From: Francisella tularensis subsp. holarctica | Lineage (GTDB): Bacteria; Pseudomonadota; Gammaproteobacteria; Francisellales; CACEW01 | Direction of reading: 5' to 3' | Assembly: GCA_945879065.1 (NCBI GenBank) | Contig: CAMCUU010000001.1 | Coordinates: 23,899 to 87,898 of the forward strand | Length of the DNA: 64,000 bases | Shown: one piece after another, positions 1 to 64,000 of the stretch | How the letters are laid out: every line of letters begins with the position of its first letter | Position numbering within the stretch: position 1 is the first letter of the stretch | Translations under genes and position numbers: made by a program | The notes under the pieces: generated by a model | Told to the model about the DNA's origin: nothing | Database searches by the model: none | The model's input: only the letters and a program-made list of their open reading frames with translations

Positions 1-8917: not shown

Positions 8918-10690
8918 TTAATGTCCAGGGGCTGCAACTTTAAATAGATACAGCGCCTCGCCGTTGACAGCCTGGATGGGATTGCGTTCGGAATAAATAC
9001 GTATATGCCCCGCCACACCTTTCATTTTTAATTTATAACCTTCAGCAGGATTAAATACAAAACCTTCTGCACCTGCTTTTGGGACGATCTGCCCACGATA
9101 AAAAATCTCTTGAGCTTTTGTAATCACATCATGGGGTATGCTGCTATTACTGGGGATGTCCCAGAGTGCAAATAAGCGTCTTTCAGGCAATAAGCTACTC
9201 GAAAGTGCGATGAGATGAGGACTGTGGTTGGATACATTGGTATAAGTCAAAGTTGACCTACCAGGAATATTCCAGGTAATCGTTGGTGGAGTTGCAGGTG
9301 CACCTATGGGCTCGGCTCTTGGTGTTGCAAATTGTTCAGTAGGCTTGCTTTGTTTTTTTATAGAAGTGTTTACAACGCGATGGCAAGCCTGCTTCGGAAA
9401 TCTTCCAACTTCTTCATCTGAAAAAATTCGACGAACACTTGAGAGATCGGGTTGAAGACTGGGAAGCTCAGTATTAATGATTGTTGTAAATTTAGCCGTG
9501 GAATGTTTTATATCCACTTCTGATAGCAGCGATATTTTTTCAAAATCTTGGATTTTTATTTGAATTAAAGAGGGATTGATAGGCGAAATATTGATCTGCG
9601 CGGATGGAAAATATAAAGCCAAGGCCTCCAGCAACTTTTGTTTTTGAGAGTCTGAAAGAACTAAATCAGCTGGAATAGCCAACTCATAAAGAGATTCAGG
9701 GGCGCCTTTTTCTGCCTCGTTAGAATGTAAAGAAGTGGTTAATCTAAGCGAGCTATGTAGTGCTATGTTTGAAAATAGTTTATTGATGCGGCTAAGCGCG
9801 AGATCAAAATGCTGTATCTTTGGAATGTTCATGAGAATGTTTTGGCAAATGGTTTTTGCTGTTTTTAAAGACAGTGTTCGTAAATTGCAAAGACCTAAAA
9901 TTAATCCCTCTTTGGATTGATCAAAAGCAGTGATTCCGGCGTTTCTAAGTTCGGCAGCCAGTAGTTTTCTAGTATTTTTTTGACACTGAATAGTCCAGTA
10001 GCTCGAAACACTGGAAGATCCATAAATATCAATCGGAGTGAAGTCTAGTTTTAAAATGGGATCTAAAGGCATTAAATCTTTTAACAAGGCGAGGAGCGTC
10101 TTCTTTTGATAATGCCGCTCAACACATCTTCTGAAATAGTCTCCTAGATAAAATGCGAGCTGTACGACCTGACGCAATCCAAAATAAGAATAGAAAAAAA
10201 ACACGACAATATTAGCAGCAGGGTCCTCGAGTAGGTGGTTAATGGATTTTGGTGGATAGATCGAAACCCCTTCAAGAAAAAACATGTTAAATACTGACAT
10301 TGCTGCCACGAATATTTGTGATAATAAAAATAATTTCGTAGAAGGATTTTTATTCGCAGAGCTTCTTTGTTTTGCAACATTTGTAAATCTTGACGGGTCA
10401 ATCATGAGGTCATTTTTTAAACTCAAAGCATCGCTATTAAAAGATCCAAGAATAATCATTCCCGTCATTGGAAAGAGTATTTTCATCATTTCTTCATATA
10501 CTTGTAATGGTCTTCCATTCAGTACCAACAAAGGCAAATAGGAAAAAAATGCCAGGCCTAATAGCTTGAGCTGGTCCTGTTTTTGCGCTTCATATTTTTG
10601 ATAAAGAAATAATGCTCTTTCTTGATCAGCCTTTGAGTTTTTTTCATCATTTGCAAAAAGAGAGCGTCGAATGGGTTCAGGTCTAGCCAT
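8918..10690 (-). CDS. Hypothetical protein with N-terminal hydrophobic segments (orphan, 590 aa)
   Basis: Long uninterrupted ORF. Hydrophobic stretches include LLGLAFFSYLPLLVL, FLLSQIFVAAMSVFNMFFL and IVVFFFYSYFGL. I recognise no family motif. Confidence 0.6.
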   Translation of the reverse strand: MARPEPIRRSLFANDEKNSKADQERALFLYQKYEAQKQDQLKLLGLAFFSYLPLLVLNGRPLQVYEEMMKILFPMTGMIILGSFNSDALSLKNDLMIDPSRFTNVAKQRSSANKNPSTKLFLLSQIFVAAMSVFNMFFLEGVSIYPPKSINHLLEDPAANIVVFFFYSYFGLRQVVQLAFYLGDYFRRCVERHYQKKTLLALLKDLMPLDPILKLDFTPIDIYGSSSVSSYWTIQCQKNTRKLLAAELRNAGITAFDQSKEGLILGLCNLRTLSLKTAKTICQNILMNIPKIQHFDLALSRINKLFSNIALHSSLRLTTSLHSNEAEKGAPESLYELAIPADLVLSDSQKQKLLEALALYFPSAQINISPINPSLIQIKIQDFEKISLLSEVDIKHSTAKFTTIINTELPSLQPDLSSVRRIFSDEEVGRFPKQACHRVVNTSIKKQSKPTEQFATPRAEPIGAPATPPTITWNIPGRSTLTYTNVSNHSPHLIALSSSLLPERRLFALWDIPSNSSIPHDVITKAQEIFYRGQIVPKAGAEGFVFNPAEGYKLKMKGVAGHIRIYSERNPIQAVNGEALYLFKVAAPGH

Positions 10691-10890
10691 ATAAATAATA
10701 TCCGTAATAAAACTTTAAAATTACCAGGCCAGTTGGCCAACTCCAATTTAAATTTCAGCGCATTATTAAAAATGAATTTGCTAGAAGAAAGCGGATAAAA
10801 AAACTAAATAAAATTATTACCTTCCACTTAGCTCAAGAGTTTCACAGAATGTTTTTTAAAAAAAATTAAACAACACATTGGGAGAAAATA

Positions 10891-11721
10891 ATGGCTGGAG
10901 CTGGAGCTGGTGGCGATTTACCTACTGGAGAGATGAGCACTGAAAAAGAATTGTTTAATGCCATCAATCCAGGAAAAACTTTAGAAAAATTTACAAAGTT
11001 ATTAAAAGGATATTCTGGCGACTGGGCAGCGCTCGCAGAAACCTGGAGTGAGGCACCTTTAAAGGAAGACACTTTATCAATAAGAGCCGCTAGAAATAAT
11101 TGTGTAGATATCCTGAATCATCTACTCAGTCTTAAAGCAGCCGCATGCGAAAAACGAGCCTTAGCCAATCAGTCTAAACTTAGCAATGGGGCAACTCCAC
11201 TTTACATTGCCGCTCAGAATGGCCACCTGGAGGTCGTAAACGCGCTCATAGCTGCAGGTGCAGCTGTTGATCAAGCGTGTCATGATGATTGGACAACTCC
11301 GCTTTTCATCGCATCTCAGCATGGCCACACGGACGTCGTAAAAGCGCTCATAGCTGCAAATGCAGCGCTTAATCAAGCGTGTACTTCTAATCTAGCAACC
11401 CCGCTTTTCATCGCGTCTCAGAACGGCCACCTGACAGTCGTAGAAGCGCTTATAAATGCAGGTGCATCTCTTGATCAAATGGATATTTATAATGAAACTC
11501 CGCTTTTGGTCGCCATTAGGAAAGCGCACACAGCTATCGTAGCAATGCTCTTAGAGGAACCGGAAGCAAGACAAAGATTTAGTCCTTTACGCGCAGCATG
11601 GATAAGCGCCGTTGCAAGAACCCTAGGACGTGCAAGATCTGCAACGGCTTTTGCTGGTGCTGGAGCTGGAGCTGATCATAAACGACCGTGTATTGGCCCC
11701 GTTAAATCGGGATTAAGTTGA
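10891..11721 (+). CDS. Ankyrin-repeat protein (paralog of 7796..8851)
   Basis: 276 aa. Four ANK units (TPLYIAAQNGHLEVVNALIAAGAAVDQ, TPLFIASQHGHTDVVKALIAANAALNQ, TPLFIASQNGHLTVVEALINAGASLDQ, TPLLVAIRKAHTAIVAMLL). N-terminus MAGAGAGG. C-terminus RFSPLRAAWISAV...ATAFAGAGAGA. Confidence 0.9.
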   Translation: MAGAGAGGDLPTGEMSTEKELFNAINPGKTLEKFTKLLKGYSGDWAALAETWSEAPLKEDTLSIRAARNNCVDILNHLLSLKAAACEKRALANQSKLSNGATPLYIAAQNGHLEVVNALIAAGAAVDQACHDDWTTPLFIASQHGHTDVVKALIAANAALNQACTSNLATPLFIASQNGHLTVVEALINAGASLDQMDIYNETPLLVAIRKAHTAIVAMLLEEPEARQRFSPLRAAWISAVARTLGRARSATAFAGAGAGADHKRPCIGPVKSGLS

Positions 11722-12568
11722 CTCTTTTATAATGATCTACGGTGATTAAATTTTGCGAGGGGATGTCTTGCCATTCGTCAGTCTCCCCCGTTAATTTTTC
11801 AGAAGAAATTAATACTGCCTCGTTTTGTAAGCCCTGCTTAGGCAGCATCTTGCAAATCCCATGGTTTAAATAAATAAATTCAGACCCTGCGGCATAGTGC
11901 AGCGTCAAAGGCCCATTCTCTGCATATCTTGAGTATCTAACACCGACAATTTGACCCCCATCGGAAATCATCGAATTAATATAAGTCTCGTCTTTGACGC
12001 CCGCTGCATCTTGTAATAATTCCAGTGTTTTTAAAGTCTCGCGCCAGGCCTGAATCATCGGCTCCAGAGAACTGCCCGTATGATTTTTTTCTAATCGATG
12101 AAAATGCGTCAGCCAAAGCATAAATAATACTTCTGAGTCCGTCTGACCTTTGATATGCGAAAAAAATTCAGGATCTAGTTGATTAAATAAAGCCAATTTT
12201 ATTTTCTTAAATCCACCAATACCCCCGTTATGCATCATGAGATATTTCCCATAGTGAAACGGATGGCAATTGACTTGAGACACCGTCCCTTCTTCTGCGG
12301 CTCTGACATGCGCAAAAAAGCAGGGGGATTTAATTTGATGGGACATATTTTTTAAATTGTAATCATTCCAGGCCGGCAGCGCGGAGACAAAAACAGCTGG
12401 GACTTCACTGACATCTGGCACATACCAGGAAATCCCAAAGCCATCTCCATTGATTTTGACATCGGTCTCCATCGCTCCAGCACTTTGCTTAATCAAAGAA
12501 TCTTTAGGCTTACTAATTACATCATTAATTAATAAAGGCTTGCCTAGATAAGCTGCAAATCGGCACAT
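11702..12568 (-). CDS. Class II (Ntn-type) glutamine amidotransferase-like protein, EgtC/YafJ-like
   Basis: 288 aa. It starts with MCRFAAYLG, where Cys2 is the predicted N-terminal nucleophile. Also contains NGDGFGISWY, HPFHYGKYLMMHNGGIGGF and DSEVLF. It is the last gene of the 16917..11702 operon. Confidence 0.85.
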   Translation of the reverse strand: MCRFAAYLGKPLLINDVISKPKDSLIKQSAGAMETDVKINGDGFGISWYVPDVSEVPAVFVSALPAWNDYNLKNMSHQIKSPCFFAHVRAAEEGTVSQVNCHPFHYGKYLMMHNGGIGGFKKIKLALFNQLDPEFFSHIKGQTDSEVLFMLWLTHFHRLEKNHTGSSLEPMIQAWRETLKTLELLQDAAGVKDETYINSMISDGGQIVGVRYSRYAENGPLTLHYAAGSEFIYLNHGICKMLPKQGLQNEAVLISSEKLTGETDEWQDIPSQNLITVDHYKRVNLIPI

Positions 12569-12598
12569 GGGTGTTTATCTCCTGGTTTTTAATTAATT

Positions 12599-13375
12599 TT
12601 AAATTTTTGAGAGTGAAATCTGGATAGAGGCCTGAATAGACTGGGCAATTTGCTCAAAAAGATTTTCTTGAGCCTGGGGTGATGAGCCATGCCAAAGCGC
12701 CTGATTAGTTTCTAACTCAATCCCCAAATAATTATTTTTAAATTGCTTTCTTAAATAACTAGTCAGCCCATCTGAGTTACCCCGATAGGGATAGTTTTTT
12801 CTAGTTTTAAAATTTAATTTTTCTAATTCACCCTGCCAGATCTTGCAGAATTTTTTTTCTAATAAATTTTGAGGGTCATAAAGTAACCCAATGTCTAAGT
12901 CTCTTTTTTTATTATTTAAAACCGGCGTAAACGAATGAATAGAAAGATGAATAACTAGATTATTTTTTTTAATTAAATCACTAATTTTGTTTTCTATTTG
13001 GGCTCTGTAGGGCTTATAAAAATCAGTCATTAAATTAATTTTATTTTCTGGGCTTAAATATTTTTTAGAAAATCTGGAAAATAATTTTGGATGATGGAGA
13101 GATCTATTTAATTCAATCACTAATCTGGAAATCTCAGAATAAAAAAATGGAATTTCACCCTGTCCAGCACGGCGGACAAACAGGTCCGCCCCTACAAGGG
13201 GAGAGACGAAATCACAAGATTCAAAATATTTCACCAAATATTTAGCCAGATCCAAAGCGCCGATATCTAAGCCCTCATGAGAATTTAAAATATTGTCTGG
13301 GATTTTTAAAATATGTTTTAAATTTTCGGGGATTTGATTCCCACCGTGCTCGCAAGTCATTAATAACTTAAACAT
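12599..13375 (-). CDS. N-formylglutamate amidohydrolase family protein
   Basis: 258 aa. Contains LLMTCEHGGNQIPENL, SHEGLDIGALDLAKYL, ISRLVIELNRS and IHLSIHSFTPV, matching my recollection of the FGase family. It contains an in-frame palindromic-element insert (DFVSPLVGADLFVRRAGQGE). Confidence 0.8.
   Translation of the reverse strand: MFKLLMTCEHGGNQIPENLKHILKIPDNILNSHEGLDIGALDLAKYLVKYFESCDFVSPLVGADLFVRRAGQGEIPFFYSEISRLVIELNRSLHHPKLFSRFSKKYLSPENKINLMTDFYKPYRAQIENKISDLIKKNNLVIHLSIHSFTPVLNNKKRDLDIGLLYDPQNLLEKKFCKIWQGELEKLNFKTRKNYPYRGNSDGLTSYLRKQFKNNYLGIELETNQALWHGSSPQAQENLFEQIAQSIQASIQISLSKI
13158..13213 (-). repeat. Palindromic element copy inside the amidohydrolase CDS
   Basis: The reverse strand reads GATTTCGTCTCTCCCCTTGTAGGGGCGGACCTGTTTGTCCGCCGTGCTGGACAGGG. 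It shares the CGTCTCTCCCCTTG module with 1451 and 19235, and the GTAGGGGCGGACCTGT.TGTCCGCC hairpin with 19999..20025. Confidence 0.75.
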
Positions 13376-14633
13376 AAGCCCGACCCTGGTCTAAGCAAAT
13401 TTTTAAATCTTGATAAATTTCTCTGATTTTTTCAGGGCTCGGATCTTTCGAATAATTATTTAAAATTCGCTCAGCAAGGCAGCCAGAATTTAAAATAAGC
13501 TGAATAGATTTTTTAAAAGGCGCCAGATCTTTCCTAGCACTTTTATCTTGATCTAGCTGATTAAAGCAATGCTGCCAAAAGGCTTGCATTGATATTTTCT
13601 CAGCTATTTTTTGATTATTTTTTAAGCCAAATAATTTTAAATATTTTTGATTTTTTAAAATCCCCTCAGAGCCATTTACTACAGCTTCTTGATAAATTTC
13701 AGCTAATTCTAATTCTGAAAAATCAGCCTGCTGATTAAAATCAGCCCATTCTCCAGCCACTAATTTTTTAAGCGTTTCAATAATTAAACAGACAATACTC
13801 AAGTCCATCTGGGGACACTCTTGAATATCTAAAATTCTGATTTCTATAGCCATGCGAGAAAACCGAGCAATAGCACCCCTGGAATTAAGCCACTCATGTT
13901 GTAATAAATTCTCTGGGTCATAAGGCTGAATGGCTTGATATGATTTATTTAAAATTTTTTCCTGGTATTCAGATTGGGAAAACACTAACTCTGGAATAAC
14001 CAAGCCACTAATTTCAGGAATATTTTTCTGGTTATGATTATAAAAATCCAATCTTATATCTTTCACTCCACTCGGTTGGCCATTTAAGAAAGGCGAGCTG
14101 GCAGATAGAGCGGGTAATACTGGCAAAATTAATCGAATCGCTGTGTGTAACAGCTTAAATTCTTGGTCATTAGAAAATGGCAAATTCAAATGCGTGCTTT
14201 GCAAATTCACCCAGCCGTGCCCCTGGCAGTTAAAAATTCGGTCATAAGCGCGGTAAATATCATTGCATTCATGCGGCCAAAGTTTGGCTTTTTTAGGATC
14301 AAACCAAGGATGTGCTGCCGTGGGTAATAGACAAGCTTGGTGAGGTTTTAACTGCTGATTAATGTTTTTTATATTTTCTTGAAAATCTTGCACGGCTTTG
14401 ACTAGATCAGGCGTGGGTCCATTGGTTTTAATCTCTATGACATGTAAAGCCAACTCATTGGACCAGGCAATCGCTCCCTGATCTTTCTCGCCTGTTTCGC
14501 CCAAAATTAAATCAGCCAGCGGGACAATATTTAAATTAATTAAATCAACCAGCATGTACTCCAGCTCAATGCCATAGGCCTGAAATAGTTTTATATTTTT
14601 ATTTAAATTTTTATTTAAATTTTTATCAGTCAT
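13368..14633 (-). CDS. Glutamate-cysteine-ligase family 2 (GCS2) type carboxylate-amine ligase
   Basis: 421 aa. Contains FQAYGIELEYMLVD, HVIEIKT, AAHPW, QSTHLNLPF and LSASSPFLNG..G.KD.RLDFY, typical of YbdK/GCS2-type ligases. Its stop overlaps the next gene's start by 8 nt. Confidence 0.8.
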   Translation of the reverse strand: MTDKNLNKNLNKNIKLFQAYGIELEYMLVDLINLNIVPLADLILGETGEKDQGAIAWSNELALHVIEIKTNGPTPDLVKAVQDFQENIKNINQQLKPHQACLLPTAAHPWFDPKKAKLWPHECNDIYRAYDRIFNCQGHGWVNLQSTHLNLPFSNDQEFKLLHTAIRLILPVLPALSASSPFLNGQPSGVKDIRLDFYNHNQKNIPEISGLVIPELVFSQSEYQEKILNKSYQAIQPYDPENLLQHEWLNSRGAIARFSRMAIEIRILDIQECPQMDLSIVCLIIETLKKLVAGEWADFNQQADFSELELAEIYQEAVVNGSEGILKNQKYLKLFGLKNNQKIAEKISMQAFWQHCFNQLDQDKSARKDLAPFKKSIQLILNSGCLAERILNNYSKDPSPEKIREIYQDLKICLDQGRAYV

Positions 14634-14638
14634 ATTTT

Positions 14639-16159
14639 TTATATTAACTCCAGTGAGCTGGGCTGATGATCTAAACGCGAGGCAAAAACGCCCATGATTT
14701 TTTCATAGAGTTCAGGCCCTAAAATTTTATCTTCAATGCCGTCATCAATATTAGGATTGTCATTAATTTCAATGACGAAAATTTCGCCATCGATTTCTTT
14801 GAGATCTATGCCATATAAACCATTGCCAATCATTCGACTGGCTTTAACGGCAATGTCTAAAACTTTCGGAGGGGTTTTTTCCAGCTCAATACATTCAAAG
14901 CCCCCTATCTGCTCATCGCCCACATCTTGTTTAGACCAGTTGTAAATCTGCCAGTGATCTTTGGCCATGTAATATTTACAAGAAAAAATGGGCTTGCCAT
15001 CTATCACGCCAATTCGCCAGTCATAAGGCGTGGGTAAAAAAGGCTGAATTAAAATCAAATCAGATTTTTCAAAACATAGCTCTGCATGATTTAAAAATTC
15101 TTTTAGATTATTGGCTTTTAAGACCCCCTTGGAAAAAGCCCCGTCTGGTAACTTAATCACACAAGGAAAAAACAACTGGTCTAGATATTCTTTATTTTTA
15201 TAAGTCTTGCGATACAAAATTAAACTCTCTGGCATGGGGATATTTAATTTTCTCAGCATTTCATCTAAATAAATTTTATTACTACAACGAATAATCGATT
15301 TTGGGTCATCCATCACCAACATGCCGTTGACATAAGCCTGGCGAGAAAACCGATAGGTATAATTATTCACGGACGTTGTCACTCGAATAAATAAAGCATC
15401 AAATTCTGAAAGCCTGGAAAAATCACTTTTAGTAATAAATTCCGTTCGAATATTAAATTTCTTTCCAGCCTCTACAAATTTATCCAGAGCTCTTAAATTT
15501 GACGGCGGATTGGTTTCATTAGGTTCAATCAAAATCGCTAATAAATACTGGGGGCAGTTGATTTTTCCAGTAGTAAAAGATTTTTTAGAAAAATAAGAAG
15601 CTGCAATGGGCTTAATTAATTTTAAACTTTTAAAATTATTTATTAATTCTGGCAAAGTGATGGGCTCTATATGCGCAATTTCCCAGCGATTTTTTTTAAA
15701 ATAAAAATTGACTTTAAATAAAGGAAACTGAAATTTTTCAGCTAATTTTTTAGCTAATTTTTCATAATTTTTATTTAAACTTTGGGCAAAATAAATCTCT
15801 AATTCAAAAGTATTATTTTTTATATTTTTTATATTTTTTAAATTATTTCTAAAACTACTTTGAATTAATTCACTTAGATCTTCAGAGACTGTTCTGACAA
15901 TACTTTGAGATTTAATATCGCTAATAGCCGCCATCGAGGGATACGCTAAATCTCCTCGTGCTTCAGCAATTAAAGACACGTAGTAGCCAATAGTCTGGTA
16001 TTTATAAGATTTACAAAAATTAAAAACGCGTGTCTTTCCAGGGATTGTTTTAACTAATGCGCTGGCATTATTTAAATATTCTGTCGCAGAAATGACCTCT
16101 ACTTTTTCAATATCAAAACACCAATTATTTAAGTGATCCACGACAATCAAATGACGCAC
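14639..16159 (-). CDS. RimK-type ATP-grasp ligase with an N-terminal RLAN-like domain
   Basis: 506 aa. The C-terminal half (FPCVIKLPDGAFSKGV, LIQPFLPTPYDWRIGVIDGKPIF, LYGIDLKEIDGEIFVIEINDNPNID) is a RimK-like ATP-grasp. The N-terminal ~170 aa (RVFNFCKSYKYQTIGYYVSLIAEARG) resembles the RimK-like ATP-grasp N-terminal (RLAN) domain as I remember it. Confidence 0.85.
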   Translation of the reverse strand: MRHLIVVDHLNNWCFDIEKVEVISATEYLNNASALVKTIPGKTRVFNFCKSYKYQTIGYYVSLIAEARGDLAYPSMAAISDIKSQSIVRTVSEDLSELIQSSFRNNLKNIKNIKNNTFELEIYFAQSLNKNYEKLAKKLAEKFQFPLFKVNFYFKKNRWEIAHIEPITLPELINNFKSLKLIKPIAASYFSKKSFTTGKINCPQYLLAILIEPNETNPPSNLRALDKFVEAGKKFNIRTEFITKSDFSRLSEFDALFIRVTTSVNNYTYRFSRQAYVNGMLVMDDPKSIIRCSNKIYLDEMLRKLNIPMPESLILYRKTYKNKEYLDQLFFPCVIKLPDGAFSKGVLKANNLKEFLNHAELCFEKSDLILIQPFLPTPYDWRIGVIDGKPIFSCKYYMAKDHWQIYNWSKQDVGDEQIGGFECIELEKTPPKVLDIAVKASRMIGNGLYGIDLKEIDGEIFVIEINDNPNIDDGIEDKILGPELYEKIMGVFASRLDHQPSSLELI

Positions 16160-16194
16160 TATGTCCCTCTCTTTAAATTTTTAATTTTTTAATC

Positions 16195-16917
16195 TTAATC
16201 TTTGGGCCTAATAAATAATAAATTCGCATCGTAAGTTAATTCACCAATCAAAATGGCATTAATTAATCTGGCTATTTTCACTTGATAATAATGCTGAGCC
16301 TTGGGATTTTTACTATAGGGATCGGCTAATAAAACCGTCTTGGAATTAGGCTGATAACCACTAATCACTACAAAATGCCCCATGGGCTCTCCACGAATAT
16401 CGTCATAACAAGACTCTTCGCAATTGCCAGGAATTTCTCTGGCTGAGCGATATAAATAAGTCGCAGAAAGGCCAGTTAAAATAGGCCCATAATCTTCGAG
16501 AGCGGTTTTTAAAAAGCGACTACTGAGATCTTCAGAAATAATTTCTCCGCCTAATTTCAAAAATTGAATATAAGCCTCGGAAGCTTGTTTTATTTTTAAT
16601 TTTTCTTTGCAAAGAATTTGAGCTTCTAATTTTTTAATTAGAAAATTATTTTTATTTTCTGGGGTATTAAAAAACCAAGTCGGGTCAAAAATTTGTAAAT
16701 CCAGGACATTAATCGTCACTTGGTAACCTCTTTTAAGCGCGTGAATGCCTAATAAAACAGCCAAAGTTCCGCCTGTGTTTAAATATTCTACTTCTTGAAT
16801 CACAGACTCTAAGTCAATCTTATCTTGATAAAAATGATAAATAGCGTGAAGACAAGTCGGCCCACAAGTTAAATCATTAGGCTGAGAAAGAATTTTTAAC
16901 TTCTTTATTTTCTGCAT
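16195..16917 (-). CDS. Papain-fold cysteine peptidase, C39-like (no fused ABC transporter)
   Basis: 240 aa. QPNDLTCGPTCLHAIYHFY gives a Gln six residues before the Cys, as in C39 peptidases. GHFVVISGY supplies the candidate His and LLADPY the candidate Asp. It is the first gene of the operon. Confidence 0.6.
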   Translation of the reverse strand: MQKIKKLKILSQPNDLTCGPTCLHAIYHFYQDKIDLESVIQEVEYLNTGGTLAVLLGIHALKRGYQVTINVLDLQIFDPTWFFNTPENKNNFLIKKLEAQILCKEKLKIKQASEAYIQFLKLGGEIISEDLSSRFLKTALEDYGPILTGLSATYLYRSAREIPGNCEESCYDDIRGEPMGHFVVISGYQPNSKTVLLADPYSKNPKAQHYYQVKIARLINAILIGELTYDANLLFIRPKD

Positions 16918-17073
16918 CCCCAGACCCCTATAAAAAATAAAATAAAAAACAAAAATAAAAACAGGCGCCGAGTATAGAGATTAAATATTTTAAAAAAATC
17001 TCAAAACTCTTGATTTAAGTAGTCAAGATCCTGTAAAAAGCCACTCCCCAAAAATACAGATGAAACATTCAAA

Positions 17074-18483
17074 TTGGCAGGATTAAAGGTTAGTTCAAAC
17101 TTAACAAGCCCACCGGAGATTAATGCATTTAATAGCGCTCTGTATCGGCAGTTAAAAATTAGAAAGAGCGCTTGGATCCTTGGTGGAATTTTATTTCTGC
17201 ACACAGCTTCCTGTTTTTTCCTGATGGCCTGGGCCCAAGAAAAGAAAAGCAGAGCGTCTGGCGTTTTAATTCGCTGTACTTTGACAGGCCTGATTAATGG
17301 GGCGCTTTATAGCAACGGCTTAACAGAGTTAATTTTAAAATCCTGGGATGATTTGCATCAAGTTTGGGAATCCTGGAAAAAATCTAAATCTTTCAAACCA
17401 CCTAGCATTCCCTCTATTTTTTATTATTTAATTTTAATTAATTTCTCCAGCTGCGGGGCTTTATTAATGCCCGGCGATTTTTTTTCTATTAACCAAGAAA
17501 AAAATAACCAAGCAAAAAAAATTTACTCTCAAGACTTAATCTGGATCAATGCTTTAAGTTTATGGCTCTATGAGTCCTTGCTCATGCAGGCCCCGATTCG
17601 AGCCTTGATTATTTCCCCTTTGCAAAAACTCTGGAACTGGTATCAAAAATCAGAATACCCCTGCCCTGATTTAAAATTTTCTTTTCCTTTGATTACAAAA
17701 CTTGTTTTGGGTTCTTTTTTATTTTTTATATCAGTCCCTTTTTATCTAGGCGCCACAGGGTCGATGGAACGCGCTGCGGAAAAAATGACAGGAATTCGTT
17801 ATTTTCCTTGGTGGCTTTTGAGTAATTTATTTTTAATTGACACAGCAATGGCTTCTGCCATAGCAGGATCTTCTATGCTGCTCCTGTTTACTTATTATCC
17901 AACTAAGGGGCTCTACGCCACGCTGGATCACCTCATCTTTAGGCCTTTTAATTATGCCTCCAAAGTTCAGCACCCCAACCCATTGATTCCCATTAAAAGC
18001 TTGATTAATTGGACGCTCAGAGTGGGTATTTTAACTGCTTGTATTTATGGACTCTTGTCTGCGCTGGCCATTGAAGAAGAGGGCCAGAAAAAAATGATCG
18101 AAGATGGTGGATTACCAGGCCGCGTGATTAAGCAATATGCCAACTGGGGCTTTTCTACAGCAAAGCAAGTTTTTATGATTGCGCCGTTTTTAAATATTAA
18201 TGGCCTCTTTGGTTTTTTAGATGCTTTGCAAAAAATGGCCCAGCTAGGATTTAAACCCGCCTGCTTTTTTCTATGCAGCACTCAAGAATATTCAGATCAG
18301 GAAAAATTAGAGCACTGGAAAAAAGAACTTGATATAGAAAATAGTAATAATGCAAAAATTCTAGAAGACCATATCCCTTTAAAGTCTCGCAAAAAATCAG
18401 CTGACTACGCCGTATTAATTAAGCATTACTCAAATAAGTTATCAAACGCTGGAGATCATCAGGCGTATCAACGCCTGGCATAG
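17074..18483 (+). CDS. Hypothetical polytopic membrane protein
   Basis: 469 aa with many hydrophobic segments (ILGGILFLHTASCFFLMAW, YYLILINFSSCGALLM, LVLGSFLFFISVPFYL, WWLLSNLFLIDTAMASAIAGSSMLLLF). The TTG start in the track is uncertain. It is divergent from the amidoligase operon, and its 3' end overlaps the kdsB 3' end by 65 nt. Confidence 0.6.
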   Translation: MAGLKVSSNLTSPPEINAFNSALYRQLKIRKSAWILGGILFLHTASCFFLMAWAQEKKSRASGVLIRCTLTGLINGALYSNGLTELILKSWDDLHQVWESWKKSKSFKPPSIPSIFYYLILINFSSCGALLMPGDFFSINQEKNNQAKKIYSQDLIWINALSLWLYESLLMQAPIRALIISPLQKLWNWYQKSEYPCPDLKFSFPLITKLVLGSFLFFISVPFYLGATGSMERAAEKMTGIRYFPWWLLSNLFLIDTAMASAIAGSSMLLLFTYYPTKGLYATLDHLIFRPFNYASKVQHPNPLIPIKSLINWTLRVGILTACIYGLLSALAIEEEGQKKMIEDGGLPGRVIKQYANWGFSTAKQVFMIAPFLNINGLFGFLDALQKMAQLGFKPACFFLCSTQEYSDQEKLEHWKKELDIENSNNAKILEDHIPLKSRKKSADYAVLIKHYSNKLSNAGDHQAYQRLA

Positions 18484-19189
18484 AATTTTCCTTGGCTAAT
18501 TCAACGGCGATTTTATAACCAGAATATAAAAATCTTAATTGCTCTAAGCCTTCTAGTTTTTCTAAAACACATTCGGGCATATTTTTATAACTTAATAAAA
18601 AATTTACTTTATAAGCATATAAACCCAAATGCCTAAAATGATTTTTAAGATGTAGGGGCGAATCTTGTATTCGCCCGTTAGCACAGACCCAAGACCGATC
18701 CCAAGGAATCATCGCTCTAGAAAAATACAAAGCCTGACCAAAATGGTTTAAAACCACTTTAGTAATATTGGTATTTTTTAATTCTTCAAAATGTTTAATC
18801 TCTTCACATAAAGTCGCGACTTCACAGCTTGAATTTGATTTTAATAAATTCACCACTTGCTCGGCATTTTTAATATTTAATACCGGCTCATCGACCTGCC
18901 AATTTAAAACAAAATCTTCAGGGGGTAATTTTAATTGCTCGCAGACTTCAGACAGTCTCGACGTCCCTGAAATATGAGACAGATCAGTCATGCAAGTTTG
19001 CGCACCAAACGCTTCTGCAACTTCTTTAACTTTAAGATTATCCACGGCAATAATAACTGGGCCTAAATTAGATTTAACAGCCTGCTCATACGTATGCTGC
19101 ATCAGTGTTTTGCCATTAATATTCGCCAGAATTTTTTCAGGAAATCGACTGGAGGCTAAACGAGCGGGAATAATAATATGAGTATTCAT
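18419..19189 (-). CDS. kdsB: 3-deoxy-manno-octulosonate cytidylyltransferase (CMP-KDO synthetase)
   Basis: 256 aa. Contains IIPARLASSRFPEKILANINGKTLMQHTYEQA, NWQVDEP, ALYFSRAMIPWDR and RHLGLYAYK. It carries an in-frame palindromic-element insert ([12 protein letters not shown]). Confidence 0.93.
   Translation of the reverse strand: MNTHIIIPARLASSRFPEKILANINGKTLMQHTYEQAVKSNLGPVIIAVDNLKVKEVAEAFGAQTCMTDLSHISGTSRLSEVCEQLKLPPEDFVLNWQVDEPVLNIKNAEQVVNLLKSNSSCEVATLCEEIKHFEELKNTNITKVVLNHFGQALYFSRAMIPWDRSWVCANGRIQDSPLHLKNHFRHLGLYAYKVNFLLSYKNMPECVLEKLEGLEQLRFLYSGYKIAVELAKENSMPGVDTPDDLQRLITYLSNA
18651..18676 (+). repeat. Palindromic element copy inside the kdsB CDS (TGTAGGGGCGAATCTTGTATTCGCCC)
   Basis: Nearly identical to 1503..1528. 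On the coding (minus) strand it is read as tgt gct aac ggg cga ata caa gat tcg ccc cta cat. Confidence 0.8.
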
Positions 19190-19205
19190 GTCTATGTTTT
19201 CTTCA

Positions 19206-19235
19206 GATTTTGATTTTGATTTTGATTTTGATTTC
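19206..19235. repeat. Hexanucleotide microsatellite (GATTTT)x4-5, intergenic ycaR/kdsB
   Basis: GATTTTGATTTTGATTTTGATTTTGATTTC read directly. The same hexamer is repeated in frame inside ycaR at about 19427..19445. Confidence 0.85.
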
Positions 19236-19298
19236 GTCTCTCCCCTCGCGGGAGAGACAGGACTGAAAGGGTGAAACCTTTCAGGACAGAGAGGGGGA
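19235..19298 (+). repeat. Double-hairpin GC-rich element, intergenic ycaR/kdsB
   Basis: CGTCTCTCCCCTCGCGGGAGAGACAG forms a stem GTCTCTCCC/GGGAGAGAC. It is followed by CTGAAAGGGTGAAACCTTTCAG (stem CTGAAAGG/CCTTTCAG). It shares the CGTCTCTCCCCT module with 1451 and 13202..13213. Confidence 0.65.
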
Positions 19299-19300
19299 AA

Positions 19301-19516
19301 CTAATCCAGCTCTTCTAAATTTAATTTCCTAGCCTGGTCTAATAACATCACTGGAATCTCATCAATAATGGGATAGGCCAATTTATCCGCACGACACCAG
19401 AGTTCTTCTGTTTTATCTTGTTTTTTATTTTGATTTTGATTTTTATAATTCAAAGGCCCTTTGCATACCGGGCAAACTAGGATTTCTAATAAAGCTTTAT
19501 TCATAGAATTTTTCAC
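19301..19516 (-). CDS. ycaR: Trm112/YcaR-family small zinc-ribbon protein (UPF0434)
   Basis: 71 aa. [16 protein letters not shown]...[27 protein letters not shown] aligns with E. coli YcaR. It has an extra [14 protein letters not shown] insert encoded by the AAAATC repeat. The lpxK-ycaR-kdsB synteny is the same as in E. coli. Confidence 0.85.
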
Positions 19517-20700
19517 ACCCTTAATTTTTTTAAATTTTTAAAATTTTTAATTTTATTAATAAATTCCTGATCAAAATTAAAATCTAAATTTTTAACTTCA
19601 GCGCTAAATTCAGCGCTAACTTCTAAATAAAAATAATGATTTAAATCCTGACCAATATTTAATAAATCTTGTTTTAAATTAATTATTTTTACCATGTCTT
19701 TTTCAGTAGTAATAATAGAAATATCAGCATTATTTAAATCATTAAAAATTAAATCTTGCGCTTTGAAGTCATGATGGTCTGGGAAAATATGTTTAATAAG
19801 TTTAAACCCCAGGCTTTCTAATAATTTAAAAAAACGATCAGGGTTTCCAATACCTGCGACAGCATGAACCCAGGGGCGCTCATGTTCGGGACTGGCAGAC
19901 AGGTCCGCCATCCCTAGCACGCCACCAGCAAAAATAGGCCGAAGTTTTTGAGGCATAAGCTTCATAGAAAAAGAATTAGAAAAAGAATGGATATCTCTTG
20001 TAGGGGCGGACCTGTGTGTCCGCCCTGCCGAATCAAGATCCAGGTCAAAATCAACACCATATTGCGTAATCACAAAATCTGCTTTGTTTAATCTTGAAAC
20101 AGGCTCTCTCAGAGGCCCCGCTGGAATTAAAAAGCCATTTCCAAATTTTCTTTCGCCATCTATGACAATAATTTCCAGGTCTCTATCTAAACCATAATGA
20201 GATAAGCCATCGTCCGATAAAATAATATTCACTTCTGGGAAATTTTTAATTAAACAATCTCGCGCAGCCGCTCTATCAACGCCGACGACCATAGGTAAAT
20301 TAAAATCCTGATTTGAAAATCTAGAAAAAATCATAAAAGGCTCATCGCCGGTGTTTTTAATTAAAGAATGTTTATCAATAATTTGGGGTATTTTTTTCTT
20401 AGAAAAATCACCCAAGTAACCCCTGGAAATCACACCCGGATTAAAACCCTCGGATTTTAATAAATTAATTAAATAAATAATCAAAGGCGTTTTACCCGTC
20501 CCGCCTAAAGTAATATTTCCAATAATAATGACTGGGATATTTTTATTTTTATTTTTTAAAAAAATTTTAAAATTTTTATTAAATAAAAAAATAATTTTAT
20601 AAATAAAACTAAATAGTAATAAAAAATAGATAACAAAATAATCCAGACCCTTTAATTTAAACTTAGGCTTATACCAAAGGGTCTCCAGATATTTAATCAT
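19513..20700 (-). CDS. lpxK: Tetraacyldisaccharide 4'-kinase
   Basis: 395 aa. Contains [38 protein letters not shown] (P-loop), [35 protein letters not shown] and TTEKD. It carries two in-frame palindromic-element inserts. Confidence 0.92.
19894..19918 (-). repeat. Degenerate palindromic element copy inside lpxK
   Basis: The reverse strand reads GCTAGGGATGGCGGACCTGTCTGCC. It is translated as [10 protein letters not shown], in the same orientation and frame as the amidohydrolase copy (LVGADLFVRR). Confidence 0.6.
19999..20025 (+). repeat. Palindromic element copy inside lpxK (TGTAGGGGCGGACCTGTGTGTCCGCCC)
   Basis: Hairpin GGGCGGAC-CTGTGT-GTCCGCCC. On the coding strand it is read as gat tcg gca ggg cgg aca cac agg tcc gcc cct aca aga ([13 protein letters not shown]). 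Confidence 0.8.
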
Positions 20701-23700
20701 CCTGGGTCAGCGCCGAACAAGAGCTGGCCATTTTCGCGGTGCAATTCTGAGAAAGATCTAATAAACCTCGCATCGCCACGAGGTACATAATAAATTCGTT
20801 TTTATTAGAACCCTTGAGATCTTGGATCATGTAGATCCAGCGGTTGACCATATATTTAAAAGCCCCAATCCACTGAGAAAGACGCGCGTCGAGATCTAAA
20901 TTTTTATCCGTCATGAGAATCACGCTGACGCTTAAAGAAGCTTGTAGTTTATCCATATCATCTCGAAGTTCTGAGCTGGCTAAAGTTCCCCAGTAACCCT
21001 CTTCACGCAAAGACCCAACGCTTTGATGGAACCAAGATATTTCTAATTTTTCCCCGAGTTTATAAAACACTTCGGCGACCTCTTTAAAATCCAAGTTATG
21101 CGCTGAGGCCACTTGAATAATGTCCATAAAGGGCGACATAAAAGCATAGTCAGAGGCTTTAAGAGTCAGCTCGTTAGGAATATGCGCGTGGGAATATTTT
21201 TTAATAAAATCTTTTTTAATATTCCGATCTTCTTTGCTTAGTAACTTAGACATCAACTGTCTGAGCTCAGCAATTTTAGGCTGATAGGTTTTAATTAATT
21301 CAGGGACATCTAATCCAGTTCGATTATTTTGCAATAACCAGCGAGAAAAGCGTCGGACCAGCCTTACGACTTCGCGCATCAAATCTTGCTGAATAGCCAT
21401 ATCCATCTTGCCATCGAGAGATTCTATTTTTGACCACATGTCTGGCAGCTCACAGATCTCTTTAGCAATAACATAAGCTCTTGCAATCAGCGCTGGCGTT
21501 GCCCCAGTTTCGTCATATAGACGATGAATAAAACCCATGCCCATCTGCTGAAGCATTTCATTAGTCAGCTGAGTCACTATAATTTCGCGACAGAGATAAT
21601 GCTGACGCATGAGAGGCCCAAATTTAGATTGTAAGATCTCTGGAAATTCAGCCGCTAAGTAACAATCAAAATAGGGCTCGTCTGGTAATTTAGATTTGAA
21701 AATCTCGCCTTTTACCGCCGTTTTTGAATAGGCCATCAAGACGGCTAACTCTGGTGCAGTTAGACCATGCCCACTGGAAAATCTGGCTTTAATGTCTTTA
21801 TCAGCTGGTAGAAATTCTAGTTTTCGATCTAAAAACCCTTCTCGCTCCAGCTCTCGAATTAATCTTAATTGCATGTATAAAACATCAGGAGAAGCTGAAC
21901 GCATATTATCTATGGCTTGAGTTTGATGATAATTATTACTCAAGACCAATCTTGCGACATCTTCTCGCATCTCTGACAAAAGCTGATTGCGATCTTCTGC
22001 TTTTAAATCCCCAGAATTAATCGCTTCTGTTAATAAAATCTTGATATTTACTTCATGATCTGAGCAATCCACACCGGCTGAGTTATCAATCGCATCGGTG
22101 TAAATTAAACCCCCTCTTTGGGCAAACTCAATACGAGCCAATTGGGTCACGCCTACATTACCGCCTTCGACTAAGACTTTGGCTTTGAGATCTGCGGCAT
22201 CCACGCGCACATCGTCGTTAGATCGATCCCCAATCGTAAAATTATTTTCTGTACTGGCTTTAATATAAGTCCCAATACCGCCGTTAAATAATAACTCCAC
22301 GCGCATTTTCAAAATGGCCTGAATTAATTCATTGGGCTCTACTTTTTTATTTTTTAATTTAAATAATTTCAAAGCTTCTGAAGATAAATTAATTAACTTA
22401 GCCGAGCGTTCAAATACTCCTCCCCCTTCAGAAATCAAAGAAGGATCATAATCTTGCCAGCTGGAGCGCTCTAGATTAAATAACCGCTGACGCTCTTGAA
22501 AACTAGTTTGTGCATTAGGACTAGGGTCAATAAAAATATGTCGATGATCAAAAGCAGCTAATAATTTAATATGAGGCGAGAGCAACATGCCATTGCCAAA
22601 CACATCCCCCGACATATCGCCAATCCCTGCGCAGGTAAAATCTTCTGTCAGAATATTTTTGCCCAAAGATAAAAAATGTCTCTTAGCGGATTCCCAAGCC
22701 CCTCGAGCCGTAATTCCCATTTTTTTATGGTCATAGCCATTACTGCCACCAGAGGCAAACGCATCGCCTAGCCAAAAATTATATTCTTTGGCAATTGCAT
22801 TCGCTGTATCTGAAAAAGTCGCGGTGCCTTTATCTGCGGCAACGACGAAATAAGGATCATCTTCGTCGTATCTCACGACATCTTTAGGCGGGATAATTTT
22901 AAAGCCGTCTCTATTATCTGTAATATCCAACATGCCTGAAATAAAAGTTTTATAACAGCGCGTGACTTCTTGAAAAATCTCTTGACGCGAGCCTTGCTTT
23001 GGCAAGCACTTAGCAATAAAGCCGCCTTTAGCACCAAAAGGCACAATTACGGCGTTTTTAACTTGCTGGGCTTTTAATAAGCCTAATACTTCACGTCTAA
23101 AATCTTCCCGCTCTGACCATCTCAAACCACCGCGAGCAACCTTACTTCCCCGCAAATGCACGCCTTCCATATAAGTCGCTGAAACAAAGATTTCATACAA
23201 GGGTAATGGTTTGGGCATATTAGAAATTAAATCAGACTGTATTTTAAAAGATAAATACGCATGATTTTGAGAGTGCTTATTTTTCTGAAAATAATTAGTT
23301 CTTAAAGTCGCTTTCATGACTTCTAAGAGCCGTCTTAAAATTCGATCTTTATCAATATTAGTCACTAGCTCTAATAATTTTAAAATCTTAGCCTCAGCCT
23401 GATGAAACCCGTCTTCTCGATTTTTTTGAGAAATCTTGGGGTTAAATTTAGAGATAAAAAATTGAATCAACTCACGCGCAATCTCTGGGTGTTCGCTCAA
23501 AGTATCTTCAATATAATTTTGCGAATATAAAAATCCGATTTGAATTAAATATTTTGAATAGGCTCTTAAAATACTGATTTCACGCCAAGATAAACCCGCT
23601 CTCATAACCAGCCGGTTAAACCCATCATTCTCAGCTCTTTTTTCCCAAACACTCGAAAAAGCTTCTTTAAAAATTTCACTGATGTCTTCAGGCTGAACTA

Positions 23701-25639
23701 AAGACCCCAAAAGCCTCATGCCAAAATCAGAAATCCAAATAGTCTCTTCACCGACTTTGATTTCATAAGGCCGCTCTTCCATGACAGACAGGCCCATATT
23801 CTCAAGAATAGGCAGAACAACCGTCAGGGGAATAGGCTCTGACTGATGGAAAAGCTTAAATCTAATATGATTATCCGCTTCTTCTAATAATCTATAAAAA
23901 CACATGCCGACGTAGTGCTGCTCTTTGTGATCTGTCTGATCTGTGTGATCTTTATTTTTTAAAACACTTTCTATATAGCCGATATCCAAAGCCGCTTGCT
24001 GACTTAAAAAAGCTTCTCTATAGCCCGCTGGAAAAGCCCGTGAATATTTAGAATAAAGCAAAGACCCTTGCTGCTCACCTTCCTGCTCTATTAAGACAGA
24101 GCGCAAATCATCCCGCCAATCACGCGAAGCAATGATTAGCTTAGCTTCCATCTGTTTAATTTTTACAGGCTCTAAGTGCTTTGCACACTTAGCATGAATT
24201 AAAAAATCAATCCGACATAAAACAGACGAGTCAAAAAAGATAGGTTCAAACTGAACTTCATGGCCTTCCAATTCATGAAGCAAAATATGCTGAATTTTTA
24301 ATCTCAACTCGGTATTAAATAAATCTCTTGGCAAATAAACCATGCAAGAAAAATAGCGGCTCAAAGGATCCTGAATAATAAATAATCTTAATTGCTGCCT
24401 TTCTTGAATATTTAAAATACCCAAAGAAATTTTTAAGAGCTGGGCTTGATCAATATGAAATAATTCATCTCTGGGAAAATTTTGCAAAATATTAACCAAG
24501 GCTTTACCAGCATGGCCATTCATATCAAAACCAGACTGCTGCAAGGTTAATCTGGCTTTTAATCTAATTAAGGGAATATTCAGAGGATTCGAATGATAAG
24601 CAATCGAAGTAAATAAGCCTACAAAGCGCCGCTCACCAATCCGTTCACCCTGGGAATTAAATAAACTTAAAACAATCACATCCATCCGACCACGACGATG
24701 AACACTGGATTCAAAATCACTTTTTGCGACTAAGAGAGGCTGGTTTAAATCTAAACAATAAGCCTGAGAAGAAGCACCCAAAAAACTTCCTTCTTGAAAG
24801 CGCTCTGAGTGATGCAAGATCCCTAAAGTCTTGCTGTTATCAATCGATAATTTCTTAGAACTTCCTTTAGGACTTAAAAATTCGGCATAACCTAAATAAG
24901 TAAAATGGTTATTATCCAGCCAAGTTAAAAAATCAATGGTCTCTAAAACTTCTTCTTTGGGATATCTGGAAAAATTATTTTTTTCTAAATCTAAACACTC
25001 AATAGCCTCTGCTAATTTTTTTCGCATCTTTGAATAATCAGAAACTGCTAAACAGACATCACCTAATACTTTAATTAAATTTTTCTGAATATTTTTTAAA
25101 ACTTTTGGCGCGTCTTCTTGCCGATCTATTTCAATATAAACAGGAGCCTCTACAACAGAACCATCTTCGACTGGATCTTCAGGACCTAAAACTTTGGATA
25201 CCAGCCCCTCAGGCGTTCTTAAAACTCTAAAATAACTTGTATGCAAAATAAAATGCATATTAATTCCCAGGCGATTTAACTCCATCACCATGGTGTCAAT
25301 TAAAAAAGGCATATCGTCTTGCGTCAGCTGAATCACTGTCCGACGAGACTGCCAACCATTGTTTTCCATATTGGGGTTATAGACATTCAGATTAATTTCA
25401 CCGGGCTTCCTATTCGCCAAAGAAATCCAATGCGAATACGCAATGCCAAACAGCTCTTCGAGGGTCCGCCCTTCCATCTCTTCATCAGCCACACTGCGAT
25501 AATAAGAGATTAAAAATTTCCCAAAATTGACTAACTCATTTTTGCTTATTTTCTTAGCCGCATAATCTAAAAGATCTTGGATTAATTGCTTATGGTTATT
25601 TTTTATCTCAGTTTTTATCTCAGTCTTCATATCGGTCAT
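20693..25639 (-). CDS. gdhB: NAD-specific glutamate dehydrogenase, large (~180 kDa) type
   Basis: 1648 aa. Central region ...GGLRWSEREDFRREVLGLLKAQQVKNAVIVPFGAKGGF...VVAADKGTATFSDTAN...GDMSGDVFGNGMLLS... is typical of bacterial giant NAD-GDH. Its stop overlaps the lpxK start by 8 nt. Confidence 0.93.
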   Translation of the reverse strand: MTDMKTEIKTEIKNNHKQLIQDLLDYAAKKISKNELVNFGKFLISYYRSVADEEMEGRTLEELFGIAYSHWISLANRKPGEINLNVYNPNMENNGWQSRRTVIQLTQDDMPFLIDTMVMELNRLGINMHFILHTSYFRVLRTPEGLVSKVLGPEDPVEDGSVVEAPVYIEIDRQEDAPKVLKNIQKNLIKVLGDVCLAVSDYSKMRKKLAEAIECLDLEKNNFSRYPKEEVLETIDFLTWLDNNHFTYLGYAEFLSPKGSSKKLSIDNSKTLGILHHSERFQEGSFLGASSQAYCLDLNQPLLVAKSDFESSVHRRGRMDVIVLSLFNSQGERIGERRFVGLFTSIAYHSNPLNIPLIRLKARLTLQQSGFDMNGHAGKALVNILQNFPRDELFHIDQAQLLKISLGILNIQERQQLRLFIIQDPLSRYFSCMVYLPRDLFNTELRLKIQHILLHELEGHEVQFEPIFFDSSVLCRIDFLIHAKCAKHLEPVKIKQMEAKLIIASRDWRDDLRSVLIEQEGEQQGSLLYSKYSRAFPAGYREAFLSQQAALDIGYIESVLKNKDHTDQTDHKEQHYVGMCFYRLLEEADNHIRFKLFHQSEPIPLTVVLPILENMGLSVMEERPYEIKVGEETIWISDFGMRLLGSLVQPEDISEIFKEAFSSVWEKRAENDGFNRLVMRAGLSWREISILRAYSKYLIQIGFLYSQNYIEDTLSEHPEIARELIQFFISKFNPKISQKNREDGFHQAEAKILKLLELVTNIDKDRILRRLLEVMKATLRTNYFQKNKHSQNHAYLSFKIQSDLISNMPKPLPLYEIFVSATYMEGVHLRGSKVARGGLRWSEREDFRREVLGLLKAQQVKNAVIVPFGAKGGFIAKCLPKQGSRQEIFQEVTRCYKTFISGMLDITDNRDGFKIIPPKDVVRYDEDDPYFVVAADKGTATFSDTANAIAKEYNFWLGDAFASGGSNGYDHKKMGITARGAWESAKRHFLSLGKNILTEDFTCAGIGDMSGDVFGNGMLLSPHIKLLAAFDHRHIFIDPSPNAQTSFQERQRLFNLERSSWQDYDPSLISEGGGVFERSAKLINLSSEALKLFKLKNKKVEPNELIQAILKMRVELLFNGGIGTYIKASTENNFTIGDRSNDDVRVDAADLKAKVLVEGGNVGVTQLARIEFAQRGGLIYTDAIDNSAGVDCSDHEVNIKILLTEAINSGDLKAEDRNQLLSEMREDVARLVLSNNYHQTQAIDNMRSASPDVLYMQLRLIRELEREGFLDRKLEFLPADKDIKARFSSGHGLTAPELAVLMAYSKTAVKGEIFKSKLPDEPYFDCYLAAEFPEILQSKFGPLMRQHYLCREIIVTQLTNEMLQQMGMGFIHRLYDETGATPALIARAYVIAKEICELPDMWSKIESLDGKMDMAIQQDLMREVVRLVRRFSRWLLQNNRTGLDVPELIKTYQPKIAELRQLMSKLLSKEDRNIKKDFIKKYSHAHIPNELTLKASDYAFMSPFMDIIQVASAHNLDFKEVAEVFYKLGEKLEISWFHQSVGSLREEGYWGTLASSELRDDMDKLQASLSVSVILMTDKNLDLDARLSQWIGAFKYMVNRWIYMIQDLKGSNKNEFIMYLVAMRGLLDLSQNCTAKMASSCSALTQDD

Positions 25640-25742
25640 TTTATTTAGGAATCCCTTGGTAATCTCAGCAATCTCAGTGCTAATGCTAAATTCTACTTGG
25701 AAAATTGGGGCCGTATGATACCCGCCTTCGTCGCTAGTTCAA

Positions 25743-26771
25743 CTAATTCAACAATCCACAGGCGCTTTTAATTTTGTTTAAATTAGTACGCGCTATTTTT
25801 CGGGCTTTTTCCGCCCCCTCTTGAAGCGCTTGTTTAATAATCTCTGGGTGGGCCATAAGATCTAGATATTTTTCACGAGGTTCTTTTAAATCTAAAATTA
25901 TTTTCTCTGCCAATATTTTTTTAACCTCGCCCCAGCCAATCCCTATTTGATATTTATTTTCCAGCTCTTTTATTTCTTGAGTATTCGAAAATGCTTTATA
26001 AATATTAAATAAAACACAGTCTTTTATACTCTTAGCCTCATGGGGCTCTTGTGAATTAGTTTTAATTTTATTAATTAATTTCTGAACTTTTCCAGGCTCT
26101 TCAAATAAGGGAATCGTATTCTGATAAGACTTACTCATCTTGCGGCCGTCTAAGCCAGGCAAAACCATCAAATCTTGATTAACACAGGCTTCGGGCAATA
26201 TAAAAACTTCTCCATATAAATAATTAAATCTTGCGGCGATATCTCTCGCAATTTCAATATGCTGAATTTGATCTTTACCCACAGGAACTTGATGGGCATT
26301 AAAAATTAAAATATCAGCCGCCATCAAAACAGGATAATTAAACAAGCCCATGGTAATCCCATGATCAGGATCTTGGTTTTCTATTAAATTATTTTCAGCC
26401 ACTAAAGATTTATAAGCATGAGCCCTATTTAATAAACCCTTGCTAGCCACCGTCATGAGAATCCAAGCCAATTCAGAAATTTCTGGAATATCCGACTGCT
26501 TATAAAATAAAGCTTTATTAATATCTAAACCCAGAGCTAGCCAGGTCGCTGCTATTTCTAAAATATATTGCTCGCGTAATTTAGGATCCCATAATTTAAC
26601 TAGGGAATGCAGGTCAGCAATAAAATAAATGGCCTGACCTGTATTTTGACTTTCAATAGCAGGCTTAATAGCACCAATATAATTACCAATATGCGGCGTT
26701 CCAGAAGAAGTAATCCCCGTTAAAATTCTTACCGCTTCTTTTGCCCTATTTTCCACTACCCGCGCTCCCAA
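25743..26771 (-). CDS. trpS: Tryptophanyl-tRNA synthetase
   Basis: 342 aa. Contains ILTGITSSGTPHIGNYIGAIKP (HIGH-like), GKDQIQHIEIARDIA and KMSKS. Confidence 0.95.
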   Translation of the reverse strand: MGARVVENRAKEAVRILTGITSSGTPHIGNYIGAIKPAIESQNTGQAIYFIADLHSLVKLWDPKLREQYILEIAATWLALGLDINKALFYKQSDIPEISELAWILMTVASKGLLNRAHAYKSLVAENNLIENQDPDHGITMGLFNYPVLMAADILIFNAHQVPVGKDQIQHIEIARDIAARFNYLYGEVFILPEACVNQDLMVLPGLDGRKMSKSYQNTIPLFEEPGKVQKLINKIKTNSQEPHEAKSIKDCVLFNIYKAFSNTQEIKELENKYQIGIGWGEVKKILAEKIILDLKEPREKYLDLMAHPEIIKQALQEGAEKARKIARTNLNKIKSACGLLN

Positions 26772-26956
26772 ATTAAATTAATAAATAAAATTAAAAAAAT
26801 AAATACAGCTTAAAAAAGCCGAAAATCATACCGTTACTTTTTCTTTACAACAAGCGGTCAATTGCTTACATTTCGCCCCCTTCAAATCATGGGCTTTTTT
26901 CTGAGCTTCAAAATATAAAAACTAAATATAAAAAATAAAAAATAAGGACAGACACC

Positions 26957-28369
26957 TTGCAACTAAATTCAGATCGCGAAGTAGGTACCTGGGGTTTAAT
27001 TTTTATCACACTGGCAGGCGTGGTCAGCCCTATGGGTATGGTCATCATGGCCAAGTATGGTGTCTCTGCCTTGTTTTATTACGCGCTGGTTATTTTATTT
27101 TTCTTTATACCATCGGCTTTAGTTTGCTCTGAACTAGCCTCTGGATGGCCTCAAGAAGGTGGAATGTACCATTGGATTAGCGTGGCTTTTGGACGCATGA
27201 CTGGCAATATTGCGCTCTGGGCGCAATGGCTTTCAGCAGTAGTGAGCTTTCCAGTGATCTTAACTTTTGCCGCTAGTTTCGTTGCCTATGGAATTAATCC
27301 CAATCTGATGCACCAGGGCAGCTTTGTATTTTCAATTTGCGTTATCTTATCTTTACTTGCCATGATTTTTCCGCTCTTGGGTATTCGTCCTGCGATCTGG
27401 GTTTCAGCCATAGCCACTGTTGGATCTACTTTAATTCCCGTATTTTTATTAATTATTTTTGCAGCTTACTGGCTATTCACTGGCCACCCTTCTGCAACGC
27501 ATTTTGACTGGCATAAAATTATTCCTGAATTTAATGGCTGGGGCATGTTTTCTTTACTCGGTGCTACGGTCTTTATGTTCGGCGGCATGGAACTAGCGGC
27601 TTATGCGATTCAATATTGCAAAGATCCTAAGCGTCAGTACAGCAAAGCTTTATTAATCTCCAGCATATTAATTATATTAATGTGCGTCTTGGGTACGCTC
27701 GCTATCTCTGTATTTTTAACCACGAATCAATCCGACCTAGTATCCGGCATGATGCAGTGTTTTGTGGTTTTCTTAACGGCCTACCATTTAAAATGGGTCA
27801 TGATTGGGATTGTTATTTTTAATATTGTGGGCTGGATGGGTGTCCTAGCGACCTATATGTTTACTTTATCTTACGGCTTATTTGCTTCTGCGAAAGATCA
27901 CATGCTGCCCAAGATGTTTCAAAAACATAATAGATTTAATGCCCCCGGTAATTTAATTATTCTCCAGGGCATTGTGACTATTATTTTAGCGACGCTTTAT
28001 GTCTTTATTCCTAATGTAAACGCTGCCTATTGGCTAATAGAAGCCGTTGTCGCTGTTGTTGGTGGCTTAAGATATTTATTTTTATTCGCTGCGGCGATTA
28101 AATTAAGATACACCCACGCCGATGTTCACCGAAGCATGCGAATTCCTGGTGGAAAAGCTTGGGGCATGAATCTGATAGCCGGTGTTGCTTTTATTATGAC
28201 TGCTTTTTCAGTCATAATGACTTTTGTTCCACCCAATGAATTTAATATTGGCAGCGCCTATGTCTATGTCTCGTCTTTAATTATTGGTACTTTGATTTGT
28301 GTCTGGCTGCCTGTTCTAGTCGGCTATTACAGCGAATGGAGCCATCAAAGAGAGTTAAGAGCGAATTAA
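26957..28369 (+). CDS. APC-superfamily amino-acid permease/antiporter
   Basis: 470 aa with about 12 hydrophobic segments. The N-terminus LVCSELASGWPQEGGMYHWISVAFG is typical of APC (GadC/YjeM-like) transporters. TTG start with AAGGA 8 nt upstream. Confidence 0.85.
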   Translation: MQLNSDREVGTWGLIFITLAGVVSPMGMVIMAKYGVSALFYYALVILFFFIPSALVCSELASGWPQEGGMYHWISVAFGRMTGNIALWAQWLSAVVSFPVILTFAASFVAYGINPNLMHQGSFVFSICVILSLLAMIFPLLGIRPAIWVSAIATVGSTLIPVFLLIIFAAYWLFTGHPSATHFDWHKIIPEFNGWGMFSLLGATVFMFGGMELAAYAIQYCKDPKRQYSKALLISSILIILMCVLGTLAISVFLTTNQSDLVSGMMQCFVVFLTAYHLKWVMIGIVIFNIVGWMGVLATYMFTLSYGLFASAKDHMLPKMFQKHNRFNAPGNLIILQGIVTIILATLYVFIPNVNAAYWLIEAVVAVVGGLRYLFLFAAAIKLRYTHADVHRSMRIPGGKAWGMNLIAGVAFIMTAFSVIMTFVPPNEFNIGSAYVYVSSLIIGTLICVWLPVLVGYYSEWSHQRELRAN

Positions 28370-28732
28370 AATTAAAATGGTTTCGATGGACTCCAGGGGA
28401 TGTTCCTAGTATTCTTGCCCCGCTTTTTAGGGGCCTTTGAAATTCTGGCGTTGTTATTTAAGACCAGAGCGGCAAGCACACTAAAAAGTAAACTTAACTT
28501 ATTTTTATTTTTAACACCGCACTCTCTTAGCTTGGATATAGCTTGAAACGAGGGTGAGGCTAAAACGTGTTTTTATATTGATTAAAGATCTGAGGATCCG
28601 AATATCTAAATATCTGAGCCAAGGCTCTAAGAATTATAATATTTACAATACGTCGCGCTTATCACCTTTCGAGAAAATTCAAAATAATTCAAACAAGAAA
28701 ATTGCGCCTCACTAAAAGGCAAATTTTATAAA
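28370..28732 (+). promoter_or_regulatory. Long untranslated region upstream of rne (possible structured autoregulatory leader)
   Basis: 363 nt non-coding stretch with several inverted repeats, e.g. GCCCCGCTTTTTAGGGGC near 28427 and CTTGCC..GCGGCAAG pairing. E. coli rne is known to have a long autoregulated 5' UTR. No homology was checked. Confidence 0.3.
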
Positions 28733-31378
28733 ATGACTGAAATTTTAATTAACGCGACGCAAGCTGAAGAGATTCGTGTCGCCATGACTGAAAATGGCAA
28801 TGTATTTGATTTCGATATGGAATCTATTCATCGCGAAGATAAAAAAGCCAGCGTCTATAAAGGCATTGTTTCTCGGGTTGAAGCTAGTCTAAACGCTGTT
28901 TTTGTGGACTATGGCGCAGATCGTCATGGCTTTTTACCACTGAAAGAAATCGCGCCCGAGTATTTTCAAAAAGGCACCCCTTCTCAATCCAGTGATCGCT
29001 TTGATTTGCGAACAGCGATTAAAGAAGGCCAGGAATTAATTATTCAAATCAGCAAAGAAGAGCGTGGAACCAAAGGCGCTGCGCTTTCAACTTTTATTAC
29101 TTTGGCGGGATGTTATTTAGTTTTAATGCCCAACAACGAAAGCGCGGGGGGCATCTCCAGGCGTATTGAAGGCGAAGATCGTCAATTATTAAAAGAAGCG
29201 ATGGAAAAACTAGAAGTCCCAGAAGGCATGGGTGTGATTATCAGAACCAATGGCCTGGGAAGATCCCAAGAAGAATTACAGTGGGACTTAAACGCCCTAA
29301 TTAAACTAGCCAATGCCATTAAAGAAGCGGGAGTCAGCAAAAAAGCGCCCTTTTTAATTTACAGAGAAAGCGATGTTATCTCCAGAACTATTCGAGATTA
29401 TTTAAGAGCGGATATTTCACAAATTACTGTAGACACACAAGACGCTTTTGATCGCGTCATGACTCATGTAAATAGACTCAGACCAGAATTTGCCAATAAA
29501 GTAGTTTTATATAAAGGCGATAAACCTCTTTTTATTCATCATCATATTGAGCATCAAATAGAAACGGCTTATCAACGTGAAGTGAAATTACCTTCCGGGG
29601 GTTCCATTGTCATTGACCATACAGAAGCCTTGGTTTCTATTGATATTAACTCTTCTAAAGCAACCAAAGGCGAAGACATCGAAGAAACCGCTCTCCAAAC
29701 CAACCTGGAAGCTGCGATGGAAATCGCTCGCCAGGCGAGATTAAGAGATATTGGCGGCCTGATCGTCATTGATTTTATTGACATGCTATCCACAAGACAT
29801 CAAAGAGATGTGGAAACCCAATTACAAGATTCCCTTAAAAAAGATCGTGCTCGTGTTCAAATTGGGCGCATCTCAAGATTCGGGCTCTTAGAAATGTCTC
29901 GTCAACGTCTGAGACCTTCTTTAGACGAATCGACCCATATTACATGCCCTCGTTGCAATGGTCAGGGGACTATTAGGGGCATTGATTCTTTAGGTCTTTC
30001 TATATTAAGACTCTTAGAAGAAGACGCTGCGTCTTATCAATATCGCGAGTTTCAAGTTGAGCTACCAGTTTCAGTTGCTACTTTTTTATTAAACGAAAAA
30101 CGCCAGTTAATTACTCAAATAGAAACCAAGCGTCGCGTTAAAATTATTTTAATTCCCAATCAGCATATGGAAACACCCCATTATGAAATTAAACGCTTTA
30201 AACAAAGCGGAGATTCTCTTTCTGAAAGAAGCTATGAATTAATTTCAAAGACCTCCCAAGAAAACCATGCTTTCTTACAAACTTCTGAGCGAGAAGAGGC
30301 GGCGATTACAGGGGTCTCCATTGACCAACCTCCTAAAAAAGCAGGCTTAATTACGCGCCTATTAAAAGAACTATTTTCCAGCCCTAAAACAAAAGCAGAC
30401 AAACCTGCCGCCAATCAAAATCAAGCGGACAAGCCACAAGCAGGAACCAGCACCCATAGACCTCAAAATCAAAGAACTAACAATAATACTCGAGGCCCCA
30501 GAACGCGGACTCCAGGGTCAACTCCAGGGTCAACTCCAGGGTCAACTCCAGCTTCAAACTCAGGATTAGCTGACAAACAAGCTAGTACTTCTGAAAAAAA
30601 CAATCTGGAAAAAAATACAAACACAGGTGAGCGTCGAAATACGCAAAGACCAGAAAGATCAGAAAGATCAGAAAGACCCCCTGCTCGTCGCCAGAGCCAA
30701 AATCACAATCAAGCTCATGAGCAGACTGATCTAGAAACTGGAACCGTCAATCAATCCACCAATACAGGCTTTGAAAGACAAGAAAAACCTGAAAGAAAAC
30801 CAAGAGCCCCAAGAGCGCAAACCACGCAAGCTCCAAGAGAGATAACATCTCCTGAAGTTAATAATACTAATCATATTAATAACGCTCATAACTCTTCAGA
30901 AAATAAAAATACTGGAAACCAGGGAAATCAGGAAAATCAAAATACTGAAAGAAAGCCAAGAGCCCCCCGCTCTTCCAGCCCCAGGTCTAATAACTCTAAT
31001 AACTCTAATAATTTTAATAATACTAAAAAATCTGAAATTTCTATTCAGTCTTTTGAACGTTATGAAGTTAAAAACGAACAGTCGGCTCATATCATCAGCC
31101 CTGCCGTACAAGAGTTACTAAGCACCAGTCACTCCCTGCTTTCAGATAAAAATGCACAGCAGGCGGAGACTCTTTCTCATCATCAGGACTCCGTGCAAAA
31201 GCAAAAATCAGCCAAGCTCAATATCGAAGTCCAAGAAGCGCAAACTAGCTTCTCCCTCGATGCTGAAAAAGAAAGATTGGCAGCGATTTCAAAAATAGAA
31301 ATCCAACAAGTTGTCAGCCAAAAAAAATCTGAGTCGGCTCAAAACTCTAAAATTCAAATCGAATCTCAAGAGGTTTGA
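28733..31378 (+). CDS. rne: Ribonuclease E
   Basis: 881 aa. The N-terminal catalytic half includes ILINATQAEEIRVAMTENG, an S1 domain (VYKGIVSRVEASLNAVFVDYG), SIVIDHTEALVSIDINS, GGLIVIDFIDM and CPRCNGQGTIR. The C-terminal half is low-complexity with tandem PGST, ERS and NNS repeats. Confidence 0.93.
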   Translation: MTEILINATQAEEIRVAMTENGNVFDFDMESIHREDKKASVYKGIVSRVEASLNAVFVDYGADRHGFLPLKEIAPEYFQKGTPSQSSDRFDLRTAIKEGQELIIQISKEERGTKGAALSTFITLAGCYLVLMPNNESAGGISRRIEGEDRQLLKEAMEKLEVPEGMGVIIRTNGLGRSQEELQWDLNALIKLANAIKEAGVSKKAPFLIYRESDVISRTIRDYLRADISQITVDTQDAFDRVMTHVNRLRPEFANKVVLYKGDKPLFIHHHIEHQIETAYQREVKLPSGGSIVIDHTEALVSIDINSSKATKGEDIEETALQTNLEAAMEIARQARLRDIGGLIVIDFIDMLSTRHQRDVETQLQDSLKKDRARVQIGRISRFGLLEMSRQRLRPSLDESTHITCPRCNGQGTIRGIDSLGLSILRLLEEDAASYQYREFQVELPVSVATFLLNEKRQLITQIETKRRVKIILIPNQHMETPHYEIKRFKQSGDSLSERSYELISKTSQENHAFLQTSEREEAAITGVSIDQPPKKAGLITRLLKELFSSPKTKADKPAANQNQADKPQAGTSTHRPQNQRTNNNTRGPRTRTPGSTPGSTPGSTPASNSGLADKQASTSEKNNLEKNTNTGERRNTQRPERSERSERPPARRQSQNHNQAHEQTDLETGTVNQSTNTGFERQEKPERKPRAPRAQTTQAPREITSPEVNNTNHINNAHNSSENKNTGNQGNQENQNTERKPRAPRSSSPRSNNSNNSNNFNNTKKSEISIQSFERYEVKNEQSAHIISPAVQELLSTSHSLLSDKNAQQAETLSHHQDSVQKQKSAKLNIEVQEAQTSFSLDAEKERLAAISKIEIQQVVSQKKSESAQNSKIQIESQEV

Positions 31379-31387
31379 TTAAATAAT

Positions 31388-31428
31388 AAAAAAGCCTGGA
31401 TTTATTAATTTAAATCCAGGCTTTTTTA
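31388..31428. terminator. Bidirectional rho-independent terminator between rne and the resolvase-like gene
   Basis: AAAAAGCCTGGATTTA-TTAATT-TAAATCCAGGCTTTTTT: a perfect 12-bp stem flanked by an A-run and a T-run. Confidence 0.75.
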
Positions 31429-31468
31429 TTTATAATTTTTTTTAAAATTTTTAATATTTTTAAAAAAC

Positions 31469-32077
31469 TTAAATTTCTACACGACCTTTAAGACTTCTTT
31501 TTTCAATATAGTTATACAAAGTCTGCGCATGGCAATCGATTAACTTAGCAATAGATGCTTTGCTAATCCCTAAGTCTAAATATTTTTGAATCTCTTTACG
31601 GTCTTTATCTAATTTTAAAGATTTATTCGTCCGACCTTTGGGACGCCCTAAAGGCAACCCTTCTTCACGACGACGCGCTAAAGCTTCTGTGGTTCTCTTA
31701 GCCACAAAATCAGATTCAATTTCTTGCATGAGTCTAATTAAAACAGAGGAATCCGTGGTTTGTTTTGCTTGGAAACTTAATTTGTACTTCACTAAAATTA
31801 AGTCCACACGATGCAAGGTTAAGATTTCTAAAATTTCTAATATTTGAGCGCTCGAACGTGCCAAATTAGACGCTTCATAAGCGACAATCGTATCACCCGA
31901 ACGGCATTTTTTAATTAACTTACTGAGATCTCTATTTTCCCAATGGGTGCGATTAGAACGCTCATCATCGACCTCTTCAGTGAGGGACAATCCATTGGAT
32001 ACAAGATAAGACTGAATTGATTTTCTGAGAAAATCTTTGTCATTAAAATCAACAGAGATATAGCTGTAAATGGCCAT
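31469..32077 (-). CDS. Resolvase/invertase-like protein with a divergent catalytic motif and a C-terminal HTH
   Basis: 202 aa. SGDTIVAYEASNLARS, a helix-E-like FVAKRTTEALARRREEG, GRPKGRT and the HTH ISKASIAKLIDCHAQTLYNYIEKR follow the serine-recombinase layout. The N-terminal YSYISVDFNDKD replaces the canonical Y-x-R-V-S-T-x-x-Q. Confidence 0.65.
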   Translation of the reverse strand: MAIYSYISVDFNDKDFLRKSIQSYLVSNGLSLTEEVDDERSNRTHWENRDLSKLIKKCRSGDTIVAYEASNLARSSAQILEILEILTLHRVDLILVKYKLSFQAKQTTDSSVLIRLMQEIESDFVAKRTTEALARRREEGLPLGRPKGRTNKSLKLDKDRKEIQKYLDLGISKASIAKLIDCHAQTLYNYIEKRSLKGRVEI

Positions 32078-32350
32078 GAGAAATAAGGCTCCTTAAGAGT
32101 TATTATAATTATTATAAAGGGTTGTCAGGGATTAAATCTGGCGCGGATTGTATGCTATGAAAAAATTCAAAATCAAGCGTTTTTTTATATTATTTTAATC
32201 TGTCTTATTTATTAAATTTTAATATCTTATTAAAACTTGAATAATTAAAAATAAAATCAAATTAAACAAACACTCTAAAACCATTGCAAGAAGCGCCTCT
32301 TGGCTTATATAATCGCGCGCTTTAAAAATTAAGTACAAAAGGGAATATCC

Positions 32351-32572
32351 ATGGCACGCGTCACTGTTGAAGATTGCTTAGATTATGTCGATAACCGATT
32401 CCAACTCGTTTTATTAGCCAGCATGCGTGCTCGCGAAATTTTACGCTCCGGCCAAGAACCCATGGTTCCCTGGGACAATGACAAAGCCACTGTGGTTGCT
32501 TTGAGAGAAATTGCCAAAGGCCTCGTAGATAAATCTATTTTATTACGCCGAGTCCCTAACGAAGAGTTTTAA
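32351..32572 (+). CDS. rpoZ: DNA-directed RNA polymerase omega subunit
   Basis: 73 aa. [30 protein letters not shown]... aligns with E. coli RpoZ. Confidence 0.93.
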
Positions 32573-32600
32573 TAGTTTAAAACTTAAAATTTTTATATTT

Positions 32601-33047
32601 TTACAGCGCCAGGATCCCTTCAATTTCAATATCGGTCCCCTTGGGTAAGCCAGCTACTTGAATAGTGGATCTTGCAGGATAAGGCGCTGTAAAAAACTCC
32701 TGCATCACCTGGTTTAATATTTGAAAATTAATATTAGATAAATCAGTCAAAAAAATAGTTAGCTTTACTATTTTATTTAAATCTACAGCCCCCGCAGCCT
32801 GACAAACAGCTTCTAGGTTTTTAAACACCTGACGAACTCTTTCTTTAAAATCTCCAGTGATTAATTCTCCCATTTCTGGGTCTAGGGGTATTTGCCCCGA
32901 TAAAAAAACCAATTGATTAAGAGATTGATTAAGAGCCTGATTAGACTGAGTCAAATTTAAACTTACTGCCTGAGAATAAGGCCCAATAGCCTTGGGCGCC
33001 TGAGGTGTTTGAATGGCTTGAATAGTTTTAAACATATTTTTTAACAC
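32601..33047 (-). CDS. ridA: RidA/YjgF-family reactive-intermediate deaminase
   Basis: 148 aa. Contains APKAIGPYSQAV, VFLSGQIPLDPEMGEL and YPARSTIQVAGLPKGTDIEIEGIL. It has an N/Q/L-rich insert (LNLTQSNQALNQSLNQ). Confidence 0.88.
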   Translation of the reverse strand: MLKNMFKTIQAIQTPQAPKAIGPYSQAVSLNLTQSNQALNQSLNQLVFLSGQIPLDPEMGELITGDFKERVRQVFKNLEAVCQAAGAVDLNKIVKLTIFLTDLSNINFQILNQVMQEFFTAPYPARSTIQVAGLPKGTDIEIEGILAL

Positions 33048-33068
33048 TCTTTTTTATATTTAAAATAA

Positions 33069-34385
33069 TTAACCTAGCCAGGGATATAAAACACCCATAA
33101 TGGTCCCGGTCATTAAAGTACAAATCGTCCCTGCTAATAAAGCCTTGCCGCCTAGAGACATAAACTCTTTACGGCGCTTAGGCATCAAGACATTGTAAGT
33201 TGACAGCATAATTCCAAGCCCTGAAATATTGGCAAAACCACACATGGCATAAACTAAAATTAATTGAGACTTCGCGTCTAACAAACCCATTTTTAAAGCC
33301 GCTAATTGCTGATAAGAAACCAGTTCATTTAAGACCAATCTAGTCGCCATTAAATTGCCAGCCGTGTGCGCCTGATCCCAAGGAATGCCAATCAGCCACA
33401 TGATGGGCTGGAAAATAAAACCAATTAAATAAGACAAGCTCAAAGTATGACCGTCGATCACTGGAATTAAACTCAAGCCCTTATCAATAAAAGAAACAAT
33501 AGCCACTAAGACAATTAACATGGCGACGATAGAAATAAATACTTGAGCGCCGACACTCACCCCTTTGGTTAAAGCATCAATAGCACTCAGCCTGTTTTCG
33601 ACGTAGAGCTCACGGCCCTCTGTTAAAACACTGGTTTCTGGAACCATAATTCTAGAAATAAAAACAACAGCTGGAAGACTAATTAAAACCGACGCAATGA
33701 CATGGCTCATCACATGCGGCATAACTGGAGTTAATATGGCGACATAGAGACCCATCACGGTTCCTGCGACACCAGCCATTCCGCAGGTCATCATGGTAAA
33801 TAGCTCACTATGGGTGATTCTTTTCATATAAGGCCGGATAACCAAAGGCGACTCAGCCATACCTAAAAATAAATTAGAGCTGACACCAATCGCAATGGCA
33901 CCGCCTAAGCCCAAAACATGACTAACCACCCAAGAAATATGGCGAATAATAAAAGGCATAATCCGGTAATAAAATAACAAAGAAGAAATAGCGCTAATCA
34001 CAATAACCAAAGGTAAAGCCTGGAAAGCCAAAGAGTAAGTCGAGGTATTATCTTGGACTTTAAAAGGCGTCTTACCGCCACCCACATACCCAAAGACAAA
34101 AGATGTCCCTTCCATGGTTGCGTGTTCTAAACAAATAACAGCTTTATTAATAAAATTAAAAACATCCGCAAAAAAAGTAATCTTAGATAAAGCAATCGCT
34201 AAAAAAATCTGAACTAATAAGCCAATCAGAATCGGCTTAACTCTCACCGCTTTTTTATTTTCTGAAAAAATAAAAGCAATTAAAATAAAAGCCAAAAGAC
34301 CCAAAAGGCCATGTAAAAAAGAAGGCAAATAAGAAAGATAAGAAGAAAAATAAGAAGAAGAAAAATAAGACTGTGAAAGCAACAA
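33069..34385 (-). CDS. Concentrative nucleoside transporter (NupC family)
   Basis: 438 aa polytopic protein. Contains TEGTSFVFGY-like MEGTSFVFGYVGG, and CGFANISGLGIMLS near the C-terminus, typical of NupC/CNT. Confidence 0.85.
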   Translation of the reverse strand: MLLSQSYFSSSYFSSYLSYLPSFLHGLLGLLAFILIAFIFSENKKAVRVKPILIGLLVQIFLAIALSKITFFADVFNFINKAVICLEHATMEGTSFVFGYVGGGKTPFKVQDNTSTYSLAFQALPLVIVISAISSLLFYYRIMPFIIRHISWVVSHVLGLGGAIAIGVSSNLFLGMAESPLVIRPYMKRITHSELFTMMTCGMAGVAGTVMGLYVAILTPVMPHVMSHVIASVLISLPAVVFISRIMVPETSVLTEGRELYVENRLSAIDALTKGVSVGAQVFISIVAMLIVLVAIVSFIDKGLSLIPVIDGHTLSLSYLIGFIFQPIMWLIGIPWDQAHTAGNLMATRLVLNELVSYQQLAALKMGLLDAKSQLILVYAMCGFANISGLGIMLSTYNVLMPKRRKEFMSLGGKALLAGTICTLMTGTIMGVLYPWLG

Positions 34386-34487
34386 AATTAAATCACCCAG
34401 AGTAATTAAGGCGGCATCTTAACCAAACATTCCAAGCTTAGCCAGCGGCTTAAGCAGCCAGTTTTTTTAAAGTTTTTTAAATTTTAT

Positions 34488-36275
34488 TTAAACTACAGCC
34501 GACTGATGTAACTGGCGATACAGGCCATTTTTTAACATTAATTCACTATGGGTTCCCGATTCTGTAATCCTACCCTGGTCCATGACAATAATTTGATCAG
34601 CAGACTCAATCGTTGATAAACGATGGGCAATTAATAAAGTCGTTCGACCTTGTTTTAAATGCTCAATAGCCTCTTTCACAGCTCGTTCAGATTCGTTGTC
34701 TAGCGCTGAAGTCGCTTCATCTAAAATTAAAATCGGTGCATCTTTCAAAATAGCCCGAGCAATCGCCAATCTTTGACGCTGACCGCCTGAAAGTTTTAAG
34801 CCATTTTCACCAATACGAGTATTTAAACCTTCGGGAAGATTTTCAATAAAATCCCAGGCGTTTGCTGCTTTTGCGGCTGCCATAATTAAATCAGGCGTCG
34901 CGCTTTCTAAATTTCCAAAAGCAATGTTATGCAAAATGGTGTCATCAAATAAATGCACATGCTGAGAGACAATAGAAATCTGAGATCTTAATTGTCTTAA
35001 AGATAAATTTTTAATATTTTCTTGATCTAAAAAAATATCCCCAGCACTCGGCTGATAAAAACCGGCTAATAAAGACACTAAAGTGGATTTTCCGCTGCCT
35101 GACCGCCCGACTAAAGCAATAGTTTGACCTGGAGCAATACTCAAAGAAATATTATTTAGTATTAAAGTATTAGAAGGCATGGACGGATAAGCAAAACTTA
35201 AATTTTTAACTTCTAAAAATCCCTTCAATTTAATTTTTTTATTTAAATTTAAATTTTCTTGTTCTATTAATTCTACTAACTCTTCTGGCTGGTCTAATAA
35301 TCCATAAATACTTTCAGCCGCAGCAAGGCCTCTCTGAATAGTTTGATTCACTTTAGTTAAATTTTTAATAGGATTTAAGACCATGACCATGGCTGAGAAC
35401 ATGGCAATAAAACTACCGGGTGTTAAATGATGAATATACCCATGAAAAGCGACATAGATTACTAGCGCTAAAGCGAGAGCCCCAAACATTTGGACTAGGG
35501 GTGTATTAATAGAGTAAGTCAGATTTAATTTCATTTCTTGAAGAAAATTAAAATCTAATAATTTCATAAATGATTTTTTTTGATATTCCTGGCCTTCGAA
35601 AATTCTGATCTCTCGATAAGCCAAAATACTTTCTTCAGCCGCGTGAGTAATACTCCCCATCCCGCGCTGAATTCTTCGGCTTAATTTTCTAAATCTTTTA
35701 CTCGCCAAATGAATTAAACCAATCACAAAAGGAAAGACAGCAAAAATTAATAAAGTCAGCTGCCAGCAAGAAATAAACATCACTGAAAATAAGCCAATGA
35801 CTAAACAGCCCTGTCTAATAATAACGGTCAGGGTATCGTTATTACATTGAGCCACCTGGTCGACATTATAAGTAATCTTGGCCAAGAGCTGGCCTGAGCT
35901 GACGTCGTCATAATAACTCGCGGGGAGTTTCATTAATTTATTAAAAATATCTTTTCTAAATAAATAGACCACGCGCTTAGACAACCAGCCCATGGAATAA
36001 TTAGACACAATGCCAAAAAATCCCCGCGCAAAAAACAAGCCAATAATAATCAAGGGCAAGATATGCAAATAATGACTGTCTTTGGCAATAAAGCCCTGGT
36101 CTAAAACGGGTTTAAATAAATAAGCCGCATAAGAATCAATGCCAGAATAAGCGGCATTTCCTAGGGCTGTTATTAAAAATAAAGGCCAGTAAGGCAGAAT
36201 CTGCTTAATCAAGCGGACATATAAAGCCTTACCAGACAGGGCGCTTTCACTCTGCGAAGCATTGTTTAAATCCAT
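34488..36275 (-). CDS. msbA: Lipid A export ABC transporter (permease/ATPase)
   Basis: 595 aa. Six N-terminal transmembrane segments, Walker A GRSGSGKST, signature LSGGQRQRLAIARA and Walker B ILILDEATSALD. Confidence 0.9.
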   Translation of the reverse strand: MDLNNASQSESALSGKALYVRLIKQILPYWPLFLITALGNAAYSGIDSYAAYLFKPVLDQGFIAKDSHYLHILPLIIIGLFFARGFFGIVSNYSMGWLSKRVVYLFRKDIFNKLMKLPASYYDDVSSGQLLAKITYNVDQVAQCNNDTLTVIIRQGCLVIGLFSVMFISCWQLTLLIFAVFPFVIGLIHLASKRFRKLSRRIQRGMGSITHAAEESILAYREIRIFEGQEYQKKSFMKLLDFNFLQEMKLNLTYSINTPLVQMFGALALALVIYVAFHGYIHHLTPGSFIAMFSAMVMVLNPIKNLTKVNQTIQRGLAAAESIYGLLDQPEELVELIEQENLNLNKKIKLKGFLEVKNLSFAYPSMPSNTLILNNISLSIAPGQTIALVGRSGSGKSTLVSLLAGFYQPSAGDIFLDQENIKNLSLRQLRSQISIVSQHVHLFDDTILHNIAFGNLESATPDLIMAAAKAANAWDFIENLPEGLNTRIGENGLKLSGGQRQRLAIARAILKDAPILILDEATSALDNESERAVKEAIEHLKQGRTTLLIAHRLSTIESADQIIVMDQGRITESGTHSELMLKNGLYRQLHQSAVV

Positions 36276-36300
36276 TAATAGCTCACCTGCTTTATTAAAA

Positions 36301-36603
36301 TTAAGAATTTAAAGTCGGCGGTTTTAAATTGACATTGGATTTTTCAGCCGGATAACTCGTTGGTCCTGGAGGGATGATAAAAACAGGCTGAGTTTTTATA
36401 TTATTTAACCCTGAAGGCGCTACGGGTACTGGCCGCTCTGAAACTTCTTGATGCATGTAATCATTTTCATGGTTTTTCAAAGTAGAGGCACAGCCGCTTA
36501 AATTTAAACTTAAAGTAAAAATTAAAGTAAAAATTAAAGTAAAAATTAAAAATACTAAGCCCCTAAAAATAAAAATAAATTTTTGAATTTTTTTCATAGT
36601 CAC
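36301..36603 (-). CDS. Small putative lipoprotein
   Basis: 100 aa. Signal peptide followed by the lipobox-like NLSGC. The hydrophobic core is a 12-bp tandem repeat (IFTLIFTLIFTL). Confidence 0.6.
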   Translation of the reverse strand: MTMKKIQKFIFIFRGLVFLIFTLIFTLIFTLSLNLSGCASTLKNHENDYMHQEVSERPVPVAPSGLNNIKTQPVFIIPPGPTSYPAEKSNVNLKPPTLNS

Positions 36604-36686
36604 TTCTTAAAACCCTAAACACGCATATAAAAATAAGGCGCGCATTTTTCATCATTCACGCCCTAGATGCAATTACAAGATTAAAT

Positions 36687-38126
36687 TTACAAGATTAAAT
36701 TTAAAGCCTTGGCTACTCCAGCGCCATAAGCCGGATCAGCCTTTGAGCAATGAGCTATATGGCGATACTTAATAACTTCAGGGGCGTCCCCTAAAGCACG
36801 CGCCGTATTATCAAATAAAACCTGCTGCTGCTCTTGCGAGAGCAATCTAAATAGAGCCCCTGGCTGGGAATAATAATCCTGATCATCTTCTCGATAATCC
36901 CAGTGATCCGCAGCGCCCTGAAGCGCTAAAGGTGGCTCTTTAAATTCAGGTTGCTCTTGCCACTCTCCTGCACTATTGGGCTCATAACCAAGCGTTGCTC
37001 CATAGTTTCCATCGACTCGCATGGCACCATCTCGATGATAAGCGTGCATTGGGCATCGAGGGGCATTGACTGGAATAGACGCATGATTCACGCCCAGTCT
37101 ATAACGCTGCGCATCGCCGTAAGAAAATAGGCGACCTTGGAGCATTTTATCGGGTGAGAAACCAATACCTGGAATGATATTTCCAGGATTAAACGCGGCT
37201 TGCTCTACTTCAGCAAAATAATTTTTTGGATTTTTATTTAATTCTAAGATACCCACTTCTATCAATGGATAATCTTTATGCGGCCAAATTTTAGTCAAAT
37301 CAAAAGGATGATAAGGGACTGTCTGAGCATCTTGCTCCGGCATAATCTGAACAGACAGTTTCCATTTTGGAAACTCCCCTTTTCTAATAGCATCAAAAAG
37401 ATCTTTCTGATGGGTCTCTCGAGATTGCCCTATTAATATTTCAGCCTCTGTGTCTGTTAAATTTTTAATGCCCTGCAGGGTCTGAAAATGAAACTTCACC
37501 CAATGACGCTCATTCGCATGATTAATAAAACTAAACGTATGGGAGCCAAAACCATGCATATGTCTATAAGACGCTGGAATCCCTCGATCGCTCATTAAAA
37601 TAGTAATCTGGTGCAGCGCTTCAGGAAGAGAGGTCCAGAAATCCCAGTTATTTTTCGCACTCCGCAAATTAGTCTCAGGGTCTCTTTTCACAGCATGATT
37701 TAAGTCAGGAAATTTCAAGGGATCTCTTAAGAAAAAAACAGGGGTGTTATTCCCCACTAAATCCCAGTTACCTTCTTCCGTATAAAATTTAATCGCAAAG
37801 CCTCGAATATCACGCTCAGCATCCGCCGCCCCACGCTCCCCTGCGACAGTTGAAAAGCGCATAAATAAATTTGTTTTCTTACCTATTTCAGAAAATATTT
37901 TAGCCCGGGTATATTTTGAAATATCATGCGTGACGGTGAATACTCCATAAGCGCCAGAACCCTTGGCATGCATGCGTCGCTCTGGAATCACTTCTCGATC
38001 AAAATGCGCCAGCTTTTCTAAAAACCAAACATCTTGCAAAAGCTGAGGCCCTCTCGGTCCTGCAGTCATACTATTTTGGTTGTCTACTACGGGGCAGCCC
38101 GCTGAAGTTGTTAGCTTTTTTTTCAT
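36687..38126 (-). CDS. katA: Monofunctional haem catalase
   Basis: 479 aa. Contains [42 protein letters not shown] and [14 protein letters not shown]. Confidence 0.95.
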
Positions 38127-38173
38127 ATAAAAATTCTACCCCTATTAAAAATATAAAATATAAATTGCACTAA

Positions 38174-38203
38174 GCCGACACCCGCCGACACGCGCCGACA
38201 CCT
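38174..38203. repeat. GC-rich 10-bp direct repeat (GCCGACACNC)x3 in the katA/ycaO divergent intergenic region
   Basis: GCCGACACCC GCCGACACGC GCCGACACCT read directly. It lies about 48-77 nt upstream of the katA ATG (minus strand). Confidence 0.8.
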
Positions 38204-38258
38204 GCCAATATACTGATAACCGGGTGTTTATATTAGTTTTACTTAGTTTTTACCAGCC

Positions 38259-38333
38259 TGTTTTTAATAGGGTTTTTAAAATGGTTTTTAATAGAGTATT
38301 TAAATAGATATTTTCACCCGCTGTTTTAAATAG
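38259..38333. repeat. Array of ~12-bp AT-rich direct repeats (GTTTTTAATAG-like, 4 contiguous plus 1) upstream of ycaO
   Basis: TGTTTTTAATAG / GGTTTTTAAAATG / GTTTTTAATAG / AGTATTTAAATAG, then CTGTTTTAAATAG after a 13-nt gap. The array ends about 70 nt upstream of the ycaO ATG. Confidence 0.7.
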
Positions 38334-38401
38334 ACTTCGTCACCATAAATTAATAAGATGCCCCACTATTTTACTTAGCCTAAGTTTTGAAGTTTTAATC
38401 C

Positions 38402-39538
38402 ATGACTTTAGATTCCCCATTAACTCTAGACTTGCATCTTAAAGGCACCGTCAGGGCTCGAGACCCTTCGGAGACTTTAAAAATCATTCAGCCCTATATT
38501 CAAAAAGCGGGGATCACTCGCCTTGCAAATTTAACCCACTTGGATTGCCTGGGGATTCCTGTTTTTACCTGCATTCGTCCACTGTCTAAAAATCTTTCGA
38601 CGTCTCAAGGCAAAGGAATTACAGACGATTTAGCCAAGTGCAGTGCTTATATGGAAGCCATTGAGCATTTTTTTAGTGAGAATATTCAGGCGGATTTAAT
38701 TAGCCCCATGGATCAAATTCCAGAGTCTTCAAGAGTTGATTTAGATTTATTATCTAAAGGTTTAATCCACTCAGACCAGGTTAATCCCTATCAAACTTAT
38801 ATTACTCACTGGACTCTCTGCGAAAGTTTATTAGGCGAAAAATCTTTATATTTTCCAACGGAATATTTTTCTTTTAATTTAACCCAGCCCTGCCTTGAAA
38901 ATAGTTTATTTAAAAAAACGACGACGGGTTTAGCCTCTGGTAATAATTTAATTGAAGCCTCCGTCCATGCGCTTTATGAGTGTGTTGAACGCCATATGAG
39001 TTTTTTATTTTCCAAGCTTTCTCATGCTGAAAAAATGGCGCGAATTTTAAATCCCGACAGTATTAATTATCCAGAAGCTCAAGACTTAATTAAAAAATTA
39101 AAAAACCATCATATTGATTGCGTGATTTTTGATACTACTCAGAATTTAAACATCCCTACTTTTCATGTGATCATTGCGGATGACAATCCTTTTAGAAAAT
39201 TAGGTCATTACAGCGGGACGGGAACTCATCTTCATGCTGGAATTGCCTTATGCAGAGCCCTCACAGAAGCGGTGCAATCAAGATTAACTTATATCGCCGG
39301 CTCTCGAGATGACATGTTTCCTAAAGACTATAAAACCCAATGGGGGGCGTTAAAATTTTCTGGGACTTATTTATTCAAACTAGACCCTGAAAAAACTTAT
39401 TTATCCCTTCAAGAGCAATATGATTTTTTATTAAATACTTTAAAAAATCATGCTTTTCATCCCTATAGACATATTCATACCCAAGCGTCTGATTTAATTA
39501 CGGTCTTAAAAATTATGATTCCAGGAATGGCTCTATGA
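38402..39538 (+). CDS. YcaO-domain protein (ATP-dependent backbone-amide activating enzyme)
   Basis: 378 aa. Contains LSTSQGKGITDDLAKCSAYMEAIEHF and TTTGLASGNNLIEASVHALYECVERH, the hallmark YcaO motifs. A 4-nt ATGA overlap links it to the downstream TfuA gene. Confidence 0.85.
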   Translation: MTLDSPLTLDLHLKGTVRARDPSETLKIIQPYIQKAGITRLANLTHLDCLGIPVFTCIRPLSKNLSTSQGKGITDDLAKCSAYMEAIEHFFSENIQADLISPMDQIPESSRVDLDLLSKGLIHSDQVNPYQTYITHWTLCESLLGEKSLYFPTEYFSFNLTQPCLENSLFKKTTTGLASGNNLIEASVHALYECVERHMSFLFSKLSHAEKMARILNPDSINYPEAQDLIKKLKNHHIDCVIFDTTQNLNIPTFHVIIADDNPFRKLGHYSGTGTHLHAGIALCRALTEAVQSRLTYIAGSRDDMFPKDYKTQWGALKFSGTYLFKLDPEKTYLSLQEQYDFLLNTLKNHAFHPYRHIHTQASDLITVLKIMIPGMAL

Positions 39539-40938
39539 CTTTAAATAATTCAAATAATTCAAATAATTCAAATAATTTAAATAATTTTTTTATTTTTACA
39601 GGCCCTTCTTTATCCCATGAAGAAGCTAGGAAAATAATGCCTGACGCGCATTATCATGCGCCGATTCAATGCGGTGATGTCATCAAAGCCCTTCGCGCTG
39701 GGGCAAAGAAAATTATTATTATTGACGGCTATTTCGAACAAAAAGGCGCGGTCTGGCATAAAGAAATTATTTTCGCCCTATCACAAGGTGTTTTAGTTTA
39801 TGGTGCCAGCAGCATGGGCGCCCTTCGCGCTGCTGAACTGCATACTTTAGGCATGATCGGCTATGGGAAAATATTTGAACTCTATAAAAATAATGTAATT
39901 CTTGATGACGACGAAGTCGCTCTGGTCCATAGCGATACTGAATTTGAGTCCCGTATTACACCCATGGTGAATATTCGAGCGACTTTTGAACGCGCAGTTC
40001 AAGAAAATATTGCAAGCCCCCAGCAGGCTGAAATTTTAATTCAACAATTTAAAAATCAGGCTTATTACAACCGCTCTATTTTTAATAACACTGATTTTTT
40101 TAATACCCCTGATTTATTAAAATTACAGAGCTGGCTGAAAGAAAATTATGTGGACCAGAAGAAAGAAGACGCACAAAATTTACTTCAAGCTTTAACTCTA
40201 AAAACTCTAAAAACTCTAGAAACTCCAGCTTTTATAAATTTTCCAGGTGGCTTATTTTTTAATCGAATATTTCGAGAAATGATCACCGAGCCTTTTGATT
40301 TACCCTATGAATGGCTTTCTATTCAAGAAAAAAATCTCGCAAGATTAAAAACTCAAGATCCCCAAGTTTTATTTTTACTTCAAAGAGTGGCTAAGTGCCT
40401 ACACCTGGGCCTAGACATTTCTGTTTTTAATCAAGAAAAAGTATTACCCCATCAGGTTTATCACTATCTCTGCCAGCCCGAGTTCATCTCTCACTGCCCT
40501 GTTTCCCTAGATTTTATTTATCAAGCTTTGCTTATAGAAAATAAAAACAATAAAAATAATAAAAATTTAATTCAAAAATTAGCGGCTATTTATCAAGCTT
40601 TTTTAGGCTTTATGAGCCGAGAAAAATTATCTATTAGCCCCGTATTTATTCAAAAATATGCCGATGAATTTAGGCGCGAGCATGAATTAATTTCTATTGA
40701 AAAAACCATGAGCTGGATGCAAGAAAATAATTTAAAAACATCTGAAGAATTTGAAAAATTTATCTGTGTCCTAGCACCCATGCATCATGTGATTGACCTG
40801 CATAATGCGCATTCAATCGGCCTTCAAACTCAGCTGACTTGTTATTCTTGGCTAAACAACGCGGAAGAATTAATTAATAATTTAAATAACTTAAAAACAG
40901 AGAAATTTAATTCTCACTTGATTTCGAATAATGCTTAA
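39535..40938 (+). CDS. tfuA: TfuA-domain protein with a long C-terminal extension
   Basis: 467 aa. FIFTGPSLSHEEARKIMPDAHYHAPIQCGDVIKALRAGAKKIIIIDGYFEQKGAVWHKEIIFALSQGVLVYGASSMGALRAAEL...DDDEVALVH...VNIRATF...VDQKKEDA matches the TfuA family as I remember it. Roughly 250 further residues have no motif I recognise. Confidence 0.85.
   Translation: MTLNNSNNSNNSNNLNNFFIFTGPSLSHEEARKIMPDAHYHAPIQCGDVIKALRAGAKKIIIIDGYFEQKGAVWHKEIIFALSQGVLVYGASSMGALRAAELHTLGMIGYGKIFELYKNNVILDDDEVALVHSDTEFESRITPMVNIRATFERAVQENIASPQQAEILIQQFKNQAYYNRSIFNNTDFFNTPDLLKLQSWLKENYVDQKKEDAQNLLQALTLKTLKTLETPAFINFPGGLFFNRIFREMITEPFDLPYEWLSIQEKNLARLKTQDPQVLFLLQRVAKCLHLGLDISVFNQEKVLPHQVYHYLCQPEFISHCPVSLDFIYQALLIENKNNKNNKNLIQKLAAIYQAFLGFMSREKLSISPVFIQKYADEFRREHELISIEKTMSWMQENNLKTSEEFEKFICVLAPMHHVIDLHNAHSIGLQTQLTCYSWLNNAEELINNLNNLKTEKFNSHLISNNA
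39541..39585 (+). repeat. 9-bp tandem repeat (TCAAATAAT)x5 encoding NNS repeats at the TfuA N-terminus
   Basis: TTAAATAAT TCAAATAAT TCAAATAAT TCAAATAAT TTAAATAAT read directly. It is translated as LNNSNNSNNSNNLNN. Confidence 0.85.
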
Positions 40939-42367
40939 AAATACCGCAGCCTACTAATAAAAATAAACCGACTAAAACACCCAAAATTGAATCAATAAAA
41001 AAAGCTCGAGATAGGTGTTTTAATATATATTCTGTCGCCATGTGATCATCAAAAGTCCCTATTTTGGCTAGATAATCTGACAAGCTCCCTGCAACGCCAG
41101 AAATTAATTGCCCACAACCAATTAAAAATCCTTGTAAAACAGGAGGGCCATATTCAATCGCTAGAGAATTAGACAGGGGCCCAATCATCATCTCTGAAAT
41201 ACTCATCATGATAAAAGCCAAGAAAATCCAGAGAATGGGAACTTCTCCCTGACTAATAGACAGATAGGTCCCCAGAGCCAGCACAAGATAAGAAAGCCCC
41301 ATGAGAAAGATGGCAAAAAAAGCACGGGATTGGCTGCTAAAAAAATCATTTAGCTTTTTCATTTTAGTCATGAATAAAATACCCACTAAAATATCGCAGA
41401 GGGCATTGAAAGAGCCTAAAAAAGACGAGGGAATTAAAAACCCTAGAAAATCCCTATTGACTAAGCTATCAAAAAAACCAAGCACTAAAGACTGCTCGAG
41501 ATTATATAAAGCCCAGAAAATAAGCGTCGCAAGAATAATCACAATGAACCAATTTAATTTTCGACGCTCGCGAGACTCCAAACCAAAATTTTTAAAAAAC
41601 CCTAAAAATAATAAAAATCCGAATGTTAAAACCGTTAACACAATGACTAAAATATTAGACAGTGCTTCTCGCTTTAAAATAAATTCTAAAATTAAAACAG
41701 CAAAGAAACTCATGAGAATTAATAAAGCGCAGGATTTCAAATCAATATTTTTATACTTTCCGAGCGTCATAGATTGCAAGGCAGACTGGGAATTCGAAAG
41801 AAAAGAAATAAAGGGAAAAGCCAGGGTATAAATCAGGCCACTCACCAGGGCACAAAAACCTGCTATTAAAAATAAAATTGCAAAATGTTGAATCCCGATC
41901 GATCCAAAAATAATACCGCCTATAAAAACACCCACGTTGACACTGAGATAAAGCAAAATATATCCCAATGTTAAAGACTGTTTTTGCTGAGGCGCTCTGG
42001 CATGGCCAATCACGACCATAGCGTTGGGGAAGAAAAGCCCCATCCCCACGTCCATTAGCGCACAGGCTAAGTAGAGCGTGGACTCAAAGCAAAAACACAA
42101 ATAAGCCGAGCAAAGTAGTACAGATCCAATCCAGACACACTCTCGATGCCCTAAGCGCCCCCCTAAAAATCCACCAAAAATAGAGGCTGTGAAAAACCAG
42201 CTCACATAAGTGTTATATAAAGAAAAAGTGAGTTCATGTGAAAAGTGAAATTGATGAATTAGTAGCAAAGAAAAGCTGGAATAAATTAAGCCAAAACCAA
42301 AGGACATGAAGATCAAAACGCTGCTCATTATCCAGAGCGTTTGAGAGTAATTTAAATAGCGCTTCAT
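40907..42367 (-). CDS. MFS transporter (possibly POT/peptide-transporter-like)
   Basis: 486 aa, about 12-14 hydrophobic segments, with GGFLGGRLGHRE in the loop after TM2. Its 3' end overlaps the TfuA 3' end by 32 nt (convergent). Confidence 0.75.
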   Translation of the reverse strand: MKRYLNYSQTLWIMSSVLIFMSFGFGLIYSSFSLLLIHQFHFSHELTFSLYNTYVSWFFTASIFGGFLGGRLGHRECVWIGSVLLCSAYLCFCFESTLYLACALMDVGMGLFFPNAMVVIGHARAPQQKQSLTLGYILLYLSVNVGVFIGGIIFGSIGIQHFAILFLIAGFCALVSGLIYTLAFPFISFLSNSQSALQSMTLGKYKNIDLKSCALLILMSFFAVLILEFILKREALSNILVIVLTVLTFGFLLFLGFFKNFGLESRERRKLNWFIVIILATLIFWALYNLEQSLVLGFFDSLVNRDFLGFLIPSSFLGSFNALCDILVGILFMTKMKKLNDFFSSQSRAFFAIFLMGLSYLVLALGTYLSISQGEVPILWIFLAFIMMSISEMMIGPLSNSLAIEYGPPVLQGFLIGCGQLISGVAGSLSDYLAKIGTFDDHMATEYILKHLSRAFFIDSILGVLVGLFLLVGCGIFKHYSKSSEN

Positions 42368-42480
42368 CGAGTCACTTTAATTATTATAAAAATTTATAAC
42401 GGCGGTCGGGCATTGTACTTTTCCACTTGGAAAACACAAAAGAATTTTTTACAAAAAATTTTTTAAATTCTAATCCCCGA

Positions 42481-43752
42481 CTAATCTTCAACGCGCTGAA
42501 TATCTGCGCCCAGTTTAATAAATTTTTCTTCTAGATTGGCATAGCCTCGATCCATATGAGATACCCCTTCCATATGAGTTTCCCCTTCGGCCACTAATCC
42601 TGCCAAAACAAGACAGGCCGAAGCTCTCAAATCAGAGGCTAGAACCGGCGCTCCAGATAATTTAATCACCCCATGACAGGCCAAAGATCGCCCCGTAATT
42701 TGAATATCAGCCCCCAAACGGACTAACTCTGGAACATGCATAAATCGATTTTCAAAAATAGTCTCAGTGACTTTAGCCATGCCTTTAGCAATAGAATTCA
42801 AAGCTACAAATTGCGCTTGCATATCCGTTGCAAAGCCAGGATAAGGTGCAGTTTCAATATCCACTGCTTTTAATTCTTTACCACGCATATCCAAAGAAAT
42901 ACTGTTCTCTGTTGTCTCTATTTTGGCGCCTGCTTTTTTTAATTTAACCAAGGTAGCCTTCATACATTCTGGCGCAATATTGTGAAGCTTCACTTTTCCT
43001 TGGGTCATCGCAGCAGCGACTAAATAAGTCCCTGCTTCAATGCGATCACTCATGACGCGATAACGAGTCCCATGAAGCGCCTCAACTCCTGTAATACTAA
43101 TTTTTGAAGTCCCAGCGCCTGTAATCTTGGCACCCATTTGATTTAAAAAATTAGCGAGATCTACTACTTCAGGCTCACGAGCCGCATTTTTAATTACAGT
43201 AACCCCTTCAGCCAAAGTCGCGGCCATCATAATATTTTCAGTCGCTGTTACGCTGACTAATCTCATAGGCACCTTGGCGCCTTTTAATCTCGCTCCAGGA
43301 GCAAGATGGGCATGAACAAACCCTTCGTGAACATCAATCTCAGCACCCATGGCTTTTAATCCAGCCAAATGAATATCAATCGGCCGTGGGCCAATATTAC
43401 ATCCACCGGGTAGCGCAACTCTGGCATCTCCAAATCTTGAAACTAAAGGACCCAAAACAACAATGGATGCTCGCATCGCTTTGACTAAATCATAGGGAAC
43501 GGTGAGCTGGTTAACTTTAGAAGCGTCTAACTTAATCACATCATGATCACAGAGTGTTACTTCAACGCCCAGCTCTCCCAATAATTCCAACATCACTGTC
43601 ACATCATGAAGATGGGGGATATTTTCCAGCTCCACAGGCTCTTTAGTTAACAAAGCCGCAGCTAATAATTTTAAAGCAGAATTTTTTGCACCACTGATTT
43701 CTACTTCGCCGACCAATGGCCGACCCCCTCTAATAATTAAACGCCCGCCCAT
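42481..43752 (-). CDS. murA: UDP-N-acetylglucosamine 1-carboxyvinyltransferase
   Basis: 423 aa. Contains GEVEISGAKNSALKLLAAALL and LPGGCNIGPRPIDIHL (active-site Cys present). Confidence 0.95.
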   Translation of the reverse strand: MGGRLIIRGGRPLVGEVEISGAKNSALKLLAAALLTKEPVELENIPHLHDVTVMLELLGELGVEVTLCDHDVIKLDASKVNQLTVPYDLVKAMRASIVVLGPLVSRFGDARVALPGGCNIGPRPIDIHLAGLKAMGAEIDVHEGFVHAHLAPGARLKGAKVPMRLVSVTATENIMMAATLAEGVTVIKNAAREPEVVDLANFLNQMGAKITGAGTSKISITGVEALHGTRYRVMSDRIEAGTYLVAAAMTQGKVKLHNIAPECMKATLVKLKKAGAKIETTENSISLDMRGKELKAVDIETAPYPGFATDMQAQFVALNSIAKGMAKVTETIFENRFMHVPELVRLGADIQITGRSLACHGVIKLSGAPVLASDLRASACLVLAGLVAEGETHMEGVSHMDRGYANLEEKFIKLGADIQRVED

Positions 43753-43972
43753 GGATCTTCCTGATGTATTGTCATAATTAAACGCCTTAAAAAACAGCGC
43801 GGGATTTTAGTCAATCAAGCCTGAAACTCAATAAAAAACTCAGTCAAAAATTTAATAAAAAAATAAAAATAAAAATAGCCCAGTCGCATCTTGGCTTGCA
43901 TTTTTTTATAATACCCCGCTTTTATTTTTTAATAAGCGCTTAATAAGCTCTAAAAAAGGCCCTCAAAATTTC

Positions 43973-53220: not shown

Positions 53221-53255
53221 TAAAAAAATAAAATTAAAAATTATTAAATTAATAA

Positions 53256-53786
53256 TTAAAACGGAATATCGTCATCTTCAAACTTTGGATATTCCATGGC
53301 CGGCATGGGCGAGCTCATATTTGAATTATTTAAAACAGGCTGCCCCATGGAAGAACTAGCAGAAGCTTGAGCCGCTGGTTTTTTAGCGGCATAACTATTA
53401 TTTCCAGTATTCCCAGACTCTTCGCCTGCTGAACCTCCAGCACCACCTTGACCACCAATTAATTGCATTTCACTGGCGACAATCTCTGTGGTGTATCTTT
53501 CTTGGCCTGCTTGATCCGTCCACTTATTAGTTCTTAAACGCCCTTCGACATAGACCATGCGACCTTTTTTTAAATACTCTCCAGCAATTTCTGCCAAACG
53601 CCCAAAGACAACCACACGATGCCACTCGGTAGACTCTACGAATTCACCCGTTTGCTTATCTTTATAGCCATCATTAGTTGCCAGTCTTAAATTACCAATG
53701 GCTGAGCCACTGGGCATATATCTAATCTCAGGGTCTGCGCCTAAGCGACCCAGAACAATAACTTTATTGACAGTACCTTTGGACAT
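53256..53786 (-). CDS. ssb: Single-stranded DNA-binding protein
   Basis: 176 aa. Contains [37 protein letters not shown], a Gly-rich linker and the C-terminal DDDIPF. Confidence 0.95.
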
Positions 53787-53820
53787 GTTTTTCTCCAGTA
53801 ATTAATAAAAAAATAAAAAT

Positions 53821-55284
53821 CTATTCAAAACTATTTTTAGAAAGCAGCGCAGAATAACTAAAAAGTTTCTCATCTTCAAAACGATCAGTGTCTATTTTTA
53901 AATACACGTGATCAAACCCAGAATCCAATCCAGAATCCAATCCAGAATCCATATAAACATGCACCACCCCTGGAATATGCTTTAAAAAATGCTGCGCTTT
54001 TTTTAAATCTTCAGGGTTAGTTATTTTATTAATTTTTAAAATTCGAGTCGCTAAATAACTAGGCCTAGGCATAGCAATAATTAAAACCAGCCAGACCAGA
54101 CAAATCACAAAACTGGCAATAAAAACTAAGCCCAAAGACGTGCTAGATAAATAACCCCCCAAAGCCCCGCCTGCAAAAATTCCTAAAAATTGCGAGGAGG
54201 CATAAACACCCATCGCCGTTCCGCGCACTGTCGGCTTGGCAATCTTCGAGACTAGGGAGGGCATGATGGCTTCCAGTAAAGTAAAGGCGAAGAAAAATAA
54301 AACCAAAGCCGTTGCAATACCCAAAATAGAATCATAAAAATACGCAAAATGAATAAACACCAGCTCAACTAAAATTAAAATTAAAGCAGACACAGCCATT
54401 AATAATTTTAATATTCGTCTTTTTTCACCCAAAATAATTAAGGGTATCACGAGAGAAAAAGCAATAATTAATACGGGTAGATACATCATCCATTGGTGAT
54501 TCAAACCCAAGCCTAATTTTTTAAATAATAAAATAGGCAAGACTAAAAAAGTGCTTGTTAATACGCCATGCAAAATAAAAACGCTGAGATTTAAAATCCA
54601 GAGAGATTTAGATTTAAAAATAATTTTCAAATCTAAATAATTAAATTCCTGATCTTTATGAAAAATAGATCTAACACTGGGAATCCCAAACCATAAAATT
54701 AATAAGCCTATGAGAGACAAAAAAGCCGTGAGATAAAAAATGCCTGACAGGCCAATAAATTTACCCAAAATAGGCCCGATGATCATAGACAGCATAAAAG
54801 TCAGACCAATGGTCATGCCGATCATGGACATGGCTTTAAATCTCACCTCATCGCGCGTGCTATCAGCTAATAGAGCCATCAAACTACTTCCAACAGCACC
54901 TAAACCTTGCAAGCTTCGACCTAAAATAACACCCAAAATAGAATGAGAGAAACCCGCTAATAAAGACCCCAGGAAAAATAAAATCAAACCAATAGTAATA
55001 ATTTTTTTACGCCCAAAATAATCAGACAATAAACCCATGGGTGCCTGCATAATTCCTGCCATTAAGCCATAAACCCCCAAAGCCAAGCCCATTAAAAACG
55101 GCGTCGAACCTGACAGCTTATCGGCATAAAGAGAAAAAATTGGCAAAATAATAAATAAGCCCAGCATTCTAAAAGCAAAAATTCTAGAGATATTTATAGC
55201 TATTTTTTTCTCTATCTTGCTTAGCTTTAAGCCCTGATTTTCCGTGATTTGATCAGCTAAATTATTAGAAAGAGTATCAGACAT
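53821..55284 (-). CDS. MFS transporter with an extra C-terminal soluble domain
   Basis: 487 aa. Contains [12 protein letters not shown] (MFS motif A-like) and 12 hydrophobic segments. The C-terminal ~90 aa contain [12 protein letters not shown], encoded by a 12-bp tandem repeat. Confidence 0.8.
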
Positions 55285-55372
55285 AGTTGGGCTCGCTTCG
55301 GCAAAAAAGGGCTGTATGATACACGACCCCCAAAGCTATAGAAACCATAAAAATACAGGATTAATACTTAAA

Positions 55373-58234
55373 ATGGATCAAATTATTGTTCGGGGTGCGC
55401 GCACTCATAATTTAAAAAATATGGATGTGACACTTCCTAGAAATCAATTAATTGTCATTACGGGTTTATCCGGTTCTGGAAAATCTTCTCTCGCTTTTGA
55501 CACCCTCTATGCTGAAGGTCAGCGCCGCTATGTCGAGTCTCTTTCAGCTTACGCTCGCCAATTTTTGTCTTTGATGGAAAAGCCTGATGTAGATCATATA
55601 GAGGGTCTGTCTCCAGCGATTTCTATTGAACAAAAATCGACCTCTCATAATCCCAGATCAACCGTTGGGACGATTACAGAAATCTATGATTATTTAAGAT
55701 TATTATTTGCTCGCATTGGAACCCCCCACTGTCCTACTCACCAGACCCCCCTTCAGGCTCAGACTATTCCAGAAATGGTTGATCGAATTCTTGCGCTACC
55801 CCCAGAAACAAAAATTACGATTTTGGCCCCCATGGTCCAGTCCAAAAAAGGCGAGCATGTCCAGCTCATGCAGAATTTATTATCCCAGGGCTATATTCGG
55901 GCGAGAATCAACGGCGAAATCTATGAGCTAGACCAGCCGCCTAAATTAGATTTACAGAAAAAACATAATATAGAAGTCGTTATTGACCGATTAAAAATCA
56001 AACCAGAGCTGGAAAAATCCAGACTTCATGAGTCTCTAGAAACCGCTTTGAATTTATCTCAGGGTTTAGTCCATGTTGATTTAGTATTTCCAGAAGAAAA
56101 TTTAGAAAATAATAATAAAAATAATTTAGAAAACCCTTTAATTTTTTCAGCCAATTATGCCTGCCATCTCTGTGGCTACTCTCTGGAAGAGCTGGAGCCC
56201 AGACTGTTTTCTTTTAATAGCCCTCATGGTGCCTGCGCTCAGTGTGATGGTTTGGGCATGGAAGAAATCTTTGACCCTAAGAAAATTATTCATGAGCCTG
56301 ATTTGTCTTTATCTCAGGGGGCTATTAGGGGCTGGAATAAAACTAATTTATTTTATTATTACCAGCTGGTTTCTCTTTCTGAACATTATGGCTTTGCCTT
56401 AGAAACCCCTTATAAAAACCTCCCTGAAGAAATTAAAAATATTTTATTATTCGGCTCAAAAAATCAAAAAATCAAAATAAAATTTACTAATTTGCAGGGC
56501 CAAATTTTCGAAAGCGAAAAAATATTCGAAGGCGTGATCCCCTATATTCAGAAAAAATATAAAGACGCTGACTCTTCCAGTATTAAAGAAGAGCTGAGCA
56601 AGTTTTTAACAAAACTACCTTGCTCCAGCTGCCACGGTAAAAGATTAAAATCTGGCGCCTGTGCCGTTTTAATTAATCAAGAAAATCTCCCTGATTTAAC
56701 AGAGCTCCCTATTGCTAAAAGCTTTGAATTTTTTAAAACCTTAGGAGACAAATTAAGCGGCCAAAAAGCCAAAATCGCCGATAAAATTTTAAAAGAAATT
56801 CAGGATCGCCTAGGATTTTTAATCAATGTAGGACTGGATTATTTAACCCTCGCTCGTAAAGCAGAAACCCTATCGGGCGGCGAGGCCCAAAGGATTAGAC
56901 TCGCCAGTCAAATTGGTGCGGGCCTAGTAGGTGTCATGTATGTTTTAGACGAACCCTCTATTGGCCTTCATCAAAGAGATAATGAGCGATTATTAAAAAC
57001 CTTGTATCACTTAAGAGATCTGGGTAACACGGTCATTGTCGTTGAGCATGACGAAGAAACTATTCGAGCCGCTGATCATGTCCTAGACATTGGACCTGGC
57101 GCTGGTGTTCACGGTGGGGAAATTATTGCCCAAGGCACGCCTCAAGATATTGAAAACAATCCAAACTCTTTAACAGGCCAGTACTTAAAAAAAATCAGAA
57201 AAATAGAGATCCCCAAAAAACGCCATATTTTTAATCCCGTGGCCATGATTAGCTTAAAAGGCGCGACGGGAAATAATTTAAAAAATGTTGATTTAGAAAT
57301 ACCCATTGGCTTAATGACCTGTATTACCGGCGTTTCTGGCTCTGGAAAATCGACTTTAATTAATGACACCCTGTATCCCATCGCTGCGACCCAGCTCAAT
57401 GGCGCAAGCACCCTGACGCCAGCGCCCTATGAAAGCATCAAGGGTTTAGAGCTCTTAGATAAAGTCGTGGATATCGACCAAAGCCCCATTGGCCGAACAC
57501 CAAGATCTAACCCGGCCACTTATGTCGGTTTGTTTTCAGATATCCGAGATTTATTTTCTAATACTGAAGAAGCCAGAATCAGAGGCTATAAACCTGGAAG
57601 ATTTAGTTTCAATGTTAAAGGCGGGCGCTGTGAAGCCTGTGAAGGCGATGGCGTCATTAAAGTCGAAATGCATTTTCTCCCCGATGTCTATGTCTTATGC
57701 GACAGCTGCAAAGGCCAGAGATACAGCCGAGAGACCCTGGAGATCAAATTTAAAAATAAAAACATTCATGAAGTCTTAGAAATGACCATCGAAGAAGCTG
57801 TTATATTTTTCGAAAATATTCCTAGCGTTTTAAGAAAAGTCCAGACTTTAGTCAGAGTGGGCTTGTCTTATATTAAATTAGGCCAGCGTGCGACGACTTT
57901 GTCTGGGGGTGAAGCTCAGCGGGTAAAATTATCTAAAGAGCTTGCCAGAAGAGATACAGGCAGTACTTTATATATCTTAGACGAACCCACGACTGGCCTG
58001 CATTTTGAAGATGTAAGACAGCTACTAGAAGTCCTTCATGATCTTCGAGACAAGGGCAATACCCTGGTAATCATTGAGCATAATTTAGACGTCGTAAAAA
58101 CCGCTGATCATGTGATAGACCTCGGCCCTGAAGGGGGGATCAATGGCGGTCAAATTATTGCAAAAGGCTCTCCAGAAAAAATTGCAGAAAATCCTAGTTC
58201 TATTACGGGGAGGTTTTTAAAAACCTTGCTATAG
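55373..58234 (+). CDS. uvrA: Excinuclease ABC subunit A
   Basis: I place the start at the ATG at 55373 ([16 protein letters not shown]...), not at the track's upstream alternative start at 55316. Contains [14 protein letters not shown], zinc modules CPTH / [21 protein letters not shown], a second [10 protein letters not shown] and [12 protein letters not shown]. Confidence 0.95.
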
Positions 58235-58291
58235 CACCAAATTAAAAAGATCTGTAAAATCGCGCGCTGTTTAATTCGTGAGTGTTTTACA

Positions 58292-59170
58292 ATGTTTGAT
58301 CTTTTAATAAGACGCCTAGCAAAAGCTGGGCTCTCAACTGGACTCTCAACTGGGCACTCTTCTCGCGTTTTATCCACACTGGTTCTTCCACTGCGAGTTC
58401 AAAATAGTATTTCTTTTTCAACACCAGAGAACACTTTTGATGTTCCACCAGGTTATTTGGCACTTACCTTGGCCTCTTCGAAGCAGCCTATTTTAGGCGC
58501 TGCTCATCCACCAGAAAGCCCTCCCTATCACCGAGAGTCCATCATCTTGGGATTTCATAGTTTATCTACAGGACTTACTGCTTTAGCTTCATTGGACATG
58601 AACTCATTTCTTCAAGCTTTTTCTTTAGTGCCCACTTTATTAAAAATGATCGAAGGAACGCCAAGAGAGAAAGATAAGCTAATAAGCGCGAAACCCTCCC
58701 TGAGTCTTTTCATTAGTCTGACACCGCGGGCTTATCGTGATCCACATGATCTTGAAAAGATCACCCCTTCCTGTGCTTGGTTTGTGAAAAGAAAATTAGA
58801 ATCACAAGTGGAATCACAGATTTTATTAGGCAAGCTAGCCGTATTAAATTTGCCGCCTAGTCGGTCTTTAACATTAGATTCACTCACAGGTCGATGCTAT
58901 GTCAGAGAAAAAGAAATCCCGTCAGATCATGACAGAGCTGGTTCTCTTGAAAATCTCAACGCAAGACGATTGGCAAAAGTTGTTTTAGAAAAATGCGAAA
59001 CAAAAGCAGCAGAAAAAAAAGCAGCAGAACCAAAACACCTCTGCTCTCAAACCGATTCTGATTTACTTAAAACCACCCCTGTTTTCAAAATCAGTGAATT
59101 TTTAAGACAAGCTCAGCTGGGCTCTGATTTAGAATCATTAGAATCAGAAGGAAGCCCGAGTGCCAGGTAA
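58292..59170 (+). CDS. Hypothetical protein (orphan, Ser/Leu/Pro-rich)
   Basis: 292-aa ORF with no recognisable motifs. Contains small tandem repeats (GLSTGLSTG, ESQVESQ, LESLESE) and an acidic C-terminal tail. Confidence 0.5.
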   Translation: MFDLLIRRLAKAGLSTGLSTGHSSRVLSTLVLPLRVQNSISFSTPENTFDVPPGYLALTLASSKQPILGAAHPPESPPYHRESIILGFHSLSTGLTALASLDMNSFLQAFSLVPTLLKMIEGTPREKDKLISAKPSLSLFISLTPRAYRDPHDLEKITPSCAWFVKRKLESQVESQILLGKLAVLNLPPSRSLTLDSLTGRCYVREKEIPSDHDRAGSLENLNARRLAKVVLEKCETKAAEKKAAEPKHLCSQTDSDLLKTTPVFKISEFLRQAQLGSDLESLESEGSPSAR

Positions 59171-59276
59171 TTTTCATGGCTAATCACTGTTTTTCCTAAT
59201 TCTTTTTCAGCATCTTTACGGGCGTTGCCTGCCACACCGCCCCCTCGCTTTGCCACTTTTTTGTGAACTGAAAAGC

Positions 59277-59312
59277 AACAAAGGGGGGGGTAAATTGCCC
59301 CCCCTTTGTAGT
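59277..59312 (-). terminator. Rho-independent terminator downstream of the small membrane protein gene
   Basis: CAAAGGGGGGGG-TAAATT-GCCCCCCCTTTG. On the minus strand the stem is followed by TTGCTTTT. Confidence 0.6.
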
Positions 59313-59359
59313 TTCACTTACAGCGCCAATATAAGCGCTAATGTTTTTAAAAAATATTT

Positions 59360-59560
59360 TTAATTAATAAACACCCAAACCATCGCCACACCCCAGCCAA
59401 TAAACGTCCAGCCAAACAATAAATTCAAAATAAAAATAGCAATCTTTTGCTTATGGTTTTTCATAAAGCCAATAATGGCTGGCAAGAAATACATCGCAAT
59501 AAAAATAACTGAAAAAAAACAACCCAAAGCGGTGTCTAAAACATCCCAAAACATATCCAT
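59360..59560 (-). CDS. Small membrane protein, superinfection-immunity (Imm)-like family
   Basis: 66 aa with two transmembrane helices. YFLPAIIGFMKNHKQKIAIFILNLLFGWTFIGWGVAMVW matches the conserved core (..LP..IA..R.H.....I...N...GWT.IGW......W) that I associate with the T4 Imm-like family. Confidence 0.7.
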   Translation of the reverse strand: MDMFWDVLDTALGCFFSVIFIAMYFLPAIIGFMKNHKQKIAIFILNLLFGWTFIGWGVAMVWVFIN

Positions 59561-59574
59561 TAAATTTTTTCTCT

Positions 59575-60183
59575 CTAAAAATTATCTAAACCATAACCCT
59601 GGTTTTCCAGCAAACTAATCAAATCAATCACGCAAAGCCCTTCCAAACTATTCGGGTCTTTGCTGATTACTGACTCAATTAATCTAATCCCAGGCCCTTC
59701 AACTTTAAGACTCCCAGCGCACTCATAAGGCTGATATTTTTTTAAATAATTTTCAGCCATCGCTTGGGAATAATCTCTAAATTTAGTTTCAATGATATTT
59801 AACCTGGTTTCATATCTTTGAGTTTTAAAGTTTAATAAGCACAGACCATTTAAAAAATTAATAGTCCTGCCTCTAAATTTCATTAAAAAATCTAAACCCT
59901 CTTCGTAACCACTGGGCTTGCCAATAATCTCACCGTCTAAATCAGCCACTTGATCTGAACCAATGATTAAATAATTTTTATTTAAATCTTTAATTATTTC
60001 ACTGACTTTTTGAGCTTTTCCAATCGCCAATCTAATCACTAAATCTTTAGCTAATTCCTGATCTTTCGGTGTTTCGTCAATATCAGGAATCATAATTTCA
60101 AAATCAAAGCCGGCTTTTTTTAAAATTTTCTGCCTCGCCTGCGAACTCGAGGCCAGAATGATTTCTAGATTTTTTTTACTCAT
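59575..60183 (-). CDS. maf: Maf-family nucleoside-triphosphate pyrophosphatase
   Basis: 202 aa. Contains IILASSSQARQKILKKAGFDFEIMIPDIDE, IGSDQV and AGSLKVEG. Confidence 0.88.
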   Translation of the reverse strand: MSKKNLEIILASSSQARQKILKKAGFDFEIMIPDIDETPKDQELAKDLVIRLAIGKAQKVSEIIKDLNKNYLIIGSDQVADLDGEIIGKPSGYEEGLDFLMKFRGRTINFLNGLCLLNFKTQRYETRLNIIETKFRDYSQAMAENYLKKYQPYECAGSLKVEGPGIRLIESVISKDPNSLEGLCVIDLISLLENQGYGLDNF

Positions 60184-60212
60184 ATTTTTTATATTTATAT
60201 TTTTTTAATTTT

Positions 60213-60812
<600 letters not shown>

Positions 60813-60831
60813 TTAGGCTCTTTCTAAAATC

Positions 60832-60859
60832 GGGACGAATACAAGATTCGCCCCTCTAC
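60832..60859 (-). repeat. Palindromic element copy, intergenic wrbA/secB
   Basis: The reverse complement reads GTAGAGGGGCGAATCTTGTATTCGTCCC, near-identical to 1504..1528 and 18653..18676. Confidence 0.75.
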
Positions 60860-60885
60860 CTTCTTTCTTAAAGTAGAACCATCAA

Positions 60886-61365
60886 TTATTGAATGGTCTC
60901 TGTTGTTTTAGCTGGCTGTTTTTGCTGCAAGCCTTGAGCATACAAAGCATCAAAATTAACAGGTGCTAATTGCAAATCTGGAAAGCCCGCCCGAGTAACC
61001 AAACTAGAGAGCATTTCACGCGCATAGGGAAATAAAGTACTAGGACAAAAACTACCCAAAATATGACCCAACTGGGCTTCTGGAAAATTCGCAATCGTAA
61101 ATATTCCGACTTGTTTTAACTGAATCAAAAAAGCAGTCTTTTGAGCAGTCTTAGCAGTGACCGTCAAAGTCAAAGTCACTTTATGCGTATTGGGCATGCT
61201 GGCCACTACTTCACTCGCTGTGTTTAATTCAATATTCGCCTCGGGTTTCCAGCTTTCTTGAAACATCGCGGGGCTATTGGGGGACTCGACAGAGACATCT
61301 TCGACGTAAATTTTTTGAATTAAAAATTCACCTTGAGGTGCTTGATTTTGATCTAATTCAGCCAT
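60886..61365 (-). CDS. secB: Protein-export chaperone SecB
   Basis: 159 aa. FLIQKIYVEDVSVESPNSPAMF...CPSTLFPYAREMLSSLVTRAGFPDLQLAPVNFDALY aligns along its length with E. coli SecB. Confidence 0.9.
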   Translation of the reverse strand: MAELDQNQAPQGEFLIQKIYVEDVSVESPNSPAMFQESWKPEANIELNTASEVVASMPNTHKVTLTLTVTAKTAQKTAFLIQLKQVGIFTIANFPEAQLGHILGSFCPSTLFPYAREMLSSLVTRAGFPDLQLAPVNFDALYAQGLQQKQPAKTTETIQ

Positions 61366-61437
61366 GAGGTTTTCTCTCCTAATTAAAAAATAAAAATAAA
61401 AATAAAAAATTAAAAACTTAAAAAATAAATAAAAAAA

Positions 61438-62316
61438 TTACGCAGGCGCGAGCCCTCTTGAATCAGCTGTTGGCTCAGCTAATTCATCTGGGGTTCCTGC
61501 GGGGGGTGTTCTTAGAGGTTTAGGGGCTGCTCGCAATATATCAGCAAGCAGTAAAGAAGTAGATGGAAGCCCAGTTGTTGCTCCTGCTGGCCCTCTATGA
61601 TTACGCCCACTTAAAGTAAGAACAGTATCTACAGGTTTTGATTCCTCCCCTGACTTAGCTGATGTAGCTGATGTAGCTGATGCAGCTGATCTAGGAGTAG
61701 CACGGACCGCTGCTGCTGAAAGCCTAAAAAAAGAAAGGTCTGCTAGATCACCTAGAGAAATAACAGGAGCAGTTGGACCAGTTGGAGCAGAAAAACTAAA
61801 GACTCTACCCACAGCTCTCTGTACTGGAGGTGCACCGGGTGAGCCGGGTGACCTGGGTGCAACAGGTGAATGAGATAACTCTGAAGGACTTAAAGCTGGA
61901 AGAGCAGAGGGAGCAGCATGCGGTCTTACAGGAGGTGGAACTGCGCCTTCTTTTGCAGCCTGAGCAAAAATATTAGGAAGCGGAGTCGTAGGATGAGACA
62001 CGGGGCCTCCGAGCTCATCAGCACCAGCTGGAGCTGCAACGCCTACAGCAACCAAATCCAAAACAGGGACTGTCAGCCCTCTTCCTATTTCCCGCTCATC
62101 GTGACGCTGTTTTTTACCCTTTGAAGCTAATTCCAGCTTTTCAAAGTCATCCAGAAATCCCTGGTCGGCTGGATTTATTTCTGCCACCTCAGCACGCCTT
62201 GTTTTTCCAAAAGCGCCACCTCCTTTAAAAGAAACCCCTGATTGACCCCGTCCCCTCGCAGGAGCTATAGCTCCTAAAGGTTTTGGTAAATCTGCTAGTA
62301 AATTTCGACCTGACAT
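61438..62316 (-). CDS. Hypothetical Pro/Ala/Gly/Ser-rich protein (likely disordered), GC-rich gene
   Basis: 292-aa ORF with strongly atypical composition: 35 G+C in the 60 nt at 61441..61500 by hand count, within an AT-rich window. Low-complexity segments include PPPVRPHAAPSALPALSPSELSHSPVAPRSPGSPGAPP and a 9-bp tandem repeat (SAASATSATSA). Confidence 0.55.
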   Translation of the reverse strand: MSGRNLLADLPKPLGAIAPARGRGQSGVSFKGGGAFGKTRRAEVAEINPADQGFLDDFEKLELASKGKKQRHDEREIGRGLTVPVLDLVAVGVAAPAGADELGGPVSHPTTPLPNIFAQAAKEGAVPPPVRPHAAPSALPALSPSELSHSPVAPRSPGSPGAPPVQRAVGRVFSFSAPTGPTAPVISLGDLADLSFFRLSAAAVRATPRSAASATSATSAKSGEESKPVDTVLTLSGRNHRGPAGATTGLPSTSLLLADILRAAPKPLRTPPAGTPDELAEPTADSRGLAPA

Positions 62317-62352
62317 TGGTTTCGCTCCCTATTTATATTTATAAATTTAAAA

Positions 62353-62829
62353 CTATTTCAACACTAAAAATTGCGCGGCAAAGCTATCTAAAGGCGAGCC
62401 AGCGGCTCCGCCTTCACTTGCCTGTAAAAAATAAATTGCAGATTCACCCGCTTGAGCCGCGATAAATTTGGCTTGATTTAAAGACTCTTGATATAGCTTT
62501 AAATTATTTTGACTAGATGAAACATCCCAATGAACGGACGTATTAATTATCCCTATATTTCTAGATTGACTCAGCGCTTGATCCTGCGGATAGGTATTTA
62601 AAAGTTGAATGCTAGAAGCCTCTAGAGGCTTTGAAAGATTATTCTCTGGAGCATAATTTTGATTCGGAAGAAAAATTCCATGAACGCCGTTTGGACCTTC
62701 TGGGTTAATCAAAACGCCAATCGCGGCAATAATAATTAAAATTAAAAGCGCCAGGATATTTTGGGTAATGGCTAAAGAAAAAAATGGGGAAACTTTTGGG
62801 GAACTTTTCATGGAAATTTTTACATGCAC
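62353..62829 (-). CDS. Hypothetical protein with an N-terminal signal anchor
   Basis: 158 aa with the hydrophobic segment ILALLILIIIAAIGVLI and no recognisable motif. It lies 36 nt upstream of the 61438..62316 gene, so the two are likely co-transcribed. Confidence 0.5.
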   Translation of the reverse strand: MHVKISMKSSPKVSPFFSLAITQNILALLILIIIAAIGVLINPEGPNGVHGIFLPNQNYAPENNLSKPLEASSIQLLNTYPQDQALSQSRNIGIINTSVHWDVSSSQNNLKLYQESLNQAKFIAAQAGESAIYFLQASEGGAAGSPLDSFAAQFLVLK

Positions 62830-62959
62830 TTAATTTTCAAAGGGCGAGATCATAATGCTTTTTTTCTCGCTGGCAATTGAGTTCTAAGTTTGAACTCCAA
62901 GTTTTTTAAAAATCCCCTCACCTCCAGCGAGGCGAGAAGATTTATAAGCTCAGAATAAA

Positions 62960-64000: not shown

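Follow-up and report, generated by a model that had tools for sequence, protein, structure and literature searches.

The closest described relatives of the hairpin considered here are the GTAG-tagged REPs, a superfamily defined by Di Nocera, De Gregorio and Rocco (2013; PMC3733652). The stem of a GTAG-tagged REP is GC-rich and 6-13 bp long. For subclass 2.4 REPs, Quentin et al. (2018; PMC6006769 section 13) described a GT[AG]G tag and a stem foot of three G-C pairs, together with REP copies that lie in frame in the transposase gene itself, in the part that separates HuH from Y. REPs have been found in the coding regions of several species, where they were argued to occupy loops or linkers (PMC3733652). 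Because intragenic REPs have already been published, the hairpin inside kdsB belongs to a known class of element.

Our analysis covered one continuous stretch of 64,000 nucleotides (the 64-kb window), in which a 26-nt hairpin lies inside kdsB, the gene for CMP-KDO synthetase. This 26-mer is very probably a GTAG-tagged REP of the subclass 2.4 RAYT (TnpA_REP) type that landed in DNA encoding a loop of KdsB. As in these REPs, a GTAG adjoins the base of a short GC-rich stem-loop whose foot has three G-C pairs, the stem shows compensatory changes, and the copies are dispersed, with two of those in the window just 3' of genes. Inverted pairs in related genomes are a further likeness, as are in-frame copies both in a Y1 transposase gene and in the loops or linkers of unrelated genes. 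The host differs, being an AT-rich (38% GC) uncultured freshwater gammaproteobacterium. In addition, the seven REP or REP-like copies of the window are all singletons, three of them intragenic. The exact 26-mer is common to contigs that differ widely in GC content and phylum, a level of identity for which we found no statement in PMC3733652 or PMC6006769.

REPINs provide a second comparison (Bertels and Rainey 2011, PMC3116915). The element corresponds to a REP singlet of the REPIN-forming kind, and a 185-nt inverted pair of exact copies is present at three unrelated sites in contigs that share their lake sample with one relative, L003. In contrast, the kdsB copy and the other window copies are single, and single REPs are regarded as immobile remnants in the REPIN model (PMC3116915). 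REPIN-RAYT systems have been described as vertical and lineage-specific, whereas the 26-mer found here crosses phyla.

The third system is that of the Rickettsia palindromic elements (RPEs), of which RPE-1 to RPE-8 were reportedly described by Ogata and colleagues in 2000. Classic RPE-1 is about 100-150 bp long. Like the element in kdsB, RPEs are palindromes in an AT-rich genome that sit in frame in housekeeping genes, where they add short peptides at tolerated surface positions and leave the gene preserved. The core of our element is only 26 nt, with about 0 bits of conservation outside it over 123 copies. RPEs have no sequence similarity to it and are restricted to Rickettsia, whereas the host here is a gammaproteobacterium. 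Di Nocera et al. also noted that RPE-1 is longer and equated the short RPE-4 and RPE-6 with CGTC-tagged REPs, not GTAG-tagged ones (PMC3733652).

Anatomy and copies of the element in the window

The kdsB copy has a perfect 8-bp stem (GGGCGAAT/ATTCGCCC), a 5-nt loop, and a GGG/CCC foot, as read from its sequence (Table 1). The GTAG abuts the stem directly, and the same is true at 1504, 20000, and 13195 (minus strand). On the kdsB mRNA strand, the element reads GGGCGAAUACAAGAUUCGCCCCUACA and encodes GRIQDSPLH, residues G172 to H180. The original prediction had given a coding read of 12 residues, which is correct and corresponds to residues 169-180, with the element itself covering G172-H180. Five of the six reading frames through the 26-mer are open, and the closed one is the frame that reads TAG. 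A full-text literature search with the sequence string of the element returned only unrelated primer sequences.

The whole window was searched with the 22-nt core, allowing up to 3 mismatches. Four matches were found where 0.01 were expected, and none of 100 dinucleotide-preserving shuffles contained four. As had been predicted, the copy at 1503-1528 is the identical 26-mer. The predicted near-identical reverse copy at 60832-60859 is also present, with one mismatch to the kdsB copy in the 22-nt core and an extra A after GTAG. The minus-strand gene beside the 1503-1528 copy is one that we take to be glutaminyl-tRNA synthetase (glnS). Of the four copies of this form (variant A), only the one in kdsB is intragenic. 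Two others are found just 3' of genes and the last between convergent genes, all of them locations typical of REPs.

A sister variant, GTAGGGGCGGACCTGTKTGTCCGCC, was missed by the original prediction. It can be written as GTAGGGGCGGAC CTGTKT GTCCGCC, with one stem pair altered on both arms, and both of its window copies (variant B, 2/2) are intragenic, one in lpxK and one in a gene of the FGase family. With four copies of variant A and two of variant B, the window total is far over chance. The three intragenic copies, in kdsB, lpxK, and the FGase-family gene, are read in three different frames and give the peptides GRIQDSPLH, GRTHRSAPT, and VGADLFVR, respectively. All three genes are intact despite their inserts. 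A further GC-rich stretch in lpxK (19856-19929) may be a decayed inverted REP pair, which it resembles by eye. No inverted REP doublet, the arrangement of a REPIN, was found among the window copies.

The window also contains a second family of palindromic repeats, TTCGTCTCTCCCCTTGCGGGAGAGACAGGCTGAA, in which the stem is 9 bp long and the head is CGTC-like. Three copies are present where 0.01 were expected, and in two of the three a GTAG REP lies between the left and right arms. One of these is the FGase insert, in which a sister-variant REP (13167-13198, minus strand) is enclosed. The other is the element at 1449-1540, which encloses the REP at 1503-1528.

A scan for GC-rich 24-mers was also tried as a finder of intragenic elements and was dropped as too unspecific. 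Homologues of UvrA place the host as an unclassified gammaproteobacterium; the extra length of its UvrA comes from a likely false start codon and an AT-rich insert, and no REP is involved there.

Coincidence is excluded as an explanation for these copies, because four matches were observed and 0.01 were expected. Another possible explanation is an assembly artefact. Because the genome was assembled from a metagenome, where chimeric joins can arise at short repeats, the repeated 26-mer could have misled the assembler. However, the kdsB reading frame is intact and in frame on both sides of the hairpin, and the surrounding synteny is as in relatives. The gene with its hairpin was also recovered in three separate assemblies (NCBI/ENA, 159,741 nt; ENA k141_1565542; JGI, 94,390 nt). 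Because these independent assemblies agree, an artefact is excluded as well; we regard either explanation as extremely improbable.

Table 1. Positions of the REP copies, associated genes, and second-family palindromes, in window coordinates unless a contig is named
Feature	Position	Strand	Details
REP copy in kdsB	18651..18676	+	TGTAGGGGCGAATCTTGTATTCGCCC, 26 nt
GTAG head of kdsB copy	18652-18655	+	
Stem of kdsB copy, first arm	18656-18663	+	
Loop of kdsB copy	18664-18668	+	
Stem of kdsB copy, second arm	18669-18676	+	
kdsB (CMP-KDO synthetase)	18419..19189	-	256 aa; intact, in frame
Identical 26-nt REP copy	1503..1528	+	Extragenic; 17 nt past the stop of minus-strand gene 1545-3239
REP copy	60832..60859	-	GTAGAGGGGCGAATCTTGTATTCGTCCC; spacer of same-strand genes 60213-60806 and 60886-61365
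Degenerate REP-like hairpin	8856..8877	+	3 mismatches; no GTAG head; convergent genes on either side
Sister-variant REP	19997..20028	+	GTAGGGGCGGACCTGTGTGTCCGCCC; in frame in lpxK (19513-20700, -); encodes GRTHRSAPT
In-frame insert of about 60 nt	13150..13212	-	Encodes FVSPLVGADLFVRRAGQGEI; in FGase-family gene 12599-13375
GC-rich stretch in lpxK	19856..19929	-	Encodes an 18-residue peptide
Second palindromic family, window	1449-1475		
Second palindromic family, window	13195-13210	-	
Second palindromic family, window	19233-19265		
Second palindromic family, relative	L001 9137-9170		
Second palindromic family, relative	L001 9938-9960		
Second palindromic family, relative	L003 9359-9381		
185-nt unit (inverted REP pair)	L194 3237-3454; L166 3178-3393; L232 2756-2942		Unrelated flanks; two on one contig

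The KdsB loop and its counterparts in relatives

KdsB has more than 2000 homologues with the CTP_transf_3 domain, and among solved structures the best match is KdsB of H. influenzae (E=1.6e-59). The sequence RHLGLYAYK (186-194) begins five residues after the REP-coded peptide, in agreement with the predicted placement just upstream of it, and the block RHxGLYAY is invariant. The region had been described as variable in KdsB, and two lines of evidence bear this out. The stretch from IPWDR to HFRH ranges from 10 to 18 residues in an alignment of 20 KdsB sequences. The AlphaFold model is confident overall (mean pLDDT 90.5), and its only weak stretch is residues 161-180, which score 62 and 58 per ten-residue block. 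These residues, which include the REP-coded peptide, form mostly coil and are bounded by strands 152-157 and 185-194. According to this model, the REP landed in DNA coding for a flexible surface loop, the sole poorly ordered one of the protein. The element may have replaced part of an older loop sequence instead of being a pure addition, since the H. influenzae loop is nearly equal in length, only one residue shorter than that of the window protein. The element adds or replaces about 8 residues, with the frame kept.

At its 3' end, kdsB overlaps by 65 nt (18419-18483) with a convergent 469-aa ORF on the plus strand (17074-18483). The L001 counterpart of this ORF has no Pfam match, and the same overlap is called in L001 and L003.

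The kdsB neighbourhood was compared with those of three relatives. L001 is a separate assembly with 99.6% DNA identity over 13 kb, L002/L003 is fully syntenic at 70% amino acid identity, and L004 has 68% amino acid identity. The hairpin is unchanged in the kdsB of L001. In L002/L003, kdsB is 24 nt (8 codons) shorter at the REP spot, which agrees with the expectation of extra residues relative to close orthologues, and no hairpin remnant was found at this site. In L004, this loop is occupied by another GC-rich palindromic insert, at about 560-610 (PGLCPLPSGGGGGRA), which differs from the REP. The edges of the kdsB insertion are imprecise, with a net difference from L003 of 24 nt vs a shared core of 26 nt, and they cannot be fixed because the adjoining loop has diverged. 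The data support only this much: the kdsB insertion is younger than the divergence from the L003 lineage and is fixed in the sampled strains. The possibility of strain polymorphism raised for kdsB did not materialize, with the REP present in three of three assemblies; it is the lpxK site that is polymorphic instead.

In lpxK, the window (19954-20068) and L001 (9113-9233) show their sole structural difference in 13 kb. A tract of about 115-120 nt has been swapped: the window carries the GTAG REP and L001 carries an element of the second palindromic family, both in frame. L003 has an unrelated GC hairpin with a 10-bp stem in its lpxK (8723-8750), at the place matching window 19856-19929. The FGase insert is missing from the L003 and L004 orthologues. 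The second-family copy in the kdsB-trm112 spacer is kept in both L001 and L003 (Table 1). The L004 FGase gene has its own GC-rich palindromic insert near the C-terminus, at 5161-5219 (LDPGLRRGDAVSCSSSRRRPGSSTH). Judged by sequence comparison, the element belongs to a dispersed palindromic family that is demonstrably mobile, because it is present or absent at orthologous kdsB and FGase sites, is swapped in lpxK, and occurs as a 185-nt pair at three sites.

A MITE was considered and rejected because target-site duplications are absent, with no duplicated bases in the flanks at 1503, 18651, and 60832, and because the flanks of 123 copies carry about 0 bits of information. The lack of target-site duplications could also fit ectopic recombination or gene conversion between dispersed palindromes. 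Such exchange could have placed the hairpin in kdsB or could keep its copies identical, perhaps by overwriting an older hairpin, and transposase insertion would not be needed. The different palindrome in the same loop of L004, the lpxK swap between near-identical strains, and the nesting of REPs between second-family arms are all in line with this explanation. However, 26 nt is very little homology for entry into a site that lacks the element, the 70% orthologue has no hairpin remnant at the site, and the family accompanies RAYT genes across phyla. We consider conversion unlikely as the route into kdsB but a serious alternative all the same, and it is compatible with an origin of the copies from a RAYT.

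A function of the hairpin in kdsB was also weighed. It could act in RNA pausing, processing, or stability, it could be a DNA site for a host protein, or its nine residues could have been recruited by the enzyme. The hairpin is stable, with an RNA fold of -12.7 kcal/mol, and it is unchanged in three independent assemblies. REPs elsewhere have been reported to influence mRNA stability and termination (PMC3733652). However, the fold is only a modest gain over shuffles (z = -1.9), the hairpin has no T tract on either strand, and it matches no Rfam family. The nearest orthologues lack the element, the identical sequence occurs in unrelated genes and spacers too, and the loop is predicted to be disordered. 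A function of this kind is therefore quite improbable, and the kdsB copy is most likely a tolerated neutral passenger with no function of its own.

Two specific functional classes were rejected. Rfam gave no match in the entire 64-kb window at gathering thresholds and only chance-level matches (E >= 0.99) in the surroundings of the element at a permissive E-value, and a known RNA family was discarded for want of a real match to the element or the window. An intrinsic terminator was rejected because a T tract is absent after the hairpin; a search of both strands over 18300-19400 gave no site resembling a terminator.

Copies in other genomes and the link to RAYT genes

GTDB genomes were searched with a degenerate pattern that covered both variants and allowed all four combinations of the variable stem pair. 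At least 120 stretches matched. Among the matches listed are Oscillospiraceae, Prevotella, Pedobacter, Geobacter, Desulfobacterales, Chloroflexi, Acidobacteria, cyanobacteria, a Coxiellaceae MAG, and a Berkiella MAG. In 149 GTDB copies among the matches listed, the variable pair is A-T in 79, G-C in 68, G-T in 2, and A-C in 0. Since the A-T and G-C changes compensate and A-C is absent, the stem is conserved as a structure.

Tandem and cross-domain occurrences were also seen. A Syntrophobacterales MAG (L111 1675-1981) has a tandem array of six REP copies with a spacing of 33-81 nt. A MAG labelled Promethearchaeota, an Asgard archaeon (L120), has two REP copies, for which transfer or binning contamination is possible.

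In metagenomes, the exact 26-mer was found in at least 120 contigs with 34-66% GC, and none of the fetched loci overlaps the window. Over 123 of these copies, among the matches listed, conservation just outside the 26 nt is about 0 bits. An inverted sister-variant partner lies within 70 nt of 48 of 131 metagenome copies (again among the matches listed), a doublet layout already familiar from REPs. The near-identity of the kdsB copy to distant non-coding copies had been taken as a sign of recent transposition or gene conversion. The preference for such events over coincidence holds, given the counts in the window, but "recent" does not: the 26-mer is unchanged across all these contigs, so near-identity gives no recency. 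Copy-to-copy identity is uninformative on age. The sequence of the 26-mer is instead held by constraint, presumably recognition by a transposase.

ORFs within 1.2 kb of 149 hairpins were clustered, and no recurrent neighbouring gene was found. The sole recurrent cluster consisted of RAYT-like ORFs that contain the hairpin. In 8 fetched loci, the hairpin lies inside Y1 transposase-like genes, between the HUH motif (PNHIH) and the helix with the catalytic Tyr (WQRNYYEH). The RAYT-like proteins match Pfam Y1_Tnp, and they also match NCBIfam REP_Tyr_transpos, below its cutoff. Homologues at JGI carry the label "REP element-mobilizing transposase RayT". The 64-kb window itself contains no HUH...Y (RAYT) gene. 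One candidate RAYT, P0160, was rejected, since both its samples of origin and its genomic context were different and it had no link to this genome.

The exact 26-mer is also carried by AT-rich contigs (34-41% GC) in Ga0214919, the lake metagenome of L003. The sample, the GC content, and the shared REP sequence suggest that these contigs may belong to the lineage of the window. One of them, the AT-rich L194, has a gene for a RAYT-like protein, and REP arms are reached at the 3' end of this gene. The 185-nt unit in these contigs is made of two inverted exact REPs and a conserved 104-nt spacer with its own GC hairpin, and from its sequence and its sites (Table 1) it behaves like a mobile REPIN. 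In-frame REPs were also found in other genes of this lake sample. An RlmL gene (L213 4709-4732) has one inside its methyltransferase domain that encodes the identical GRIQDSPLH, an NRPS (L202 7048-7071) has one in the linker between condensation and adenylation domains, and an NAD-dependent epimerase (L232 898-922) has a third.

Proposed mechanism, implications, and other window features

The mobilising enzyme in this organism is presumably a RAYT, which would be encoded elsewhere in the genome. It would recognise the folded single-stranded hairpin with its GTAG tag, and the expected partner would be a subclass 2.4 RAYT flanked by or containing GTAGGGGCGAATCTTGTATTCGCCC. The enzyme might cut the REP and rejoin it at new sites in HUH/Y1 fashion. 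Selection could retain those intragenic landings that keep the frame, avoid stops, and fall in tolerant loops. To our knowledge, RAYT-catalysed insertion of a REP at a new site has not been demonstrated for subclass 2.4.

A broader proposal can be made only tentatively, and we hold it with more doubt than belief. A near-invariant 26-nt REP, together with subclass 2.4 RAYT genes, might circulate horizontally among many phyla. With the second palindromic family, it might actively rewrite the surface loops of essential enzymes in this lineage (KdsB and LpxK, and RlmL in a co-occurring contig). At a given set of codons, one element would nest in another or take its place, and strains with 99.6% identity would already differ in this way. 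If this is true, REPs are a standing source of protein-loop variation, and REP-RAYT systems are not all strictly vertical and lineage-private. Two features go beyond the cited papers: the 26-mer is invariant across phyla, and two palindromic families are swapped between strains inside essential genes.

The kdsB locus is a clear case of REP tolerance in an essential enzyme of the lipopolysaccharide pathway, in which one relative is free of the insert, another has a different one, and the protein structure offers a rationale for the tolerance. In AT-rich uncultured bacteria, GC-rich hairpins can form a visible share of intragenic variation. For annotation and protein alignment, this means that odd loop peptides such as ANTRFAPT are footprints of repeats.

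Several other features of the window were recorded. A perfect 20-bp inverted repeat at 31385-31430, with the look of a bidirectional terminator, lies just after an 881-aa gene (28733-31378); Pfam domains of RNase E/G are present in the L001 counterpart of this gene. Another hairpin, at 59278-59309, has a 12-bp stem with runs of G8 and C7. Upstream of the gene at 38402, three copies of the octamer GCCGACAC are spaced 10-11 nt apart (38170-38208). DNA repeats of 99-102 nt were seen at 3628-3956, 7796-8851, and 10891-11721, and two ORFs there start with MAGAGAGAG. By their length and sequence, these repeats look like ankyrin-repeat-like units, which, together with the 38% GC content, hints at a host-associated lifestyle.

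Follow-up and report, generated by a model that had tools for sequence, protein, structure and literature searches.

The DNA that we analyzed, a 64-kb stretch to which we refer as the window, contains an lpxK gene identified by its match to TIGR00682 (E=3e-63), and its product also matches the Aquifex LpxK (4EHW/4EHX) in a PDB sequence comparison (E~1e-25). This product is unusually long, as the initial annotation had noted, with 395 aa against 311-376 aa, mostly 320-345, in its 120 best homologues minus two lineage relatives. Two related palindromes had been reported to lie in the gene without breaking the frame, and the sequence, its translation and the chance expectation all confirm it. The site-1 palindrome (window positions 19999-20025, reading TGTAGGGGCGGACCTGTGTGTCCGCCC) is antisense to lpxK, is translated as GRTHRSAPT and folds into a perfect 8-bp GC-rich stem with a 6-nt loop (-9.9 kcal/mol, z=-4.3). 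The site-2 copy (19894-19918, reading GGCAGACAGGTCCGCCATCCCTAGC) is read as LGMADLSA, carries a CTAG tag instead of GTAG, and is a relic whose hairpin is no longer significant (-4.8 kcal/mol, z=-0.6). Allowing up to 3 mismatches, the site-1 26-mer has 2 matches in the window versus 0 expected, and the shared 11-mer GGCGGACCTGT occurs three times, every time within elements, against 0.02 expected. Besides, the 32 nt of site 1 are 94% complementary to positions 13167-13198. The two lpxK copies are oriented tag-to-tag, ~78 nt apart, and only site 2 is common with the 98.8% identical strain L001, so that they look like separate events.

Table 1. Location of lpxK, of the hairpin elements and of related features in the window
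Feature	Position	Strand	Description
lpxK (tetraacyldisaccharide 4'-kinase)	19513..20700	-	395 aa, ORF intact
Site-1 GTAG REP	19997..20028	+	core 20000-20025 = GTAG + GGGCGGAC/CTGTGT/GTCCGCCC
Site-2 decayed inverted GTAG REP	19894..19925	-	CTAGGGATGGCGGACCTGTCTGCC; sense to lpxK; in loop 2
LpxK variable loop 1	19972..20061	-	residues 214-243; GATTTT-like repeats + REP + tail
GTAG REP in kdsB	18650..18678 (hairpin 18652-18676)	+	GTAGGGGCGAATCTTGTATTCGCCC; in frame in kdsB (18419..19189, -)
Composite element in FGase-family gene	13148..13210	-	63 nt: CGTCTCTCCCC head + GTAG REP + degenerate tail
Intergenic GTAG REP	1504..1531	+	just beyond the stop end of ORF 1545..3239 (-)
Intergenic GTAG-like hairpin	4091..4117	+	CTAGGGGGCGAC...GTTTCGCCCC; between convergent genes
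Degenerate intergenic copy	8853..8878	+	GTGGGGACGAATCTTGATTTCGCCCC; directly 3' of the stop of ORF 7796..8851; weaker assignment
Intergenic copy	60832..60859	-	GTAGAGGGGCGAATCTTGTATTCGTCCC; between ORFs 60213..60806 and 60886..61365
Two-hairpin 'family-2' element	19230..19298	+	GATTTCGTCTCTCCCC-TCGC-GGGAGAGAC-AG-hairpin-CAGAGAGGGGG; intergenic, trm112/kdsB

In the LpxK translation, both insert peptides fall between PAGPLRE (residues 193-199) and AVAGIGNP (residues 280-287), and the conserved motifs are intact despite the two inserts. Alignment with 119 homologues, a comparison put forward in the initial annotation, gives 30 aa for loop 1 versus a mode of 7-8 aa, and 27 aa for loop 2 (residues 251-277) versus a mode of 21-22 aa; in 116 of these homologues the loops are short. 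Loop 2 is only 5-6 aa above the usual length, a gain smaller than a complete REP, which implies that the original codons were in part replaced. The AlphaFold (AF2) model of LpxK has a pLDDT of 87.5 and, as a predicted fold, aligns in Foldseek with 4EHY at a target-normalised TM of 0.81. In this model both inserts are predicted as coil between beta strands, and residues 221-233, the site-1 insert, are the sole stretch of three or more residues with a pLDDT below 50. The earlier idea that the inserts form surface loops is in line with the predicted structure, where they map away from the catalytic sites, as is demanded of Rickettsia palindromic elements (RPEs).

The family had also been said to occur between genes and in two other genes of the window, and we located such copies in kdsB, in an FGase-family gene and in four intergenic regions (at 1504, 4091, ~8853 and ~60833). 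This makes a total of eight copies, four in coding sequence and four intergenic, with none expected by chance. The GTAG tag stands immediately before the stem at 20000, 18652, 1504 and 13195 (minus strand). The kdsB copy, translated as GRIQDSPL, forms an 8-bp stem with a 5-nt loop and shares with site 1 a z of about -4.3 to -4.7. Regarding the FGase-family gene (12599..13375, minus strand; Pfam FGase), the element is in frame and adds 21 aa, VSPLVGADLFVRRAGQGEIPF. Both insertions are clean, of 24 nt in kdsB and 63 nt in the FGase-family gene, when compared with the empty sites that L003 (~78% DNA identity) has at both positions; the 63-nt element is also found in strain L155. At the sequence level, these two genes stay open and keep their conserved motifs, like lpxK. 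The intergenic copies lie mostly near gene 3' ends. The one at 1504 is preceded, ~20 nt ahead, by a CGTC-like head (1449-1482), the one at 4091..4117 adjoins an AAA-ATPase_like/PDDEXK_9 gene, and the one at 60832..60859 matches the REP flanking a RAYT gene, described below, at 20 of 20 positions. Comparing filled and empty sites, we saw no direct repeats beside the 63-nt or 24-nt insertions, and neither a target-site duplication nor a clear target motif. We also considered the MITE class, whose TIRs plus target-site duplication are not displayed by these insertions.

Among the three lineage members compared (window, L001 and L003), none has an empty site in lpxK, and all have long loops at both positions. 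Such a pattern is what ancestral, lineage-specific LpxK loops would give, or assembly artefacts, with a likeness to the repeat due to chance, but we regard this explanation as extremely improbable. Site 1 is a 26-nt exact member of the family, with no chance matches expected, and the loops of nearly all homologues are short. L001 harbors a different palindromic element at site 1 and an identical site 2, L003 has another palindrome at the site-2 position, and the three lineage members thus carry different, non-homologous palindromes in lpxK. As to artefacts, P0003 is identical in three independent assemblies (ENA, JGI and Logan), P0002 comes from two sources, and a 26-nt repeat is far below the assembly k-mer length. 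Given that the lineage offers no empty lpxK site, we infer insertion into this gene from the comparison with distant homologues and from the other genes hit in the window. The empty sites of kdsB and the FGase-family gene, together with the long LpxK loops, uphold the central proposal of the initial annotation: the in-frame, tolerated insertion of a dispersed palindromic repeat, comparable to RPEs.

The motif is not confined to the window, a restriction that would have spoken against this proposal. A literal hairpin pattern suggested earlier, GTAGGGGCRAYCT..T.TYCGCCC, had no match, owing to the unequal loop lengths of the two subfamilies; with a gapped pattern in its place, 353 kb of lineage DNA yielded 28 strict copies, of which 13 lie within ORFs of at least 120 aa. 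This sample consists of same-lineage metagenome contigs and is biased, its loci having been chosen for carrying the head of the family-2 element. The share of copies in coding sequence is thus ~40-50% (4/8 in the window, 13/28 in the lineage); ORFs of at least 120 aa span 89% of the sequence, so the copies are still depleted in coding sequence relative to random placement. Inverted dimers are present in the lineage in L144 (12103/12138), L152 (3940/3981) and L131.

One could argue that the hairpins are kept for a function, either as RNA or DNA structures within genes that affect mRNA stability, RNase E cleavage, transcriptional pausing or the translation of LPS genes (lpxK, kdsB, heptosyltransferase), or as adaptive surface peptides. 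Several hosts do belong to the LPS pathway (lpxK, kdsB and a Glyco_transf_9 heptosyltransferase), the intergenic copies are placed at gene 3' ends as terminators are, and the same LpxK loop has been struck independently in other lineages, with an independent GTAG REP in the homologue P0046 and other REP-like peptides in P0007 and P0014. However, the remaining hosts are unrelated, as they comprise FGase, RecG, an FtsJ-like methyltransferase, an epimerase and large unknown proteins. The intragenic copies make use of each of the five open frames and of either orientation, which indicates that no particular peptide is selected. Site 2 has lost its hairpin without any trace of compensation, the copies in kdsB and in the FGase-family gene are missing from relatives, and element types replace one another at the same site. 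According to these observations, a retained function seems quite improbable to us.

In the literature, GTAG and CGTC REP superfamilies, REPtrons and intragenic in-frame REPs of both kinds have been described, an example of the latter being the uvrA gene of Opitutus terrae (Di Nocera, De Gregorio & Rocco 2013, PMC3733652). GTAG REPs are defined by an unpaired GTAG, a stem of 5-13 bp and a loop of 2-20 nt, and are dispersed, mostly extragenic repeats with frequent inverted dimers (HH/TT, REPIN-like), while a REPtron consists of the cognate RAYT gene with copies of the REP on its flanks (PMC3733652). The elements of the window resemble them in the unpaired GTAG, the GC-rich stem of 7-9 bp that adjoins it, the short loop, the many dispersed copies and the intergenic copies near gene 3' ends. 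Dimers occur in the lineage and, in related contigs, a RAYT gene lies between inverted copies of the same hairpin. They differ in that ~40-50% of the copies lie in coding sequence, whereas the REPs of PMC3733652 are mostly intergenic, in having lpxK and kdsB among the hosts, and in the ~130-nt composite terminal repeats of the RAYT unit. The exact stem sequence is absent from the text and supplements of that paper, and a full-text literature search with 9-mers and 13-mers of the hairpin returned no relevant paper. Near-identical hairpins are found in at least 120 genome stretches from many phyla; there, Pfam searches on stop-to-stop ORFs were mostly empty, or the hairpin lay upstream of a real gene, and these copies look mostly extragenic. 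The view that the family is apparently distinct thus finds no support, since the element is a textbook GTAG-tagged REP, widely distributed and accompanied by a RAYT in related contigs. REPs, REPINs and RAYT transposases were reportedly covered by Nunvar in 2010, Bertels and Rainey in 2011 and Ton-Hoang in 2012. To our knowledge, REP transposition driven by RAYT has no in vivo demonstration in any organism.

In L158 (9271-9867), one of the related contigs that share the source metagenomes, we found a RAYT-type Y1 (HUH) transposase with the HUH motif MPNHLHG and the Tyr motif FKSITTHEY. In NCBIfam it is closest to REP_Tyr_transpos (8.5e-16), below the curated cut-off (58 vs 80 bits), its Pfam match is also below the cut-off (20.3 vs 23 bits), and the query had no PDB sequence match. 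The gene is flanked by inverted GTAGGGGCGAATCTTGTATTCGCCC, the exact 25-nt hairpin of kdsB. The same architecture is present in L168-L171, with L168 coming from assembly ERZ27247968, the source also of L001, and the kdsB copy agrees with the RAYT-flanking REP of L169 at 27 of 27 positions. In the composite terminal repeats of the RAYT unit, the CGTCTCTCCCC head lies on the outside and the REP on the inside. As tblastn detected no RAYT in the 64-kb window or in L001-L004, the link to a transposase is provided by these related contigs.

To what extent the family is mobile today can be judged from close strains. At site 1, the window and L001 differ by a 141-vs-147-nt replacement with ~8 extra substitutions on each flank, while lpxK is otherwise ~99.7% identical. 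Apart from this, the REPs keep their positions over 48 kb between these ~99% identical strains, indicating that current activity is low, and the clustered substitutions suggest import by recombination. Hence, of the earlier statement that the family is active or was recently active, what stands is one element replacement between ~99% strains, which weakly favors it and may itself be an import. Spread and turnover could proceed mainly by homologous recombination, gene conversion and import of diverged alleles, with no transposase acting today. The replacement at site 1 fits a recombination tract, mosaic composites of both repeat families are common, and the stable REP positions agree with it. 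Nevertheless, the clean 24-nt and 63-nt insertions in unrelated genes require an insertion mechanism, and RAYT genes that retain both the HUH and the Tyr motif, with the same REP on their flanks, occur in several contexts, which makes recombination rather unlikely as the main process.

Altogether, the lpxK elements are very probably GTAG-tagged REPs of a multi-copy family, mobilised by a RAYT and tolerated as neutral loop peptides. The GTAGGGGCG hairpin would be the candidate substrate, moved in trans, now or formerly, by an IS200/IS605-like single-strand cut-and-paste. Landing would be more or less random, and in a compact AT-rich genome the only copies surviving in genes would be those that sit in permissive surface loops, measure a multiple of three nucleotides and are read in one of the five frames free of stops. 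They would then be expressed as neutral peptides of the loop and decay, a step already visible at site 2. A loop already bearing a REP may attract more sequence of the REP family, which would explain the differing palindromes at both lpxK sites in all three lineage members as well as the different site-1 element of the 98.8% strain. Since the hairpin is tied to an identifiable RAYT, its mobilisation is testable in vitro, and the filled and empty sites, the strain replacement and the repeated hits in the LpxK loop constitute a natural experiment on insertion-tolerant loops.

The best-known precedents are the RPEs (RPE-1 to RPE-8), reportedly described by Ogata et al. in 2000 and 2002. As in Rickettsia, selfish palindromes appear, judging from the reading frames, to be accommodated without frame disruption in housekeeping genes, as extra loop peptides that decay with time, and the genome is likewise compact and AT-rich. 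There is no sequence relation, so the elements do not belong to an RPE family: RPE-1 has ~100-150 nt and RPE-4 and RPE-6 are CGTC REPs (PMC3733652), in contrast to the 25-30-nt GTAG hairpins found here, and no CGTC tag is seen on the lpxK elements of the window. Besides, RPEs belong to a different lineage at the phylum level, alpha as opposed to the present gamma, which has an identifiable candidate transposase. UvrA homologues give 67-72% identity to many orders, allowing placement only within Gammaproteobacteria, and among the named relatives that share the gene order the closest is a MAG with the label Thiotrichales, which does not confirm the earlier mention of Legionellales. Another parallel is QMITE2 of Coxiella burnetii, with 150-190 bp, direct repeats of 7-11 nt, a mainly 3' UTR or intergenic location and a REP that is the target of IS1111 (Wachter et al. 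2018, PMC5896051). It likewise comes from a gammaproteobacterial, intracellular-type genome, embeds a GTAG REP in a larger miniature element and has some copies that extend or interrupt ORFs in frame, but the units here are of 25-65 nt, with no direct repeats seen and frequent mid-gene copies in conserved enzymes.

The lpxK hairpins are thus a clear further case of a phenomenon described in Rickettsia and other bacteria, and not a new kind of element. They add an uncultured gammaproteobacterial lineage to Rickettsia and the few REP-rich species known for the 'protein-coding palindrome'. In this lineage the hosts include essential lipid A/Kdo genes, and the high intragenic frequency, the site-1 swap in so close a strain and the mosaics of GTAG hairpins with a two-hairpin family are unusual. 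For annotation, peptides such as DFVSPLVGETG in conserved proteins should be read as repeat-derived, and not as lineage-specific functional motifs.

Finally, we analyzed the two-hairpin family-2 element at 19230..19298 (z=-3.6), which belongs to the same family as the element in the lpxK of L001. CGTC REPs have an unpaired CGTC tag, an 8-9-bp stem opening with A/T pairs, a 4-5-nt loop and a CCA tail (PMC3733652). In family 2, CGTC is present and the loop has 5 nt, but GTC is paired within the 9-bp stem (GTCTCTCCC/GGGAGAGAC), which lacks the initial A/T pairs, and a CAG tail takes the place of CCA. A match to the whalefall-1 RNA (RF01762) stays below threshold, scoring 18.7 bits at 19236-19298 against a gathering threshold of 37 bits; at gathering threshold, no whalefall-1 was found in 12 lineage loci rich in family-2 copies, and Rfam returned nothing across the whole window. 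E. coli BIMEs (bacterial interspersed mosaic elements) also combine REPs with other short motifs in mosaics whose composition varies at a single locus, but they lie outside genes, and the motifs with which they combine bear no relation to the CGTCTCTCCCC two-hairpin element. We tentatively put forward, as a possibility that we favor less than its opposite, that one RAYT element with its composite terminal repeats is the source of both the 25-nt GTAG REP and the ~60-nt two-hairpin CGTC-like family, and that both families are ~40-50% in coding sequence, form mosaics and turn over in the same permissive loops of essential LPS enzymes even between ~99% strains. If true, this would be the first link of CGTC-like repeats to a transposase, and would make the lineage the gammaproteobacterial counterpart of Rickettsia for protein loops built by selfish DNA.

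Both palindromic sequences described in the initial annotation were present inside lpxK, at the positions given there, and translation showed that they are read in frame, with both peptides lying between PAGPLRE and AVAGIGNP. Element 1 consists of GTAG followed by GGGCGGAC / CTGTGT / GTCCGCCC, with a perfect 8-bp stem, and folds as single-stranded DNA at -9.9 kcal/mol (z=-4.3). Element 2 (CTAGGGATGGCGGACCTGTCTGCC), on the opposite strand, has TAGGG and one 11-mer exactly in common with element 1; the window contains this 11-mer three times, against 0.02 expected, and always within such elements. The hairpin of element 2 is no longer significant (z=-0.6), which makes it a decayed copy. The repeat had also been reported between genes and in two further genes, which proved to be kdsB and a gene of the FGase family. 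In total, the 64-kb window carries eight copies of the GTAG element, half of them in the coding sequence of three genes, and the 25-mer GTAGGGGCGAATCTTGTATTCGCCC is identical in an intergenic copy and in kdsB. A second repeat family starts with (GAT)TTCGTCTCTCCCC.

Coordinates of the features (window positions unless a contig from another assembly or metagenome, L-number, is given)
Feature	Position	Strand	Remarks
lpxK	19513..20700	-	395 aa; TIGR00682 E=3e-63; Aquifex LpxK structures E~1e-25
Element 1	20000-20025
Element 2	19894-19921
Identical 25-mer	1504; 18652		intergenic; within kdsB
GTAG copy in FGase-family gene	13167-13198		94% similar across 32 nt
Degenerate intergenic GTAG copies	4091; ~8853; ~60833
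Second-family starts	1449; 19230		19230 in trm112-kdsB gap
Second-family start joined to GTAG hairpin	13198-13210
Second-family copies	19230-19298; L001 10668-10740
AAA-ATPase_like + PDDEXK_9 gene	4144-5772	-	then GTAG-like hairpin 4091-4117
Paralogue of this gene	L158 10047-11711		directly adjoins RAYT unit
Y1 transposase (RAYT)	L158 9271-9867		198 aa
REPtron units	L158 9091-9993; L169 80-960		also L168, L170, L171
Extra segment, lpxK N-terminal region	L003 7979-8098		~107 nt, in frame
Palindrome, FGase C-terminus	L003 16151-16200		CCTCTCCCATCGGAGAGG
Tandem-repeat length changes	30540-30551; 34360; 36539-36550; 39569-39577; 53940-53951; 58354; 61852		and others
Hypervariable patches	58717-58791; 58968-59119; 62611-62651		first two in ORF 58292..59170
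Ankyrin-repeat genes	3628-3956; 8333-8605; 11194-11635		99/102-nt periodicity
Mitochondrial-carrier-family protein	49610-50632
Mevalonate-pathway operon	43973-49519
YcaO/TfuA genes	38402-40938
NAD-glutamate dehydrogenase	20693-25639		1648 aa

Regarding the host protein, the LpxK alignment showed longer loops at both sites than in most homologues: the segment from ADFVITQ to FSMKL spans 7-8 aa in 83 of 119 homologues versus 30 aa in the window, and the following one, as far as VHAVAG, 21-22 aa in 103 of 119 versus 27 aa. All conserved motifs are kept. The AlphaFold2 model built from this alignment (mean pLDDT 87.5, pTM 0.89; target-normalised TM of 0.81 on superposition with Aquifex LpxK) places both inserts in coil flanked by beta strands, and residues 221-233, which correspond to element 1, are its only run of three or more residues with pLDDT below 50. 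Since the loops are lengthened, the motifs intact and the inserts in coil of the model, the inserts behave, in this prediction, like tolerated loop decorations.

We then compared the window with a near-identical strain (L001, ENA ERZ27247968; 98.8% identity across 14.8 kb) and with a relative of ~78% identity and conserved gene order (L002, L003 and L004; ENA, JGI 3300023184, Logan). Relative to L003, the elements in the FGase gene and kdsB are clean insertions of 63 nt (21 codons) and 24 nt, respectively. No empty lpxK site was found among the lineage members compared (window, L001 and L003), and one could argue that the LpxK loops are ancestral, or else an assembly artefact; with the short loops of most homologues in view, we find this highly improbable. 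At site 1, L001 carries a complete second-family member (GATTTTCGTCTCTCCCCTTGCGGGAGAGACAGGCTGAAGGC...AGAGAGGGAG) at the place of the window's GTAG hairpin, and L003 a shortened one. At site 2, the decayed GTAG copy is common to the window and L001, and L003 has CCCCTCTCCCGCGAAGGTGGGAGAGGGG. Over 48 kb, the site-1 block is the only palindromic-element difference between the window and the near-identical strain (141 versus 147 nt). Because the substitutions are clustered on its flanks, this difference suggests a diverged allele brought in by recombination. Spread purely through recombination, which this block fits and the clean insertions speak against, seems unlikely to us. Outside the lineage, a MAG labelled Thiotrichales shares the gene order GDH-lpxK-trm112-kdsB, and its KdsB is 64% identical to that of the window. 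Its LpxK (P0046) holds, in the same loop, an independent GTAG REP (GTAGGGGCGAACCTTGTGTTCGCCC), read as GRTQGSPLQ, and two further homologues from outside the lineage (P0007 and P0014) have other REP-like peptides there. This loop is evidently permissive and a target of repeated insertion.

The remaining indels in these 48 kb are in-frame changes of tandem-repeat length; such changes, of 6-18 nt within genes, are the main difference between ~99% identical strains. (GATTTT)n-like repeats precede the second-family element upstream of kdsB and also occur within trm112 and lpxK. Short hypervariable patches between near-identical strains suggest, from sequence, fast-evolving or recombining proteins, surface or effector-like. 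L003 has in-frame segments proper to its lineage, one separating the membrane helix of LpxK from its P-loop and another that lengthens the FGase ORF.

A metagenome scan for GATTTCGTCTCTCCCCTYG gave 37 stretches, 28 of them from the JGI sample of L003 (GC 0.37-0.44). In a biased sample of 353 kb, made up of the window, L003 and 26 of these loci, we counted 28 strict GTAG hairpins of two subfamilies, so the motif is not confined to the window; 13 of them lie within ORFs of at least 120 aa, and RecG, a family-9 heptosyltransferase, an FtsJ-like methyltransferase and an NAD-dependent epimerase are among the products. The hairpins are read in either orientation and in each of the five stop-free frames, which argues that random insertions are filtered, and against selection for one particular peptide. 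That the hairpins are kept because they serve an adaptive function, as RNA, DNA or peptide, is, in our judgement, rather improbable. The second family has 39 complete copies in the same 353 kb (L131-L165 among the loci), 16 of them in ORFs, usually read as DFVSPLVGETG...DREG. Its form is TCGTCTCTCCCC-YYGYG-GGAGAGAC-AG-[variable hairpin]-CAGAGAGGGGG (~60 nt), and its likeness to Rfam whalefall-1 is sub-threshold (18.7 versus 37 bits). In some copies a GTAG hairpin replaces a hairpin, the FGase-gene element of the window being such a composite. In the second family, the purine tail CAGAGAGGGGG at the 3' end and the purine arm of hairpin 1 are mirror repeats of each other; arranged in this way, they could form a triplex.

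No RAYT was found within the 64-kb window. Contig L158 encodes a Y1 transposase with the HUH motif MPNHLHG and the tyrosine motif FKSITTHEY; of the NCBIfam models, it matches 'REP-associated tyrosine transposase' best (8.5e-16, under the equivalog cut-off; 20.3 bits for Pfam Y1_Tnp, cut-off 23). It is flanked by inverted GTAGGGGCGAATCTTGTATTCGCCC and, outside these, inverted CGTCTCTCCCC heads; the composite terminal inverted repeats (~130 nt) thus comprise an outer CGTCTCTCCCC head, a conserved spacer of ~75 nt and an inner GTAG REP. The kdsB copy of the window matches the RAYT flank at 27/27 positions. The stop codon of the RAYT comes only after the right-hand REP, so that the protein has GRIQDSPL, encoded by this REP, as its C-terminus. 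A RAYT 90% identical (P0121) has this architecture in four further contigs, one of which comes from ERZ27247968, also the source of L001. The second family seems to stem from the termini of the RAYT unit that also carries the GTAG hairpins. Starting from the observed repeat anatomy, copy number, filled and empty sites, loop location and REPtron in relatives, we propose that the RAYT would mobilise the hairpins as single strands, that only in-frame, stop-free copies in permissive loops would survive, that the hairpin would decay afterwards, and that REP-holding sites would preferentially gain or exchange further elements. That AAA-ATPase_like/PDDEXK_9 paralogues lie beside the RAYT unit in L158 and beside a GTAG-like hairpin in the window may be a coincidence.

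Finally, a scan for GTAGGGGCGRAYCT-N3-6-RTYCGCC, with each species represented by a single genome, gave matches in at least 120 stretches (L005-L124), versus ~17 expected by chance on a rough estimate. Among the stretches listed are Bacillota, Bacteroidota, Desulfobacterota, Chloroflexota, Acidobacteriota, Nitrospirota, Cyanobacteria and several candidate phyla, as well as a Coxiellaceae MAG, a Berkiella MAG and one Asgard archaeal MAG (Promethearchaeota, L120); many of the listed matches form inverted pairs. Since the matches span many phyla, the motif is not lineage-specific, and the 'apparently distinct' family of the initial annotation fits the described GTAG-REP kind. In these stretches of very distant phyla the hairpin is nearly the same, GTAGGGGCG[AG]ACCT..GT[CT]CGCCC, with even similar loops, which may reflect either horizontal spread along with the RAYT or convergence. 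Copies in other phyla seem mostly extragenic. GTAG- and CGTC-tagged REP superfamilies are known from many phyla, side by side in Coxiella burnetii, as are REPtrons with GTAG REPs on the flanks of the RAYT gene and intragenic in-frame REPs in several species (Di Nocera et al. 2013, PMC3733652). The analogy drawn with Rickettsia palindromic elements was apt. Two of these elements, RPE-4 and RPE-6, are CGTC REPs (PMC3733652). A GTAG REP lies within Coxiella QMITE2, and some overlaps with ORFs are in frame (Wachter et al. 2018, PMC5896051). The palindromes in lpxK are real and were well observed, and both the element type and intragenic REPs were known before; what is new is that a very high fraction of copies is intragenic, that LPS genes serve as hosts, that two LpxK loops are occupied recurrently and by elements that vary between strains, and that the hairpins stand in a mosaic relation to a CGTC-like two-hairpin family.

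Several motif copies lie within RAYT-type transposase genes, right behind the HUH motif (L010, L033, L053 and L089). REP-derived in-frame peptides follow this motif in many RAYTs of a widespread clade related to the transposase of the lineage, and P0124, P0126, P0131, P0136, P0140, P0153 and P0185 carry REP peptides in their own ORF. RRGEPCVRP ... GEHKVRPYG in RAYTs is the GTAGGGGCGAACC hairpin translated in both orientations, the RAYT gene being host to its own cognate REP pair.

As for the organism, UvrA and LpxK homologues point to Gammaproteobacteria only, leaving the proposed Legionellales placement unproven. YcaO/TfuA genes and a large NAD-glutamate dehydrogenase are also encoded. The ankyrin repeats, the mitochondrial-carrier protein and the mevalonate operon hint, by gene content, at a host-associated lifestyle.
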